Made by a program: the position numbers and the translations under genes. A DNA stretch of 64,000 nucleotides, from the NCBI GenBank assembly GCA_963738405.1, contig CAVTWJ010000001.1:96001-160000 (forward strand). The letters run 5' to 3'. The notes under the pieces are model-generated. The model saw only the letters and a list, made by a program, of their open reading frames with translations. It did no database searches and was not told the origin of the DNA. The DNA is from a candidate division FCPU426 bacterium. Lineage in GTDB: Bacteria; Oederibacteriota; Muellerivitia; Muellerivitales; Muellerivitaceae. Shown here one piece after another: positions 1 through 64,000 of this stretch. How positions within the stretch are numbered: position 1 is the first letter of the stretch; every line of letters starts with the position of its first letter.

Positions 1-30
1 TACCTTGGGATTGGTTTTCGCCTTTGCCAT
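1..30 (-). CDS. 5' end of a gene running off the window, probably YdeI/OmpD-associated (DUF1801) family
   Basis: Minus strand AGGGGAGG RBS then ATG at 30: MAKAKTNPKV..., resembling the 'TNPKVD' start of YdeI-like proteins; only 10 codons visible. Confidence 0.45.
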   Translation of the reverse strand, partial: MAKAKTNPKV

Positions 31-203
31 AACCTGCCTCCCCTGTACTGCCACCAAGAATGATCGAATCCTTACCTTAATAGCTGAATGGGCCGTTGGA
101 AATAAAGGTGCTTTTAACACAAATAACCATTTATTTTTCAATATCTGATGGTTTTAACTGTGTGGGTGTTTGAAAAAAGGGATTCATTGGTAACAAGAGG
201 CGG

Positions 204-279
204 GATATGAAAAACATTTCTATTCGCAAGGCGGTAGAGGCGGATCTTGCCGCCATCAACGACATCTACAATTTCTACG
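204..279 (+). repeat. 76-bp direct repeat, left copy (partner 5782-5857)
   Basis: 72/76 identity with 5782-5857; all four differences are synonymous third positions. Confidence 0.9.
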
Positions 280-299
280 GCCTGAAATTTTTCTTTTAA
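207..299 (+). pseudogene. Truncated 5' duplicate of the GNAT acetyltransferase gene at 5785
   Basis: RBS AAGAGG; MKNISIRKAVEADLAAINDIYNFY identical to the first 24 aa of 5785..6279, then GLKFFF-stop. Confidence 0.8.
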
Positions 300-623
300 A
301 GCCTGAAACAGTACACGGCATGGATTGTTTTTTTCAAAAATATCGACGGTTTGGGATTTCCATTTCGTTTTGTACATCAGTAATTATCTAAAACAGCATT
401 AAAGCCCAATGAATCGGACTATGTTTGATTTGTATTTTGTACATATCTATATGACAAATATGGACTTATGATCTAAATCAAATTCGACTTGGTTCAATTC
501 GCTTAAGGGCGGCCCAAACGAATCCGAAAGGATTGTCCGTACGAACGCCCCAAACAAACCTCTTTTTAAAAAACAAAATCAATCCGGTAATCCCTCCAAA
601 GCCGTTAAGGTTTGGAGGCGAGC

Positions 624-1022
624 ATGAGTTTTACCTCACGAAATAACACCGACAACAGCCCGCCCATTCTTAAACCTTCCCATTTAACAACCGACGAAGA
701 AAATCTCGAAACCGGCGAAAGACTTTTCCGCGTTTTCGTGGAAAACGTCAAGGATTACGCCATTATCTTTCTGGACCCCCAGGGATTCGTGAGGACCTGG
801 AACGAAGGGGCCCGGAAATTCAAGGGCTACGAGAAATCTGAAATTATCGGCAAGCATTATTCCTGTTTTTACACGCCTGAGGACATCGCGGCCAACCACT
901 CGGCGGAATCGCTCAATTCCGCCTTTGAAAAGGGTTTTAAAGTGAAGGCGTTTTCCATAAAACGGCCTCATTTCCGTTTTAAGGGAAAGACCCGGGAGAT
1001 TCTTAATCGGAGGGATTCATGA
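624..1022 (+). pseudogene. Truncated PAS-domain protein (sensor fragment)
   Basis: LFRVFVENVKDYAIIFLDPQGFVRTWNEGARKFKGYEKSEIIGKHYSCFY is a typical PAS N-half; the PAC part (GWRxRKDG) is missing; GGAGG RBS before ATG 624. Confidence 0.6.
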
Positions 1023-3154
1023 GGGCTTCTGGGAAAAAAGTTTTTGGAAAATTCATTTGTAAAGCCTTGCTGACGTGCGTCCTTCTCAACCTTCCAATGA
1101 TATCCCGCGCGGATATGTCAAAGGAAACCGACGCCCAAACGCCCCAGGCTTCCGCCGGCGTTTCCACGCCCATGACCGATGAGACGCCTGTCGAAGCCGA
1201 ACCCACTAAAGATTTGACCCAATTAAGCCTGGAAAGCCTGGCCGGCCTGAACGTTCAGGTGGTATCGGCTTCCAAGAAGGCCGAATCGCTGCGGGATGCC
1301 ACCTCGGCCATTTTCGTCATCACCCAGGACGACATTCAACAAAGCGGCGCCCGGCATTTGGCGGACCTGTTTCGGATGGTGCCGGGCTTGCTGGTTTCCC
1401 GCGTGGACGCCAGCCAATGGACCGTGACGGCGCGGGGATTCAATTCGCTTTATAACGCCAATATGCTGGTTCTGATCGACGGCCGCAGCGTTTACCAGAC
1501 CACCTTTGGGGGCGTGAATTGGGATGAATGGGACATTCCCTTGGCGGATATCGACCGCATCGAGGTCATCCGCGGACCCGGCGGCACCTTGTGGGGGTCC
1601 AACGCCGTCAACGGCATCGTCAACATCATCACCAAGGATTCAAAAGCGACCCAGGGTTTTTACGCCGCCAGCCTGACCGGCAGCGACAACAATGACATGG
1701 CGTCCCTTCGTTGGGGCGGGAAGATGGGTGACGACCTTTTTTACCGGGTTTACGCCAAAACCGAGAACCAGGGGCCCTTTTCCGATCCGGAGGAACCCAC
1801 CGGCTCGGGGCAAGACCAGTGGACTTCCCAACAGGCGGGGTTCCGGGTGGATTGGCACGCGGAAAAGGACCTCCTCACCTTCCAGGGGGATTACCAGTTG
1901 ATCAATTCCTACCAGCCGGGAGTCGTTTTTAACGCCGCCACCTTGCAGTCCTACTCCTCGGATGACGATACGGTGGACAGGGACGCCCACTTGCTGGCGA
2001 ACTGGGTCCATACCTTTTCAGACGGCTCGGAGTTGGAATTGAAGTCCTATTACGACCAGATCGGCTTGTCCGTGCCCGACGGCCAGGATACCGTTTTGAA
2101 TACCCTCGACGTTGAATTTCAGCACCGGTTCCTTTTGAATGATTGGAACGAAGTCACCTGGGGCGGGGATTTCCGGAATGTTTCCGACGATTACAACACC
2201 CCTTACGCCAGTTATTATTTTCCCGAACAGGCCTCATTGAACACCTATGGCGGTTTCCTGCAGGACAAACTAACCCTCTCTTCCAACCTGCTTTACCTGA
2301 CGGCGGGGACCAAGGTGGAAAACAATCCCTATACCGGATCGGAATGGGAACCTTCGGGCCGGCTGCTCTTCACGCCCGATGCCAACAACAGTATTTGGGC
2401 GGCGGTCTCGCGAACCGTGGGGGTTCCCAGCCGCGCGGAGGAAAGCGTGGCTTTCTTCCAGCAGGGTTTTACGGCGCCGGGGCCGACCACCTTTTACGTG
2501 GCCCTGGCCGGAAACCCCAACCTGACGGCGGAGGATGTGCTGACCTACGAATTAGGCTATCGGACCAATCTGGCCCCCAAGGTCTCGCTTGATCTGGCGG
2601 CTTTTTACGACCGTTATGAGGGCATCATCACCGCCGGTTTCACCCAATTCAGCTTTCCCAATTATCCTCCCACGCCCATCGGGGGTTACTACGCCGCTGA
2701 ATTGCAGTCCTTTAACGCCGATGGCGGGGCGGTTTATGGGGCGGAACTCAGCTTGAAATGCCGGATCACGGACCAGCTCAACAGCGCCTGGGCCTACACC
2801 TATAACGGGTATGACGCGGCTTTCAATTCGGTTTCCAATATCTACATCGGGAACCCGCCGCCCCATCACATCGCGGATGGCCGCTTAAGCTGGGATGCCC
2901 TCCCGGGATTCCAGATCAACACCAGCCTCTATTGGGTGGACGCGACTTTTATCAATGACCCCACGGGACAATTTAACGGGGTTGTGGCCGCCTATTCCAT
3001 TTGGGACCTGGGAGCGACCTGGAAAGCCTCCTCCGAATGTGAAATCTCGGTTTGGGGACAGGATTTAGAAGGAACCCATACGGAAGCCTCCTCCTTCCTG
3101 GGCGGTTCCAGGCCCTCCCCCTCCGTCTATGGCCAAATGACCGTTCGTTATTAG
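1019..3154 (+). CDS. TonB-dependent receptor (plug + beta-barrel)
   Basis: Signal peptide; DLTQLSLESL; plug motifs LVLIDGRSVY and IDRIEVIRGPGGTLWGSNAVNGIVNIITK; C-terminal aromatic residue. Confidence 0.93.
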   Translation: MRASGKKVFGKFICKALLTCVLLNLPMISRADMSKETDAQTPQASAGVSTPMTDETPVEAEPTKDLTQLSLESLAGLNVQVVSASKKAESLRDATSAIFVITQDDIQQSGARHLADLFRMVPGLLVSRVDASQWTVTARGFNSLYNANMLVLIDGRSVYQTTFGGVNWDEWDIPLADIDRIEVIRGPGGTLWGSNAVNGIVNIITKDSKATQGFYAASLTGSDNNDMASLRWGGKMGDDLFYRVYAKTENQGPFSDPEEPTGSGQDQWTSQQAGFRVDWHAEKDLLTFQGDYQLINSYQPGVVFNAATLQSYSSDDDTVDRDAHLLANWVHTFSDGSELELKSYYDQIGLSVPDGQDTVLNTLDVEFQHRFLLNDWNEVTWGGDFRNVSDDYNTPYASYYFPEQASLNTYGGFLQDKLTLSSNLLYLTAGTKVENNPYTGSEWEPSGRLLFTPDANNSIWAAVSRTVGVPSRAEESVAFFQQGFTAPGPTTFYVALAGNPNLTAEDVLTYELGYRTNLAPKVSLDLAAFYDRYEGIITAGFTQFSFPNYPPTPIGGYYAAELQSFNADGGAVYGAELSLKCRITDQLNSAWAYTYNGYDAAFNSVSNIYIGNPPPHHIADGRLSWDALPGFQINTSLYWVDATFINDPTGQFNGVVAAYSIWDLGATWKASSECEISVWGQDLEGTHTEASSFLGGSRPSPSVYGQMTVRY

Positions 3155-3167
3155 AAAGAAGGGGAAT

Positions 3168-3713
3168 ACGAAAAACGCTAAAAATTATATTCTCGCTTTC
3201 CTTTTAACCGCGGGGATGCCGGTTTTGGGGCAGATTTCCGAATATGGGGTTAAGGCCGCTTACCTGTTCAATTTCGCCAAGTTTGTGGAATGGCCCGCCG
3301 GCGCTTTTGAAAATGAGGCCTCGCCGATTTTGATCGGAGTCCTGGGGGAAGACCCCTTCGGCGGGGAATTGGACAAGGCGGTGGAGGGAAAAAACGTAGC
3401 CGGGCGCTCCCTTCGGATCAAGCGTTTCGGCGATTTCGATGAAAACCAGGCTCCCCAATTGCGCAAGTGCCAAATTCTCTTTATCGCTTATTCCGAGGAG
3501 GGCAACCTGCCGGCCATTTTGAGGGCCCTCAACGGGGCCAGCGTGTTGACGGTTTCGGAAATCGAGGGATTTCCCCAGAAAGGCGGAATCATTCTCTTCG
3601 ACTTGGAAGGGGACCGGGTCACCCTCGGCATTAACCCCACTACCGCCCGAAGGGGAAATTTAATCCTCAACTCGAAACTGCTTCATGTGGCGAAAATTTA
3701 CGGCTCGGAGTAA
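3168..3713 (+). CDS. YfiR family (DUF4154) periplasmic protein
   Basis: SEYGVKAAYLFNFAKFVEWP, IGVLGEDPFG, SKLLHVAKI; first ATG at 3216, but the signal peptide extends upstream to an in-frame ACG at 3168. Confidence 0.88.
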   Translation, partial: TKNAKNYILAFLLTAGMPVLGQISEYGVKAAYLFNFAKFVEWPAGAFENEASPILIGVLGEDPFGGELDKAVEGKNVAGRSLRIKRFGDFDENQAPQLRKCQILFIAYSEEGNLPAILRALNGASVLTVSEIEGFPQKGGIILFDLEGDRVTLGINPTTARRGNLILNSKLLHVAKIYGSE

Positions 3714-3716
3714 TTC

Positions 3717-5120
3717 ATGTTGATCGTCAATTTCAAGAACATGCCGTTAAGAAAAAAAATATTAACCATCACCGTTATTTCGACCTCCGTTTCGCTGTTG
3801 ATGGCGTGCCTGTGTTTCTTTTCGTACGAAAGGATGACCTATCCTGAAACCCGGCTCCAAAGCCTTTCCGCTTGGGTTCAAATTCTCGGGGACAACAGCA
3901 CGGCGGCCTTGACGTTCAACGATAAAAAAACGGCGGATGAAATGTTGAAAACGTTGAAATCCAACCCCCATATCCTCCGGGCGTGCCTGTACGACGCCAA
4001 GGGGAAGGTTTTCGCCGAGTATGAAAAAGGCAACGTTTCGCCTTTTCCCGCCGCCGCCGGATACGCGCAAGCGGTCTACGCCGGGGGAACCCTCCGGGTT
4101 TTCCGGGATATTCTTTCAGGCGGGGACCGGGTGGGTTCCATCTACCTTGAACAGGATACCGAAGAGTTGAAATCCCGCCTGGCCACCTACGCGCTCATGG
4201 CCCTTATCATCGGCTTTCTGTCCTTCTTCGTTTCATTGACGGTCGCTTCCAGGCTCCAGCGCTATGTCACCCGGCCGCTTCAAAATATCGTGGAACGGAT
4301 GAAGGATATTTCCCGCGGCGAGGGAGACCTGACCAAACGCCTGGAGGCTTCCGGCAAGGATGAAATCGGCGATGTGGCGGAAGCCTTCAACGCTTTCGTC
4401 GGCAAATTGCAAACCGTGGCCGAGATGAAATTGGACCTGATCTCGGTGGTTTCCCACCAATTGAAGACCCCGGTGGCGGAAATCAACGGTTTTATCGAGA
4501 ACATGATGGAAGGCTTGGCCGGCGACTTAACCCTAAAACAAAAACAATACCTGGATGAAATGAGGCTGATCGGCCGGGAAAACTACCGGCTGATCGGCGA
4601 CCTTTTGAGCGTCAGCAAGATCGAAAGGGGCGTGGTTTCGGTGGCCCTGAAGAGCGTTTGGGCGAGGGAAGCGGTGACCCTGGCGGTCCGGGATTACGAC
4701 CAAACCATGCAGCAAAAGGGGTTAACCCTCCTACTGGAAGGAATGGATTTAAATGTCCATCTTTACGCCGACCGCGAAAAAGTGGTGGAAGCCCTGCGCA
4801 ACGTGTTGAACAACGCCATCAAATGCACGGACAAGGGTACGATCACCCTCCGAATCGGCAGCGAAGGGGACATGGGCGTGATTGAAGTCAAAGATACCGG
4901 CATCGGGATGGATGAGGCGACCCTGGGCCGCTTGTTCACCCAGAACCGGGTTTTGGGCAAGGAAGCCCACCGTTCCGGGGCGGGGCTGGGCCTTTATATC
5001 TCAAAGCATTTCATGAAGCTTCAAAAGGGCGACATCACGGTGACTTCGGAAGTGGGAAAGGGAAGCTGTTTCAAGCTGATGGTTCCCAAATTCAAGGAAT
5101 GGGAGGGGCCCGACGCATGA
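3717..5120 (+). CDS. Membrane sensor histidine kinase (YfiN-like periplasmic sensor, HAMP, HisKA, HATPase)
   Basis: Two TM segments, NSTAALTFND sensor motif, HAMP (GDLTKRL..DEIG), H-box SHQLKTP, N-box NVLNNAIK, DTGIGM, GAGLGL. Confidence 0.92.
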   Translation: MLIVNFKNMPLRKKILTITVISTSVSLLMACLCFFSYERMTYPETRLQSLSAWVQILGDNSTAALTFNDKKTADEMLKTLKSNPHILRACLYDAKGKVFAEYEKGNVSPFPAAAGYAQAVYAGGTLRVFRDILSGGDRVGSIYLEQDTEELKSRLATYALMALIIGFLSFFVSLTVASRLQRYVTRPLQNIVERMKDISRGEGDLTKRLEASGKDEIGDVAEAFNAFVGKLQTVAEMKLDLISVVSHQLKTPVAEINGFIENMMEGLAGDLTLKQKQYLDEMRLIGRENYRLIGDLLSVSKIERGVVSVALKSVWAREAVTLAVRDYDQTMQQKGLTLLLEGMDLNVHLYADREKVVEALRNVLNNAIKCTDKGTITLRIGSEGDMGVIEVKDTGIGMDEATLGRLFTQNRVLGKEAHRSGAGLGLYISKHFMKLQKGDITVTSEVGKGSCFKLMVPKFKEWEGPDA

Positions 5121-5704
5121 ATTCCAAGGGAACGATTTTAATCGTGGAAGACCAAGCGGGATTCCGCATGATTTACGAGGACCTTCTGGCCCATGAGGGG
5201 TACGCGGTCATCACCGCCGGGGACGGGGAACTGGGATGGGAAATGGTGAAAGAAAAAAAACCAAACCTGGTTTTGCTCGATTTGGGGCTTCCCAAGATGG
5301 ATGGGTTCGAGGTGCTCCGCCGGATGAGGGCCGACGCCGAAACGAAAGCCATACCGGTGATTATTTTTTCAGTGATGGGGGAGCCCAACGACATCAAAAA
5401 AGCCATGGAGCTGGGGGCCAACGACTACACCATTAAGGGTTTCTACACTCCCATGCAGATCCTCAGCAAGATCAAAAGCCAGCTCATCCAGATTGAACCC
5501 GTGCGAACGGTCTCGTCCTACAAAATAGGGATGAAAACGGGGAAGGATTCCGCCAAGTTACTGGCGGAAATGGGGCTCCAGGGGTGCCAGTGCCCCGATT
5601 GCGAGGTTGAAATGGAGCTGGAGTTGTTTCCGGATCATGTCCGCGCGGGAACCCACTGGTTCCACACTCGGTTGATTTGTCCACAGTGCGGGAAGCCGGT
5701 TTAG
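5117..5704 (+). CDS. Response regulator: receiver plus C-terminal Cys-rich (zinc-ribbon-like) domain
   Basis: ILIVED, LLDLGLPKMDG, GANDYTIK; tail CQCPDC...CPQC; ATG 5117 overlaps the kinase stop (ATGA). Confidence 0.88.
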   Translation: MNSKGTILIVEDQAGFRMIYEDLLAHEGYAVITAGDGELGWEMVKEKKPNLVLLDLGLPKMDGFEVLRRMRADAETKAIPVIIFSVMGEPNDIKKAMELGANDYTIKGFYTPMQILSKIKSQLIQIEPVRTVSSYKIGMKTGKDSAKLLAEMGLQGCQCPDCEVEMELELFPDHVRAGTHWFHTRLICPQCGKPV

Positions 5705-5781
5705 GAAATAAAACCGGGCCGTGGTAACCTGGCCTGAAATTTATATATTCTTCAGGATGGTCCCATAAGGTCATGGGGTTC

Positions 5782-5857
5782 GATATGAAAAACATTTCGA
5801 TTCGCAAAGCGGTAGAGGCGGACCTTGCCGCTATCAACGACATCTACAATTTCTACG
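5782..5857 (+). repeat. 76-bp direct repeat, right copy (partner 204-279)
   Basis: 72/76 identity with 204-279; forms the 5' end of the intact GNAT gene. Confidence 0.9.
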
Positions 5858-6279
5858 TCATCAACTCCACCTGCACCTTTCAAACCGAACCTTCCACAGC
5901 CCTTGAACGCGTCATGTGGTTTAAGGAGCATCCGGACCCCTATTTCATCACCGTGGCCGAGGTGGAGGGCAAGGTGATCGGCTGGGCTTCGGTTTCCAGG
6001 TACCATCCCCGGGCCGGCTATGCCCAGACGGTCGAAAATTCGGTTTATGTCCACCACGAATGGCTTCATCAGGGAATCGGCCAAATTTTATTGGAAGACA
6101 TGATGCAGCACGCGAGGGCGTTGGGGTTTCACACGATCATTGCCGCCATATCGGACGACCAAACTGCCAGCAAAAAGATTCACGAAAAATTCGGCTTCAC
6201 TTCTTGCGGAAAAATAAACGAGGTCGGGTATAAATTTGGCCGTTGGTTGGATGTGGCCTATCTGCAATTGATGCTTTGA
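5785..6279 (+). CDS. GNAT N-acetyltransferase, YncA/MnaT (phosphinothricin acetyltransferase) family
   Basis: AINDIYNFYV..STCTF, YAQTVENSVYV, QGIG, EVGYKFGRWLDV. Confidence 0.9.
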   Translation: MKNISIRKAVEADLAAINDIYNFYVINSTCTFQTEPSTALERVMWFKEHPDPYFITVAEVEGKVIGWASVSRYHPRAGYAQTVENSVYVHHEWLHQGIGQILLEDMMQHARALGFHTIIAAISDDQTASKKIHEKFGFTSCGKINEVGYKFGRWLDVAYLQLML

Positions 6280-6289
6280 ATCGAGGTTC

Positions 6290-6991
6290 TCACCAAACCC
6301 CTAGAACCAGCCGATACCTCACTTTTTTTCGATAGGCCGTATAGCCCTTTAATCCCTTCATCAGGGCCTTTTCCTCACCCAGAATGCGCAGGCAAAACAA
6401 CAGGGTCAAAAAAACGCCCATCATCAAACCGGCCTTGGAATTCAACAGCAGGGGAACGCAGACAAACAACAAGATGCCGCCCAGGTACATGGGGTGGCGG
6501 ATCATGCCGTAAACCCCGGTAGTGACGACCTTTTGCTTGCGCTCTTTTTGAATGCGGATCAAGGGCGAAACGAAACTGTTGTCCGTATAGGAACGGTACG
6601 AAAAAAAGGCGGAAGGAATCAGCCCCAGCGCCCCCAGCCACTCCACCCAAAGGGGAAAGGGCTCAAACCAGTGAAACCTTTTCGCGTCTAAGGGAATGAT
6701 CACGCACCAGGCGATGAATAGGATCATCACGATGGGAACCATCACCTTGTCCCAGCCTTCCTGGTCGCCGGTGTTGGGGTTGCGCAGTCTTTCCCTTAGC
6801 AGACCGGGGTCGTGGAGTACCAGGTAGCGGATGGCGATAAAGGAAAGCCCGAAGTACCAAAGGGTGAAAACCCAAGCCTCGGGCCAAAGCCAGTCTCCCG
6901 AACAACCCAGGATGAGCCCGGGAAAAAGAAGAAGACTGAAAGTCATGTAGAGGATCTGGCCTAAGGTCAGAACCGGTTTGGTTTTTTTCAC
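6290..6991 (-). CDS. Isoprenylcysteine carboxyl methyltransferase (ICMT/PEMT) family membrane protein
   Basis: VVTTGVYGMIRHPMYLG, RILGEEKAL, GY..Y..KVRYRL; GTG at 6991 after AAGGAG. Confidence 0.85.
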   Translation of the reverse strand: MKKTKPVLTLGQILYMTFSLLLFPGLILGCSGDWLWPEAWVFTLWYFGLSFIAIRYLVLHDPGLLRERLRNPNTGDQEGWDKVMVPIVMILFIAWCVIIPLDAKRFHWFEPFPLWVEWLGALGLIPSAFFSYRSYTDNSFVSPLIRIQKERKQKVVTTGVYGMIRHPMYLGGILLFVCVPLLLNSKAGLMMGVFLTLLFCLRILGEEKALMKGLKGYTAYRKKVRYRLVLGVW

Positions 6992-7080
6992 TGTTGCTCC
7001 TTTGGCGGGGTTGCGGATAATCCAGGCCATTATGGACCTTAAACTATGGAACTCGAGATAATGAGGTTAAAATAAACCCG

Positions 7081-7545
7081 ATGGAAATCACTATTTCTTC
7101 CAAACTTTCCCCGGATGAAGTTCTCAAAAAGATAAAGATGAGGGTTGATCCCCGGGGGCTTTTTTTTGGTTCAATGTTTGGTTCCCTGCCTTTTGTGGGA
7201 AGTTTTAAAGGAAATCACTTCAAGATTCGCAAGAGAATCTTTTATAACAATTCCTTTAGTCCGATTTTTTACGGGGAAGTCGTTTCGAGTCCAAATGGTT
7301 CCGAAATAAAAGGTCGTTTTCATATTTATCTACCCGTCCGGATTTTCATGGGAATTTGGTTTGGCGTAATAGGATTTGGATCCATTTCGATGTGGTTGAA
7401 TAACTCAGGGCATGTAAAAAATATAAATGATGTATGGCCACCTTTCGCAATGGTTGCTTTGGGTTACGCTTTTATGAAATTCGGCCAGTGGCTCGGTAGA
7501 GGTCATTACGCCGCCATCCAAGAATACTTGCGGGCTTGCGTATAA
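7081..7545 (+). CDS. Hypothetical membrane protein
   Basis: 154-aa ORF with two C-terminal TM segments; TAAAAT 7 nt upstream of ATG. Confidence 0.7.
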   Translation: MEITISSKLSPDEVLKKIKMRVDPRGLFFGSMFGSLPFVGSFKGNHFKIRKRIFYNNSFSPIFYGEVVSSPNGSEIKGRFHIYLPVRIFMGIWFGVIGFGSISMWLNNSGHVKNINDVWPPFAMVALGYAFMKFGQWLGRGHYAAIQEYLRACV

Positions 7546-7700
7546 ATTTAAAAAAACTGTTGTCTTTTTGTCCGATTGAAATGTTAAACCTGCGGCCGGC
7601 CTCCAAAAAAATATTTCCGGTTCATTTTCCGTTTTTATTATTTTCTTCTCTGGTATTAACCTACCCCCATCAGTATCAAATTTTATGATGGAGGTGCCCC

Positions 7701-9878
7701 ATGGCATCAGCTGATACGCAGGTTGTTGTACCGCCGGATATCCGCATCATCCCCACCGCCGACTTGTTCGTCCCAGATTGGAACCCACGGAAAGTTATCA
7801 TCCCTTGGGACTTAGCCAACCTGGTGGCCTTTATGAAGGCGGGTGGTAAACCGCCCCGGATCACCGTTTGGAAAGGTCCTCGGGCCGAGGCCACAAGCCA
7901 AGGCCCAGGGTTGAGGGATGCCGGTTCCATAGGGGAACCGGCCAAATGGGCGATCATCGAGGGTCAAATGCGATTGCTGGCCGCTCAACAGGTGGGCTGG
8001 ACCCACATGGAAGCTGAGGTGGTGGATTGCACCCTGGCAGAGGCTAAGAAGCGGGCCTTCACTTCCAACAACCAGAACAAACCCTTCTGGCTTGATACAG
8101 TCCTAGCCATTGAGGCTCTCTATAAAGATCGGAAGGCCAATGGGGGTACCCAGGAGGGCTTGGGGGACGAATTGGGGGTATCCCAGGCCCGGATTAGTTA
8201 CGCACTCACTATTTCAGAGGCTCTTAACCCGGCTTTAAGGGAATTAATTTATAACAGTGTTATAAAATCTGAGGGCGATTGGCAGGTTAAGGAGCGCCCG
8301 GTCCTCCTTCTCACCGCTATAAAAGACCCCAAATCCTTTAATAAAGCCTTAAATGTGCTCATTGACCGCCATTTAACCATGGGTATGGTCGCCAAACTGG
8401 TCAAATGGGTTCAGGATGGCAATGACCCCGATGGGTTTGGCAAGGCCCCCGCCAAAGCAGATTCGAATGCCCCTCAAGTTGACCCTACGCCATCTGTGCC
8501 GCCCCCCCAAGCCCCGGCGGAGGCATCAACCCAAAATCCAAAAGGGGAGCCAGTTAGCCTCAAACAAGCCGGGGCGGAAGCCTTCCAAGAAGTGAAAACC
8601 CATGTCGCCCATACCCGGTCTCAGGTCAAATCGGGTTCCAAACCCACCCCTAGCCAAAGCCTCCAGCTGATCGGCCATGTCGCCCTGGCGATCGGCAAAT
8701 TCCTACTAAAGGCCCTGGTGTGGGCCTGGGACAAGTTTTGGAAGGCGGTCAAAAGCTCCGCACATGCGGTTTGGGGACTTCTAAAGCGGGTAATAGGCAA
8801 AACGGGGGAAACCCTTCTGCAACTGGGCCTGTTGGTCCTTCTTGGTTGGATGGCTTATAGCTACTTCACCCACCATAACTTTGGCCTGGGGTGGCTTAAA
8901 GATCACCTCTTTCCAAACAAACCCCAAAAGGTCGAACAGGCGAATAATCCGCCCCCCATACCGGTAGTCGAAAAACCAGCGGCGAAAGGGCCCGCGCCCC
9001 AAAGGCCAACAACCCACAAACCCACCCTCCAAACTAACTTGCCGCCCCAATCCTATCTCCCCAGCCATGCTTGGCAGGCATCGGACGAGACCATAGAAAC
9101 GCTGGAGGCTGAGATAGCCTCAATCCCCCGGCCTTCCACGATCAAGGATTATCCCGTCACGCCCGATGGCGCCATCAACCCCGACATGGCGGGGCGCCGA
9201 ACCGGTGATATCCAAAACCCCGATAAATATTCAATGAAGGTGGGGAAGGACACCCAAAAGATCCTCACCCTCATGCCCAACATGTCCAGCCTGGTCCTGA
9301 CCTATCAGGGGGACAACCCGCTCGGAGGCCTTTTGGGCGGGCCCAACAAGATGGAATTTTATTGGGAGGAGGTACGGGCCATCCATACCTGCCAAGTGGA
9401 TGTGATTGCCAACCCTCCCCATACCCTCTACCAATGCTCCCTCCTCGTTTCAGGGTTGAAGGTGCCCTTCACCCTCCAATGCGCGACCAAGGAAGATTTG
9501 GCGCACCTGGTTTCGGCGCTTGAATTTTGGATTCGAAACGCGCAAGGAGGGAAGAATGCGCCTGTGGGCGGGTTGCCCTACCTGCATCAAGGCGTGTTGT
9601 TAGGCGAAGGGGACCGGGTGGATGGGGAGTGGGAAGAAAGCCCGGTGATGAGTTCTGGTCTGATCTCGGGCGACCGCCTTTGGGGTGTGGACCAAATCAC
9701 CAGGACCCAGTCCGGCACGAAAGAACTGGAGGATCAACTGCAAAACTTAAATTCGGGAAGCCACATCCTTTTCGCCATCAATCCAAGCGAGTGGGACAAG
9801 TTGGCAGGAAGCTGGAACAAGCGAGGCGTGAAACCCTACAACCCGAAACTGGAGAAGCTCCAATTACTGGTTCAGTAA
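7701..9878 (+). CDS. ParB/Srx N-terminal domain + HTH protein with predicted TM anchor and C-terminal PH-like/PDZ-like region
   Basis: WNPRK, IIEGQMRLLAA (GxxRxxA), HTH TQEGLGDELGVSQARISYAL, TM LLQLGLLVLLGWMAYSYF, Pro-rich linker; GGAGGT RBS. Confidence 0.8.
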   Translation: MASADTQVVVPPDIRIIPTADLFVPDWNPRKVIIPWDLANLVAFMKAGGKPPRITVWKGPRAEATSQGPGLRDAGSIGEPAKWAIIEGQMRLLAAQQVGWTHMEAEVVDCTLAEAKKRAFTSNNQNKPFWLDTVLAIEALYKDRKANGGTQEGLGDELGVSQARISYALTISEALNPALRELIYNSVIKSEGDWQVKERPVLLLTAIKDPKSFNKALNVLIDRHLTMGMVAKLVKWVQDGNDPDGFGKAPAKADSNAPQVDPTPSVPPPQAPAEASTQNPKGEPVSLKQAGAEAFQEVKTHVAHTRSQVKSGSKPTPSQSLQLIGHVALAIGKFLLKALVWAWDKFWKAVKSSAHAVWGLLKRVIGKTGETLLQLGLLVLLGWMAYSYFTHHNFGLGWLKDHLFPNKPQKVEQANNPPPIPVVEKPAAKGPAPQRPTTHKPTLQTNLPPQSYLPSHAWQASDETIETLEAEIASIPRPSTIKDYPVTPDGAINPDMAGRRTGDIQNPDKYSMKVGKDTQKILTLMPNMSSLVLTYQGDNPLGGLLGGPNKMEFYWEEVRAIHTCQVDVIANPPHTLYQCSLLVSGLKVPFTLQCATKEDLAHLVSALEFWIRNAQGGKNAPVGGLPYLHQGVLLGEGDRVDGEWEESPVMSSGLISGDRLWGVDQITRTQSGTKELEDQLQNLNSGSHILFAINPSEWDKLAGSWNKRGVKPYNPKLEKLQLLVQ

Positions 9879-10012
9879 TTGGAGTCCTCAAACCGTGTAC
9901 TTCGTTTTGTGAACGAAGTACAGAGATGGGATTATCTGTGCCGTAGCCGTTGTTTCTTTGAGGTCGCAAATTGCGACCTCAAGTTGGTCTAAGGTCGCAA
10001 TTTGCGACCTTA
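9858..10012. repeat. Cluster of four perfect palindromes
   Basis: 9858-9884 CTCCAATTACTG-gtt-CAGTAATTGGAG; 9896-9922 TGTACTTCGTT-ttgtg-AACGAAGTACA; 9958-9982 TTGAGGTCGCAA-a-TTGCGACCTCAA; 9990-10012 TAAGGTCGCAA-t-TTGCGACCTTA. Confidence 0.9.
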
Positions 10013-10099
10013 AAAATCAGAATGATGAAAGGACCTGATAAACCCAAGAAACGGATCGGGTTTCTGGAGGAAAGCAAAGGTAGTTACCGGGTAAGATAA
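9952..10099 (+). pseudogene. Remnant of an ORF6N-domain DNA-binding protein gene (internally deleted)
   Basis: Encodes VSLRSQIATSSW and, in another frame, LRSQFATLKIRMMKGPDKPKKRIGFLEESKGSYRVR-stop; both resemble ORF6N motifs (LRSQxATxx and C-terminal PxKxxIGF). Confidence 0.6.
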
Positions 10100-10142
10100 G
10101 GTTAAGTTGAGCAAAACACCTTAACTCTGGCGGGGAACATTC

Positions 10143-10619
10143 ATGTCGCAAAGCCTTCAAATATTCGCCCCGCCGGAATATACCCTGGCCAATTACTTTT
10201 TCCCTAAGCTGCAAGGCGCCCCTTGGAATTTGTCCCTGGTTAAAAATCAAATAACGGTTAGGGAAGAAATTGACCGTACCACAGCCGGGGTTTTGGAAGA
10301 TTATTTGAATAAGCCGAGCGTCTTTTTGAATTTTGAGGGTTTTGTCAATTTTCAGGATATGGCGGACAATAAAATTCACGACCTGCTATTTGAGCCCCCT
10401 TCCCCCGACAACAAATTATTTTCGCTGGATGAAAATTGGGGCACGACCGCCCATTTTCAATACGGTTTCAGCACCATGACTCGGCAAAGGTCGGTGCTGA
10501 CCCGCAAAGTGATCATCAAAATGTTCAACGACCCTAAAATTGTAGTGGCTACTGATTTAGATTGGGTGGGCACGGGGGCGGACTTTGTTGAGGGCTTGGG
10601 AAAGGGCCTTCAGTTCTAG
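10143..10619 (+). CDS. Hypothetical protein
   Basis: 158-aa ORF with GGGG(A) RBS; no motif recognised. Confidence 0.65.
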   Translation: MSQSLQIFAPPEYTLANYFFPKLQGAPWNLSLVKNQITVREEIDRTTAGVLEDYLNKPSVFLNFEGFVNFQDMADNKIHDLLFEPPSPDNKLFSLDENWGTTAHFQYGFSTMTRQRSVLTRKVIIKMFNDPKIVVATDLDWVGTGADFVEGLGKGLQF

Positions 10620-10690
10620 TCTGCGTTCCGAGTATTTTTCACGGCGGTGGTTTTTGATGTTGTTAGAAAAACCAGAAAGGCAGGCAAACC

Positions 10691-11017
10691 ATGGAATGGT
10701 TAAATGATTTCGCTTATTTTTGGGGAGGCGCTTTTCTCACCAACGCGATTCCGCACTTTGTGAGCGGGCAAATGGGGCATCCCTTTCAAAGCCCCTTCGC
10801 GAAACCGCCCGGCCAAGGGCTTTCCTCATCTACCGTGAACGTCTTGTGGGGGTTTTTTAATATCGTGGTGGGTTACCTGCTTCTCGTTCATGTCGGCAAT
10901 TTTGATTTGCGCTCTATCCAACATGTATTTTCAGCGGGTTTAGGTGTGCTTTTGATGTCGCTGGTGAGCGCGCGCGGTTTTGGGCGCTTTAATGGCGGAA
11001 ACTCCCCGGAAAAATGA
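10691..11017 (+). CDS. Conserved hypothetical membrane protein
   Basis: GAFLTNAIPHFVSG..G.PFQSPFAKPPGQGLSSSTVNVLWG; three hydrophobic segments. Confidence 0.8.
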   Translation: MEWLNDFAYFWGGAFLTNAIPHFVSGQMGHPFQSPFAKPPGQGLSSSTVNVLWGFFNIVVGYLLLVHVGNFDLRSIQHVFSAGLGVLLMSLVSARGFGRFNGGNSPEK

Positions 11018-11068
11018 TGGAGCCGGAAAAGGATTCACTTTACCTGCGGAGGGGGAAGGGGTAAATGA

Positions 11069-11341
11069 ATGGAAAAGTGGAGGGTTAGTCTTTCAACGCA
11101 AGCGGAAGACGAACTTGGAAAAATCTATGAAACAAACCCGGATTTAAGGGCGGATCTATTAGCCCGCCTTAAAATTTTGGAGAACTTTCCGCCTGAGAAA
11201 TGGTTCTTTGTTTATAAGCATCAGGGGTTAGACCTTTTTCGCGCCGAGACAGGGCAGATGATTCGTATTTCAGGTGAAGCCCATTTTGCCACCAAGACCG
11301 TTCAAATTACGCATGTGAAACTGATTCGTAAGCCTTCTTGA
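11069..11341 (+). CDS. Putative RelE/ParE-like toxin
   Basis: 90 aa; WRVSLSTQAEDEL..I...ARLKILENFPP pattern of the RelE/ParE fold; precedes an RHH-like gene. Confidence 0.55.
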   Translation: MEKWRVSLSTQAEDELGKIYETNPDLRADLLARLKILENFPPEKWFFVYKHQGLDLFRAETGQMIRISGEAHFATKTVQITHVKLIRKPS

Positions 11342-11366
11342 CGGTGTAATACGCTGGTAATACAAT
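11338..11366 (+). promoter_or_regulatory. Sigma70 promoter with overlapping operator for the putative antitoxin
   Basis: TTGACG-17 bp-TACAAT; TGTAATAC-gctg-GTAATACA imperfect palindrome overlapping the spacer and -10. Confidence 0.7.
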
Positions 11367-11398
11367 TGCCTTAAGGTTTCATAACGGAGGAGGGTGTT

Positions 11399-11719
11399 AT
11401 GCAGGCGATCAACTTTAGGCCCAAAGTAGACCCGGACAAACTTCGACAAATCGCGAAAAAACAACACTATTCCGATTTATCCAGTTTCATCAACGAGGCG
11501 ATTGATGAAAAAATCCGGCAAATCCATGAAAGTCCCAAGGACCACAAACTGGTCAATTCGATCAAGAAGGCCGTATATGAGTATAACGGCTGGGCCTTTT
11601 CCAAGCCCCCTGCCAAGGAAGCGGCTGAGATTAAGCGGAGGGCGGAGGCTATGCGGTCTGGAAAGGCCAAATCCATCCCCTTGGGTGAAGTGATCAAAAA
11701 GTTGTCCGGGAAAAGATAA
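11399..11719 (+). CDS. Putative ribbon-helix-helix antitoxin
   Basis: MQAINFRP beta strand, DLSSFINEAIDEKI helix, C-terminal G.AKSIPLGEV typical of antitoxins; GGAGGAGG RBS. Confidence 0.65.
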   Translation: MQAINFRPKVDPDKLRQIAKKQHYSDLSSFINEAIDEKIRQIHESPKDHKLVNSIKKAVYEYNGWAFSKPPAKEAAEIKRRAEAMRSGKAKSIPLGEVIKKLSGKR

Positions 11720-11896
11720 CCCGAAAAAATCCAAGGGTCCGTCCCAAAGCGACATAGGGATCACCCTGTCGGGGGTGGGCTGGGGGCCTTCCGTGCTCGG
11801 CCCCATTCCTTCGGTTTACCCCTATATCTAGCGTTGATTTAGGCCCATACTCCCCAGGCTAAGCCAATTTCAAAATCATCTTCCGGGGAGTTCCAA

Positions 11897-13327
11897 GTGA
11901 AAAAATGGATAGGCCTATTACTTCTTTTTGCGTTCGCGGGTGGGAACGCCTATGGCGACAATTTTATCCCTGATGGCATTCCACATCCCTATGACATTGC
12001 GGTGGATGCTTCCGGTACCCTTTACGTCACCGATACCTATTCTTATCTCTTGAAAATTACCCCCGCGGGGGTTGTTACGAATCTGCTAGGCCTGTCTCCC
12101 CGTCCAAACATCGGGGGAATCGCGGCCGATAAATCCGGAAATGTTTATGTCACGGATGAAACCGCGAATGTGATCTGGAAAATCTCCCCCGAGGGTGTTT
12201 GGTCGATTTTTGCGGGTTCAAGCGGTGTTGCCGGATCAGCCAACGGAACTGGAACCGCGGCGACTTTCAGAGAACCCAAAGGAATCGCGATCGACGGATC
12301 CGGTAATTTTTATGTCGCGGATATGGGGAATGCATTGATCCGAAAAATCAGCCCAAAGGGCGTTGTGACGACCCTGGCGGGCGGGGGCAAGGGCACAGCC
12401 GCTAATGGAAAAGGAGCGGCCGCATCGTTCAATACCCTCACCGGGATTGGGGTTGATAAAACGGGAAATGTCTATGTCGCGGACTATGGCAGCAACATGA
12501 TCCGAAAAATTACCCCGGGGGGCGTCGTCACGACCTTGGCGGGGACCGAGGGGGTGAATGGGGCCGCTAACGGAACAGGAAAAACCGCGTCATTTAGTAG
12601 TATCAATGGGATTGCTGTGGATCCATCCGGAAACGTTTATGTCGCGGATAAGGGCAATGCCTTGGTGCGAAAAATCACTTCACGGGGTTTGGTAACGACC
12701 CTGGCAGGGGCTCTTGGAACGGTTAAGGGTCAAAATCTCGGCGGGTTTGCCGATGGCACGGGAACCTCCGCGTTGTTTCACACCCCCTATGGGGTCGCGG
12801 TCGATCCATCTGGAAGCGTTTATGTCGCAGACTTTTGGAACAATTCGATCCGGAAAATTAATCCCAAGGGCGTCGTGACGACCGTGGCTGGCTCCAGGCC
12901 TGGAGCGGCTGGCAATTCAACGGCTTCCGTCGGCACGGGGGTCGCGGTGACTTCGGCCGGAAATGGAACCACGCCAGCGAACTCTTCGGCTCCCGCCGGG
13001 CCCATCACCCTTGTCTGCACCCCCGCGACCGGAAAAGGTGATCCGGCCCAGATGATCTTGAATGAGGCGGCTGGCACAGCCGATTTTGGGAGCGATCCGG
13101 TCACCACCGCCACCTTCAATGAAACGACCGTTTGGTGGAAAGTGGTTTCGCAGGACCCGAATTACCAGATCGAATATCAAAAGTACTACACCCTTAGCCG
13201 CCTGACGGGAGTTTTAACTTTTTACACCAGCAGGGGGACGACCGACAACGCCGGGAATACCAAATGGGCCAAGGAACAGGGCCTTGTTTACAATTGCAAG
13301 GTGGGCGTCGAGAAGAGATTGTTCTAG
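11897..13327 (+). CDS. Secreted NHL-repeat beta-propeller protein with a distinct C-terminal domain
   Basis: Signal peptide; repeated GIAVD.SGNVYVAD.GN..IRKI.P.GVVTTLAG. Confidence 0.9.
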   Translation: MKKWIGLLLLFAFAGGNAYGDNFIPDGIPHPYDIAVDASGTLYVTDTYSYLLKITPAGVVTNLLGLSPRPNIGGIAADKSGNVYVTDETANVIWKISPEGVWSIFAGSSGVAGSANGTGTAATFREPKGIAIDGSGNFYVADMGNALIRKISPKGVVTTLAGGGKGTAANGKGAAASFNTLTGIGVDKTGNVYVADYGSNMIRKITPGGVVTTLAGTEGVNGAANGTGKTASFSSINGIAVDPSGNVYVADKGNALVRKITSRGLVTTLAGALGTVKGQNLGGFADGTGTSALFHTPYGVAVDPSGSVYVADFWNNSIRKINPKGVVTTVAGSRPGAAGNSTASVGTGVAVTSAGNGTTPANSSAPAGPITLVCTPATGKGDPAQMILNEAAGTADFGSDPVTTATFNETTVWWKVVSQDPNYQIEYQKYYTLSRLTGVLTFYTSRGTTDNAGNTKWAKEQGLVYNCKVGVEKRLF

Positions 13328-13411
13328 GCGGGGTCCAATCCTCTTCACGGTGGATACCGCAAATGAATTTACCGAGTAAGGTAGGCTCGAATTGACAGTA
13401 ATGGTCAATTT

Positions 13412-13460
13412 GTCATTGCGAGGCCCAGTCCCAATCGGGGCGATTTGGGTCGTGGCAATT
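13412..13460. repeat. REP-like palindromic element (GTCATTGCGAG...CGTGGCAAT type)
   Basis: GTCATTGCGAGGCCCAG...TGGGTCGTGGCAAT with internal stem; related sequence at 23345-23380. Confidence 0.5.
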
Positions 13461-13485
13461 TTCCCATTTGTTTTGGAGGTGCGGA

Positions 13486-14226
13486 GTGACTTTTAAAACC
13501 CTCTTGATAGGGTCTGCCTTAGTTTGGATGACCATGTTGGTGGGCGGTTGCGGTTCGCTTCTGTTATTGAAAAGCACCTGGGCGGACCAGGGCCTTGCCA
13601 GGGGAGCCGATGTGCAGGATTGGCCGGGGGGCGTCACAGCGGTCGGGGACGCGGTTTCCTTAGGGATTTCCAATAACGACGATTTTCTTTTTCTCGCCCT
13701 GGTGGTGAAGGATTTTATAAACACAAACGATAACCCCCCTTACGCCCACTCCCTTGCCGCGAATGGAATGACCGTCTGGGTGGATTCCCAAGGGGGAGAC
13801 CGCAAGGCTCTCAGCATTCATTTTCGCGGTATGGAAGAAGCTGATCCCGGAAGCCAGGACAAGGGCGCGACAGGCAATTCAGCCGACATTTCGGATCAGG
13901 TTATGTCGTCGGATTTGGCGGAGAACGGATTGACCCTCACGGATGAGAAGGGGAAATCCATAAAAACGACCGGTGCGGCATTACAGGCCTATGGTTTCGA
14001 GGCTAGGACATCCTATTCGGGCAGGAGATTCATTTACATCATGAAACTGCCTCTCCATCCCAAGGAAAACTCGCCCTTCCCGCCCGAGTGGGCGAACAGC
14101 AGGGCATGGGGTTTTGGTTTTGAGGGCAAGGACTTTAATGAACATTTGTCGGGCAGCAGCGGCGGGTCCGGCAGTATCTCGGATCATTTTAATCTCTGGG
14201 TCAGCGTGCATTTGGCGTCGAAATAA
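13486..14226 (+). CDS. Hypothetical lipoprotein
   Basis: GTG after GGAGG; hydrophobic signal ending LVGGC; ISNNDDFLFL..GMTVWVD motif. Confidence 0.7.
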   Translation: MTFKTLLIGSALVWMTMLVGGCGSLLLLKSTWADQGLARGADVQDWPGGVTAVGDAVSLGISNNDDFLFLALVVKDFINTNDNPPYAHSLAANGMTVWVDSQGGDRKALSIHFRGMEEADPGSQDKGATGNSADISDQVMSSDLAENGLTLTDEKGKSIKTTGAALQAYGFEARTSYSGRRFIYIMKLPLHPKENSPFPPEWANSRAWGFGFEGKDFNEHLSGSSGGSGSISDHFNLWVSVHLASK

Positions 14227-14309
14227 CCGGTCGTCCGCAATATTTTGGTTTCGGGGTCAGGCCACACTTTAAGACCCGCCCGTTATCAGTCGAAACCTAA
14301 CCCATTAAA

Positions 14310-14359
14310 TTGACAGAATGAGCAATTGGGATTAATGTAATTACGAAGTAATTACATTA
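14310..14359 (+). promoter_or_regulatory. Promoter and palindromic operator of the mazEF-like operon
   Basis: TTGACA at 14310; perfect 12-bp inverted repeat TAATGTAATTAC-gaa-GTAATTACATTA (14333-14359) over the -10 region. Confidence 0.8.
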
Positions 14360-14386
14360 CGAAACCTGGTTTTGAAGGAGAGGGAA

Positions 14387-14638
14387 ATGCGGGCCCAAAT
14401 TATTCAAATCGGCAATTCCCGGGGCGTACGGATTCCTAAGGCTTTGCTGGAGCAGTGCCAGTTGGAGGATGAAGTGGAGTTGGAGGCCCAACCCGGACAG
14501 TTGGTGGTGCGGCCCTTAGGCGGCCCCCGCCATGGGTGGGCCGTGGCCTTCGAGAAAATGGCCCAGTACGGCGATGACGCGCTTCTGGATGAGGGCGGCC
14601 CGGCGACACAGTGGTCCCGTAAAGAATGGAAATGGTAA
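14387..14638 (+). CDS. mazE: AbrB/MazE/SpoVT antitoxin
   Basis: IIQIGNSRGVRIPKALLE, PRHGW..AF, EWKW end overlapping the toxin start. Confidence 0.9.
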   Translation: MRAQIIQIGNSRGVRIPKALLEQCQLEDEVELEAQPGQLVVRPLGGPRHGWAVAFEKMAQYGDDALLDEGGPATQWSRKEWKW

Positions 14639-14955
14639 TTTCGCGTTTTGAGGTCCATCTCGTCCGCTTGGACCCGACGGAAGGCAGTGAGATCAGAAAA
14701 ACCAGGCCCTGTCTGGTCGTCTCACCGGACGAAATGAACCGATACATCCGCACCGTCATTGTGGCCCCGATGACCACGCAGGGAAGGGATTACCCCACCC
14801 GGGTTCCCGTCGAATTCCAGGGAAAACAGGGGCAGGTGGTACTGGACCAGATCCGCACGGTGGATAAAACCAGGCTGGTGAAAAAGCTTGGCAAGCTGAG
14901 TGGCGCGGCTTCCGAAAAAGTGCTCAGGCTATTGGCTGAAATGTTCGCGCCATAA
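14626..14955 (+). CDS. mazF: PemK/MazF endoribonuclease toxin
   Basis: LDPTEGSEIRKTRPCLVVSPDEMN, LDQIRTVDKTRL. Confidence 0.95.
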   Translation: MEMVISRFEVHLVRLDPTEGSEIRKTRPCLVVSPDEMNRYIRTVIVAPMTTQGRDYPTRVPVEFQGKQGQVVLDQIRTVDKTRLVKKLGKLSGAASEKVLRLLAEMFAP

Positions 14956-15008
14956 AGTCCCTAACGTGACCCATTCGGGCTTGCCCCAATTGCAATAAGA
15001 CCTGCCCC

Positions 15009-16013
15009 TTATAAGTCGAAACCCAACCCGGCCTGGAAGGGAAGATAGGTAGAGGTTGTTCCGCCGTTCAGGTCGTAGAGCAGGTCAACCTTCATCTCCA
15101 ACAATAGATTCAGCGCCTGGGCGATAGGAATCTTCAACCCCACCCCGGCTTCTCCCACTGCGCAGGTTTGGGTGTTATCGGGAAGGCTGTGGGACGCGAC
15201 GGTATTGCCCGAGACGGTTTCGCTGTCCATTCCCGTATTAGAAACAAAGGCGACCCCCAAGCCCGCCAAAAGATAGGGCCCCAGTTCCGAACCATAGGCT
15301 GTCAGTTTCGCCGAACCCAGAACCTGCAAACGGGTGTTGGTCTGGGACAGGACATCCTGGCCCGGCGATGTGGAGGGGGAGCTTGGCGGCACCGAAGTAT
15401 AGGTGTTATCCGTAACGACCTGGGAGTTCAGGGCGTAAAAGCCCAAGGAACCGCCCAACGCTAAGTCGGGTGACACCGAGCCATAACAAGCGACAGAGCC
15501 ACCCCAGCCCAGGCCTTGCCCCCCATCCAAACCTTCCTGGCCACCCAAGGCGACATCCAACTCCACATTTGAATGGGAAGAGGTTTTGGCGACGGGCGTG
15601 GGGGTGGGGGTGCTTTCGGGAGTGGCGTTGGAGGGCACCGGGAGATCAATTCCTGGATTATCAAATCCAGAGCCATCGGCTTGGGGTGTCGGGCTAGGTG
15701 CCCCAATTCCTTTTTCGGGAATTGGGACAACCAAAGTAGAGCCCTCGCCTTGTGGGCTCGGGACCCCCATCCCTGTATTTTGGATGGGGGCAATCAAACC
15801 GTTGCCCTCCACTTGAGGTGTCGGGCGAGATGTAGGGGCCTGCGAAGCGGGAAACGTAGTCCAGACATGGCCGATCTCAGGCACAGGTGTGAGGGGATGG
15901 GGCATGGCGGGAAGTGCCAAGTCGGAAGCCGAGGCGCCTGAGTCCGTTTGGGCGAACAGGGCACAGGGAACGGCGGTGTATATAAGAGGGATAAGCCAGA
16001 GGAGCTTTTTCAT
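15009..16013 (-). CDS. Outer-membrane beta-barrel protein with Pro-rich N-terminal extension
   Basis: Signal peptide, Pro/Thr-rich segment, alternating strands (PYLLAGLGV, GEAGVGLKI), C-terminal GLGFDL. Confidence 0.7.
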   Translation of the reverse strand: MKKLLWLIPLIYTAVPCALFAQTDSGASASDLALPAMPHPLTPVPEIGHVWTTFPASQAPTSRPTPQVEGNGLIAPIQNTGMGVPSPQGEGSTLVVPIPEKGIGAPSPTPQADGSGFDNPGIDLPVPSNATPESTPTPTPVAKTSSHSNVELDVALGGQEGLDGGQGLGWGGSVACYGSVSPDLALGGSLGFYALNSQVVTDNTYTSVPPSSPSTSPGQDVLSQTNTRLQVLGSAKLTAYGSELGPYLLAGLGVAFVSNTGMDSETVSGNTVASHSLPDNTQTCAVGEAGVGLKIPIAQALNLLLEMKVDLLYDLNGGTTSTYLPFQAGLGFDL

Positions 16014-16020
16014 AGGCGCA

Positions 16021-16059
16021 CAGTATATGGGCGGGGAAGCGGCTGGGCGAGTTTTTGGA
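16021..16059 (-). repeat. 39-bp direct repeat containing a promoter-like sequence, copy 1
   Basis: 36/39 identical to 16803-16841; minus strand TCGCCC-17 bp-TATACT. Confidence 0.8.
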
Positions 16060-16069
16060 TATCTGGCCT

Positions 16070-16750
16070 TTAAACTTTCACCATCGACCCACCCCTGGTC
16101 GCGATCTGGTCAGAGGGCCAAACATGATCCCCCCGAAGGCCAGCGTGGGCCGTGCGCACCATGGCTTTGGCGATAACCTGGGCCGAGATGGGTTTGTATT
16201 TCTTGAGGGGCCCCGCGAATAAAAAAGAAAGAGGGGTTAAAGACCACTCCATCATTTTTCCCATCGGCCTTATTTCCTTGCGGTCCTTTTCCCCGGTGAT
16301 GAAGGAGGGCTGGAAGATGTGCAGGGCTTCAAAATGGATATCCTTGACCGCTTTTTCCATTTCCCCCTTGAGGCGGGTGTAGGGGAAAGAAGAATCCGGG
16401 TTCGCCCCCAGGGAGGAAACCACCAAAAATTGTTTGGCCTTGTTTTTGTGGGTGGTCTGGGCAAGTCGAACCACATAATCGTAATCGATTTTTCGGTAGG
16501 CTTCCGGGGTGGGCGATTTCTTACGAGTGGTGCCCAGGGCGCAGAAAACATCGTCCACCTGAACGTCCTTCAATACGTGTTTGAGGTGTTCGAAATTTAA
16601 GACCAACTCGGTCAATTTAGGATGCTTGAGCCCTAAGGAGGACCGAACCAGGATTGTGACATGGGAATAACCCGGGTCTTCCAGCAGTTCTGTGAGGCAG
16701 AAGCCCCCTACCAGGCCGCTTGCGCCCGCCAACAATGCTGTTCGTTTCAT
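16070..16750 (-). CDS. NAD(P)-binding oxidoreductase, YraR/TIP30-like
   Basis: AGASGLVG, DVFCALGTT, VVSSLGA, Y..KGEME. Confidence 0.9.
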   Translation of the reverse strand: MKRTALLAGASGLVGGFCLTELLEDPGYSHVTILVRSSLGLKHPKLTELVLNFEHLKHVLKDVQVDDVFCALGTTRKKSPTPEAYRKIDYDYVVRLAQTTHKNKAKQFLVVSSLGANPDSSFPYTRLKGEMEKAVKDIHFEALHIFQPSFITGEKDRKEIRPMGKMMEWSLTPLSFLFAGPLKKYKPISAQVIAKAMVRTAHAGLRGDHVWPSDQIATRGGSMVKV

Positions 16751-16802
16751 GGATTTCCTTCCGGGTTCGGTTTAGAAAGTAATGAACTATTTCCTAGGCT
16801 GT

Positions 16803-16841
16803 CAGTATATGGGCGGGGAAGCGACTGGGCGAATTATTGGA
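16803..16841 (-). repeat. 39-bp direct repeat containing a promoter-like sequence, copy 2
   Basis: 36/39 identical to 16021-16059. Confidence 0.8.
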
Positions 16842-16993
16842 GATCAAGGCAATTTTTTGGATTGTCGAACTCCTTATAGAGCGGGGAAGATTCTCGGCTA
16901 AAGGGTTGCCGGGAATTGGCGCGTTAAAGGACGATCACAATTTTTGGAAGTGGTAAAATATTCATAGATTCAAATATGTATTGTGAGGTCCAT

Positions 16994-17533
16994 ATGAAGA
17001 GACATTTATTAATAGCTTTATTTTTGTTGTCGCTTTTTGCGACTTGGGCTTGCCGCCCTATTCTTCCGGTTCCCCCTAGTTCTGTACCAACTCCTACCCC
17101 AACGATCGTCCCTGGTTGTGGGGTGTCCATTCTTCTTGCACCGAATTCGTTGCAATTTTCCATTCTTTCCTCCCCAGTGACGGTCGCGACCCCGGCGATG
17201 ACACCTATAGGGGCCCCGGTAACGAGTGTGGGTTGGCCGGGAGTTATCCGGAATTTTTCGGACTGGCAAACGGCATATGGTTCGGTGGCACCTCCGGTTG
17301 ATTTCAACCAGAAGATGCTTCTTCCCATGACCTTTTACGATGGTTGCGGGGGAGGTAATTGGGTTGAAAGTGTTTGTTGGGACGATACCCAGATAACGGT
17401 TGAGGCGGCAAGTTGGATTCCCCGACCAGGTGGTCCCGTCTGTAATGCAACCTTACTTCCCTCAGCTTGTTTAATTGTGGTACCCCAGACGAATCTTCCC
17501 ATCGTGTCCATTGGCCAAGCGGAATATTGGTAA
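16994..17533 (+). CDS. Hypothetical lipoprotein (PrcB C-terminal-like)
   Basis: MKRHLLIALFLLSLFATWAC lipobox-like; PPVDFNQKMLL. Confidence 0.65.
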   Translation: MKRHLLIALFLLSLFATWACRPILPVPPSSVPTPTPTIVPGCGVSILLAPNSLQFSILSSPVTVATPAMTPIGAPVTSVGWPGVIRNFSDWQTAYGSVAPPVDFNQKMLLPMTFYDGCGGGNWVESVCWDDTQITVEAASWIPRPGGPVCNATLLPSACLIVVPQTNLPIVSIGQAEYW

Positions 17534-17607
17534 GTGAAGCCCTGAGTTTAAATTTGTGAAGGGGTTTGATAGAACAATTGATTTGAAAGCAAATGAATTA
17601 AAGAATG

Positions 17608-17634
17608 AGGCGAACCTTAGGGTTCGCCTTTTTT
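17608..17634 (+). terminator. Intrinsic terminator
   Basis: AGGCGAACC-ttag-GGTTCGCCT followed by T-run. Confidence 0.8.
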
Positions 17635-17725
17635 ATTATGAACCCTGGATTCCTTTTTTCTGAGTAATAGGTTGGAATGGTTAAGATCAACAATTGAATC
17701 CTAAAACACCAAGGGGGCAAACGAA

Positions 17726-18847
17726 ATGAAGGGCATTCAAAAGGTTCTGGTTCTTTCCGTTTTGGTGTTGGGTTTACCTGCACGCCCCTGGGCCGACGCG
17801 GCTTCGCGTTTGTTGACGGCACCCGGATTTGAAGTTTCAATTTTCGCATCCCAATTGGGAAGCGCCCGGGGCATGGCCCTTTCGCCCGACGGAGTGCTTT
17901 ACGCCTGCGAAATGAAAGAGGGCCAAGTGGTGGCCTTGTTAGACCCCGGCCAAACCGGGGCATCTACTGAAACCAAAGTTATTATTGAAGAACTGCATCA
18001 CCCCCACAGCCTGGCTTTTTACAAAGGTTCACTCTATGTAGGTGAATCGGACCGCGTGTCGCGCTTTACCCTGACCGACCACCTTTTACACAGGGAAGAC
18101 GGCCAAACCATTGTGGCGCTTCCGGATGGCGGGGCCCATACAACCCGCACCATCCTCTTTGGGCCGGACGATAAGCTTTATATTTCCATCGGAAGTTCCT
18201 GCAACGTTTGCGAAGAAACAGACGAACGCCGCGCCACCATTTGCCGATGCAATCCCGACGGGTCCGAGTTTGAGATTTACGCCAAGGGATTGCGAAACGC
18301 GGTGGGGATTACTTTTCGCCCCGGCACCCAGGACCTTTGGGCCACCTGCAATGGAAGGGACTGGTTAGGCGATAACCTGCCGCCCGAATGTTTTTACCAA
18401 GTCCAACAGGGCAAGCATTACGGCTGGCCCTATTCCTACACGCTCAACGGCAAAATTGTGCCCGATCCCGATTTTGGGGATAAGGGTATCCGCCAAACCG
18501 GCCTGCCCGTTTTTGAATATCAGGCCCATTGCGCCCCCCTGGGCCTTACCTTTTACACGGGATCGGCTTTCCTGGAAAAATACAAGAATGGGCTTTTTGT
18601 CTGTTTCCACGGCAGTTGGAACCGGCTGATTCCGGTGGGTTATAAGGTGGTCTTTTTTCCCTTTGTCGGAAAAGGCGGAAAGAAGATTGGGCCCGGCGAG
18701 GATTTTTTGGGTTTTCGGTTGAGAGACGGGGAGCGGGTGGGAAGGCCCGTGGATGTTCTAACCGGGCCCCATGGCGAACTTTTTATTTCCGATGATGACG
18801 GCGGACGAATTTTTAAGGTGGTTTATAAAAATAAAAAGGCCGATTAA
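17726..18847 (+). CDS. PQQ-dependent sugar / L-sorbosone dehydrogenase family protein
   Basis: Signal peptide; HTTRTI.FGPD, GSSCNVC, GLRNAVG, NGRDWLGD, HGSWNR, GRPVDV. Confidence 0.9.
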   Translation: MKGIQKVLVLSVLVLGLPARPWADAASRLLTAPGFEVSIFASQLGSARGMALSPDGVLYACEMKEGQVVALLDPGQTGASTETKVIIEELHHPHSLAFYKGSLYVGESDRVSRFTLTDHLLHREDGQTIVALPDGGAHTTRTILFGPDDKLYISIGSSCNVCEETDERRATICRCNPDGSEFEIYAKGLRNAVGITFRPGTQDLWATCNGRDWLGDNLPPECFYQVQQGKHYGWPYSYTLNGKIVPDPDFGDKGIRQTGLPVFEYQAHCAPLGLTFYTGSAFLEKYKNGLFVCFHGSWNRLIPVGYKVVFFPFVGKGGKKIGPGEDFLGFRLRDGERVGRPVDVLTGPHGELFISDDDGGRIFKVVYKNKKAD

Positions 18848-18956
18848 AGACCCGAGAATAAAGCGGCCAACCAGTTTCTTTTTTTTCTCAATGACAACCC
18901 AACTCTCAAAATGATTGAATCCCTCCAACCGGCGCCTTCTTCCGATTTCAACTACC

Positions 18957-18999
18957 TTTGACTTAAGTCACAGTGGGTTTAAACTCCATCCGCTATAAA
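18957..18999 (+). promoter_or_regulatory. Crp/Fnr-family box and -10 (class II promoter) of the qNOR gene
   Basis: TTTGA-cttaag-TCACA (18957-18972); TATAAA at 18994 places the box centre at about -41.5. Confidence 0.8.
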
Positions 19000-19040
19000 G
19001 GTTGAGCCCTGGGGAGGGGTATCACTCTAGGAGGAAACCT

Positions 19041-21302
19041 GTGGAAATTTCGAAAGCTTGGCGGCACGCGGCAATTCTGGTTCTGGTCGTGGGTTTTACC
19101 GTCCTCATGTTCATGGGGAAAAATCTTTACGATAACGCGCCACCCATCCCTGCCAAGGTGATGGACGCCTCCGGCCAAACCCTTTTCACGGGTGATGATA
19201 TTTTGGCGGGCCAGGCGGTTTTTCAAAGATACGGCCTGATGGATTACGGTTCGGTGTTCGGCCACGGGGCCTACCGGGGCCCGGATTTCACCGACGATTA
19301 CCTGCACCGCTCGGCCTGGATTCAAAGGGACATCAAAGCCCAGGCCCAACTCAAGCAAACCTACGCCGCCCTATCCGACCCGCAAAAGGCCCAGATCGAC
19401 CAGCAGGTGGTGGCCGACGCCAAAACCAACCGATACGACGAATCAACAAAGACCCTGACCTGGACAAAAGAACAAACCCAGGCTTTGCCGCCTTTGACGG
19501 CGGTTTACGTCGACATGTTCATCAACGGCGGCGCGGACCACACCCTGCCATTGAACTACATCAAATCGACCGATGAAGTCCAAAAGCTAACCTACTTCTT
19601 CGCCTGGACCTCCTGGGTGGCTTCCACCCAAAGGCCGGGGAAAAATTACAGCTATACCAACAACTGGCCCCCCGAGGACGCCGTGGGCAACCGGCCCACG
19701 AAGGCCGTATTTCTTTGGAGCGCCCTGTCGCTTATTTCCCTCCTGGGCGGCATCGCGGTGGTGCTGATGTTCTTCGGGCGGTTCGACTACCTGGGCTGGG
19801 GCGGGGACGAACCCGCCATTCGTAAAAGCATCCCCTTGAAGGACTTCAAGGTCACCCCGAGCCAGGTGGCCACCTATAAATATTTCCTCATTGTGGCCCT
19901 GCTCTTCGCCTTCCAGACCCTGATGGGCGTCTTCACGGCCCACTATTTCGTGGAAGCCACGGGCTTTTACGGTATCGACATTAGAAACATCCTTCCCACC
20001 ACCATCACCCGTACCTGGCATCTTCAGCTTTCCATATTCTGGATCGCGACCGCCTGGCTGGCGGCCGGGCTGTTTATCGCGCCCTTCATCGGCAAGCGGG
20101 AACCCAAGTACCAGGCCTTTTGGGTGAACGTATTGTTCGGGGCGGTGGTGCTGGTGGCGGTCGGGTCCATCGTTGGCGAGTACCTCGGTATCAAAGCGCA
20201 GTTGGGCCAATATTGGTTCTGGTTCGGCCACCAGGGCTGGGAATATTTGGAACTGGGCCGGTTTTGGCAGGCCCTGCTGACGGCGGGCATGGTGATCTGG
20301 GCCATTCTGGTGGTCCGGGCCGTCTGGGGCAGGCTGAAGGGTAAGGATTGGGGAAGCATGCCTTACCTGCTGGTGTACGCCATCGTGGCTATTCCCCTGA
20401 TGTTCTCGGCGGGCATGCTTTATACCCCCAAGACCAACTTCGCCATCGCGGATTTTTGGCGCTGGTGGGTGGTCCACTTGTGGGTTGAGAGCTTCTTTGA
20501 ACTATTCACGACCGTCGTGGTGGCCTACTTCTTCGTGATCCTGGGGCTCGTCACCACCAAGACCGCCATTCGGGTCGTGTACCTGGACATCATCCTCTTC
20601 CTTGGGTCGGGCATGATCGGAACGGGACACCATTACTACTGGACCGCCCAGCCCGCCATCAACCTGGCGCTGGGAGCCTTCTTTTCGGCCATGGAAGTGG
20701 TTCCGCTGCTCCTCCTAACCCTGGAAGCTTACGACTTCGCCAAGCTCCGGAGCGGGGAAGCGGGAACGAAAGAAGATGACGGCTTTTTCGCGCACTACTG
20801 GGCCATCATGTTTCTCATCGCGGTGGGTTTCTGGAACTTCCTGGGCGCGGGGGTTTTCGGCTTTCTCATCAATTTGCCCATCGTCAGCTACTACGAGCAC
20901 GCCACCTACCTGACGCCCAACCACGGCCATGCGGCCCTGATGGGGGTCTACGGCAATCTGGCCATCGCGGCCCTGGTTTTCGTGCTGAGGTTCCTGGTAA
21001 AGCCGGAGTTTTGGTCCAACCGCCTGCTCAAGGTTTCGTTCTGGTCCTTGCAGATCGGTCTGATGATGATGCTGATGCTTGATATCTTCCCGGTGGGGAT
21101 CATGGAAATGGTTCAAAGCTATACCCACGGTTACTGGTTCGCCCGCAGCCCCGAATTCTGGAACCAGCCGATCGTACAGAAACTCACCTGGGCCCGCATG
21201 GCGGGGGACCTGGTTTTCTGTGTCGGAGGTGTACTGCCCTTGCTTTATTTCACCGCCAGGTCCATGTTTCACCTGAAGAAGGCCGACCTGATTGAGGGGT
21301 AG
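19041..21302 (+). CDS. norB: Quinol-dependent nitric oxide reductase (qNOR)
   Basis: GSVFGHGAYRGPDFTDD, YTNNWPPE, RTWHLQ, WWVVHLWVE, GTGHHYYW, NHGHAALMGVYG; GTG after AGGAGG. Confidence 0.95.
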   Translation: MEISKAWRHAAILVLVVGFTVLMFMGKNLYDNAPPIPAKVMDASGQTLFTGDDILAGQAVFQRYGLMDYGSVFGHGAYRGPDFTDDYLHRSAWIQRDIKAQAQLKQTYAALSDPQKAQIDQQVVADAKTNRYDESTKTLTWTKEQTQALPPLTAVYVDMFINGGADHTLPLNYIKSTDEVQKLTYFFAWTSWVASTQRPGKNYSYTNNWPPEDAVGNRPTKAVFLWSALSLISLLGGIAVVLMFFGRFDYLGWGGDEPAIRKSIPLKDFKVTPSQVATYKYFLIVALLFAFQTLMGVFTAHYFVEATGFYGIDIRNILPTTITRTWHLQLSIFWIATAWLAAGLFIAPFIGKREPKYQAFWVNVLFGAVVLVAVGSIVGEYLGIKAQLGQYWFWFGHQGWEYLELGRFWQALLTAGMVIWAILVVRAVWGRLKGKDWGSMPYLLVYAIVAIPLMFSAGMLYTPKTNFAIADFWRWWVVHLWVESFFELFTTVVVAYFFVILGLVTTKTAIRVVYLDIILFLGSGMIGTGHHYYWTAQPAINLALGAFFSAMEVVPLLLLTLEAYDFAKLRSGEAGTKEDDGFFAHYWAIMFLIAVGFWNFLGAGVFGFLINLPIVSYYEHATYLTPNHGHAALMGVYGNLAIAALVFVLRFLVKPEFWSNRLLKVSFWSLQIGLMMMLMLDIFPVGIMEMVQSYTHGYWFARSPEFWNQPIVQKLTWARMAGDLVFCVGGVLPLLYFTARSMFHLKKADLIEG

Positions 21303-21392
21303 ACTTTCTTAATACCCTTGAAGCCGTTCATCCATTCCAGACTGGGGGAGCCGGTTTGGAATGGATCTACTGGGCCTGTTTGGGAGAAATAC

Positions 21393-21839
21393 ATGAAACG
21401 CGAAAAATACCTTTGGCCCTTGAGCCAATCCCACCACCGGGCACTGGTGGCCGCCAAGAGAGTAAAGGAACAACTGTCTTCTATCCCCCGGGGGGAAGAG
21501 ACAAGCCGATTGTTGAAAATTTCTTCTGAATTAAAAGAACTGATTGATGCCGAACTGCGCCAGCATTTTTGGGACGAGGAAAGAATAGTGGGCCTCTTTG
21601 AGGGCCGGATGGGATATGACGATCCTGACGCTATGAGGTTAAGAAAAGACCACCGGCATTTGGAATCGCTTCTCGCCCAACAAACCGGTGAAAGCTTTCT
21701 TCAGTTCGCCGAGGTTTTGGTGCTCCATATCCGTTTTGAGGAAGACATTCTTTTCGGAAGAATTGAGAAGGTTTTGAGTGAGGCGGAAATAAAAACCGTT
21801 TCGGGAATGCTGGTCCCTGCTTCGTGCGAAAAAGCTTAA
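21393..21839 (+). CDS. Hemerythrin-like (HHE) domain protein
   Basis: MKR..L.PLSQSHH, HFWDEE, DHRHL, HIRFEEDILF. Confidence 0.85.
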   Translation: MKREKYLWPLSQSHHRALVAAKRVKEQLSSIPRGEETSRLLKISSELKELIDAELRQHFWDEERIVGLFEGRMGYDDPDAMRLRKDHRHLESLLAQQTGESFLQFAEVLVLHIRFEEDILFGRIEKVLSEAEIKTVSGMLVPASCEKA

Positions 21840-22507
21840 TCTTCGCCGGTGTAATCCCGAAGCCCCTCGATATCCAACAGCGTAATTTGATGACGGCCGT
21901 CGGTGGAAACCAGTTTTTCCTTTTCCAACTTGGCTAGGGCGCGGGAAACCACTTCCCGTACCGTTCCTAAGCGGGCGGCGATGGCCGGGTTGGCGGGCAG
22001 GGGAAGTTTTTTGGTCTTTTTCTCCTCGAATTCCTGCAAAAGATAGGCGGCCAAACGCTGGTCTACCTCCCTGAGTGAAAGCGATTCGACCAGGGCGGAT
22101 GTTTTTCGAAGCCGGGCGGCCAAGAGCCGGACGGCGCCCAGGGCGATGGCCGGGTGGCTGAGGAAGACCCGGTTCACAGCCTCCTTGGAAATAAAAAGCA
22201 CCTCGCTTTCTTCCTCTGCGCAGACGGTGGAGGGGTAGGGACGCCCGTCAAATACCGGGACTTCCGCGATGGTGGAACCGGCCTTTTCCACATGAATCGT
22301 CTGTTCCCGGCCTTCATCGTTGGACCGGTAGGCCCGCAGGGAACCCTTAACGACCACATAGAGGCCCTTGGCCGCGTCCCCGGCGGTAAAGAGTATCTCG
22401 CCCTTGCCCAAACGGCGTTCCGTGCAAACCTTCGAAACGGCCTGGAGTTCCTTAGGCTTGAGGGAGCCGAACATTTCGGTTTTTTTCAAGGCGACGATGT
22501 TGTCCAT
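21836..22507 (-). CDS. Crp/Fnr family transcriptional regulator (Dnr/HcpR-like)
   Basis: cNMP-like domain (AEVPVFDGRPYP), HTH IAARLGTVREVVSRAL; no N-terminal Fnr cysteines. Confidence 0.92.
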   Translation of the reverse strand: MDNIVALKKTEMFGSLKPKELQAVSKVCTERRLGKGEILFTAGDAAKGLYVVVKGSLRAYRSNDEGREQTIHVEKAGSTIAEVPVFDGRPYPSTVCAEEESEVLFISKEAVNRVFLSHPAIALGAVRLLAARLRKTSALVESLSLREVDQRLAAYLLQEFEEKKTKKLPLPANPAIAARLGTVREVVSRALAKLEKEKLVSTDGRHQITLLDIEGLRDYTGED

Positions 22508-22528
22508 GCCCCCATCATAACTTCGGGC

Positions 22529-22571
22529 CGTGACCTAAGTCACCGACTTCCATTGGGGGTATTCATAAGAT
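22529..22571 (+). promoter_or_regulatory. Crp/Fnr-family box and -10 (class II promoter) of ric
   Basis: CGTGA-cctaag-TCACC (22529-22544); TAAGAT at 22566, the same spacing as at qNOR. Confidence 0.8.
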
Positions 22572-22603
22572 GCGATGGTTGAACAACATTCCAGGAGGAA
22601 TCC

Positions 22604-23338
22604 ATGAAAGCCGAATCCACTCAAACCGTGGCCAGCATCGCGACCGAGTATCCATCCAGCATTCCCTTGTTCGAAAATTTAAAGATCGATTATTGCTGTG
22701 GCGGAAACAAAACCCTTCAGGAAGCCTGTGAAAAATCGGGGGCTTCATTGGAAAAGACGATCCAATCCCTAGAGGTCATTTCCGTGTCGCCCGAGCGGGA
22801 AAAGGACTGGTCGAAGGGAAGCGTCGCCGAATTGGTGGAATTTTTAACGGCCAAACACCACGCCTATACCCGTGATCAGTTGGCGCTTCTGGATAAATTA
22901 TCGGATAAGGTGGCCCGAGTTCACGGCCCCAACCACCCCGAACTTCTTGAATTGCGGAAAGTGTTTTTAGCGATCGATGGGGACTTACAGCCCCACATGC
23001 TCAAGGAAGAACAAATAGCCTTTCCCTATCTCCTGGCGCTGGAAAAATCGGTCCAGAGCGGGAACCGTGAGGACCTCTTTTTTCCTTATGAGGTTTTTAA
23101 AAGCCAGCCCCAGCAGGTTCTGATGGCCGACCATGAGACGGTGGGCGAACAATTGAGGGAAGCGCGCCGTTTGACGGAAGATTTCACCCTGCCCCAAGGC
23201 GCTTGCGTGACCTTTCAGGCCTACTACCGGGCGTTTATGGAGCTGGAAGAGGACCTGCACCGCCATATCCATCTGGAAAACAATGTTCTTTTCCCCATGG
23301 CCGAGAAGCTGGCGGGGGAACCGGCGGCTGCCCTCTAA
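22604..23338 (+). CDS. ric: Iron-sulfur cluster repair di-iron protein
   Basis: IDYCCGG, HHAY, KVARVHG, HMLKEE, MADHE, HIHLENNVLFP. Confidence 0.95.
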   Translation: MKAESTQTVASIATEYPSSIPLFENLKIDYCCGGNKTLQEACEKSGASLEKTIQSLEVISVSPEREKDWSKGSVAELVEFLTAKHHAYTRDQLALLDKLSDKVARVHGPNHPELLELRKVFLAIDGDLQPHMLKEEQIAFPYLLALEKSVQSGNREDLFFPYEVFKSQPQQVLMADHETVGEQLREARRLTEDFTLPQGACVTFQAYYRAFMELEEDLHRHIHLENNVLFPMAEKLAGEPAAAL

Positions 23339-23352
23339 CCGCCCGTCATCGC

Positions 23353-23382
23353 GAAGGGCCCGGCCTCAGCCGTGGCCCTTTT
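23353..23382. terminator. Hairpin between convergent genes (possible terminator / REP-like)
   Basis: AAGGGCC-CGGC-ctca-GCCG-tGGCCCTT then TT. Confidence 0.5.
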
Positions 23383-23944
23383 GTTCCTTAAAGAAAACCG
23401 AAGGGAAGATACCGACCATGATATTTCGGGTCTTTTCGTCGAGTTCCGCGTCGCTGGCGCGCAGGGTGATGAAATGCACCATCGTGGCAAGACCCTTAAC
23501 CGAATAGGGCTTGAAGTTGAGCAGGAAGGGTTCACCCCCATCTTTACGGGCGAAGATCATCAGGTAAGGGCCCATGCGAGGGTCCACCTTTCCCAGACCG
23601 CCCTTGAGGGGAATTCCCTCTAAGTTGAAATCCTGGGTTCCGGAAATCACTTTCGAAATCTCCTCCCATTGAATACCCTTTCGGCGCATGAGGATGGAGG
23701 TGTGATGGATGCCCTTTTCATCCAAACCTAAGCCGCTCGAACGAAACTGAAGGTAGGCCCCGTAAAGGGTTAGCAAGATCCCCATTGCCCAGGCGGTGGG
23801 GTCGGGATTTTTCAGGTCACTCAGACAACCGTAGAGAAGAAAGAGCCCGAACAGCAGGATCATGATTTGAAAGAATCGCATGATCATGTCCACCGGCACC
23901 CGGTAGGGCAATTGGGCCGTTGCATCTACCTTTGTTTTTTCCAT
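23366..23944 (-). CDS. Hypothetical membrane protein (2 TM + bacterial PH-like domain)
   Basis: Two TM helices then LDEKGI...IQWEEISKV; GGGAGGA RBS. Confidence 0.7.
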   Translation of the reverse strand: MEKTKVDATAQLPYRVPVDMIMRFFQIMILLFGLFLLYGCLSDLKNPDPTAWAMGILLTLYGAYLQFRSSGLGLDEKGIHHTSILMRRKGIQWEEISKVISGTQDFNLEGIPLKGGLGKVDPRMGPYLMIFARKDGGEPFLLNFKPYSVKGLATMVHFITLRASDAELDEKTRNIMVGIFPSVFFKEQKGHG

Positions 23945-24042
23945 CTGTTCCTCCCGATACTTGATGTTCTGCGCTTGGATTTTACCAGCAATATGAGCGG
24001 CAAAAAGTTACCAAAATGGGAACATTGTGGTAGGATAGGTTC

Positions 24043-24419
24043 ATGAGAGTCATCAGCCGCAGGCGCTTGCGGGAATTCTGGGATAGCCCCGTGGGGAAAG
24101 GCGCTTCCGAGCATCTTCGTTCCTGGTTCAGGGAAGCGCGGCAAGCTGATTGGAGGGGGCCGTTTGACATCAAGGCGGAATACCCCGTCGCCAGCATCCT
24201 CAAAAACGGTAGGGTTGTCTTTAATATCAACGGCAACAAGTTTCGGCTGGTAGCCGTCATTCGATACGATCTAGGGATCGTCTTTATCCGCTTCGTGGGG
24301 ACACATGCCGACCTTCAAATGAAGCTTTCAAAGAGGTCGGTATAGCACCGATTCCGTAAAAGCTTAATTTCGAATCGGTGCACACCCAATACGACCGGAT
24401 TAACGCGCAGGAGGTTTGA
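24043..24419 (+). pseudogene. higB: HigB-family toxin interrupted near its 3' end by a 77-bp insertion
   Basis: MRVISRRRLREFW...RVVFNINGNKFRLV...FVGTH; the native tail TQYDRINAQEV-stop lies out of frame at 24384-24419; the current ORF stops at 24345. Confidence 0.85.
24305..24381. mobile_element. 77-bp double-hairpin (MITE/REP-doublet-like) insertion in higB
   Basis: ATGCCGACCT/AGGTCGGTAT and GCACCGATTC/GAATCGGTGC stems, both loops containing AAGCTT; removal restores the frame. Confidence 0.65.
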
Positions 24420-24421
24420 TA

Positions 24422-24793
24422 ATGAAATTCAAGGTTTTGAAGAACGAAAAAGAATATCGACAGGCCCTCAAACAGGTCGAGGCGCTGTGGGATGCCCCCA
24501 AAGCCTCTGCCCGGGCCAATGAACTGGAACTATGGGCAAGCCTGGTGGAAGCTTACGAAAGCAAACATGACCCCATTCCGGATCCGGACCCTATCGAAGC
24601 CGTCAAATTCCGCATGGAACAAATGGGGCTCAAACCAACCGACTTAGCCAAATACCTGGGGGGAAGGGGCCGGGTTTCGGAAGTGTTGAACCGCAAACGT
24701 CCGCTATCGGTCGCGATGATGAGAAGCCTTTATCAAAACCTTCATATACCCGCCGAATCCCTTCTGGCGGAACCTTCCGCGAAATATCGTTGA
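24422..24793 (+). CDS. higA: HigA-family HTH antitoxin
   Basis: EYRQAL, PDPIEAVKFRMEQMGL, RVSEVLNRKRPLS; AGGAGG RBS. Confidence 0.92.
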   Translation: MKFKVLKNEKEYRQALKQVEALWDAPKASARANELELWASLVEAYESKHDPIPDPDPIEAVKFRMEQMGLKPTDLAKYLGGRGRVSEVLNRKRPLSVAMMRSLYQNLHIPAESLLAEPSAKYR

Positions 24794-24842
24794 GGAGAAA
24801 AAAGGGGCTAGGCCGACTCATAATCCGTTTTGAATTGGTACT

Positions 24843-25211
24843 ATGAAAAAACCCTTCAAAACCGTTGATGCCTATATTGCCAACGCTCCCGCTTCGGCCC
24901 GCAAAAAGCTGAAGGAGGTCCGCGCTGCGATCCGCAAGGCCGCCCCAAAGGCCGAAGAAAAAATCAGCTATAGCATGCCCTATTACGGCTACCTGGGAAG
25001 GCTGGTTTATTTCCGATTAGGGAAAGGCTATATCGGCCTATATATCCCTTCTCCCGTGGTGGATGAGCATAAGAAGGAGCTGAAAGGTTATTACGCCGTC
25101 GCGGCGACCGTGCATTTGCCTTTGGATAAAAAGATTCCGGTGGGGTTGATTCAAAAGCTGGTGAAGGCCCGCATGAAGAAGAACTTAGCGAAGTACAAAA
25201 AGGCTGTATAA
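24843..25211 (+). CDS. DUF1801 (YdhG-like) protein
   Basis: TVDAYI, IRKAAPKAEEKISYSMP, LIQKLVKAR. Confidence 0.85.
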   Translation: MKKPFKTVDAYIANAPASARKKLKEVRAAIRKAAPKAEEKISYSMPYYGYLGRLVYFRLGKGYIGLYIPSPVVDEHKKELKGYYAVAATVHLPLDKKIPVGLIQKLVKARMKKNLAKYKKAV

Positions 25212-25234
25212 TTTTCTCAACTTAGGAGCTTGAA

Positions 25235-25840
25235 CTGAAACTATTTAAGAGAAAGTACGTCATCTACTTGCCAGTGACCTGGCAGGGGGTGCTGATCTAC
25301 CTCGGATGTGTAGCTTTCAGTTTCGGGTTGATTCCTCGTTTGTATTTCACGGGCCCACGCGAAAAGATGGTCCTGGCCCTGATGGGCCCCCTGCTGGCCC
25401 TCCTTCTCTGCTTGAATCTGGTCCTGGGCTTCCTGGAATGGGACAAGATCGACCTGACCGATTTGTTCGAAAAGTCTAAGGATTCCCGTCCGTTGCCCCC
25501 TCCTCCGCCCCCCAAGCCCGTGAATACCAAAGGCTATGTGAAGGTATTTATCTTCACAGTGATTTGCGTGATCCCGGGGCTGATGCCTTTAGTGGCGCAA
25601 CAAGGCGCGCCGGGTTTATCGGGGACGCTTTATGATTTGGGCCAATTCTTCAGCATGTTCACCTTTTTCGCGCTTCCATGCCTTTCGATTTACCATTTGG
25701 GACATTTCATCGCCTACCTTCGCCCCAAAAACGCCGATCAGAGCTTGGTATTGCTGTTAGGCCTCCTGGGTTGTTTTCTTTCCGTTTCGGGATTCCTGAT
25801 GACCTTGGCTTCCTGCCGGGGCCGGGCGGGATTTCCTTGA
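25235..25840 (+). CDS. Hypothetical membrane protein
   Basis: Multi-TM ORF with PVTWQG motif; AGGAG RBS 6 nt before in-frame CTG 25235 (alternative TTG 25268). Confidence 0.65.
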   Translation: MKLFKRKYVIYLPVTWQGVLIYLGCVAFSFGLIPRLYFTGPREKMVLALMGPLLALLLCLNLVLGFLEWDKIDLTDLFEKSKDSRPLPPPPPPKPVNTKGYVKVFIFTVICVIPGLMPLVAQQGAPGLSGTLYDLGQFFSMFTFFALPCLSIYHLGHFIAYLRPKNADQSLVLLLGLLGCFLSVSGFLMTLASCRGRAGFP

Positions 25841-25856
25841 TGGGTAGAATTTAGGG

Positions 25857-26186
25857 ATGCCAACCGAAAAACCTTTCCGGGACGGGGCCCTCACAACCGC
25901 TTTGCTTTTGATTCTGTTCAGCTCCTTGGGCTTTATGGGCCTCATTTATTACTCGTCAACCGAAGCAGTCCACCCGAAGGTTATGGAATATGCCCAATGG
26001 TTCCTTTTTGGGATGGGCGGTTTGAACATTCTTTTCACGTTTGGAGTTTGGTTTTGGAAGCGGTGGGGCATCTATGGCTTGGGTGCCATTGGGTTGTTTT
26101 CGTTAGTGATGGGTTTCCCCATTCCGATTTTTGAATTTGGCCTATTGCTTTATCTCGTTCGAGGCCATTGGCGGTATATGGATTAA
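25857..26186 (+). CDS. Hypothetical membrane protein
   Basis: 109 aa, hydrophobic, W.WKRWG motif. Confidence 0.7.
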   Translation: MPTEKPFRDGALTTALLLILFSSLGFMGLIYYSSTEAVHPKVMEYAQWFLFGMGGLNILFTFGVWFWKRWGIYGLGAIGLFSLVMGFPIPIFEFGLLLYLVRGHWRYMD

Positions 26187-26241
26187 ACGGAAGCGGATCA
26201 GGTAAATTGGGCCATCCTTATTTTTAGAAATTTGAATCGAA

Positions 26242-27075
26242 ATGAAATTAAACAAAACCTTCATATACAGCCTGCTTCTTCTCCTGGCGCCCATTTGCGT
26301 CTTGGCGGCCCAAGACGCCTATGACAAGGCTGTTTCGGCCTACGACGCGAAAAATTATTCCCGGGCCATCGCGGGGTTTCAGGCGGAGGCGGAAAAGGGC
26401 AACCCGGACGCCGAGTTCTCACTGGGGGTTTGCTACGACTTCGGGAATGGCGTTCCCAAGGACATGGCAAAGGCGGCCTTTTGGTACCAGAAAGCGGCCG
26501 AGGCGGGTGTGGAGGAGGCGCAGAACAACCTGGGAAGCTGTTATGAGAGCGGGGAAGGGGTCCCGAAAGATTACCACCAAGCCTACGCCTGGTATCAAAA
26601 GGCCGCAGCGCAGGGGAACCAAAAGGCGAAAGAAAATCTGGCCAACCTGGACGCCTATTTTTCCCAAAGCTCCGGGTACGGGCAATATGTCATCTACCTT
26701 TGGTGCACCCTGCCTCCATTGATTTTGCTGGGTCTGGTGATTTGGTGGAAAAAGAAAAAAAACAGTTCCCCCAAAAGCAATGAGCCGATTCCCGAACCCG
26801 TTTGGCCCTGCCCCTGTTGCGGATACGGGACTTTGAAATCCTGGGAAGACGGGGAAATCTGCGCGGTTTGCGGATGGGAGAAGCATGGGCGCGGGCGGGA
26901 AAATGATGCCTTTGAGGGGGTCAACGGGTCCTTGAGCCTCAACCAGGCCCGAACGAATTTCTTAAAGCAGGGAACCAGCGGGACCCAGGCGGGTTTTAAG
27001 GGGGCCTCCCCCGGCAACTATCTGCGGGTACGGCGATTTAAGCTGGATGAAACCGGCGAAGCGGTCGAGTTGTAA
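26242..27075 (+). CDS. SEL1-like repeat protein fused via a TM helix to a CPCC cysteine-rich domain
   Basis: Signal peptide; AEFSLGVCY..GNGVPKD..A..WYQKAAE repeats; TM; CPCCGYGTL...ICAVCGWE...N..LSLNQARTNF. Confidence 0.85.
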   Translation: MKLNKTFIYSLLLLLAPICVLAAQDAYDKAVSAYDAKNYSRAIAGFQAEAEKGNPDAEFSLGVCYDFGNGVPKDMAKAAFWYQKAAEAGVEEAQNNLGSCYESGEGVPKDYHQAYAWYQKAAAQGNQKAKENLANLDAYFSQSSGYGQYVIYLWCTLPPLILLGLVIWWKKKKNSSPKSNEPIPEPVWPCPCCGYGTLKSWEDGEICAVCGWEKHGRGRENDAFEGVNGSLSLNQARTNFLKQGTSGTQAGFKGASPGNYLRVRRFKLDETGEAVEL

Positions 27076-27109
27076 GGAGTCCGGGGCGGGACGAATACCT
27101 GGGAGTTTT

Positions 27110-28063
27110 TCAATGGGGGCAGAGGTTGATTTCCACGGTGACATGGGAAATTTCCTCGTGGATTCCCAAAGCGGCCTTTACCATCTGCGGGGTCAGCCCT
27201 TTATCGTCGGTCACCAGGCCCAGGACGCAGGAATAGTTTTCTTTCCCCACCCGCCAGACATGCAGGTCCGTGATGCGCGTGGTTTGGGACCATTCGGGAT
27301 GCTTTTCGATAACTTCCCGTATTTCAGCCACCACCGGGCGGTCCATTTCACGGTCCAAGAGAACCTTTCCGGTTTCCCGGATCAATCCCCAGGCCCATGC
27401 GGACACCACTCCCGCCCCGACGATTCCCATAACCGGGTCCAGCCAAACCCAGCCCAGGTACAGCCCGCCGGTTAGGGCCAGGACCGCCAGCACCGAAGTG
27501 GCCGCATCCACCGCCACGTGAATATAGGCGGATTTGAGGTTGAGGTCGTGGTGGGCCCCATCGCCATGCGCGTGGGAATGGTCATTCCCATGGTCGTGGC
27601 CGTGGTGGTGGGCCTTTCCCAGGATCAGCGCGCAGACGATATTGACCGTCAGCCCCACCAGGGCGATGGGGATGGCCTGGCTGAAATGGATGGATTTGGG
27701 AGCCAGGAGGTTGCCGATGGAGCCCCAAACCATCATCGCGGCGATGACCATGAGAAGCACCGCGCTGGTGTAACCGGCCAAAACCTCGATCTTCCAGGTG
27801 CCGAAGGCGTAACGGCCGTCCGCGGCGTGGCGCCGGGCCTGGGCATAGGCCAAGGCGCTCAAACCGATGGCCAGGGTATGGGAACTCATATGCCAGCCAT
27901 CGGCCAGCAGAGCCATAGAATTAAAAAGCCAGCCGGCCGTGATTTCCACCAGCATCATGGCGGCGGTGATGGCAGCCACGATCCGGGTGCTTTTCTCGGC
28001 GTGGGTGTCATGCCCCGTGAAAACGTGTTCGTGGGTCCAGGCGCTTAGGTTTTCGGTATGCAT
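27110..28063 (-). CDS. dmeF: CDF family Co(II)/Ni(II) efflux transporter
   Basis: SMALLADGWHMSSH, His-rich loop, DLNLKSAYIHV, DLHVWRVG. Confidence 0.9.
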   Translation of the reverse strand: MHTENLSAWTHEHVFTGHDTHAEKSTRIVAAITAAMMLVEITAGWLFNSMALLADGWHMSSHTLAIGLSALAYAQARRHAADGRYAFGTWKIEVLAGYTSAVLLMVIAAMMVWGSIGNLLAPKSIHFSQAIPIALVGLTVNIVCALILGKAHHHGHDHGNDHSHAHGDGAHHDLNLKSAYIHVAVDAATSVLAVLALTGGLYLGWVWLDPVMGIVGAGVVSAWAWGLIRETGKVLLDREMDRPVVAEIREVIEKHPEWSQTTRITDLHVWRVGKENYSCVLGLVTDDKGLTPQMVKAALGIHEEISHVTVEINLCPH

Positions 28064-28235
28064 CTTTCCTCCGGGTTGAGAAACTTAAAGAAATTCCGCG
28101 ATCGGGTTTGGGAACTTCCGGGATGATGGCAGAGCCTGAAAAGGAATGTCAAGGGAAGCCTTTTTGCGGGGGCTGGGGCAGGTCAAAAACGAAAATTATT
28201 TTTTGGATCGGCTGGTTTTGTATAATTTCCCACTC

Positions 28236-29612
28236 ATGAACTACGAACCTCTCTCGAAAAAAGACAAAAAATATCTCTGGCACCCTTTTACCCAGCAGCT
28301 GGAATGGGAAAGGGACCCGGAGATTCCCATCATCGTAAAGGGGAAGGGAACGTATCTTTACGACGCCAAGGGAAAGAAGTACCTCGACGGAGTTTCCTCC
28401 CTCTGGTGCAACGTCCATGGGCATCAGGTTCCTGAAATTGACCGGGCCATCCAAAAACAGCTCAAGAAAATCGCCCATTCAACCATGCTGGGGGCTTCCA
28501 ATGAACCGGCTATTCTTCTGGCTGAAAAGCTAATCAAACTGGCACCAAGTGGTTTGACCCGTGTTTTTTATTCCGACTCCGGCTCGGAAGCCAATGAGAT
28601 CGCGGCCAAGATGGCCTTTCAATATTGGCAGCAGACAACCCCTCCCAAGAAAAAGAGGAACCTCTTTTTAACCGTTCGGGAGGGTTACCACGGCGACACG
28701 GTAGGTTCCGTCAGCCTGGGCGGGATTGACCTTTTCCACGGCATCTTCGGACCGATGCTTTTTAAGACCCTCAAACTCAAAAGCCCCTTTGCCTACCCGA
28801 ACCGATTGGTTTCGAATACCAAGTGGTTGGCCGATTGCGTAAAAGAAGCTGAGGGGGTTTTTAAGAAGTTTGGAAACCGTTTGGCAGCGGTGCATATGGA
28901 ACCCCTGATCGAAGGGGCGGGCGGGATGCTGACCCACCCCTGGGGCTACCTGAAGGCCATTCGGCGCCTATGCGACCGATATAACGTTCTTCTTATATTA
29001 GATGAGGTGGCGACCGGGTTTGGGCGCACCGGCACCCTCTTTGCCTGCGAACAAGAGGGGGTCAGCCCCGATATCCTTTGCCTGGCTAAGAACCTAACCG
29101 GCGGGTACCTGCCCTTGGCGGCAACCCTGACCACCGAAAGGGTCTATAAGGCCTTTTTGGGAAGCTTTGAGTCGGGCCGGACTTTCTACCACGGCCATAC
29201 CTTTACGGGAAACCAACTGGCCTGCGCGGCGGCCTTGGCCAACCTGGAACTGATGGAGAAGAAATCGTTCCTTCAAGACATCGAAAAGAAAAGCCAACTG
29301 CTTCAGAGGCTCGTGGAACCCCTGATGGCCTTTCCCAACGTGGGCGATATCCGCTTGCGGGGAATGATGGGCGGGATTGAGCTGGTGAAAAACAAAAAAA
29401 CCGGCGAGCCCTACCCTTACGAATGGAAGATGGGTAACAAAGTTTGCGCCGAGGCGAAAAAGTGGGGCGTCTTGTTACGCCCCTTGGGCAACGTGATTGT
29501 GCTGATGCCCCCCTTAGGCATTAGTGAGAACGGACTGAGACTGTTGGTTCTTGCCGTCGTCATGGGTATTTATCGGGCCACCAAGGACGCGAATAGGAAA
29601 AACCCGCGTTAA
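28236..29612 (+). CDS. bioA: Adenosylmethionine-8-amino-7-oxononanoate transaminase
   Basis: LWHPFTQ, DGVSSLWCNVHG, YHGDT, DEVATGFGRTG, AKNLTGGYLP, HGHTFTGN. Confidence 0.93.
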   Translation: MNYEPLSKKDKKYLWHPFTQQLEWERDPEIPIIVKGKGTYLYDAKGKKYLDGVSSLWCNVHGHQVPEIDRAIQKQLKKIAHSTMLGASNEPAILLAEKLIKLAPSGLTRVFYSDSGSEANEIAAKMAFQYWQQTTPPKKKRNLFLTVREGYHGDTVGSVSLGGIDLFHGIFGPMLFKTLKLKSPFAYPNRLVSNTKWLADCVKEAEGVFKKFGNRLAAVHMEPLIEGAGGMLTHPWGYLKAIRRLCDRYNVLLILDEVATGFGRTGTLFACEQEGVSPDILCLAKNLTGGYLPLAATLTTERVYKAFLGSFESGRTFYHGHTFTGNQLACAAALANLELMEKKSFLQDIEKKSQLLQRLVEPLMAFPNVGDIRLRGMMGGIELVKNKKTGEPYPYEWKMGNKVCAEAKKWGVLLRPLGNVIVLMPPLGISENGLRLLVLAVVMGIYRATKDANRKNPR

Positions 29613-29666
29613 TTGGGGCTTCGGGCCCTAAAAATCCGCTTCTGTTGTGTTAAAGTAACCACCGCC

Positions 29667-31058
29667 ATGACCCCCAAAACAGCCACCCAAACTAAAACCG
29701 TCGCCGTGATCAGCCTCGGATGCCCCAAAAACACTGTGGACAGCGAAGTCATGCTGGGCCACCTGGTGAAGGCCCAATACGCGCTGGTGCAGGACCCTTC
29801 GGAAGCCGAGGTGGTCATTGTGAACACCTGCGGGTTCATTGAGGCCGCCAAGAAAGAATCCATTGACGCCATTTTGGAAGCGGCCAAACTGCGCAAAACT
29901 GGAAAATTAAAATCCCTGGTGGTGGGGGGCTGTTTGGCCCAGCGCTATGGGGATGAATTAAGAAAAGAACTTCCTGAAATCGACATCTTGTTCGGCTTGA
30001 ACGACGTGGAAAAGGTGGCGGAGCAGGTCAGAGGGGATGGCATGGCCCTGCACCCCTCCCAAATGCAGCTCAAGGCGCCGTTACTACCGGATTCTCTCAA
30101 CGAAGCTACTTATGTTTATGACGCTTCCTCGCCCCGGTTCCTTTCAACCCCTTCCCATTTTGCCTATGTGAAAATTTCCGAAGGCTGCGACCTGCCCTGT
30201 ACCTTTTGCATTATCCCCAAGATTCGGGGCCACTACCGAAGCCGGTCCCTGGAAGATATTGAAAGGGAAGGCCGCCAACTGGCCAACCAAGGCGTGAAAG
30301 AACTTTGCCTGGTGGCCCAGGACAGCACCTGGTATGGGTCGGACCGTTATGGAAAACCCCAAATCAGCCCGCTGTTGAAGAACCTTTCCGCCATCAAGGA
30401 ATTGGAGTGGGTAAGGCTTCATTACCTCTACCCCAGCCGGGTAACGGACGAGATGCTGGAAGTGATGGCCGACTACCCCCGCATCGCCCCCTATTTTGAC
30501 GTACCCCTTCAGCACGCCAGCGACCAGATCTTAAAAGCCATGCAGCGTATTGGCAACCGCGCATCGTTGGAAAAGCTTCTGGAGCGCATCAAGACCAAAA
30601 TCCCCAAGGCGGCTTTGCGTTCTACTTTTATTGTTGGGTTTCCGGGCGAGACGGACGAGGATTTCAACGAACTGCTTCAATTTTTAGAACTGGCCCAGTT
30701 GGATTACGCCGGTTTTTTCTCCTACTCCAAAGAAGAAGACACCCCCGCGGGGGTGATGGGGGCCCAGGTGCCTGAAAAGGTGAAAAAAGAACGCCTGGCA
30801 CAGGCCTATAAGGCCCAAGAGGCGATCGCCGAGAGGGCCCATCAAAGGTGGGTGGGTGAAAGGTTAAAGGCGGTTGTGGAAGAAATAGATTCGGAAGGTT
30901 TGGCCCACGCGCGAACCAAATACCAGGCACCCGAAGTGGATGGGGCCGTGTTGATTGAGGGATTACCTGAAGCGAAAAAGGGCCAGTGGGTGGATGTGGA
31001 GATTTCCCATGTGCTGGGGCAAGATTTGGTCGCGCACCCCTGTGAGAACAAGGCGTAA
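29667..31058 (+). CDS. rimO: Ribosomal protein S12 methylthiotransferase
   Basis: SLGCPKNTVDSE, NTCGFIEAAKKES, CDLPCTFC, APEVDG. Confidence 0.95.
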   Translation: MTPKTATQTKTVAVISLGCPKNTVDSEVMLGHLVKAQYALVQDPSEAEVVIVNTCGFIEAAKKESIDAILEAAKLRKTGKLKSLVVGGCLAQRYGDELRKELPEIDILFGLNDVEKVAEQVRGDGMALHPSQMQLKAPLLPDSLNEATYVYDASSPRFLSTPSHFAYVKISEGCDLPCTFCIIPKIRGHYRSRSLEDIEREGRQLANQGVKELCLVAQDSTWYGSDRYGKPQISPLLKNLSAIKELEWVRLHYLYPSRVTDEMLEVMADYPRIAPYFDVPLQHASDQILKAMQRIGNRASLEKLLERIKTKIPKAALRSTFIVGFPGETDEDFNELLQFLELAQLDYAGFFSYSKEEDTPAGVMGAQVPEKVKKERLAQAYKAQEAIAERAHQRWVGERLKAVVEEIDSEGLAHARTKYQAPEVDGAVLIEGLPEAKKGQWVDVEISHVLGQDLVAHPCENKA

Positions 31059-31061
31059 GTT

Positions 31062-31712
31062 ATGTGGATTCCCAAGTCCCTTTTAACCAATAACCGCTGG
31101 AACATCGCCAACCTAGTGACTTTTTCCCGCATCCTCGTGACGCCGATTTTTCTCATACTCATTTTCCGCCCCGAGCTATGGGCCAAGTGGGCGGCGGGTT
31201 TGCTGTTCGCCTGGGGAGCCCTGAGCGATTATTTCGACGGCTACCTGGCCCGCAAGTACAACTTGAAGACCGATTTCGGGACCCTGATGGACCCCCTGGC
31301 CGATAAGGTTTTGTTTCTTTCGGTGCTGTTGGCTTTCGTGCAGCTGCAATTGGTGCCGGCCTGGATGGTGGCGGTGATCGCGGCCCGTGAATTTTTAATT
31401 ACAGGTTTCCGCCAGGTGGCGGTGAGCAAGAACGTGGTCATCGCGGCCAGCCGGGCGGGAAAGCACAAGACCGTTTCTCAGATCGTGGCGATTTCGGTCA
31501 TCCTGGCCATCCTTTGCGGCCGCGCGACCGTTGAAAAATACCAGGGCAATTGGGATTTCTTTACCGCCAGGCTCGGCACGACGGGGGATTGGATTAACAC
31601 CTTTGTGGTCTACGGGCCCTATTGGCTGATGTTTTACGCCACGGCCATGTCGATCCTTTCGGGGCTGGATTATTTCTTTCGTAACCGAAAAATCCTCACG
31701 GGGGGCAAATGA
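31062..31712 (+). CDS. pgsA: CDP-diacylglycerol--glycerol-3-phosphate 3-phosphatidyltransferase
   Basis: DYFDGYLARK..FGTLMDPLADK, AREFLITG. Confidence 0.95.
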   Translation: MWIPKSLLTNNRWNIANLVTFSRILVTPIFLILIFRPELWAKWAAGLLFAWGALSDYFDGYLARKYNLKTDFGTLMDPLADKVLFLSVLLAFVQLQLVPAWMVAVIAAREFLITGFRQVAVSKNVVIAASRAGKHKTVSQIVAISVILAILCGRATVEKYQGNWDFFTARLGTTGDWINTFVVYGPYWLMFYATAMSILSGLDYFFRNRKILTGGK

Positions 31713-32167
31713 TGAAAGGCATCTCCTATTTCATTTCAACTTTTTGTTTTGTGGGATTGATCCCCGGGGCTCCGGGAACCTGGGCTTCCATCGCGGCGGT
31801 GCCTTTTGTTTATTTGCTGATGGACCGTCCCAATTTGCTTTTGGGTGTATTGGGCATCGTTTTGGCGGTCGGAGTTATCACGGCGGGAAAAACCGCAAAA
31901 GACCTTGGGCGAATCGATCCTTCCTGCGTGGTCATTGACGAGGTGCTGGGCATGGGAGTGACGCTTTTATGGGTGCCCCGCGAATGGCCCTTTGTCGTCA
32001 TGGGGTTGATTCTTTTTCGGGTTTTCGATATTTGGAAACCCTTTCCCATTCAAAGGATCGAAAAGCTTCCGGGCGGATGGGGAATCATGCTGGATGACCT
32101 GATGGCGGGGATCTACGCATGGGCATGGCTTCAAATAGGGTCTTATCTCATCCACTTGATCGCTTGA
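31709..32167 (+). CDS. pgpA: Phosphatidylglycerophosphatase A
   Basis: APGTWAS, DPSCVVIDEV.G, FRVFDIWKPFPI, GIMLDDL. Confidence 0.93.
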   Translation: MMKGISYFISTFCFVGLIPGAPGTWASIAAVPFVYLLMDRPNLLLGVLGIVLAVGVITAGKTAKDLGRIDPSCVVIDEVLGMGVTLLWVPREWPFVVMGLILFRVFDIWKPFPIQRIEKLPGGWGIMLDDLMAGIYAWAWLQIGSYLIHLIA

Positions 32168-32195
32168 GGATGGATGGGCATAGGAGCATTACGAA

Positions 32196-33449
32196 ATGAA
32201 CGTAGAAATCGTCGCCATTGGCACCGAACTCCTCCTGGGCCAAAATGTGGATACCAATTCGGCATGGCTGGCCAAGGAAATGGCCCAACTGGGCATCGAC
32301 CTCTATTCTTTCCAGGCGGTCGGGGACAACGAAAAAAGAATCGAAACCGCCCTGAAGGGGGCTTGTGAACGAAGCCAAGTCGTTTTAACCACCGGTGGCT
32401 TGGGCCCGACGGTGGATGACGTGACCCGCAAGGTCGCCGCCAAGCTGGCTTCCCGGACGCTTGTTTACCACGAAAATCTGGCTAAGGAAATTGAGGCGCG
32501 ATTTGCACGAAACAAACTGCCTTTCCCCAAGTCGAACCTAAACCAGGCCTTCATTCCACAAGGCGCCACGCTGATCCCTAACCCGGTGGGGACGGCCCCC
32601 GGTTTTATTGTGAAAGTCGGCAAGTCCCACCTGGCCTGCATGCCGGGGGTGCCTGCCGAGATGAAGGCCATGTTTGAGGCTACCGTGAAGCCCTTTTTGA
32701 AAGGCTTGAACCCCACGGGAAGCCTGATCAAGTCGCGGGTTTACCGCACGACGGGCATTTCTGAATCCCACTTGAACGAGACCATCCGCGAGATTTTCGA
32801 GAAATCCACCAACCCCACTATCGGTGTTTTGGCCCATAAGGAAGGGGTGGATGTGAGGCTGACCGCCAAGGCGGCGACCGAGGGGGAAGCGGATCACCTT
32901 TTGGAAGGGCTTGGAAAGACCCTGACCCAGCTGTTGCCGAACTATATATATGGTTTGGATCAGGATGACCTGGAAGCCATTGTGGGGCGGATGCTGACCA
33001 CCCGGGGCTTGAGCCTGAGCTTGGCCGAGTCCTGCACGGGGGGGCTGATCGCCCACCGTATTACCCGCGTTCCCGGAAGCTCCAAATACTTCAAGGCGGG
33101 ATATGTTTCCTACAGCAACGAGGCCAAGACCGATTTGTTCGGAGTGGAACCGCATCTTTTTCAAACAAAGGGGGCCGTTAGCGCCGAAGTGGCGGTAAAG
33201 ATGGCCGAGGGGGCGCTGAAGCGGTCGGGGGCTTCGATGGCCCTTTCGACCACCGGCATTGCCGGACCCGATGGGGGGACCGCCGAAAAACCGGTGGGGC
33301 TGGTTTGGATGGGCCTGGCCGACGAAGCGGGAAGCCAAGCGCTGGAATACCGTTTTTTTGGAAGCCGGGACAACGTGCAGTTTCGCGCGAGCCAAACAGC
33401 TCTGGAGCTTTTGCGGAGGCATATCCTGGGTATGACGCTCAAGGGTTGA
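32196..33449 (+). CDS. cinA: Competence/damage-inducible protein CinA (MoCF-like + NMN deamidase)
   Basis: GTELLLG..DTNS, GGLGPTVDD, AESCTGG, TGIAGPDGG. Confidence 0.95.
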   Translation: MNVEIVAIGTELLLGQNVDTNSAWLAKEMAQLGIDLYSFQAVGDNEKRIETALKGACERSQVVLTTGGLGPTVDDVTRKVAAKLASRTLVYHENLAKEIEARFARNKLPFPKSNLNQAFIPQGATLIPNPVGTAPGFIVKVGKSHLACMPGVPAEMKAMFEATVKPFLKGLNPTGSLIKSRVYRTTGISESHLNETIREIFEKSTNPTIGVLAHKEGVDVRLTAKAATEGEADHLLEGLGKTLTQLLPNYIYGLDQDDLEAIVGRMLTTRGLSLSLAESCTGGLIAHRITRVPGSSKYFKAGYVSYSNEAKTDLFGVEPHLFQTKGAVSAEVAVKMAEGALKRSGASMALSTTGIAGPDGGTAEKPVGLVWMGLADEAGSQALEYRFFGSRDNVQFRASQTALELLRRHILGMTLKG

Positions 33450-33465
33450 TTTTTCGGGGTTGGAC

Positions 33466-34026
33466 ATGAGGCTATTCACCGCCATTTCAGTGGAGGGGCC
33501 GCCCTTGGAAGGCTTGAAGGGTTTTTTGGCCTTCGCCCAAGGGTTGGATTTGCCGGTTAAGTGGACCCCGCCGGAAAATTTGCACGTGACCTTGGTGTTC
33601 CTCGGGGACACGAAAGAAGAACAACTGACGAATTTAAAGGCGGCTTTAAAGATGGCGGCCCATGATGCTGACCCTTTTAAGTTGGAAGTAGGGGGCTTGG
33701 GCGCTTTTCCGAAACCTCAAAAACCAAAGACCTTGTTCATGGGTTTGTTGGCGGGCAGGGAAAATGTTGAAAGCCTTTTTCAAAAGATGACGGGGCCCTT
33801 GGTAAACGCCGGTTTCAAGATGGAAGACCGTATGTTTCAACCCCACCTGACCCTGGGAAGGTTGAGGGAAGAGCCTCTTCCCCCCGCCGATTGGGAGCGG
33901 TTGAAAAAAGCCGCCCCCGCGACCCTTGGAACCTTTTCCGTCGCGCAACTTCATTTGATGGAAAGCCGGTTGACTCCCGGAGGATCGATTTATAAAGTCA
34001 TTGAGAGTTATCCCCTGGGCCGTTAA
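33466..34026 (+). CDS. thpR: RNA 2',3'-cyclic phosphodiesterase
   Basis: MRLF.A, HVTLVFLG, PHLTLGR. Confidence 0.92.
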   Translation: MRLFTAISVEGPPLEGLKGFLAFAQGLDLPVKWTPPENLHVTLVFLGDTKEEQLTNLKAALKMAAHDADPFKLEVGGLGAFPKPQKPKTLFMGLLAGRENVESLFQKMTGPLVNAGFKMEDRMFQPHLTLGRLREEPLPPADWERLKKAAPATLGTFSVAQLHLMESRLTPGGSIYKVIESYPLGR

Positions 34027-34049
34027 GCCCGGAAAATTTAAGGAAATCC

Positions 34050-34538
34050 ATGAGCGACCTATCCCCCGAGACCCCCGAACCCCAGCTGAGCGAAAAGGAA
34101 ATGCAGGAACAGATCGAGAGGTTCCAGGAACAGCAACGGCTCTTTCTGGAGCGGGAATTCGAGTGGCTCATCAAGTTCGTGGCCAGCTATTTCCCCGAGG
34201 ACAAATTGGCCCTGGAAGACGCCATGTCGGACGTCCATTTCATCCACCTGGTCGCGGAGGGGGGCAAACCCCTGGGTGCCCTGGTGTATCGGTTTCCGAA
34301 GGTGCTGGATAAGGCGGCCTATTTTTCCGAAATCGGGGAGGACTACCGAGGGGGATTGGAAGTGCCCGAGGTTTTATTTGTGGACTCGCAAACCACCAAG
34401 TTCGAGGCCCCGGCGAGCCTGGAGGTGGAAGGAAACCTTTTGGAGATTCCCCGCGAGAAATTGACCGGAAAAATCAGGGAACTGCGTGAAGAGTTGAAAC
34501 GGCGTGGACGTTTGCGGCAGTTGAGGGAGAGCCTGTAA
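34050..34538 (+). CDS. Hypothetical protein
   Basis: 162-aa acidic ORF with AAGGA RBS. Confidence 0.7.
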   Translation: MSDLSPETPEPQLSEKEMQEQIERFQEQQRLFLEREFEWLIKFVASYFPEDKLALEDAMSDVHFIHLVAEGGKPLGALVYRFPKVLDKAAYFSEIGEDYRGGLEVPEVLFVDSQTTKFEAPASLEVEGNLLEIPREKLTGKIRELREELKRRGRLRQLRESL

Positions 34539-34576
34539 AGCTTTTCGCTGGTCAAAATCCGGATAAAATGGATCGA

Positions 34577-36616
34577 ATGAAAAGCAAACCCACACAGGCC
34601 CCTTCGATCCATCTCCTTTGGCTGATATCAGGTTGGGCGGCGCTGATCCTTCTCGCTTACGGCACCCTCCTATTGCATCCCTCCTTGCACACTGCCTGCC
34701 CCGAAAACGACACCTGGAATTTTCCCATCCGCTGGTCGGTGTTGTCCTCGCTTCGGGAAGGAAGGATTCCCCTTTGGAACTCTCTATTAGCATTCGGAAT
34801 TCCCTGGCTGGCGACCTGGCAGACCGAGACCTTTTACCCCGGCACTTTGTTGTTTGTGTGGAAGGGCCTGGAGGCCTGGAATTTTTCTGGGATCCTTCAC
34901 CTGCTTATTTTTTCTTCGGGGGTTTACACTTTTCTGAGGGCATCGAAGGTGGGCGCTTTCTGGTCTTTCTTTAGCGCCGCCATCGCCTTATTAAACGCCT
35001 GCGCATTCAATCATCTGGGCAGTAATTCCTCAATGGACACCATGGCCTGGATGCCCTGGATGTTTTTGGCGACAAGGGAATGCGTGGAGGGGAAGCCCTT
35101 CGGGACCTTGAAATGGGCCTTATTTCTGGCCCTGCAGGTCTTTGCGGGTTACCCCCAAATCATTTTTTACACCCTGGCGGGCTGCGCCGCATTCGCTATT
35201 TTTTTAGCCAGTTGGAATTCACCTGCGAAACTTTTGAAACCGCTGGGATGGGGCCTTCTGTTTTCAGCGGCTCAATGGATGCCTTCAATCGAATATTTTC
35301 TATTCAATTCGGTCCGGCTTCCGGCTGTGTCGAATAATCCCCATTTTTTTCTGCCCCTTGAAAATCTGGAGACCTTTTTCAATTGGAACGCTTTGGCTGG
35401 GAATGGCGTTCCTGATTATGTGAATTCACCTACCTTCTTCTATTTTAATTTTTACAGCGGAATTGTCCCCTTATTGGTTCTGGCGGCAGGTGTGGCGGGC
35501 TTCAAACGGCTGAAGAAAAACAGTCTTTTCTTTCTTGGCGCCTTTTTATTTGTTCTTATGGGGACAGTTGGTTTTTTGATCGGGCCCCTCCTTCCCGCCT
35601 CATTCGCACTCCCTTCCTTTTTGGAACCGGCTAAAGCTTGGGTATTGGTCAACCTGATGGAACTCTTCGCCCTTGGTTTTCTTTTGGAAGACTTGGTGCC
35701 GAATCCGGGGAAATGGAAATGGGTTGTTCTTTCGGCGGGTGTTTTGAATTTGCTCTACCCGATTTGGATCCATCCCTATGAACACAATTTCACGCCTCCC
35801 CATGAAACCCTTGAACGCTACGCCCGGGAAATCACCGGCTCCTTAGGATCGGGACGGGTTTTGATTCTTCCTAACGAGCGGGAACATCAGGCCCTTTACA
35901 CCCCGCTTCCAGATCCCGGAGAAAGGCCCTTTTTTAAGCATTTCGTTCCGGACTCCAATCTCTATGTTTCGCTCCCTCTGGCGAATTTTTATGGTTCCAC
36001 CTGGCCTTCTTGGGGCGCGCTGGACGCCAACCAATATTTCAAATTGGGGTTTCCCTATGGGACTGGGAAGTTATTGGATTTGTTGGGAGTGGATCTTCTT
36101 GTATTGCCGGAGGACCATATGCCGCCCAACTTTAGAAAGAAATGGAAGTACGATGTTTGGGTGCTTTGGAAAAATCCATCGTCCCTCGGCGGTTCCTTTA
36201 CCTTCATCGGCCAACCACAGGTCGCGGGCCGAAGGGACATTTTTTCGGCTTTTGCGTCTGGAACAGCGGACCCAAGGCGCATCTTGTATTTGGACCCGGC
36301 GCCTGTTTCCAAGGCTCCGTTGAGTTTTCAACCGCCTCTTTCCGCCATGTCGTTTCAAGGCGAGGGCGAATACCGGGTGATCACCCAAAACGCCATGCCT
36401 GGATGGCGCGCCTGGGTAGATGGGAAACCGCAACATATTTACACGGCCGATGGGATCTTTGTGTGTGTGCCGATACTAAAGCACTCTGGACAGGTTCAAA
36501 TTTCCTATGAACCGACAAGCTTCCGCATGGGCCTTTTTATCAGTTTGCTGTTTTGGGGCTGGGGTTTGGGCTGGAGCGGTTTTCTTTGGGGCCGGTTAAA
36601 ACCGGCTTCAAACTAG
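34577..36616 (+). CDS. YfhO-like polytopic membrane protein (putative GT-C glycosyltransferase)
   Basis: GRIPLWN...GIP.LA, FYP, AGYPQ, C-terminal PGWRAWVDG...YEPTSF. Confidence 0.8.
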   Translation: MKSKPTQAPSIHLLWLISGWAALILLAYGTLLLHPSLHTACPENDTWNFPIRWSVLSSLREGRIPLWNSLLAFGIPWLATWQTETFYPGTLLFVWKGLEAWNFSGILHLLIFSSGVYTFLRASKVGAFWSFFSAAIALLNACAFNHLGSNSSMDTMAWMPWMFLATRECVEGKPFGTLKWALFLALQVFAGYPQIIFYTLAGCAAFAIFLASWNSPAKLLKPLGWGLLFSAAQWMPSIEYFLFNSVRLPAVSNNPHFFLPLENLETFFNWNALAGNGVPDYVNSPTFFYFNFYSGIVPLLVLAAGVAGFKRLKKNSLFFLGAFLFVLMGTVGFLIGPLLPASFALPSFLEPAKAWVLVNLMELFALGFLLEDLVPNPGKWKWVVLSAGVLNLLYPIWIHPYEHNFTPPHETLERYAREITGSLGSGRVLILPNEREHQALYTPLPDPGERPFFKHFVPDSNLYVSLPLANFYGSTWPSWGALDANQYFKLGFPYGTGKLLDLLGVDLLVLPEDHMPPNFRKKWKYDVWVLWKNPSSLGGSFTFIGQPQVAGRRDIFSAFASGTADPRRILYLDPAPVSKAPLSFQPPLSAMSFQGEGEYRVITQNAMPGWRAWVDGKPQHIYTADGIFVCVPILKHSGQVQISYEPTSFRMGLFISLLFWGWGLGWSGFLWGRLKPASN

Positions 36617-36630
36617 GTTAGGGTGCATCC

Positions 36631-38568
36631 ATGTCCACTCTCCGAGATCGCTTGCTCCTCACGATGGCGATTTTTGGCGCCGGCATTTTAACCGGATTCA
36701 TCTTTTGGGACCGCCTGAGCCTGCCTTTTGAGAATCCGTTTGGCATCATCGGCTATTGTTCCCAAATCCGGTTCAATCCCCAAAACGACGTATGGCGGTT
36801 CCTTTTTTTTATATTGTTGCCCTCACTTTTCCTAACCCTTTTTTGTGCCTGGGGCGGGGGAAAGGGGCGGCACTTCCTTTTTGGCGGTAAGCGGGAGGTT
36901 TCCGAGCCTCCAATGGAGGGGAGTGAAGTCCGGCTTTCCTGGCGGGGCCTGGTTTTCCTACCGGCATACGCCGTTCTGCTGGCCCTGAATGTACCGACCT
37001 ATCACGCTTCGGGGATATTTGACGCTTATCACGAAGGGGAAGCTCTGGGAACCAGCGTTTCGTACCTGGCGGGGGAACGGCCTTACCGTGACTTCTTTTT
37101 CTATCACGGTTTGTTTCAGGACCCCTTGCGGGCCGCTGTGGCCTTCCGTCTTTTCGGGCGCTCGATTGGGGCGGTCCGGACGTTGGAATCGGCCTTGAAG
37201 TTATCGGCCTGGGTTTTTCTGGCCCTTTTTTTGGGAAGGTTTTTTAAGCGAAGAATCCACCTGGCTTTTGGGCTGCTGACCTTGTTGGCCCTGGTGCACG
37301 TCAGTTTTCTGTTCAACCTTTATTCCGCTTGGGACGCGCCTGCGGTGACGCCGGCAGGGATATTGTCGGAGTTCAACCTGCACCGTTTTTTTTTCGAAGG
37401 CATCAATTTTCTGATCATCCGTTCCGACGATCTGTGCACTTTCCTTTTCGCTTGGGCCTTGGCAGGGGTGGTCCAGTCGGGGAAAAATCCCGGATACGGC
37501 GCCGCGGTGTGGACACTGGGTGTAAACTCGTTTGTTTTTGGCTTCGCGTCCACGGCGGCCCTAGCCTATTCCGCCGACCGGGGGGTCTACCTGACGGCCG
37601 CATTCCTTGTTTTGGCGGTGCTTTTCCATTTCATTTATTTCCGAGGCCATCCTGCGGGGAACCAGTACCGGTTTTTTTGCGTCCTCGGGGGGATCGGCGG
37701 ATGGCTGTTCTTGGGAGTGCTCCTGGGGTGGGACTATGGAAGTTTTTTCCAATTCCTGTTCCTGCGGATGCCTTCATACAAGGAGCTCTCCGAAAAGGTT
37801 CCCTACCCCATTCATTCCCCGATGTTCGGTTTGGTGTTGGCCGTTTTCGCAGCCGAATGCTTTTGGCTGGTCCGGGACGGGTGGAAGGAGGCCCACTTCA
37901 GTTTAGGGATGCCTTGGCTGCGCGCTTGGCTGGGGCGGCGGGGATTGGAGATTTCACTCCTATTATTATCGGTGTTTTATTTCCGGAGCGCGCTGACGCG
38001 TTGCGATTGGCAGCATGTCATCTACAGCATAGCTTTCCTGCTGATACTTTCGTTTTGGATAATCGTGGAGGGGGAACCGGGGTGGTTTTTCGCCCGAAGG
38101 ACATTGATTTGGTCTCTTTGCGCGGTCACGGTTCTCTTTTGCGTCTGGCGGACCGTACGGGAGCCCGTTTGGAAAAGAAATTTTCCGCTCAAGGTTTCCG
38201 ACAGCGTATTTCTGTCTTCCCCGCAAAAGCAAACCCTAGGTTTCTTGAAGTGGGTACGCAAGCCGGGGGATGTTTTTTTTTCCTTATCCTCAAATGCTTG
38301 CTGGTATTACCTGCTCAATCAGCCCGCTCCCACCCGTTTCCCCTATATCTGGATCGCCGCCCTTCCTGTGTTCCAGGAAGAAGTTGTCAGGGATCTTTCG
38401 GAGAAAAAGGTGAAATGGGTCCTTTACCGGCAGGCCGAATGGTACGACAACATCGACGGGATTCCAAACCAAAGGAAGTTACCCATTATTTCCGCCTATA
38501 TCCGCGGCCATTTCCATCCCTTCGCAAAAGTGGGAGGGGACGAAATATGGATTCGGGACGGCTCTTGA
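36631..38568 (+). CDS. Polytopic membrane protein (putative glycosyltransferase)
   Basis: DAYHEG..L..G.RPYRDFFFYHG, YSADRG, ALTRCDWQH, YYLL...PTRF. Confidence 0.75.
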   Translation: MSTLRDRLLLTMAIFGAGILTGFIFWDRLSLPFENPFGIIGYCSQIRFNPQNDVWRFLFFILLPSLFLTLFCAWGGGKGRHFLFGGKREVSEPPMEGSEVRLSWRGLVFLPAYAVLLALNVPTYHASGIFDAYHEGEALGTSVSYLAGERPYRDFFFYHGLFQDPLRAAVAFRLFGRSIGAVRTLESALKLSAWVFLALFLGRFFKRRIHLAFGLLTLLALVHVSFLFNLYSAWDAPAVTPAGILSEFNLHRFFFEGINFLIIRSDDLCTFLFAWALAGVVQSGKNPGYGAAVWTLGVNSFVFGFASTAALAYSADRGVYLTAAFLVLAVLFHFIYFRGHPAGNQYRFFCVLGGIGGWLFLGVLLGWDYGSFFQFLFLRMPSYKELSEKVPYPIHSPMFGLVLAVFAAECFWLVRDGWKEAHFSLGMPWLRAWLGRRGLEISLLLLSVFYFRSALTRCDWQHVIYSIAFLLILSFWIIVEGEPGWFFARRTLIWSLCAVTVLFCVWRTVREPVWKRNFPLKVSDSVFLSSPQKQTLGFLKWVRKPGDVFFSLSSNACWYYLLNQPAPTRFPYIWIAALPVFQEEVVRDLSEKKVKWVLYRQAEWYDNIDGIPNQRKLPIISAYIRGHFHPFAKVGGDEIWIRDGS

Positions 38569-38714
38569 AGGGTTCGTTTCCGTGGCGGGCTCCCTCGAAG
38601 GATTCATCCTCCCAATACCGCAAGCCCCGTTGCTTAATTTTTGAGGTGAATTTATGATTTGGTCCGGCAGGTGAGGATCGTTGGGGCACCATTTAATAAA
38701 ATTAAGGAGAAAAC

Positions 38715-39218
38715 ATGAAATCGATAGGAATATTGACGATTGTTTTGGCCACTGTTTTGGCGCTATTGCCTGGGTTATCAGGGGCTGAGAAGGCGGACGC
38801 GAGTTCCGCACCCGTTCCCGGCGGCGGGCCAATCGGTTTGGGACTGGAACTGGGGGACCCGGGTGTTTGGGGCGCGGTAGGTAAAATATGGATCGACAAG
38901 GAGAACGCATTTCAACCCGCGTTAAAGCTGGGCGACGGCTTGACCCTGCTTCAGTTGGATTACCTTTGGCACGATTACGATGTTATCCACCCCAAAGAAG
39001 GCTTGATGCCCTTGTATTTCGGCGTGGGCGGGGATTTATCCCTCCAGAGCAGTGTGGCGGTCGGAGCCCGAGGCGTGGTCGGGATTTCCTATCTGTTCAA
39101 CCGGGAAAACGTGCCGGTGGATATTTACATACAAGCCGTTCCTGAGATTTGGTTCTACAGCGGCGGGGTTTCCACCTTTTACCTCTATGGCGAGCTGGGG
39201 TCGAGATACTACTTCTAG
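38715..39218 (+). CDS. Small outer-membrane beta-barrel protein
   Basis: Signal peptide, GLGLELGDP, DYLWH, LYFGVG, C-terminal GSRYYF. Confidence 0.8.
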   Translation: MKSIGILTIVLATVLALLPGLSGAEKADASSAPVPGGGPIGLGLELGDPGVWGAVGKIWIDKENAFQPALKLGDGLTLLQLDYLWHDYDVIHPKEGLMPLYFGVGGDLSLQSSVAVGARGVVGISYLFNRENVPVDIYIQAVPEIWFYSGGVSTFYLYGELGSRYYF

Positions 39219-39252
39219 GATAAAAATCGCGGGCCTCTGAAAGGGTGAATTT

Positions 39253-40398
39253 GTGCCAACCTTGAGCCGAAAAAAAAGTCCGGCATTGATGATGTACGGC
39301 GCGAGTGAGTCCGACTCGAACCTCTATTACGCCGTGAAATTCGTGGTGCCGGACCCCTTTCCCTTTTTCCAGATTGGAAACAAGAAGATCATCCTGATGA
39401 GCGACCTGGAATTGGGACGCGCCCAAAAGCAGGCCAAGGTGGATGAAATTCTTTCCTATTCGGACCTTCAGATAAAAACCATGCGGCAGGGAATCGAGAA
39501 GCCGCGGGTGGCCGATGTGACCGCCTTTTTTCTCAAAAAAAACAAAATCAAAAAGGTTCAGGTGCCGGACAATTTCAATCTGGGGCTGGCGGACGCTTTG
39601 CGACAGAGGGGCATCCAGGTTGAGAGTAAGGCCGATCCATTTTTCGAGGAGCGGGTTTACAAGTCGAAGGAAGAAGTGAGGATGATCACCGACTCTCTCC
39701 GGCACACGGAAGCGGCGATCCACAAGTTGGAAGATGTGCTGCGCCAATCGAAAATCGTCGGAAAGAAATTATCCTACCGGGGCCACTGGGTGACTTCCGA
39801 ATCCCTTAAAAAAGTCCTAAATGTGTCGATGATGGAAAACAACTGTATTGGGAACCATACCATTGTGGCAAGCGGGAACCAGGGGTGCGACCCCCACCAG
39901 GAAGGGACAGGGTTTGTTTGGGCCCACCAGTCTTTGATCGTGGACGTCTTTCCCCGATCGGGCGACACCCTCTATTTCGCCGATATCACCCGAACCTTCG
40001 TGAAGGGGAAGGCCTCCAGCGCCTTGAAAGTCCAGTACGAGGCGGTACGGACGGCGCAGGAAAAGGGAATCCGAATGGTAGCTCCCGGGGTGAACGGGCG
40101 GGATGTGCATCAAGCGATCAAAAAGGACATGGAAAGCCGGGGATATAGAACTGAAAGGCGCAAGGGAGTGATGGTGGGCTTTTTCCATGGGACAGGACAC
40201 GGTCTGGGGTTGGATGTTCACGAACCCCCGAGGGTAAATTCTTCGGACCACGTTCTCAAAAAGGGAGAGGTAGTTACGGTGGAGCCGGGACTCTATTACC
40301 CAGGGCAGGGGGCGGTGCGGATTGAGGACCTTTTAGTCGTTACCGAAAAGGGAAATCAGAATCTGACGGTCTATCCCAAAAAACTGGAAATCGCTTAA
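39253..40398 (+). CDS. Xaa-Pro peptidase (M24 family)
   Basis: DPH, VDVFPR, YFADITRT, HGTGHGLGLDVHEPP, TVEPGLY, VRIED. Confidence 0.93.
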   Translation: MPTLSRKKSPALMMYGASESDSNLYYAVKFVVPDPFPFFQIGNKKIILMSDLELGRAQKQAKVDEILSYSDLQIKTMRQGIEKPRVADVTAFFLKKNKIKKVQVPDNFNLGLADALRQRGIQVESKADPFFEERVYKSKEEVRMITDSLRHTEAAIHKLEDVLRQSKIVGKKLSYRGHWVTSESLKKVLNVSMMENNCIGNHTIVASGNQGCDPHQEGTGFVWAHQSLIVDVFPRSGDTLYFADITRTFVKGKASSALKVQYEAVRTAQEKGIRMVAPGVNGRDVHQAIKKDMESRGYRTERRKGVMVGFFHGTGHGLGLDVHEPPRVNSSDHVLKKGEVVTVEPGLYYPGQGAVRIEDLLVVTEKGNQNLTVYPKKLEIA

Positions 40399-40407
40399 AG
40401 CCTTGTT

Positions 40408-40680
40408 TTAGGGTTGGATGGTGGGAGTGGGGGTTGGCTCTGGAGGGGTGGCTTGGGACTGTTGGTCGGGCGCTTGTTCGGAAAGGCCCGGCATGAGGGT
40501 ATTTACCATTTTTTTGGAATCTTCGTCGTTACTCCCGCCTGAAAACAAAAAGTAGGAAAGAACGATCAATACCCCGCCCCAAAGCATCATTTTGGGTTCT
40601 TGAATTTTTTTTCCGCGGTAAAGCAGATAGCCCCCGATGGTTCCCATCAACACCGAGAGGGCCGTTTCCAACCAAAACAT
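40408..40680 (-). CDS. Small hypothetical membrane protein
   Basis: Two TM segments and Pro/Thr tail; GGGGAAGG RBS; 11 nt after the PBP gene. Confidence 0.7.
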   Translation of the reverse strand: MFWLETALSVLMGTIGGYLLYRGKKIQEPKMMLWGGVLIVLSYFLFSGGSNDEDSKKMVNTLMPGLSEQAPDQQSQATPPEPTPTPTIQP

Positions 40681-40691
40681 ACCTTCCCCCT

Positions 40692-42518
40692 TTATTTTTT
40701 CTCGTTATCGGATGACAGGTCCATGAATTCCATGATGCCCTCAAGCACCTTTTTGGCGATGGGCGCGGCCACGTCTTTTCCGGTGCCGCCGTTTTCGGCG
40801 AGGATGGCCATGGCGATCTTGGGGTTTTCGACCGGGGCAAAACAGATAAACCAGGCATGGAAATTGGGGTCTCGGGAGCCGGAAGTGCCGGTTTTGCCCG
40901 CGATTTTGAGGCCCTTGATTCGCGCTTTTACCCCGATGCCTCGTTCCACGTCATTGAGCATCATGGTGGTGAGGAACTGAGCCGTTTGCCGACTGATGGT
41001 GTTTTTGTAGACTGTGGGTTTATTTTCCTCGAGCGTAATGCCGTTGATGTTCGTGAGCTTATCCACCAGGTAGGGGGACATCATGACGCCGTCGTCGGCG
41101 ATGGCCGAGGCGATGAGGGCGGCGTTAAGAGGCGTGATGCGAAATTCTTTGCCCAGTCCCGTGGCCGATTCAGCCAACTCATAGTGGGACAAACCCAGCT
41201 TGGGAGAAAAACCCATGGAAACCGGAATGTTGAGTGATTTGGGAACGGAATTGAAGCCGAACCGGTTATTGAATTCAAAGAGGGTGTCCTCTCCAAGCGC
41301 CATGCCCAATTTGGCATAGGCCACGTTGCAGGAATCGTCGAAGGCTTCCTCCAGACTTCGGACGGCCTTATGTTTTTCCCAGTCATAAAAGAATTGCCCG
41401 TCGATATTGACGTAGCCCTTGCAATAGAGGGGAAAAACCGTGTTGAGATTGAGATTTTTTTCGACCGCGGCGGCGGAACTGACGATTTTGATAATGGAAC
41501 CGGGCTCGTACAAACCCTCAAAGGCACGGTTTTTAAGGGGGGTGTTTTTGTTGCCGATATAATCCCACCAACCTTCATGGATTTTTTCAGGGGTGAAGGT
41601 GGGTTGGGAAACGCAGCCCAAAATTTCACCGGTGCGGGGATCTAAAACCACAATAGCGCCTTTTTCCCACCCCATGGCTTTGGAGAGCACCCGTTGGATG
41701 CGGCTGTCGATGGTGAGGTAAAGCTTGTTTCCTGGGAAATATTTTTGGTAAACCGATTCTAAACCCGCCGAACCCCGGTTGTTCGTGGCGGCCTGGTCCA
41801 CATAGCCGATGAGGTGGGCGAATTCCTTGCCCATGGGATATCCTTTGGCGCCGTTTTTGACCCATTGAAGCGCCAGGGGAACCCCGTTGCGGTCATAGAT
41901 GTAATAGACCGAACCGCGGTCTTTTTCTTCCCGAGCTTGATCCAAGAGGGTTTGTAATTTCTTGTTTTTGGGATCAAGTGTTAGGGCTTTTTCGTAGGAC
42001 TTTTCACCGTTCACGACTTCGCCGAGCGCCCGTTGGGTGGTTCCCAAGGCGATGTAAATCTCAGGGTTGTTGGGTTGAAGATCTTGCGCATGTTGAATTT
42101 CCAATTCAGCTTGGCCGTAGAGGCCCTGATCAATGAAGGATTGGCCGAATTTGAGATGATCAAATCTTTGACTGAAGGCGAGGCCCGCATTCATGGCCTG
42201 AGAGTATTTTTCCTTCGCTTTATCGAGATTCCCGGCCTTGAGCTCGACCAAACCAAGACCGTCAATGGCCCTGGCATTGCCCGGATTTCGGTCCAAAACC
42301 TTGTTGAATTCCATTCGGGATAATTCCAAATCCCCGGTTTTCCAATATTTAAGGCCTTTGAAATAGTTGTACTGGTTTAAAAGATAGGTTTTGGACGTTA
42401 CAACCCCGCTGACGACTAGGGCTACCAGGACTACTGTTCTAAAGGAAGGCAGTTTGGTTCTGCGCTTTCGTGAGAGGGGTATGGGTTTGTATTTGCTAAA
42501 GGGATCGTATTGCGCCAA
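40692..42518 (-). CDS. TPR-repeat-containing penicillin-binding transpeptidase (PbpA-like)
   Basis: N-terminal TM, about 4 TPRs, RGSVYYIYDRNG, SxxK (PGSIIK), SCN, KTGT; TTG after AGGAG. Confidence 0.9.
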   Translation of the reverse strand: MAQYDPFSKYKPIPLSRKRRTKLPSFRTVVLVALVVSGVVTSKTYLLNQYNYFKGLKYWKTGDLELSRMEFNKVLDRNPGNARAIDGLGLVELKAGNLDKAKEKYSQAMNAGLAFSQRFDHLKFGQSFIDQGLYGQAELEIQHAQDLQPNNPEIYIALGTTQRALGEVVNGEKSYEKALTLDPKNKKLQTLLDQAREEKDRGSVYYIYDRNGVPLALQWVKNGAKGYPMGKEFAHLIGYVDQAATNNRGSAGLESVYQKYFPGNKLYLTIDSRIQRVLSKAMGWEKGAIVVLDPRTGEILGCVSQPTFTPEKIHEGWWDYIGNKNTPLKNRAFEGLYEPGSIIKIVSSAAAVEKNLNLNTVFPLYCKGYVNIDGQFFYDWEKHKAVRSLEEAFDDSCNVAYAKLGMALGEDTLFEFNNRFGFNSVPKSLNIPVSMGFSPKLGLSHYELAESATGLGKEFRITPLNAALIASAIADDGVMMSPYLVDKLTNINGITLEENKPTVYKNTISRQTAQFLTTMMLNDVERGIGVKARIKGLKIAGKTGTSGSRDPNFHAWFICFAPVENPKIAMAILAENGGTGKDVAAPIAKKVLEGIMEFMDLSSDNEKK

Positions 42519-42642
42519 TGGAGGCTCCTTAAAGAGAAGGCATTCTAATGGTTGAATCAGAATTTATATTTAAGATTTTGCGGTTAAATTATGGAAAAAA
42601 TCGAAAATGAAATCCTGAATGGTGCTGGTTATAAATGGCATA

Positions 42643-42672
42643 TTGACCTGTTTTAACGTTTTTTTCTATAAT
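42643..42672 (+). promoter_or_regulatory. Sigma70-type promoter
   Basis: TTGACC-18 bp-TATAAT upstream of 42797. Confidence 0.6.
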
Positions 42673-42796
42673 TTATTTACGTGTTGGAAGCGAGAAAAGA
42701 TTGAAACATGAGTAAATCCACTACTTGCTGACACGCGATGTTTGACTCCCTGAAAACGGATTTAACCGCTTAGTAAGGAAAGCCAAGGAGATAACC

Positions 42797-45016
42797 ATGC
42801 AAATCACCGCCCTCGCCCCGGGATGCTTTCACTTGGAAGGCCCGCAAACCAGCGCTTTGTTGGGCAGCCCCCCCGAAATACTTAAAGTTCTCCTGAAGAA
42901 AAAGAAACAGGTTCCTCAAGTCGGCATTTTGCCTGATCTTTCTCATCGAAACGGCGTTTCTCAAATGGCGTTTGAGTTTTTGGGTTACTGGTTTCTTTTT
43001 GTGGAGCAAGGGTATCAGAGGAATCTGAAATTTAGGGTTCTGGGAACCAAGGCCATGTGTGAAAGGCTTTATGCCATCCTGCGGATCACCTTACTTGGGC
43101 CCGGCCGGGAGGATTTGAAGGAATGGGGAGTCAGCAAAAGCCGGTCCGAAATGCTCGTGAAAATGTCCGAAGGGCTGGCCCTTAAAAGGAACGGCCTCGT
43201 CCTAAAAATTGAAGATCTATTCGAATTTATCCATCTTCCTGAGGAGGAAGGCGAAGTCTCCGTCCCGGTTTTCGCGGATTCAAACCAAACACTCATTAAA
43301 CGTTTAGGCGGGAATAGGTACGAGATTGTTCACGAAGACCAAAGAACACTTTTGGACCTGAACTTTGAGGGGGAGCAGCTTCCTCCACTGGTGGATCTTT
43401 CCGGAGAGGTGGAAAAGCCGCAAGGACTACGGTTGAAAGTTCTGGGCTGTTATACGGGCTTTGACCCGGAGGGACCCACGACCGGCATCCTGCTTTGGAT
43501 CAATGGAAACGCCTTTTTGGTGGATTCGCCCGCCGGGATTTCCAAATACCTGAAACAGGTCGGAGTTTCGAAAGATCGATTGACGGCTGTGATCCAGACC
43601 CATGTGCACGACGACCATTGCGCTTTAAGCGAGCTTCTTCTCTCCGAGCGCTCCATCAACCTTATCTCAACGAGGGAGATTTACGAATCCACCGTTTTGA
43701 AGGTGGCCAATATTATCGGTGAATCGGCCGAAATCGTCCGCCGGATGATGCCCTTTGTGGAAGTGATTCCCGGGAAAAGCTATTTCCTCTATGGGGCCGC
43801 TTGGGAATTCTTTTATACGGTCCATTCCATTCCCACTATTGGGTTTCGCGTAACGGTTCCGGATGAGACCGGGAAAAATCACACCCTGCTGCATTCCAGC
43901 GATTTGGACCATTTCAAAGGCATGGCCCAATTGGCGGCGGATGGAAGCATCAGCGTGGAGCATATGGAAAGGATGAAAAACCTTGTTCGCGGGGATGAGG
44001 ATTTGGCGATGATCGACGCGGGCGGTGGAATGATTCACGGCGAACCCTCGGACTGGGACCCTATTATCGCCAAGTTTCTGAAGACCGAATTTCTCTTTTA
44101 CCACATCAATCCCTCCAAGCTGGATACGGTCAAATACCAGGTGGCCCGCCCTGGCTGGGGAAAGACCTTCATCTCGGAAAAGCATTTTCCACAATCAGTG
44201 TTTAGCGGCGTGACCCAAGCCCTACAGCTATTTCAGGTGAAAGATTTAAGCTGGCTTAATATTCTTCTTTCCCAGGGGAATGTGGTGACATTGCCCGCTG
44301 GAAGTGAAGTGGTGAAAAAGGGAACCGAGGGTGATCATTTTTATTTCATTCTTTCAGGCACCTTGGATGTGCTGGATGTGGAAAACGGCCAAGAAAATCT
44401 TTTAGCCACATTGGAAGGCGGAGACTTTTTCGGGGAAATGTCGATCATTAACAAATCCAAAACGAACGCTACCGTTTTGGCTAAAACCCCGGTCATTCTT
44501 TTTTGCCTCGCGGGAGATCTTTTTTTGGAATTTGTTGAAAAAAACGAATTGCGTGAAAGTTTCGCCAGCCTTTGGAAAAGGCGGCCTTTGATTTCATCTG
44601 TCGCAATCTTCAGAAACCTGGACCCTACCGCCAAACATGAGATTTCTCTTTTGGCTCGCAATCAGGTTTTCGAGAAGGATGAGATTATTTTCAGGCAGGG
44701 GAGCAAGACGGAGGACTTTTTCGTTATATCCTCGGGTCGGGTGGGAATTTCGCGTAAAAACGACCATGGAAAGACCGTGGTTTTGTCTGAATTAAAAACC
44801 GGTGATTTTTTTGGAGAGAATGTGGCAATGGGGTATACGGACAAGCGAAACGCCACGGCTACCGCGATGTCTGAAGTGAGTACGCTGGTGATATCTTCAA
44901 AGGAACTTCGTGAATTGGCCAAGCGCATGCCGATTCTTCGCCATCAGTTGCACTTAATCATGAAACAACGCGGACTTCCGGAAGAGGTTTTTGAAAGAAG
45001 CCCGGTTAGTATTTAA
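42797..45016 (+). CDS. Metallo-beta-lactamase-fold hydrolase with two cNMP-binding domains (putative cyclic-nucleotide phosphodiesterase)
   Basis: GSPPEILK, THVHDDH, HSIPTIG, IHG; two GDFFGE motifs. Confidence 0.88.
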   Translation: MQITALAPGCFHLEGPQTSALLGSPPEILKVLLKKKKQVPQVGILPDLSHRNGVSQMAFEFLGYWFLFVEQGYQRNLKFRVLGTKAMCERLYAILRITLLGPGREDLKEWGVSKSRSEMLVKMSEGLALKRNGLVLKIEDLFEFIHLPEEEGEVSVPVFADSNQTLIKRLGGNRYEIVHEDQRTLLDLNFEGEQLPPLVDLSGEVEKPQGLRLKVLGCYTGFDPEGPTTGILLWINGNAFLVDSPAGISKYLKQVGVSKDRLTAVIQTHVHDDHCALSELLLSERSINLISTREIYESTVLKVANIIGESAEIVRRMMPFVEVIPGKSYFLYGAAWEFFYTVHSIPTIGFRVTVPDETGKNHTLLHSSDLDHFKGMAQLAADGSISVEHMERMKNLVRGDEDLAMIDAGGGMIHGEPSDWDPIIAKFLKTEFLFYHINPSKLDTVKYQVARPGWGKTFISEKHFPQSVFSGVTQALQLFQVKDLSWLNILLSQGNVVTLPAGSEVVKKGTEGDHFYFILSGTLDVLDVENGQENLLATLEGGDFFGEMSIINKSKTNATVLAKTPVILFCLAGDLFLEFVEKNELRESFASLWKRRPLISSVAIFRNLDPTAKHEISLLARNQVFEKDEIIFRQGSKTEDFFVISSGRVGISRKNDHGKTVVLSELKTGDFFGENVAMGYTDKRNATATAMSEVSTLVISSKELRELAKRMPILRHQLHLIMKQRGLPEEVFERSPVSI

Positions 45017-45079
45017 GATTCTTCGTTTCTGCTCGCGCTACGTTCCGGGGCGGTAAAGTTCGCATCCTCGCTTTGGATA

Positions 45080-46988
45080 TTAAGACGAGGGAGCGCTTTC
45101 CAAGATCTGATGGGCCACGATGTTATTTGGATCGTCCGATAGAACCCGTTCCATGCAAAGTCTGGCTTCTGGATAGCGTTTGAGAATGTAATAAAATTGT
45201 CCCAAATTGTAATAAAACGCACTGAACTTTCCCCTGCTCCGGCGGATGGCCTCAAGGTAAAAGGCTTCCCCTGCTTGCGGGTGGCCAGTTAGGAAAAGGT
45301 AAACTCCCATCCGGGCCAGCCGGACGGGATAGATTTGTCGTTTGTAAAAGCCTTCAAGAAATGAATCCCAAGCCGATGGCGGCGATAATTTTAACAAAGT
45401 TGCTGCCTGACTCAGGATATTCTCCGGGACTCCTTCTGCTGCCATGAGACTCTGTGTCCCGGAAAGCAGTTATGGCAGGAGCGTATCCCCTGCGTAAATA
45501 AATTGCGGCTGTGCCATCAACGAAAACCGGCCTCCAGTTTTCTGTTTTTTGAAGGTCGGACACCCATTGATTGGGAAGAGTAAAGAATAAAATATCCACA
45601 TGGTATTGTTCTGCGAGGGAGAGAAGCCCCCCGGGTTGCCGTGAGGATAAATATTGAGAAAACAAACTTTCTCCGATTACTTCCAAGCGGCCGTCAATGA
45701 ATGCCTTTTGGGGCCCCTTCCAGTCCAACCAGTCACCACAACTTAACTCGCAGAGAATTGTTCTATCCAATCGGTTTCGTGACAGAAAATCTGTGGCGGC
45801 ATCGGGAAGTCTTTCTTGGTTGATTCCAAGGCCGAAAACCTCCTGCCGTTTGTCCGAATAGTAATAGGCATTGGTGAAAATTCTAACCCCGAGGCACAAA
45901 AGCAAGGCTGAGAGGGCCCAGGCAAGCGTAGGGCGCGTCAGAAAGCGCTCCTGATATTTGCGAAATTGGGGCCAGGGCAGGTCCTTCCAGCAGACGCCGA
46001 CTACTGGCAAGCAGGCGAGTAGAAAGAGCGGGATATTGCGAAGGGCCGTGGCGGATAAGTAAAAGAAAAATGACGCTAACAGGAATTCATGTGCCTTTCG
46101 ACGGTGTAAGGTTGCAAGAAAAAGGAACAAGAAGAAAAAACAAAAGCATTTATATCCCCAAAACGGATTCGAAAGTAAATCGTTGTTGGCGGGGTTCCAC
46201 GGCGACAGGAATTCCATAATGTTGTTTTTGAAAATATCCGTGTGGATGGTTTTTAGGATAACAAGGGGATGAAGGAAACCTCTAATTCCATAGGGGTTTA
46301 ATAGACAAGCGGCACCTGCCAATATTCCATTTGAGGTCAGTTTGTAATCGATTTTTCTTTTATGTATTAACTGGGAGATGAGAAAAATGCCTATCACGGC
46401 TAGCCCGATTGGGAAAATCCCTTCGGTATTGACCCAGATGAGTTGAAGAATCGGAAGTAACCAAAGTCGGTTTCTGTCTTCAATTACCCATGTTTCGAGA
46501 ACCCAAAGCATCATCCCCAACAGCGACCAACTGAGTATTTCTGGACGGATAATGAAGCGAAACTCACAGATCGAAATGGCCGCCGCCATTAAGGGCACTC
46601 CCATCCAAATGGGGCATCGTGTTTGCCTGAGCCGCCCCCAGGTGATGAAGAAAGCGGTTAAAATTAAAACGACGTTAAAAATAGAAAGAAGGGAGTAACT
46701 TCCCGCGAGGAAAACCAGGTGGAGAACGAAATCATAAAACCATTCGATGTCCAAGAATGGATGGTCAGGGACGGTATAGGTAAAGGTATCATTAGATGGG
46801 ATTTGATGATTTTGCAGAATCCATTGCCCGGTTTTCAAATGAAAACCCAGATCCGGATCCCAATTTTTACGACACGCCAGAAGCGCGAGTATTAGAAAAC
46901 ACGAAGCTAAGGTAAAAAACCAGGGCCGGGAAAAAGAAGCGTTCTGAATCGTGCGAAGGGGTGGATTGGAAAGCGTTGGGTACTGCAT
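45080..46988 (-). pseudogene. Polytopic membrane protein with C-terminal TPR, split by a frameshift
   Basis: DPDLGFHLKTG, RPE, WVNTEG.F, FIDGRLEV in 45354..46988; TPR tail continues in another frame (45080..45445); switch near 45450-45465. Confidence 0.7.
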
Positions 46989-47055
46989 GGGATAATTATA
47001 AACCCGATTTTAAGGATATGTGTTTTGAATGCCTCAGCTTAGGTCTTCGCCAAAT

Positions 47056-47643
47056 CTATTTACCGAACTGTAATTCCATTTGCTGCAGAATGTATATGAG
47101 TTCGTTATCCGTTGGAAGGTCATTCGGATTCTCCCCGATAATCTTATACCGAACTATTTTTTGGGGATCCAGAACGATGATGGCGGGATATGCGATGTCG
47201 TGAATCCCATGCCCTTTAATGTGCTGAGCCCCAAAGGCGGAAATCAGACTAAGGTGCGGATCGGAAAGGAGGGGAAAAGGAAACCGCCATTGGTGATTAA
47301 CGATTGAGGAATCTTCGAAGCTATCTGTGCTGATCGCCATGATTGCGGCATGCATTGGGAGGAATTGGGGGAAATCTTCTTTTAATTTAAAGAGCTGGTC
47401 CTTACAGGCGTTACACCAAAAGCCTCGGTACAAAACGATAACCGTGTACCAACCGGAAGGAACAACAGATAACTTGGTGATATTCCCGTTGTCGTCGATT
47501 AATGGAAAATCTTGCGCCTTGTCTCCAATTTGGAGCCCATTGGGATTAGACGCTGGGACAGGGACGGAACAGCTTTGGGTAAGCCAAACCATTGAAATCA
47601 GAATGAATAGAAAAAAACTTTGTCTTTTAATCGGATTATTCAA
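47056..47643 (-). CDS. AhpC/TSA peroxiredoxin-like lipoprotein
   Basis: Lipobox-like TQSC, IGDKAQDF.L, YRGFWCNAC, FPLLSDP. Confidence 0.85.
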   Translation of the reverse strand: MNNPIKRQSFFLFILISMVWLTQSCSVPVPASNPNGLQIGDKAQDFPLIDDNGNITKLSVVPSGWYTVIVLYRGFWCNACKDQLFKLKEDFPQFLPMHAAIMAISTDSFEDSSIVNHQWRFPFPLLSDPHLSLISAFGAQHIKGHGIHDIAYPAIIVLDPQKIVRYKIIGENPNDLPTDNELIYILQQMELQFGK

Positions 47644-47966
47644 AATTGATTTCCTGTTGAAAGGGTTTCAAAGCGATCCGCAGGGAGTCATGAGTTATTC
47701 ACAACAAATTATGGGTTTTGGCGTCACTTGAATAGGAATAAGATAAAGGTGCTAAAAAAGATTAAAACCTCTATGATTTAAATGAAATCAAAAACCCTTT
47801 GTTTTTAATGTTTTATATTGAAGATTGTCAGAACTGCTGTTTTTTTGTCGGAAGTTTAACCAAAAAAATGATTTAACGGGAAACTGGTAAATGGGGGTAT
47901 TGGAAATAAATACCACAAAATGTTGAAGTTATCGATAAACTGATAGCGCATGAAAACGTTTTTTTG

Positions 47967-47982
47967 GGGCATGAAAATTGCA
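47967..47982 (+). promoter_or_regulatory. Putative sigma54 (-24/-12) promoter
   Basis: GGGCATG-AAAA-TTGCA (GG-N10-GC) about 80 nt upstream of the expansin-like gene, below an AT-rich region. Confidence 0.55.
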
Positions 47983-48061
47983 CTTTTGAGACAAAGAAGG
48001 TAATTTTAATGATGATTTGGGCTTATAAATTGCGGATATGCGAAAGGCGATCGCAAAAACC

Positions 48062-51000
48062 ATGAAGAAAATCCAATTATCGCTCATCCTTTTTTTGACC
48101 GGTTTCTTTTTCGGCTTGTCCCCCCTTAAGTTGCTAGCCGTAACTTATAGCTATACTAATTATGTTCCCATTCCAACTTTAATGGCGACACCGCAATATT
48201 GTCCCAGTGATGCTGCGATTACCTACCAAGAAAACCAACCTACGACTTACCCCTTACCGACATGGGAAACCGCTTGCGGTTATGCCCAGGGGAGCTACGA
48301 TCCAAATAATTTTGCGGCCATTGATAGCGATAGTTTTGGGGATACGGCTGCAAAGAATGCGGTGGGAGGAGGACTTGGAGGCTTTCCTTGTGGAGCATGT
48401 GCAGCGTTGCATAATTCCAGCAATGGTGTTGGGGTGACGCTTGTTATTATCGATGAATGTCCCCAGGGCTCAGGGGGTGGTAATAATAATACATATAACT
48501 GTTGGGTTGGGTCTTATCACTTAGATATGTCTCAACAAGCCTATACGACCTTGGCGGGGGGAGGATCCTTCCCGTCGAATAATGCGGTTTCCAATTTGAC
48601 GGGTTCAACCGTAACGTGGCGTTTTGTTCAGTGTCCCAATAGTTTGTTAACACATAATAGCTCTTCTGGTGATATCTCCTACTATTGGCAAAACGGAGCA
48701 AAATCCACTTATAACCCGCTGATGTTTTTAGATTTTGCTTTCCCGCTTAAGTCGGTTTATTACAGCACCAGTTCTACAGGACCTTTTACGACTTCCCTTC
48801 CAAGGGATACTCCCAGTACGCAAAACTTTTGGGGAGGGAATAGCAATCCTACTTTTCCATCCGGCAACCTATATTTTCAGCTGAATAGTTACGAAACGAG
48901 CGTAGGTCCTGTAACTGTAAATGTTAATAATACTGGGGGCTATACTCCCCAGACCTCAGCAAATTCTGGAAATCCGGCTCCTGCGGTGTCCAACCAGCAG
49001 TTCCCAAATTGTATGACCGGTCCCACCTACACATTTACAAACACCCCAACAATTGGTTCACCCACGGCGACACCTACAAAAACACTGACTGTAACACCGA
49101 CTGCCACTAATACTGCGGTTGGTCCGCCCCCAGGTTGCCCCTATTACATTTATAACGGGGCTTCACCCCATGCCCTAGCCAATATAAAGGGTTGGTATTC
49201 GGCTAATGGCCCGGTTTCATCGCTTGTTGAAAATGCCACTGCGGCCCTGGATGGGGAATCGGTTGGGTTGGATTTTGGCGCTTCCGTGACCGCAAATGGT
49301 TATTACGCTGGTTTTGGTCTTAATTGGGCCAACTATTCTGGAGCCCCTGCTTCGCCTTACCAACCATTAGTGAACATTGGCAGTGGAAGTATTTATACGA
49401 CTTTGGTGTTCTATATTGAGAATCCAAACGCATCAGCAACTACCTTAATAGCCACGTTGGCGGATTATGAAGGCGGCGCCGCTTATTCATCTGTTCCCGT
49501 TACCTTTACGATTGGCGCAGGTTCCAATGTCGAGCAAATACCCTTGTCGAAATTTACCGCAAGCGGAGCAAGTTTCACGGCGGCGAATATAGGCGAACTT
49601 GATATACAAGAAACGAGCATGAGTGCTGCGGCTCAGTCGGTGTCCTTGTATTTCGGCGGATTCTCTTTCTATGGAACTTGTCCCACCTCTACGCCCACAT
49701 CCTCGCCAACGCCACTTTTTTCACCGACTCCTACTGGCACTCCCACGCCTATCCCCGGTTGTGAGTATCTTTTCTATAGCGGATCTTCTCCCCATGCTAT
49801 GGCCAATGGTTCGATTGGGACTTCGGTTCCGGCTGGTGGGACCGGAACAGTGGTTGAAAACACTACGGCTAAATTGAATGGTGAGACTAATGGCTTGGAC
49901 TTCCAGGCGGCTATTCCAGCGAGTGGATTTTATGCCGAAATGATGTTCAATTGGGCGGGTTACAACGCAGTACCCGTTTCGCCTCTCCAACCCCTTGTGA
50001 ATTTAAACAGCGGTCTTACCTATCTCGAGTTTTATATTGAAAATACTACCGCCGCCGATTCTCCCATGACTTGGAGCGTGGATTTGGCTGATTATGGTGG
50101 GGGTGGAGCTTCTGGCGTAACTGCTTCCGTTCCAGTGACTTTTGTCGTTACGGGGACAGGTGTCCAAAAAATTGATTTGCCCCTCTCCGATTTTGCGACA
50201 GGTGGAGCGAGTTATAGCGTTTCGCAAATTGGAGAAATAGATCTTGAATGGCATTCTTCGGCGGCAGCCCAAAACGCTACGGTTTATGTTGGCGGCATAG
50301 GGTTTTATGGAACGTGTCCGACTAATACACCAACCCCTACCGCGACATCCACAGCGACCCGCACATCAACACCAACACCAAGCCCTACTGCCACAGCCAC
50401 TGGAACACCGACGCCTTCCTTTACCGCAACGCCGACCAAAACGAGTACACCTACCGGAACACCAACCTCGTCACCCACCGCAACCCCTACTTCTACCGCC
50501 ACTGGAACGCCTACTCCTTCGTTTACGGGTACCCCCACCAAAACAAACTCTCCTACGGGGACTCCCACAACCTCTTCTACCAGCACCCCTACCGGAGCCT
50601 TTACGGCAACATCCACTCCCAGCTTTACAGTTACAAATACTAGAACATCAACCTCCACCAACACGGCGACGACAGTAGCTACATCCACCCCAACCTCTAC
50701 CCCAAGCCTTACTGGTACCAGCACTAAAACCTCAACCCCTTTGAATACGGCGACGAGCACGGCTACTGGTGCCTCCACTTCCACCTCTACACCCACTCCT
50801 CAATTTACTTTCACTGGAACTCCGATCTCGACTGCTACTGGAACTAGTACGAAAACCTCGACCCCGACTAGTACCGCTACCAGCGTTTCGACTTCTACGC
50901 CTACACCCATATTCACCGCGACTTCTACACGAACTTCAACCGCCATTCCCACCGCAACCTCAACACCTACCGGCACCAATACCCCAAGCTTAACATTTAC

Positions 51001-52384
51001 GGGAACCCCCACTAGAACCCCGACTAGCACCAGCACTAAGACTCCAACCCCCACGTCAACATGGACTTATACTTCCACGTTTACTTCAACCGACACAATC
51101 ACACAAACCCCCACCATTACCTCAACGCCAACGATCACTGATACGCCCCAACCGGGTGCCGTTACGATTATCTTTGCCCCTGGCCCGAGCCAACCCTCAA
51201 ATGCGACTACCTTGGCCGGTTCTACAAATGTGGCTGATCTTCAATTTGTCTTAACAAATACTGGTGCCACATCGGTGACCGTGACCAATTTAACCGTTAC
51301 CGATTCAGGTTCTGGAAATGTTTCAACCGGGGTCTCAAACATCACGTTCACCCAAAACGGGTCATCGTTGGGTAATGCCACCTTCTCAGGGAGTAACGCA
51401 ACCCTAGGGTTGGCGGATATTATTCCCGCGGGTGGAAGCGTAACGATCCTTGTCTCTTATAACTATACGAATTCTGCGGTTGGAAACTATATCGGGACCC
51501 TGACAGGCGCGACTGCCTCGAACGGAGTTCCGGCGGTTATTAATAATCTTCCGATTACAGGGGCTACTATTACCGTACTACAGCCGACGAACACACCTAC
51601 GAACACCTCTACTCCCACGGCAACATCGACGGTTACTAATACGCCTAGCTTTACTGCAACGCCGACCTCCACCTCTACTTCCAGCTATACCAATACTCCT
51701 GCCAATACGGCCACAGCTACCTTTACGGGAGTATTTACTAGCACTGTGACCAAAACACCAACCGCAACGCTTACCGCTTCATCTACGGGTACTCCTACAT
51801 CCTCTAACACAGCTACCAACACGCCGACCATCACGTCCACTCCCCAGTTCAGCTATACGCCTTCTTATTCGCCGACGGCCACCAACACTCCGGTCTTTAC
51901 GGCCACATCCACATGGACTGGGACCTCTACGGCTACAGGAACATCTACCTCCAGCCCCACTCACACCACTTCACCTACCTTTACCTTCACACCAACCATA
52001 ACCAACACCCCGACTTTGACGGGAACCTCCACCTTTACGCCTTCTCCTACTACTTCCCCTACTCCTACGGCCTCTTTTACACCGACCCCCATTCTTATAC
52101 CTGTGGTTCTAAATCCTTTCCCGAATCCAACTACTGGTCAACCCATTGAATTGGATGTCGCACTTCCGGGCGCCTCGACCGTGAGATATACGGTTTACAC
52201 CCTAGCCTTCCGAAAAATCGCTTGGGGAGGACCTTCGGGCCAAGTTTCGAACTCTGTGGCCTTAAAATGGAATCTTCAGGACAATTACGGGTTCAAGGTG
52301 GCTGACGGACTCTACTATGTCAGGGTCGAAATCATAGGCCCGCAAAATGCCACGAAGATATTTAAAGTGATAGTTCTGCGCTAA
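48062..52384 (+). CDS. Large secreted expansin-like (DPBB) protein with two repeated carbohydrate-binding-like domains, Thr/Pro-rich linkers and a C-terminal sorting-like domain
   Basis: Signal peptide; TACGY, FAAID, CGAC, IIDECP, HLDMSQQAY, VTWRFVQCP; two GC..Y.G.SPHA.AN...YGTCPT repeats; PFPNP...VADGLYYV tail (alternative start 48038). Confidence 0.85.
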   Translation: MKKIQLSLILFLTGFFFGLSPLKLLAVTYSYTNYVPIPTLMATPQYCPSDAAITYQENQPTTYPLPTWETACGYAQGSYDPNNFAAIDSDSFGDTAAKNAVGGGLGGFPCGACAALHNSSNGVGVTLVIIDECPQGSGGGNNNTYNCWVGSYHLDMSQQAYTTLAGGGSFPSNNAVSNLTGSTVTWRFVQCPNSLLTHNSSSGDISYYWQNGAKSTYNPLMFLDFAFPLKSVYYSTSSTGPFTTSLPRDTPSTQNFWGGNSNPTFPSGNLYFQLNSYETSVGPVTVNVNNTGGYTPQTSANSGNPAPAVSNQQFPNCMTGPTYTFTNTPTIGSPTATPTKTLTVTPTATNTAVGPPPGCPYYIYNGASPHALANIKGWYSANGPVSSLVENATAALDGESVGLDFGASVTANGYYAGFGLNWANYSGAPASPYQPLVNIGSGSIYTTLVFYIENPNASATTLIATLADYEGGAAYSSVPVTFTIGAGSNVEQIPLSKFTASGASFTAANIGELDIQETSMSAAAQSVSLYFGGFSFYGTCPTSTPTSSPTPLFSPTPTGTPTPIPGCEYLFYSGSSPHAMANGSIGTSVPAGGTGTVVENTTAKLNGETNGLDFQAAIPASGFYAEMMFNWAGYNAVPVSPLQPLVNLNSGLTYLEFYIENTTAADSPMTWSVDLADYGGGGASGVTASVPVTFVVTGTGVQKIDLPLSDFATGGASYSVSQIGEIDLEWHSSAAAQNATVYVGGIGFYGTCPTNTPTPTATSTATRTSTPTPSPTATATGTPTPSFTATPTKTSTPTGTPTSSPTATPTSTATGTPTPSFTGTPTKTNSPTGTPTTSSTSTPTGAFTATSTPSFTVTNTRTSTSTNTATTVATSTPTSTPSLTGTSTKTSTPLNTATSTATGASTSTSTPTPQFTFTGTPISTATGTSTKTSTPTSTATSVSTSTPTPIFTATSTRTSTAIPTATSTPTGTNTPSLTFTGTPTRTPTSTSTKTPTPTSTWTYTSTFTSTDTITQTPTITSTPTITDTPQPGAVTIIFAPGPSQPSNATTLAGSTNVADLQFVLTNTGATSVTVTNLTVTDSGSGNVSTGVSNITFTQNGSSLGNATFSGSNATLGLADIIPAGGSVTILVSYNYTNSAVGNYIGTLTGATASNGVPAVINNLPITGATITVLQPTNTPTNTSTPTATSTVTNTPSFTATPTSTSTSSYTNTPANTATATFTGVFTSTVTKTPTATLTASSTGTPTSSNTATNTPTITSTPQFSYTPSYSPTATNTPVFTATSTWTGTSTATGTSTSSPTHTTSPTFTFTPTITNTPTLTGTSTFTPSPTTSPTPTASFTPTPILIPVVLNPFPNPTTGQPIELDVALPGASTVRYTVYTLAFRKIAWGGPSGQVSNSVALKWNLQDNYGFKVADGLYYVRVEIIGPQNATKIFKVIVLR

Positions 52385-52417
52385 TTGAAATAAGAAAATC
52401 TCGAAATCATTTTTTAA

Positions 52418-52448
52418 AAGAGCGCTCCTTAGCTGGGGCGCTTTTTTT
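52418..52448 (+). terminator. Intrinsic terminator
   Basis: AGAGCGCTCC...GGGGCGCTTT stem followed by T-run. Confidence 0.75.
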
Positions 52449-52567
52449 GTTTTGAAGCGCACCGTGAATCTTCGGAGAGTAAGGTTTCCATGATTTTGCT
52501 CCGGCTTTAATTCTTGAGAACAAGCATCTCCGGCAATTGGCACTAGCGACAGGCTATAATGGTTTAT

Positions 52568-53563
52568 ATGAAAAAAAAACTACCTGTTCGAATGGGTGTC
52601 ATTGGATTGGGTCAAATAGCCCTCAAGGCCCATCTACCGGGTTATTCCAAAACCCAAAATTGTGTTCTTGCTGCCGTCTACTCAAAAAGGATCGACCATG
52701 CCCGTGAAGTGGCGGTCCAATACGGCATTCCTCAAATTTTTACCAATTGGAAAAGAATGCTTGAGTCAAAAGAATTAGATGCGGTTTCCATCTGCACCCC
52801 TAATTTCACTCATATGCCCATTGCCATAACGGCTCTCGCCAATGGAAAACATGTATTGGTTGAAAAACCAATGGCTTTGAATCGTCTGGAGTGCCGAAGA
52901 ATGGTGATAGAGGCAACGCGAAACAAACGAGTTCTAATGGTTCATCACAACATGCGATTTGACCCGGCGGTTCGGACCGCAAAAAAAATTTTGGACCGGG
53001 GGGCCATTGGAAAGGTAGTGGCTTTTAAAACAAACTTAACGCATCGGGGCCCAAGGGCTTGGAGCCGAAACGCGGATTGGTTTTTTGACCAACCTAAATC
53101 GGGAGGGGGCGCTCTGATGGATCTTGGATCGCATCCCTTTGACACCCTTCGGTTTCTTCTGGGAAAAGAGGGTATCGTAAAGGGAACTTTGGCTACTCCC
53201 AGCCAAAAAAGAAACCCGAAATCCCCAGAATTTCATTGTTCCTGCTTGGTCGAGTTTACAGGCGGTATTATCGGAAGTGTGACCGTGGGGTGGTTAGATG
53301 CTGTTTATCACAACCACTTTATCTTTTATGGTTCCAAAGGAACCTTGGCCATCAATCTCTCCAAAGGGGATTCCATTACCCTTTCACGATTGGACAAAAG
53401 AGGCGTAGTTCATCCTGGGATCGAACCACAAAGTTTTTCCCCAACGATTTATGAACAGTTTGTGCAGTGCATTCAACAAGAAGTCGAAGCCATACCTTCT
53501 GGAAAAGACGGGCTGGAGGTACTTCGGATGATTGAGGAGGGATACCGTTTTTTACGCGGGTAA
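52568..53563 (+). CDS. Gfo/Idh/MocA oxidoreductase
   Basis: GVIGLGQIA, DAVSICTPNFTH, HVLVEKPMA, GGGALMDLGSH. Confidence 0.92.
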   Translation: MKKKLPVRMGVIGLGQIALKAHLPGYSKTQNCVLAAVYSKRIDHAREVAVQYGIPQIFTNWKRMLESKELDAVSICTPNFTHMPIAITALANGKHVLVEKPMALNRLECRRMVIEATRNKRVLMVHHNMRFDPAVRTAKKILDRGAIGKVVAFKTNLTHRGPRAWSRNADWFFDQPKSGGGALMDLGSHPFDTLRFLLGKEGIVKGTLATPSQKRNPKSPEFHCSCLVEFTGGIIGSVTVGWLDAVYHNHFIFYGSKGTLAINLSKGDSITLSRLDKRGVVHPGIEPQSFSPTIYEQFVQCIQQEVEAIPSGKDGLEVLRMIEEGYRFLRG

Positions 53564-54956
53564 TGGTTCAAATCTAAGGCGTTTCTTGCTGATTGAGGTT
53601 GTTTTAATCATTCCGCTTTGTTCTGTGAAACTGTTTGCCGCCCCCATTGATTTAAACCCAACTAAAAATATTGATTTGGAGGCGATTGCCTCCCAAAAGA
53701 GCCAAGAAGAAATAGCCCGGGAAGCCGATGAAATTCTTCGCGAATTAGCATCTATCAAGGGTATTTCCGTTAAGAAAAAAGTGAAAGTGGCTTTTGTCGA
53801 AAGAGAATATTTAGGACGCTATTACCTTAGTCACCTTCAAGCCCAATACCCTCCCCAGGAAAAAGAGGCTTACGAGACGGCTTTCCAGGCATTAGGGCTA
53901 ATGGGAAAAGGGGAGGATCTTTTTTCGAGTTACTTAAGCGTATTTCTTTCGGTTGTAAGGGGACTTTACGACCCTGAATCCAAAACCTTGTATTTGCTTA
54001 AGGACGCCTCATCGGATGATCAGGAAAGGGTATTAGCCCATGAATTGGTTCATGCTCTCCAAGACCAACAATTTGACTTAAAGGCCTTTCTCGAGAGCAA
54101 CCGAGGTTTGACCCTGGATGAACAATTTGCACGGATGAGCCTGATTGAGGGTGAGGCCGAGGGCCTTTCTCTTGATTTGCGTTTGAGAGGGGATGGGAAA
54201 GATTTCACTCGGATGGCTGATATCGCTCCTTGGATTGAACAAGAAAATGCGTATGTAAAGGAGGGGTTAAAGGCATTTGGCAAAAGCGATTTTTCTTCGG
54301 ACGCTATCAATTTTCCGTATGTTTATGGAGTTACCTTTTTTCAACGTTGGGTTCGTCAAAATGGTTGGAAAAGTGTTGGGGGTATTTATCTTCATCCGCC
54401 TCGCACAACGCAGCAAATTATGAATACGGCGAGTTATTTTCCGAATCCACTCGCCTTTGCGCGTGTAAATCTTTCTGACCTTTCTGGGAATCCCCTTCGA
54501 AATTATCGCCTAATTTGGAAAAACTCCTTGGGGGAATATGGGTGGGAAACAGTCCTCTTAAATTATTTGGGGGATGAGGAGTCGGTTAAGGCCGTTGCGG
54601 GCTGGGAAGGGGACGGAGTTCAGATCTACAGCGAAAACGGTACTTCTTCGTGGCTTTTAACAGCCTTTCTTGTCTTCCGGGACGAGAAATCGTCTAAACT
54701 TTTTTTTAACGCCGCCAAGAGTTGTTGGACAAAAAAGATGAAAATACAAAGCTGGATCCGATCTGACGACACCATCAATTGGGCAACTTTGGCCGATTCT
54801 AAGGAAGCCTATCTGGAAAGATACGGAAGAAGGGTTGTTTGGCTGGAAGAAATTCCTGAAGGGTTTACTCCCCCCATCAGGTCCTCCTTATGGGATTTTC
54901 AGCGACTCAACAAGACGCCTAATTCCCGGGGTCAAACTTGCCTTGGCAGTCCTTGA
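53532..54956 (+). CDS. Secreted putative zinc metallopeptidase (HExxH)
   Basis: GLYDPESK, VLAHELVHALQDQ, LIEGEA, FPYVYG; start uncertain. Confidence 0.75.
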   Translation: MRRDTVFYAGNGSNLRRFLLIEVVLIIPLCSVKLFAAPIDLNPTKNIDLEAIASQKSQEEIAREADEILRELASIKGISVKKKVKVAFVEREYLGRYYLSHLQAQYPPQEKEAYETAFQALGLMGKGEDLFSSYLSVFLSVVRGLYDPESKTLYLLKDASSDDQERVLAHELVHALQDQQFDLKAFLESNRGLTLDEQFARMSLIEGEAEGLSLDLRLRGDGKDFTRMADIAPWIEQENAYVKEGLKAFGKSDFSSDAINFPYVYGVTFFQRWVRQNGWKSVGGIYLHPPRTTQQIMNTASYFPNPLAFARVNLSDLSGNPLRNYRLIWKNSLGEYGWETVLLNYLGDEESVKAVAGWEGDGVQIYSENGTSSWLLTAFLVFRDEKSSKLFFNAAKSCWTKKMKIQSWIRSDDTINWATLADSKEAYLERYGRRVVWLEEIPEGFTPPIRSSLWDFQRLNKTPNSRGQTCLGSP

Positions 54957-54981
54957 CAGTGCCAGATATGGTTCCTAAACT
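54953..54981 (+). promoter_or_regulatory. Sigma70 promoter of trxA
   Basis: TTGACA-17 bp-TAAACT. Confidence 0.7.
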
Positions 54982-55041
54982 TACTTTCTCGCTAACAAGG
55001 GCTTAAGAACACGCCCTAAAGACGCAAATCTGGAGGAGAAA

Positions 55042-55368
55042 ATGGGCGCTTCTGTTCATACTACTGATGGAAATTTCAAAAAGGATGTCTTGGATTCCAA
55101 GGAACCCGTTTTAGTCGATTTTTGGGCTGAATGGTGCGGTCCCTGCCGTATGGTAGCCCCGGTTTTGGATGAACTGGCTAAAGAATATGAGGGTAAAATC
55201 AAGATTGCTAAGGTAAATGTGGATGAAAATCAGCAGGTTTCAATGGATTACCATATTCGAAGCATTCCAACCCTTTTGTTTTTTAAAAATGGCCAGATGG
55301 TTAAGCAATTAGTGGGAGCCCATCCTAAATCGAAATTGATTACGGAAATCCAAGAAGTTTTGGGTTAA
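55042..55368 (+). CDS. trxA: Thioredoxin
   Basis: [20 protein letters not shown]. Confidence 0.97.
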
Positions 55369-55381
55369 GGTTTTTCGATTC

Positions 55382-55831
55382 TTGTTAATGATCGAGAGGT
55401 GTTTTTTGCTATTCATAAAAAATATTTTGTTTTTGTTGATTCTGCTCATTCCATCCCTTTCGGTCAGTCAAGTAATTGTCACAACGGATCAGAGTTTTCA
55501 AAAGGATGTCCTTGATTCGAAGGTTCCTGTTTTAATGGATTTTTGGGCGACTTGGTGCGGGCCTTGCCGGATGTACGGGCCGGTGGTGGACCAAATTTCT
55601 AAACAATACGGTAAAAAACTGAAGGTGTGTCGGGTGAATGTGGATGACAATCCATCGTTAAGCCAGCAGTTCAAAATCCAGGCTATTCCAGCTTCATTTG
55701 TTGTTGAAAAAGGCAATATTGTTGATTCTTGGGTTGGGGTTGTGCCTCTCTCGGTGGTTCAGGAAAGATTAAAGCCCTTTCTCAAAGTATCTGCGCCAAA
55801 GAGTCAAATAACAACTCCTACTCAACCGTAA
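55382..55831 (+). CDS. Thioredoxin paralog with N-terminal signal/TM
   Basis: Hydrophobic N-terminus then MDFWATWCGPCRM; start uncertain. Confidence 0.85.
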   Translation: MLMIERCFLLFIKNILFLLILLIPSLSVSQVIVTTDQSFQKDVLDSKVPVLMDFWATWCGPCRMYGPVVDQISKQYGKKLKVCRVNVDDNPSLSQQFKIQAIPASFVVEKGNIVDSWVGVVPLSVVQERLKPFLKVSAPKSQITTPTQP

Positions 55832-56007
55832 TAAATCCTGAAAATCTTAAAATTTATCCAAAGGGTTTGTTAACCCTGGAATGTTTTTTCCCCTGATTTC
55901 ATTGGCAGTTTTTGGTTTTTTTTTCTATACTGCCCCGGTTTTTCGCTGTAAAGAGACCGCTTTCGACTATTGTCTTGTGATAAATCCCATCCCTTGAAAG
56001 GTTTTCC

Positions 56008-57309
56008 GTGACTGCTCAAAAGATGATGGCCATCTTGGTGTTGCTTTTGGTTTTTGGATGTATTTATGCCCTCTACCCGCCTTCCCAAAAGCTTAAGCTG
56101 GGATTGGATATTCGGGGTGGGTTACATATGAACCTGACCGTTGACCGGGACAAAATGCAGGGAAAAACCGAGCAGGAAATCTCGGACGCGGCCGACAGGG
56201 CCTTGGAAATTCTGAGAAATCGAGTTGATGGCCTGGGTGTCAGCGAACCTGTTCTTGAAAGGGATGGAACAGATGGAATCGTTATCCAATTACCGGGATT
56301 GACCGATTTTAAACGCGCCAGGGAGGTTATCCTTTCAACCGCCCAGTTGGAATTCCGCCTCGTTTCAAACCTTCGGGAAGAAGATTACACTGACAAAGAT
56401 GGGAAAATCGTTACTTCCAAACTTCCTAAGGGGATCACCTATTTCCCCGGTAAGGATGAGGGAAGCTATTTATGCGAGGACGTGCTTTTGACGGGAGCCT
56501 CTCTGGTAGAGGCCAAGGTTACAACCGATTCTTACGGACGGCCTGTTATTTCTTTCAAAATGGACGCAGAGGGCGGGCATAAGTTTGGAGTCATAACAGG
56601 TGAAAATATCAATCGACGGCTTGCCATCATTTTGGATAACAAGGTTTACTCTGCTCCCAATATTCAGACTCGTATACCTGGAGGACAGGGACAAATTACT
56701 GGAAGTTTTACAGATGAAGAAGCAAGAGATTTAGCCCTTATTTTACAGGCTGGCGCATTGCCTGCGCCCTTAAAGGTGACGGGACAGTTTCAAGTGGGCC
56801 CGACCTTGGGAGCTGATTCGGTCAAAAAGGGAACCTGGGCGGCTGTTTATGGTTTGGTCCTAGTGCTGATATTTATGGCGCTTTATTACCAATTGTCCGG
56901 GGTTATTGCTAATGTTGGTCTTTTGGTCAACTTGATATTTTTGATGGGAAGCTTGGCTCTCCTGAAGGCAACCCTGACCCTGCCTGGTATCGCAGGCATC
57001 ATTCTTACATTAGGGTTATCAGTTGATTCGAACGTTCTGATATTTGAACGCATTCGTGAGGAACTTAAAGCAGGAAAAACCATAAGATCCGCCATTGATG
57101 CGGGTTATAACCGAGCCTTGGTCGCTATTATCGATACTCATGTTACGACCTTGATTTCAGCGGCGGTTCTTTTCCAATTCGGAACGGGTCCCATTAAGGG
57201 ATTTGCCGTTACGCTAAGTTTGGGCGTGGCCTTAAGTCTTTTTACCGCCGTCGTTATTACCAAAATGATTTTTGATGCCCGCAAAGAATACCAAAGCTTA
57301 AGTATTTAA
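56008..57309 (+). CDS. secD: Protein translocase subunit SecD
   Basis: LGLDIRGG, RVDGLGVSEP, AGALPAP, VGPTLG, NVLIFERIREE. Confidence 0.96.
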   Translation: MTAQKMMAILVLLLVFGCIYALYPPSQKLKLGLDIRGGLHMNLTVDRDKMQGKTEQEISDAADRALEILRNRVDGLGVSEPVLERDGTDGIVIQLPGLTDFKRAREVILSTAQLEFRLVSNLREEDYTDKDGKIVTSKLPKGITYFPGKDEGSYLCEDVLLTGASLVEAKVTTDSYGRPVISFKMDAEGGHKFGVITGENINRRLAIILDNKVYSAPNIQTRIPGGQGQITGSFTDEEARDLALILQAGALPAPLKVTGQFQVGPTLGADSVKKGTWAAVYGLVLVLIFMALYYQLSGVIANVGLLVNLIFLMGSLALLKATLTLPGIAGIILTLGLSVDSNVLIFERIREELKAGKTIRSAIDAGYNRALVAIIDTHVTTLISAAVLFQFGTGPIKGFAVTLSLGVALSLFTAVVITKMIFDARKEYQSLSI

Positions 57310-57322
57310 AGAACGGAAAGGC

Positions 57323-58264
57323 ATGACGATGATGCTTCAATGGTTTAAAGAACCCAAAATCGACTTTATGAAGTTTCGCAGATTTTTCCTTGCGCTTTCA
57401 GCCCTGGCTTGTTTGGCCGGGTGTTACGCTATCGTTTTGCTTTACCAAGGCAAGGCCAATTTGGGAACGGATTTCGGGGCAGGTGTATTATTAAGGATGT
57501 CATCCCAAACGAGCGTCGATCTCGATCCTATCCGGCAAACGTTAAAGGGGGATGGGTTTCCTGAAGCGCAGATACAGCAAGTGAAAGATGACAGTTCGAA
57601 CGCATTTAAGCTGATCATCAAGATTAAACATGATCCCTCAAAAGCTGTTGGAAGCATTGGAGACGAGGTTTTAACGGTATTTAACAAGAATTTCCCGAAT
57701 GCGCATTTCGTGTTAGATGGGAGTGATGAGGTTGGCCCTGCGGTTTCCCAAAAGCTTCGGGAGGATGCAACCAATGCCTTCATGATCGCCATGTTTGGGA
57801 TATTAATCTATATCGCCTGGCGTTTTGACTTCAAATTCGCAGTGGCCGCTATTATCACGACCTTCCACGACATCCTGGTTATTTTGGGATTTGTCATATT
57901 GACAGGTAGGGAATTCAATCTCTTACAGGTTACGGCCTTATTAACCTTGGCCGGTTATTCACTGAACGATACTGTGGTGAATTTTGACCGAATTCGTGAA
58001 AATATGAAGCTATTGCTCAAGGATAGGTCATTTGCCGATCTCGTGAACTTGAGTATCAATGAAACCTTAAGCCGGACGATCAACACAAGTTTGACTGTAT
58101 TCCTGACCCTTTTGCCCCTCTGCATTATGGGGAGTGACACCTTGAAGGATTTTGCCATGACTCTTTTAGCGGGTGTGATTGTAGGTACCTATTCTTCTGT
58201 ATTTGTCGCGAGCCCCATCTTGGTGGAATGGAACCTTTTTTCAGGCCCAAAAAAGAAGCCCTGA
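57323..58264 (+). CDS. secF: Protein translocase subunit SecF
   Basis: LGTDF, VGPAVS, HD, GYSLNDTVVNFDRIREN, GTYSSVFVA. Confidence 0.96.
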   Translation: MTMMLQWFKEPKIDFMKFRRFFLALSALACLAGCYAIVLLYQGKANLGTDFGAGVLLRMSSQTSVDLDPIRQTLKGDGFPEAQIQQVKDDSSNAFKLIIKIKHDPSKAVGSIGDEVLTVFNKNFPNAHFVLDGSDEVGPAVSQKLREDATNAFMIAMFGILIYIAWRFDFKFAVAAIITTFHDILVILGFVILTGREFNLLQVTALLTLAGYSLNDTVVNFDRIRENMKLLLKDRSFADLVNLSINETLSRTINTSLTVFLTLLPLCIMGSDTLKDFAMTLLAGVIVGTYSSVFVASPILVEWNLFSGPKKKP

Positions 58265-58310
58265 CCCCATCGCATTGGCGGTTTTTCCTGCCGCCCAAAG
58301 GAAATTCCTG

Positions 58311-58982
58311 GTGAGTTTCGCCCAGAGATTCAGCGAGATACGCGGTCGAATTGCTGAAGCGGCCGTTCGGTCAGGCCGAAATCCTGAAGGAGTAACCCTT
58401 TTAGGGGTCACGAAGTCCTTTCCACCTCCCGTGATTCAGGAAGCCTATGATGGCGGGCTTCGGCTTTTTGGCGAGAATCGCGTTCAGGAATTCTTGGAAA
58501 AAGTTTCGCATTTGCCCTCCGACATCCATTGGCATTTCATAGGGCAACTTCAAACCAATAAAATTAATAAAATTATAGGTCAGGTTGAATTAGTCCATTC
58601 CATCGATTCAATGGAAATGGCCCAAGCATTATCCAAAAGGTTGTTAGGAACAACCCAGGATATTTTGTTAGAGGTGAATACTTCAGGTGAAACGACAAAA
58701 TCAGGGGTCAAACCTGAAGAGACCTTAAGTCTTATGAGGGGAATCATAGGGTTGCCAGGAATTCATTTAAGGGGTCTCATGACGGTTGGCCCTTTGACAG
58801 AAAATAAAACTAAACAGAATGAAGCGTTTAAAGTTTTGAAGGGTCTGTTCGAACAAGCCTCCGCAGAAATGGGTCCTGGGTTGGATACCCTTTCCATGGG
58901 AATGAGCGGGGATTTTGAAATGGCTATCGAAGAAGGCTCCACGCTGGTTAGGCTAGGTAGCGCATTGTTTGGAAAGAGATGA
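58311..58982 (+). CDS. yggS: PLP-homeostasis protein YggS
   Basis: GVTK, FGENRVQE, WHFIGQLQTNK, LSMGMSGDF. Confidence 0.95.
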   Translation: MSFAQRFSEIRGRIAEAAVRSGRNPEGVTLLGVTKSFPPPVIQEAYDGGLRLFGENRVQEFLEKVSHLPSDIHWHFIGQLQTNKINKIIGQVELVHSIDSMEMAQALSKRLLGTTQDILLEVNTSGETTKSGVKPEETLSLMRGIIGLPGIHLRGLMTVGPLTENKTKQNEAFKVLKGLFEQASAEMGPGLDTLSMGMSGDFEMAIEEGSTLVRLGSALFGKR

Positions 58983-59043
58983 TAAAAATCGGTTCTTTTC
59001 TTGTTCTGTGGGCTATTAGAATGTCTTTCATTGGGAAAGGTTT

Positions 59044-59868
59044 ATGAAAAACAAACAAAAAACAGTTGTTTTGGGATTTGGGGCAATGGGAAGCGCCTTG
59101 GTCAAGGGGTGGGTCAGTAAGAGGTTATTGTCATCTTCCCAAATTACAGCAGTTGATATCGATCGGGAAAAACTGAATAAAATAGCTAAACCACTAAAAG
59201 TAAAAACTCAAACCGATCCCGGTAAGGCGCTGATCAATGCATCCCTCGTTCTCCTTGCGGTAAAGCCTCAACAAATGAAGCAACTCCTCGCTGAAAATGG
59301 GACGGCGTTTCCACCAAATGCTTTAGTTGTCTCCATTGCCGCTGGAGTTTCCACGCGACAGATTGAAATGGCTCTCCCGCAGGGATGTCCCGTCGTGCGA
59401 GTCATGCCCAATACTCCCGCTTTGCTAGGCGAGGGTATGGCTGCGGTGGCTGGAGGCAAACGAGCAAAAAAAGAGAATATTCAACATGTTCTGAACCTGT
59501 TTTCTGCCGTGGGAAAAGCTGTTGAGGTAAGGGAAGACCAAATGGACATGGTGACAGCGGTTTCGGGAAGTGGACCCGCATACTTTTTTCATATGGTTGA
59601 GGTTATGACCGAGGCAGGGATTAAAGGCGGTTTGAGCCCTGAGATTTCCCAATTATTAGTTTCGCAAACCGCGTTGGGCGCTGCCCGGATGATTTTAGAA
59701 TCTCATAAAACCCCTACGGAATTGCGAATTCAGGTTACTTCGCCAGGCGGAACGACTCAGGTCGCTCTTGAGACAATGACCAAGAGAGGCTTTAGTAAAA
59801 TAGTGGAAGAGGCTATTCAAGCGGCGGCTCGTCGTGGCGGGGAACTTCGAAGGATGAGTGAATCGTGA
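59044..59868 (+). CDS. proC: Pyrroline-5-carboxylate reductase
   Basis: GFGAMG, AVKPQ, RVMPNTP, SGSGPAY, VTSPGGTT. Confidence 0.96.
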   Translation: MKNKQKTVVLGFGAMGSALVKGWVSKRLLSSSQITAVDIDREKLNKIAKPLKVKTQTDPGKALINASLVLLAVKPQQMKQLLAENGTAFPPNALVVSIAAGVSTRQIEMALPQGCPVVRVMPNTPALLGEGMAAVAGGKRAKKENIQHVLNLFSAVGKAVEVREDQMDMVTAVSGSGPAYFFHMVEVMTEAGIKGGLSPEISQLLVSQTALGAARMILESHKTPTELRIQVTSPGGTTQVALETMTKRGFSKIVEEAIQAAARRGGELRRMSES

Positions 59869-60137
59869 GCTTATTCGCTCTTATTTTGATTCTGCTGTGT
59901 TACGGTTATGCTTTTATTTTAATGTTGGAGTGGCTTTTGCATGCGCTCCCCGGAAGATATCTAAATGCCTCTCGGCGAATTTTCTTTTTCTTAGGTTTTC
60001 CTTTACTGCAAACAGGCTGGGGTTGGTTTTCGTTCCAATGGTTAGGCTTTGAAAGCCGCGGATTGGGGTTAGCTTTCACGCTTTGGATCATCGGGCGATT
60101 TGCTGTTCCTTGGTTTGTTTTGTGGGTTTTCGCCTGA
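59865..60137 (+). CDS. Divergent YggT-like membrane protein
   Basis: 90-aa hydrophobic ORF in the yggT position between proC and DUF167. Confidence 0.55.
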   Translation: MSLFALILILLCYGYAFILMLEWLLHALPGRYLNASRRIFFFLGFPLLQTGWGWFSFQWLGFESRGLGLAFTLWIIGRFAVPWFVLWVFA

Positions 60138-60149
60138 AAGGAGGATGAA

Positions 60150-60470
60150 TTGGATTTTGAAGGTGTTTTGCGACAAAAGGACGATAAATGTTTTTTGTCC
60201 ATAAAAATAATACCAAGATCTTCTCTGAATAAATTGATAGGTATTGAAAACAGAGAATTGAAGATAAAAGTTAAGGCTCCGCCCGTGGAGGGCGCGGCCA
60301 ACGAAATGATCTTGGAGTTTCTGTCGGAAATGTTGGGGCTGCCAACAAACAAATTATCGGTAGAGCGAGGGAAAACATCTCGGCACAAGGTAATACAAAT
60401 CAGTGGTATGGGCCTCCAACAAATTTTAAAAACCTTCGAAAAATTGCTGAAAAAGGTTGAGGGAGAATAA
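60150..60470 (+). CDS. yggU: DUF167 (YggU) protein
   Basis: LKIKVKAPPVEGAAN, G.TSRHK. Confidence 0.9.
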   Translation: MDFEGVLRQKDDKCFLSIKIIPRSSLNKLIGIENRELKIKVKAPPVEGAANEMILEFLSEMLGLPTNKLSVERGKTSRHKVIQISGMGLQQILKTFEKLLKKVEGE

Positions 60471-60473
60471 CAA

Positions 60474-61298
60474 ATGGAACTTTTTGAACAAATTCAAGAA
60501 TCGACAAAAACGATTAAGGAAAATATCAAAGCCTCCCCTAAAGTGGGAATTATTTTGGGAACAGGTTTAGGGGCGCTGGCCAAGGAGATCAAGAATCCAA
60601 AAGTCATAGAATATGAAAAAATCCCCCATTTCCCCTTATCCACAGTTGAGTCCCATGCTGGAGAATTGGTGTTTGGTCTTTTAGGAAATACGGAAGTGGT
60701 TGCAATGAGAGGAAGGTTCCATCGGTATGAAGGCTATAGCCTGCAACAGGTGACTTTTCCAGTGAGAGTCATGAAAGAATTAGGTGTGAAATTTCTGTTG
60801 GTTTCAAATGCATGCGGAGGCATGAACCGTAGGTATCGACCGGGAGACCTCATGATTATTGAGGATCACATCAATATGATGGGGGACAACCCTCTTTTGG
60901 GAAAAAATGATGATCGATTGGGCCCCCGTTGGCCGGACATGATTGAGCCTTATTCCATGGAACTGATCGCTTTAACTGAAAAAATTGCTTGGGAAAAGCG
61001 GATTCCAGTCCGAAAAGGGGTCTATGTAGCTGTTACAGGCCCCAATCTTGAGACTCGGGCGGAATACCGATGGCTTTCAACAATGGCAGATGTAGTAGGC
61101 ATGTCGACTGTGCCAGAGGTAATCGTAGCCGTGCACGCGGGGTTGAAGGTTTTAGGCATATCTGTTGTAACGGATAAATGTGTGGCAGATACCTTAGAAC
61201 CTGCTGATATTACTCAAATTATTAAACATGCCCAGGAAGCCGAACCTAAGTTGACTGTTTTAATGAAGGAAGTTGCTATTGCATTGGAAAACAAGTGA
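60474..61298 (+). CDS. punA: Purine-nucleoside phosphorylase
   Basis: ILGTGLG, STVESHAG, GRFHRYEGY, GPNLETRAEY, VGMSTVPE. Confidence 0.93.
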   Translation: MELFEQIQESTKTIKENIKASPKVGIILGTGLGALAKEIKNPKVIEYEKIPHFPLSTVESHAGELVFGLLGNTEVVAMRGRFHRYEGYSLQQVTFPVRVMKELGVKFLLVSNACGGMNRRYRPGDLMIIEDHINMMGDNPLLGKNDDRLGPRWPDMIEPYSMELIALTEKIAWEKRIPVRKGVYVAVTGPNLETRAEYRWLSTMADVVGMSTVPEVIVAVHAGLKVLGISVVTDKCVADTLEPADITQIIKHAQEAEPKLTVLMKEVAIALENK

Positions 61299-61316
61299 AT
61301 AAGTTGAGGAAAAATT

Positions 61317-62387
61317 ATGCCTGAGGCCCTTAAACCCATCCGATGGAAAAACGGTGTTTTGTATCTTTTGGAGCAAAGACTGCTGCCTTTTAAAGAAGTT
61401 TGGGTTAAGTGCAATACGGTTGAAAAAACCGCAAGGGCCATAGAGGAAATGACGGTTCGAGGCGCACCGGCCATTGGAATAACAGCCGCGTACGGTGTGG
61501 CCGTCGGGGCATGGCTTATTCGAACATCTTCCCCCGGAATGTTTGTAAATAAAGTTGGAAAAGATATAGTCCGGTTAAGGAAGACACGGCCTACCGCCGT
61601 CAATCTTTTTTGGGCTTTGGATCGAATGCAAAATTGTTTATCCGGAAACGCAAGAGAGCCTGTGTGGATTCAAAAAAATGCCCTGGAACAAGTTGCTCTG
61701 GCTATTCATAGCGAAGATCAAGCATTGTGTAATCATTTGGGCCGCATTGGCGCTTCGGCTTTGAAGGGCTGTAACCAAGTTTTGACCCATTGTAATACCG
61801 GGGCGCTGGCAACGGGCGGACAAGGAACGGCCTTGGCGGGTATTCTGCAAGCGGCAAAACGAAACAAAAGATTTCATGTTTGGGTCGATGAAACGAGACC
61901 CTATTTACAAGGCGCACGATTGACGGCTTTTGAGTTAGCCCATGCTAAAATTCCTTTCCATCTCATTACAGATAATATGTCCGCTTTTTTGATGAAAAAG
62001 AAAATGGTAGATGCGGTTATTGTCGGCGCGGATCGAATTGTTGAAAACGGGGATACGGCTAACAAAATTGGCACCTATGCCCTGGCGGTTTTAGCACAAG
62101 CTCACGGCATTCCTTTTTTCGTCTCCGCGCCTACGACTACCTTGGACTTAACAAAAAAAACGGGTGAAGAAATTGTCATCGAACAACGCAACCCTAGAGA
62201 GGTAACTCATCCTCAGGGTTATCCGATCGCTAAGGCGGAGTATCCAGTTTATAACCCGGCCTTTGATGTGACTCCTGGAAACCTTATCACGGGAATTATC
62301 CTTGAAACGGGAATTTGTCGACGGCCCTATATTTCATCTCTTCGATCAGCTTTTAACCGAGCGCAATTGAAAAAACGACCAATATGA
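61317..62387 (+). CDS. mtnA: S-methyl-5-thioribose-1-phosphate isomerase
   Basis: VRGAPAIG, RPTAVNL, THCNTGALAT, ETRPYLQGARLT, NKIGTY, NPAFDVTP. Confidence 0.95.
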   Translation: MPEALKPIRWKNGVLYLLEQRLLPFKEVWVKCNTVEKTARAIEEMTVRGAPAIGITAAYGVAVGAWLIRTSSPGMFVNKVGKDIVRLRKTRPTAVNLFWALDRMQNCLSGNAREPVWIQKNALEQVALAIHSEDQALCNHLGRIGASALKGCNQVLTHCNTGALATGGQGTALAGILQAAKRNKRFHVWVDETRPYLQGARLTAFELAHAKIPFHLITDNMSAFLMKKKMVDAVIVGADRIVENGDTANKIGTYALAVLAQAHGIPFFVSAPTTTLDLTKKTGEEIVIEQRNPREVTHPQGYPIAKAEYPVYNPAFDVTPGNLITGIILETGICRRPYISSLRSAFNRAQLKKRPI

Positions 62388-62800
62388 ATTTGGAGAACAA
62401 GAAGACGGCTCGATTTTTTCAAGACGAGCGGTATTGTATTTGTTGCGGTGAGCGAAACCCATGGGGTTTTAAAATGAGTTTTAGATTTGTGGATGAGCGA
62501 GTATTGTCCGAAGTGATTATCCCTAAAGAATTTCAGGGTTTTTCGAATGTTGTTCATGGGGGGGTGGGTGTTTTGTTGGACGAAATGATGGTTAATCTGC
62601 ATTGGTTGAAAGGGATCAAGGTTGTGACGGCAGAGTATCAGGTACGCTTGAAGGCCCCTTGCCCAGTTCATCAGAAGATCCATCTTTCGGCTTGGAGTTT
62701 GGAAAAGCGAAGAAAGATATACATGACTGCTGCCGAGGCACATCTTGACGATGGAACGCAAGTAGCTGAAGCTCAAGCGAAATGCATGGTTTTTGATTAA
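62384..62800 (+). CDS. PaaI family thioesterase
   Basis: C..CG..NP.G, FQGF..VVHGG...LLDE. Confidence 0.85.
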   Translation: MNLENKKTARFFQDERYCICCGERNPWGFKMSFRFVDERVLSEVIIPKEFQGFSNVVHGGVGVLLDEMMVNLHWLKGIKVVTAEYQVRLKAPCPVHQKIHLSAWSLEKRRKIYMTAAEAHLDDGTQVAEAQAKCMVFD

Positions 62801-62899
62801 ACATTTTCAATTATTTTTCTTTTCTTAAAGAGATTCCTGTTAAACTATGGGCGAAAAAAAGGCCCTGGCCTATCGTCAATTCGACTTGGAGGATTTGTA

Positions 62900-63004
62900 A
62901 TGCCTTGTGGTAAGAAACGGCACCGCGCCAAAATTAAAACTCACAAACGTAAGAAACATCGCCGCAAGATGCGGGCCTTGCTGCGTCGGCAAGGCAGACT
63001 GTAA
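62900..63004 (+). CDS. Small basic protein, AURKAIP1/COX24 (bS22-like ribosomal protein) family
   Basis: GGAGG RBS; MPCGKKRHRAKIKTHKRKKHRRKMRALLRRQGRL; too short for the ORF track. Confidence 0.8.
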   Translation: MPCGKKRHRAKIKTHKRKKHRRKMRALLRRQGRL

Positions 63005-63015
63005 ACTTTTTCCTT

Positions 63016-64000
63016 GTGCAAAAATCCAAAAACGCATGGTTGCTTTCTGGGCTAAGATTTTGCTTTGTTGCTTTAGCCTTACTACTGGCGGCAAGCGGCG
63101 TTTGTGTTAGACCTTTGGAGGATGTTTTTTCTTTCTGGCTGGTGCTTGCTTGGGCGGGATCTTTTTCTAGTGTTTTTTTATTGATGCGGTTGAAATTACT
63201 GGGGGGATCCCAAGCCCATCCCTTGTTTTGGGTTTTGTCTACCACCCTTCTTTTGGAATTGTTGACCCAATCCACCGGCGGTAATCAATCGCCCCTTCTT
63301 TTTTCATTTTTTTTGATGATGGGTGTGGCGTCGTGGGAAGGGAAAAGCTTTTATGCCTTTGCGGTCGCATTTGTTTATTGTCTTTGCGACGCTTTAGCCC
63401 TACGACATTCCATTTCGTTTGATAGTTATTCCCTCTATCTCCGATGGATTGCCTTTTTTATCACGGCCTTTTTTCTGTCTAAAATTGTACAAATTCGAAG
63501 CGATAAAGAAAAACTAAATCAAAAACTTGTGGCGTTGAAGACCGAAGCGGATCAGTTGGCGCTTTCTTCCGAACCCGGAGCTTTTGAAATTTCTTCAAAC
63601 CAAACCTTCGCCATGGAAAATCGCATGAGTGCGAGGGTGGGCACGGTTATGGAGTTAGAAAATTCCCTGGAGCGTCAACTTACTCTTTTTAGGTTAGAAA
63701 GTGGGGTCCAGACCGCGGCTTGTTTTCTGTTAACATCCATTGAGGAAAAGGATGTATTGCGGTTGAAGGCCTATTCCAGCGTTTCTGCTGATGTGGCATC
63801 GGATATTACCCTGTTTCCAGGCGAGACTTTGATTGGGTTAGCGGTTAAAGAAAAACGTAAAGTGCTATTAAATCAAATGCCTTTGGATAGCGCTAAGGCT
63901 CTGCCCTATTACCTTAAACATCAACCCGTCGGGTCCTTTTTATCCGTTCCGTTATTTATCAAATTTGACCTCGATCCATCCAAAACTTCGGGGGACGGGG
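63016..64000 (+). CDS. Membrane sensor with GAF domain, runs off the window (possibly a diguanylate cyclase or kinase)
   Basis: Frame from GTG 63016: several TM helices with TGGNQSP, then GAF-like GETLIGLAVKEKRKVLL...LPYY...GSFLSVPL; output domain not visible. Confidence 0.7.
   Translation, partial: MQKSKNAWLLSGLRFCFVALALLLAASGVCVRPLEDVFSFWLVLAWAGSFSSVFLLMRLKLLGGSQAHPLFWVLSTTLLLELLTQSTGGNQSPLLFSFFLMMGVASWEGKSFYAFAVAFVYCLCDALALRHSISFDSYSLYLRWIAFFITAFFLSKIVQIRSDKEKLNQKLVALKTEADQLALSSEPGAFEISSNQTFAMENRMSARVGTVMELENSLERQLTLFRLESGVQTAACFLLTSIEEKDVLRLKAYSSVSADVASDITLFPGETLIGLAVKEKRKVLLNQMPLDSAKALPYYLKHQPVGSFLSVPLFIKFDLDPSKTSGDG

Follow-up and report, generated by a model that had tools for sequence, protein, structure and literature searches.

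To our knowledge, all characterised CTP switches of the ParB family (ParB, Noc, KorB, VirB and BisD) are soluble or peripheral proteins. Noc, which has a length of 283 amino acids, is peripheral and binds the membrane by a 10-residue N-terminal amphipathic helix only when it is CTP-bound. Noc has been described to recruit DNA to the membrane, and substitution of its R89 or N121 is reported to abolish or weaken CTP binding, with R89A abolishing it (PMC8429893). The main text of a 2025 survey of ParB-CTPase fusions mentions no transmembrane or PDZ partners (bioRxiv 10.1101/2025.10.10.680097). Another layout is that of ToxR, CadC and VtrA, in which a cytoplasmic N-terminal DNA-binding domain is followed by a juxtamembrane linker, a single span and a periplasmic ligand domain.

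Here we describe P0001, a protein of 725 amino acids that appears to join a Noc-like head to a ToxR-like layout. Its gene lies in a window of 64,000 nucleotides (positions 96,001 to 160,000 of contig CAVTWJ010000001.1, assembly GCA_963738405.1) from a candidate division FCPU426 bacterium. No description of such an architecture was found in the literature that we searched. The gene and the parts of its product are as follows, in coordinates of the window.

7701..9878, + strand: gene of P0001, a ParB-like membrane protein (ORF list, translation)
7728..8084, + strand: ParB N-terminal (CTPase-fold) domain, residues ~10-128 (family profile, Foldseek, PHROG, motifs)
8088..8435, + strand: ParB/Noc-type HTH DNA-binding domain, residues ~130-245 (Noc alignment, Foldseek, Pfam, AF2)
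8436..8648, + strand: linker of low complexity (Pro/Ala/Ser/Gln), residues 246-316, with one helix at 287-310
8649..8804, + strand: Lys/Trp-rich amphipathic juxtamembrane helix, residues 317-368 (AF2, hydrophobic moment)
8811..8870, + strand: predicted transmembrane segment TLLQLGLLVLLGWMAYSYFT, residues 371-390 (hydropathy)
8871..9053, + strand: Pro-rich linker from the membrane segment to the C-terminal module, residues 391-451 (sequence)
9054..9584, + strand: N-terminal extension and PH-like beta-sandwich with a C-terminal helix, residues 452-628 (AF2, VIA, Foldseek)
9573..9875, + strand: PDZ domain, residues 625-725 (VIA, Foldseek)

The gene and its ParB/Noc-type head

The open reading frame begins with an ATG at 7701, ends with a stop codon at 9876-9878 and is preceded by a Shine-Dalgarno sequence (GGAGG, 7690-7694). 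Its N-terminus can be aligned with the homologues P0003 and P0005, and every sequence string quoted in a preliminary description of this DNA is found in the translation; P0001 is a real open reading frame. The gene is present at small shares in three soil metagenome runs of one study, with no RNA run listed, and soil metagenome contigs cover only parts of it. Promoter and terminator scans gave counts no better than those of shuffled sequences. PADLOC assigned no defence family to the gene, nor to the five small genes beside it, and these neighbours have no match in PHROGs. The absence of parA and of a canonical parS nearby, already noted from the sequence, is borne out: a scan of 60 of the 63 greedy ORFs in the window gave no ParA family match, and no parS with two or fewer mismatches occurs in the window. 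Residues 1-30 of P0001 contain no ParA-binding LG-R/K-GL motif.

The three ParB boxes are found in P0001 as WNPR (I), EGQMR (II) and SNNQN (III). When P0001 is searched alone, the NCBIfam models of Noc (TIGR04285, E 9e-5) and ParB (TIGR00180, E 5e-4) are both matched far under their cut-offs, and its TIGR04285 score of 21.9 bits (cut-off 315) means that it is not a Noc proper. Further matches of the single sequence are Noc in the PDB (7ng0, E 0.0014) and a PHROG of the 'ParB-like partition protein' type (E 6.4e-10, residues 13-185). Pfam ParB_N is not matched in P0001 and is present in 68 of 82 aligned relatives. The family profile matches the structures of Noc (7nfu, E 5.4e-37) and Spo0J (1vz0, E 1.2e-27), and also sulfiredoxin (E 2.9e-10). 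With an AF2 model that covers residues 1-400 (pLDDT 84.9), Foldseek finds Noc/ParB structures at E 8.8e-11 to 1e-10. The alignment to Noc extends through residue 237, the helices from 130 to 238 have a pLDDT >90, and the HTH superposes on the Noc DNA-binding domain 6y93 with a TM score of 0.79 (target-normalised) and an rmsd of 2.9 A. Pfam HTH_ParB is found in 19 of the 82 relatives. Profile and model-based fold evidence agree with the ParB/Srx-type head and HTH of the preliminary description, and confirm a predicted ParB/Noc fold followed by a ParB-type HTH. What follows the HTH is a linker, a helix, a hydrophobic segment and the PH-PDZ module; no ParB C-terminal dimerisation domain was matched by Pfam in this region at E up to 1, and no replacement for it was identified among the parts tested.

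G88, R91, N123 and W130 are invariant in all 82 aligned sequences. R91 and N123 align with R89 and N121 of Noc, where N123 is the N of ENLQR and R89, judging from ParB equivalents, is probably the second Arg of GERR. This conservation suggests that P0001 may bind a nucleotide. The Glu of ENLQR and the Gln of QPR are the residues which we take to be needed for CTP hydrolysis. The Glu position is S122 in P0001 (family S 38, D 33, E 1; n=82), and box I has N in the place of the Gln, as NPR (family N 75, Q 6; n=81), while the P and R of this box are each kept in 76 of 78 sequences. CTP hydrolysis is doubtful because Ser and Asn replace these two residues. Since the Arg and Asn of binding have been retained and the presumed hydrolytic residues replaced, a switch or scaffold that binds nucleotide would be a more likely role for the head than rapid CTP hydrolysis. 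The name CTPase used before is thus too strong.

Predicted membrane segment and C-terminal module

The linker at 246-316 is poorly conserved in the alignments, with a pLDDT of 43-69 for residues 250-290. It is followed by one continuous helix in the AF2 model (residues 317-391), the first part of which is the amphipathic Trp/Lys helix that had been read from the sequence; the hydrophobic moment is 0.34-0.50 in 18-residue windows starting at 321-363 and the mean hydrophobicity is low. The N-terminus of P0001, MASADTQVVVPP, is not amphipathic on inspection, and a Noc-type N-terminal targeting helix is absent.

The segment at 371-390 is the best hydrophobic window of P0001, with a Kyte-Doolittle value of 1.47, computed by hand, and a summed insertion scale of 2.4, a call made by hydropathy on crude scales and borderline in P0001. 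Hydrophobic segments occur in P0001 only at 323-341 and 371-389, and the N-terminus has no hydrophobic region. We consider window 323-341 to be amphipathic because it has two Lys and a high hydrophobic moment (0.44-0.50). A hydrophobic segment is found at the equivalent place in 64 of 65 long relatives, and 34-42 of the 65 have exactly one. The flanks of these single-segment relatives contain 101-118 Lys and Arg on the N side versus 50-61 on the C side, a ratio of ~2:1, and therefore follow the positive-inside rule. The linker after the segment has a median length of 80 residues in the family and is 48% P/S/T/A/Q; a Pro/Ser/Thr-rich stalk at this place would be typical of envelope-spanning linkers. 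Hydropathy and the positive-inside rule favour a single span with the N-terminus inside and a periplasmic domain, and P0001 itself may well be oriented N-in/C-out.

Two hydrophobic segments are present in 10-15 of the 65 relatives and four in 1-7, and in those relatives the module would therefore be cytoplasmic. The preliminary description spoke of a true transmembrane span with extracytoplasmic domains. A hydrophobic span is indeed present, but the wording was too strong for a topology drawn from hydropathy and charge, with two-segment relatives in the family. This raises the question whether P0001 could be held by a monotopic or hairpin anchor, with the PH-PDZ module in the cytoplasm, where it would serve the inner membrane face as an adaptor to lipid or protein. 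Eukaryotic PH and PDZ domains usually act in this way. The second, marginal window at 323-341, the relatives with two or four segments and the single long helix of the AF2 model, which shows no clear span, are consistent with such an anchor. We nevertheless think it unlikely, given the amphipathic character of that window, the single-segment majority with its charge bias and a stalk that resembles an envelope linker.

The C-terminal module is modelled with high confidence (AF2, residues 440-725: pLDDT 94.5, pTM 0.89). In VIA, the PDZ domain superposes on the HtrA PDZ 1y8t with Z 9.7 and an rmsd of 2.0 A over 78 residues, on CtpB 4c2c with Z 9.1, on 1fc6 with Z 8.8 and on the isolated PDZ 6bxg with Z 8.5; Foldseek aligns it with CtpA 8sxg (rmsd 3.8 A over 97 columns). 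Pfam finds no PDZ match in residues 440-725 of P0001. PDZ, PDZ_2 or PDZ_6 are matched in the C-terminal fragments of 8 of 25 relatives, all below cut-off (E 0.0008-0.023), and the profile matches PDZ chains of the PDB at E 0.07-0.3. P626, Y627, Q630, G631, W644, S647 and P648 show little or no variation in the family, and may map to the carboxylate-binding loop. The PH-like domain (residues ~487-628) matches the FAK FERM domain 6cb0 (Z 8.6), SSRP1 6l1e (8.0) and the ASAP1 PH domain 5c6r (7.7) in VIA; we regard this as fold-level evidence only, because Z values of 7.7-8.6 are in the range that the tool calls 'common'. Foldseek matches it to PH and FERM domains with a probability of 0.99-1.00. 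DSSP of the module model gives strands in 71-155 and then a helix at 158-175, which is a seven-stranded sandwich with a C-terminal cap helix. The ESM Atlas (best score 0.87) agrees with PDZ and PH, as a lead only. The PH-like and PDZ-like patterns that had been seen in the sequence thus stand, and the module might bind a ligand.

Paralogues, dispersed repeats and candidate DNA sites

P0001 had been called an orphan, which is not the case. The genome (3.18 Mb) encodes 16 paralogues of this ParB-like membrane type, of which six have the PH-PDZ module, and our library search found at least 290 related clusters. One canonical ParB of 294 aa is encoded elsewhere in the same genome, and partition itself is therefore covered. 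The head and membrane region are common to the 16 paralogues and their C-terminal parts differ, which looks like a sensor-like diversification. Of 30 other genomes that belong to the taxonomic family, 7 have the PH-PDZ module, and none of 68 genomes from the rest of the phylum does; even inside genera its distribution is patchy (2/3, 1/3 and 1/4 genomes). The family is lineage-specific and multi-copy, and all members found belong to a single group of uncultured soil bacteria. A search of a collection of genome contigs with the single protein found no relative. Among the 15 paralogue neighbourhoods compared, nothing is conserved beyond scattered weak pairs, and therefore no regulon can be named.

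Homologues that cover one half of the protein had been proposed as a sign of a recent accidental fusion or of misassembly. The halves do occur apart, with other partners: 59 relatives have the N-terminal part only, and 29 long module-bearing relatives have no N-terminal match. A repeat element also lies inside the gene. But the full architecture is present in at least 15 distinct clusters at <50% identity and in five other paralogues of the genome on long contigs, and therefore represents an old modular family rather than a misassembly. The open frame, the in-frame insertion and the confident folding of both halves likewise speak against an accident or a pseudogene. The recurrence of the full architecture refutes this explanation as far as sequence data can, and we give it hardly any credence.

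The repeat element is the following.

7869..7943, - strand: copy of a dispersed double-hairpin repeat, in frame and reverse-oriented (covariance model R1)

Model R1 matches this copy with E 2.5e-15. The copy encodes the extra residues 61-81 (nt 7881-7943, 63 nt) in the loop before box II, with a pLDDT <50 for residues 64-74; the insertion is missing from P0002 and P0003 and is a tandem triplicate in P0005. The repeat is ~65-75 nt long, has two hairpins, contains the palindrome GCCGGTTCC-N5-GGAACCGGC, and its consensus fold shows compensatory pairs. The genome has 35 copies at E < 1e-4, 15 of them in ParB-like genes, which make up ~1% of the genome. The repeat is also widespread in the taxonomic family, with copies in 28 of the 30 other genomes. 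Copies outside the ParB-like genes lie inside ORFs that by eye resemble a helicase, QueC, a GNAT, an esterase and a membrane glycosyltransferase. The idea of a 23-bp palindrome specific to ParB-like genes was dropped, as the covariance search places copies in unrelated genes; a 'private parS' has therefore been downgraded to one of two readings. Rickettsia palindromic elements (RPE) are short palindromic repeats found in frame within protein genes. The repeat described here is likewise translated in frame within several unrelated genes, but it is shorter, belongs to another phylum and has many of its copies in ParB-like genes. Outside Rickettsia, it offers a clear example of an in-frame palindromic element that is translated.

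Several candidate DNA sites are found around the gene.

7568..7577, + strand: TTGTCCGATT motif, common to several paralogue upstream regions
7614..7631, + strand: TTTCCG box pair, 12 nt apart, ATATTTCCGGTTCATTTTCCG, candidate operator (sequence)
9858..10012, no strand: four perfect palindromes, clustered at the 3' end of the gene (9858-9884, spanning the stop codon; 9896-9922; 9958-9982; 9990-10012)

The TTTCCG pair sits in the 155-nt gap upstream of the gene. Its left box resembles a half-site of NBS, the sequence of which is given in the methods of PMC8429893. A similar pair is found upstream of the paralogues C6 and C23_8188, and TTTCCG is the core of an array with a 21-bp period upstream of paralogue C12. 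Judging by these resemblances, P0001 might bind the TTTCCG boxes. The TTGTCCGATT motif recurs with up to two mismatches at -110 to -136 of C1, C5, C23_146116, C22_49033 and C22_114980, and at -335 of C9. Perfect palindromes of the size found at the 3' end number 152 in the genome, and four of the five in the window are at this place. Those at 9958-9982 and 9990-10012 are near-identical, and the palindrome at 9953-9982 recurs in soil metagenome contigs with differing flanks. No perfect palindromes were found downstream of the genes of four relatives in other genomes, the palindrome GGAGGCAATTGCCTCC is absent as a full site from the paralogue upstream regions, and Rfam gave sub-threshold matches of the miRNA type only.

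All five paralogues without ParB_N have their own repeat array directly upstream, with a 21-22-bp period in the three that were measured, and no such array is found upstream of any of the 11 paralogues with ParB_N. The phased repeats of these HTH-only paralogues have TTTC...GAAA arms, like parS and NBS. Paralogues that have the NTP domain and no array, compared with domain-less ones with 21-bp-phased arrays, form a natural experiment that bears on the contribution of the ParB N-domain to DNA loading.

These arrays are also of interest for the question whether the head binds DNA at all. RodZ, with the same HTH-TM-periplasmic layout, uses its HTH to bind MreB, and PadC binds ParA. The head of P0001 could in the same way bind a protein partner, or it could be an enzyme like sulfiredoxin or SerK. 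PadC, Srx and SerK are described as having the fold but not clamping DNA (bioRxiv 10.1101/2025.10.10.680097), the family profile matches sulfiredoxin, and the hydrolysis residues are replaced. However, the match to Noc covers the entire HTH/DNA-binding domain, beyond the NTP fold, and the arrays adjoining the HTH-only paralogues resemble parS and NBS, which makes a head that does not bind DNA very unlikely. P0001 itself may bind DNA, with the sites described above as candidate targets.

Proposed mode of action and comparison with known systems

A membrane-tethered DNA-binding protein, as put forward in the preliminary description, remains the best reading, with its domain calls supported by profile and fold. 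For this uncultured organism we infer every functional step. The ParB head, with its NTP-binding fold and HTH, would be cytoplasmic; the Lys/Trp-rich helix would lie along the inner membrane face and continue into the single transmembrane segment, and the Pro-rich stalk would carry the PH-like and PDZ module on the periplasmic side. The head would bind specific DNA at the membrane and the module a peptide or an envelope partner, which would make P0001 a one-component regulator of the ToxR/CadC type or a regulated DNA-membrane tether. We see about an even chance that P0001 is such an N-in/C-out, single-pass, ToxR-like DNA-binding protein or tether.

A simpler possibility is a constitutive tether, a permanently anchored analogue of Noc that fixes chromosomal sites to the membrane and so serves to organise or occlude the nucleoid. 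The PH-PDZ module would then only position or oligomerise the protein in the envelope, with no signal transmitted. Noc is the closest relative of the head in structure and sequence and recruits DNA to the membrane, the amphipathic helix with the hydrophobic segment would make the anchoring permanent, and there are paralogues with centromere-like phased arrays. On the other hand, 16 paralogues that differ in their outer parts resemble a sensor family more than a single structural tether, the patchy distribution within genera argues against a core role in the cell cycle, and the score against the Noc model is far below its cut-off. We therefore judge a purely constitutive tether to be rather improbable.

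A more ambitious form of the regulated reading would place these proteins in a new class that transduces signals across the membrane or couples the chromosome to the envelope. The PH-PDZ module, as a peptide sensor, would control from the periplasm the loading or residence of an integral-membrane, nucleotide-gated clamp at specific chromosomal sites. Paralogues that have lost the nucleotide domain would compensate by phased site arrays, and the palindromic element embedded in the genes may provide sites for loading, in which case a mobile repeat would have spread an NBS-like network. Taken jointly, these steps, with the coupling between the two sides of the membrane, are a tentative proposal that we consider unlikely to hold in full. 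If true, the envelope would be linked directly to DNA by a nucleotide-gated clamp, a logic undescribed for the ParB fold, and the ToxR-like set of proteins reaching from periplasm to promoter would gain a new DNA-binding head.

Among known systems, Noc is the best match of residues ~10-245 in sequence and fold (7nfu, 7ng0, 7ol9, 6y93). P0001 resembles it in keeping the Arg and Asn of nucleotide binding, in having a membrane-binding element and in the lack of a partner ParA. It differs from Noc by the missing N-terminal amphipathic helix, the missing C-terminal dimerisation domain, which Noc has, the change from Glu to Ser in box III, and a predicted span after the HTH with ~330 further residues (PH-like, PDZ). 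With ParB, KorB, VirB and PadC it shares the ParB_N fold, the box II Arg, the box III Asn and the HTH, whereas the ParA-binding motif, an adjacent parA, a canonical parS and the dimerisation domain are lacking, and the predicted span and extracytoplasmic module are additional. The PDZ domain has its best structural matches in the PDZ domains of the periplasmic proteases HtrA/DegP/DegS, CtpA/CtpB and RseP (Z 8.1-9.7, rmsd 1.9-2.7 A), which speaks for a module on the periplasmic side, and the family consensus SPxDKAGLxLGD is the counterpart of the SPAxxAGLxxGD-like stretch of HtrA PDZ domains. Unlike these protease PDZ domains, it has no protease domain beside it, its sequence stays below the Pfam thresholds and a PH-like domain precedes it. 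The predicted layout is that of ToxR, CadC and VtrA, and like these the family is diversified into paralogues. But the head is of the ParB/Noc type with a nucleotide fold, and not an OmpR-type winged helix (Pfam Trans_reg_C has no match in P0001), and the PH-PDZ module is unrelated to the sensor domains of ToxR and CadC.

The ParB-like head and its nucleotide motifs

The following features concern the gene of P0001, the ParB-like membrane protein with a C-terminal PH-like and PDZ module.

7701-9878, + strand: P0001 gene, encoding 725 residues
7690-7694: GGAGG sequence ahead of the P0001 start

The N-terminal half of P0001 is a ParB/Noc head. When P0001 is used as a single query the signals are weak: Pfam gives HTH_3 at E 0.014 and no match to ParB_N, NCBIfam gives Noc at E 9.1e-5 (21.9 bits, cut-off 315) and ParB at E 5e-4, and in the PDB the Noc structure 7ng0 is found at E 0.0014 over residues 82-237. 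The PHROG family 'ParB-like partition protein' matches residues 13-185 at E 6.4e-10. The ParB/Noc identity of the head is beyond doubt because a profile of 82 relatives (A3) matches the Noc 7nfu (E 5.4e-37), Spo0J 1vz0 (E 1.2e-27) and Myxococcus xanthus ParB 7bnk (E 3.6e-27) structures, as well as sulfiredoxin (E 2.9e-10), with 13 distinct PDB sequences matched at E <= 0.001. Pfam annotates ParB_N in 68 of these 82 relatives and HTH_ParB in 19. The AF2 model of residues 1-400 has a mean pLDDT of 84.9, exceeding 90 over most of 10-250; Foldseek places it with Noc and ParB structures (E about 1e-10), and the Noc DNA-binding domain 6y93 superimposes with a target-normalised TM of 0.79 (rmsd 2.9 A).

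Several residues of the nucleotide motifs are retained in the family. G88 and R91 (box II), N123 (box III) and W130 are present in all 82 sequences of A3, and in the alignment to Noc R91 corresponds to the arginine of GERR and N123 to the asparagine of ENLQR. PMC8429893 reports that Noc loses CTP binding with R89A and binds CTP less well with N121S, and that each substitution stops spreading and membrane recruitment. Box I reads N-P-R, its first position being N in 75 of 81 sequences and Q in six. The glutamate position of ENLQR is Ser in P0001 and S 38, D 33 and E 1 of 82 in the family, and the first Arg position of GERR is Met in P0001. Loss of the ENLQR Glu or the box I Gln stops hydrolysis in ParB; M. 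xanthus ParB mutants Q52A and E93A appear as PDB titles among the structure matches to the head model. Since the binding Arg and Asn are kept and the hydrolysis residues are replaced, we infer from sequence that P0001 probably retains nucleotide binding, with hydrolysis slow or absent. The ParB-CTPase fold is described in a 2025 preprint as able to bind ATP or GTP besides CTP (10.1101/2025.10.10.680097).

Predicted membrane region and C-terminal module

P0001 has no hydrophobic N-terminus, and its only hydrophobic windows, 323-341 and 371-389, lie in a single helix (317-391) of the AF2 model. For windows between residues 321 and 363 the hydrophobic moment is 0.34-0.50, and Lys and Trp recur at short intervals; the moment drops to 0.10-0.16 over residues 369-392, the stretch of the protein that scores best for membrane insertion. 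Depending on the threshold, 34-42 of 65 long proteins bearing the C-terminal module have exactly one hydrophobic segment, 10-15 have two, 6-13 three and 1-7 four. Proteins with two segments form a genuine minority. For those with one segment, Lys+Arg in the 15-residue flanks add up to 101-118 on the N-terminal side and 50-61 on the C-terminal side, and this crude analysis favours an N-in/C-out topology for P0001.

The C-terminal model (residues 440-725), built from an 86-sequence alignment, reaches a mean pLDDT of 94.5 and a pTM of 0.89. In a VIA-align comparison with 48,161 chains, residues 625-725 match the PDZ domains of HtrA 1y8t (Z 9.7, rmsd 2.0 A over 78 residues), CtpB (Z 9.1), D1 protease (Z 8.8), DegQ, DegS and RseP, and residues about 487-628 match the PH-like folds of FAK FERM (Z 8.6), SSRP1 (Z 8.0) and ASAP1 PH (Z 7.7). 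Foldseek supports both assignments too; PDZ similarity in sequence is below threshold. The preliminary description had picked out a PH-like and a PDZ-like pattern by reading the sequence, and in the model these coincide exactly with the last PH strands plus their capping helix and with the helix-strand core of the PDZ, respectively. Nearly or fully invariant positions (alignment positions shifted by 439) are G515, W555, H562, C594, L603, S605, P626, Y627, Q630, G631 (invariant), W644, S647, P648, W661 and L680.

A dispersed repeat and other candidate DNA sites

The head of P0001 carries extra residues, which derive from a dispersed repeat modelled by R1, a covariance model of a double hairpin.

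7869-7943: R1 repeat copy, inside the P0001 gene and in frame
7881-7943: P0001 residues 61-81, the extra residues encoded by the in-frame copy

These residues are missing in the homologues P0002 and P0003 and present as a tandem triplicate in P0005, and the AF2 pLDDT falls below 50 at residues 64-74. Pfam misses P0001 because the element interrupts the head. The element is about 65-75 nt long. Its palindrome, GCCGGTTCC-N5-GGAACCGGC, is strongly conserved, and in its second hairpin the stem varies through compensatory changes (in 11 copies, one pair is GC 6 / AU 4 / CG 1 and another GC 6 / CG 3 / AU 2). The copy in P0001 is reversed relative to most; since the main palindrome is self-complementary, this copy still encodes A-G-S-x-x-E-P-A. 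This peptide signature is found in 18 of 153 family proteins, as AGS..EPA or ADS..ESA and never in mixed forms, an alternation by which a compensatory base change in the stem shows up in the protein.

R1 finds 35 copies in the genome at E < 1e-4. Fourteen sit in nine phmmer-defined ParB-like paralogues and one more in the ParB-like gene on contig C16, and the ParB-like genes holding these 15 account for about 1% of the genome. The remaining copies are intergenic or in frame within other ORFs, which by eye look like a helicase, QueC, a GNAT acetyltransferase, an esterase and a membrane glycosyltransferase. The UvrD/AddA-like helicase ORF (G000:C18:83648-87028) and the QueC-like ORF (G000:C22:69277-70047) were both recognised by eye from the translation; in the latter the in-frame element lies between conserved cysteines close to the C-terminus. 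A second, weaker R1 copy in the window (15701-15774 and 15791-15831) is antisense within ORF 15009-16013, whose product has a signal peptide and is Pro/Thr/Ser-rich. Of 30 other genomes in this taxonomic family, 28 also carry the element, including some that lack the PH-PDZ module, and in several it again lies inside genes of this kind. We take the element to be a translated selfish repeat of the RPE (Rickettsia palindromic element) type. That ParB-like genes are enriched in it may reflect tolerant linkers, or the element may be a candidate binding site for the gene products.

Further candidate sites lie around P0001 and its paralogues.

7568-7577: motif TTGTCCGATT, upstream of P0001 and paralogues
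7614-7631: pair of TTTCCG boxes 12 nt apart, upstream of the P0001 gene
9858-10012 (155 nt): four perfect palindromes (11-12-nt arms), P0001 gene 3' end
L011:5807-5971 (C9), L012:8177-8316 (C12), L013:8112-8273 (C14): repeat arrays upstream of PH-PDZ paralogue genes

Each of the five paralogues without ParB_N (C9, C12, C14_238826, C4 and C14_125320) has its own repeat array directly upstream, with a period of 21-22 bp and about 6-7 copies in the three measured; no such array precedes any of the 11 ParB_N-bearing paralogues or occurs in the window at 6900-10700. The C12 unit, ATTTCCGTTGAAA, has TTTC...GAAA arms resembling parS and the Noc binding site NBS, for which we used the sequences in the methods of PMC8429893. 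A TTTCCG pair similar to that of P0001 precedes the paralogues C6 and C23_8188. With up to two mismatches, TTGTCCGATT lies 110-136 nt before the start codon in five paralogues and at -335 in a sixth, with TTGC-like bases about 10 nt before it; the motif could act as a promoter or operator element common to these genes. The first of the 3' palindromes spans the stop codon of P0001, and the third and fourth are near-identical. Only 152 palindromes of comparable size occur genome-wide, and four of the five in the window are at 9858-10012. In several paralogues the stop codon, TAA or TAG, is embedded in a palindrome's left arm, and the palindrome at 9953-9982 is seen with different flanks in soil-metagenome contigs. 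The 3' palindromes may be terminators or candidate binding sites.

Canonical parS is absent from the window at up to two mismatches; at three there are two matches vs 0.29 in shuffles. No ParA-type family was found in the window among the 60 of 63 greedy ORFs scanned. The P0001 gene follows a 155-nt AT-rich gap and its neighbours are ordinary chromosomal genes: on the 5' side a TonB-dependent receptor, a YfiR/HmsC-like protein, a CHASE8-HAMP histidine kinase and a response regulator, consecutive at 1019-5704, and on the 3' side small family-less ORFs, an NHL-repeat protein, NorB and others. Elsewhere in the window, an ORF of 1448 aa (48038-52384) has no Pfam family at E <= 1e-5 and lies in a region of lower G+C and strongly negative GC skew (-0.32 at 50001-52000).

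Family distribution and known systems

A phmmer search of 1.84 billion cluster representatives gave 290 matches at E <= 0.001 and 90 at E <= 1e-30. Of the 64 other long module proteins, 15 align to P0001 from the first 60 residues and so have the full head, 20 begin to align further on (nine at about residue 69-84) and 29 have no detectable match to the head; a further 59 relatives are head-only. These alignments show a modular family whose full architecture is old and recurrent. The source genome (G000; 3.18 Mb, 23 contigs, estimated completeness 90.7%), in which the window corresponds to C1:96001-160000, encodes 15 ParB-like paralogues by phmmer plus the one on C16, with PH-PDZ in six, and one canonical ParB (190.5 bits to TIGR00180; open frame of 294 aa). 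Across the phylum, seven of the 30 other genomes from the same taxonomic family have the module, against none of 68 genomes from 22 other families; there are up to 17 matches per genome, and the distribution within genera is patchy. The architecture of P0001 is real, well folded and recurrent; its function we infer.

The words 'transmembrane' and 'PDZ' are absent from the main text, supplements aside, of a 2025 survey of ParB-CTPase fusions (10.1101/2025.10.10.680097), whose supplements could list such proteins among 'single-domain, long' entries. By the tests that define each group, P0001 falls outside both Noc and ToxR/CadC. Its predicted mode would be most like that of Noc, which links DNA and membrane via a ParB head, and its predicted layout is most like that of ToxR/CadC, with a DNA-binding domain, a single span and a periplasmic domain.
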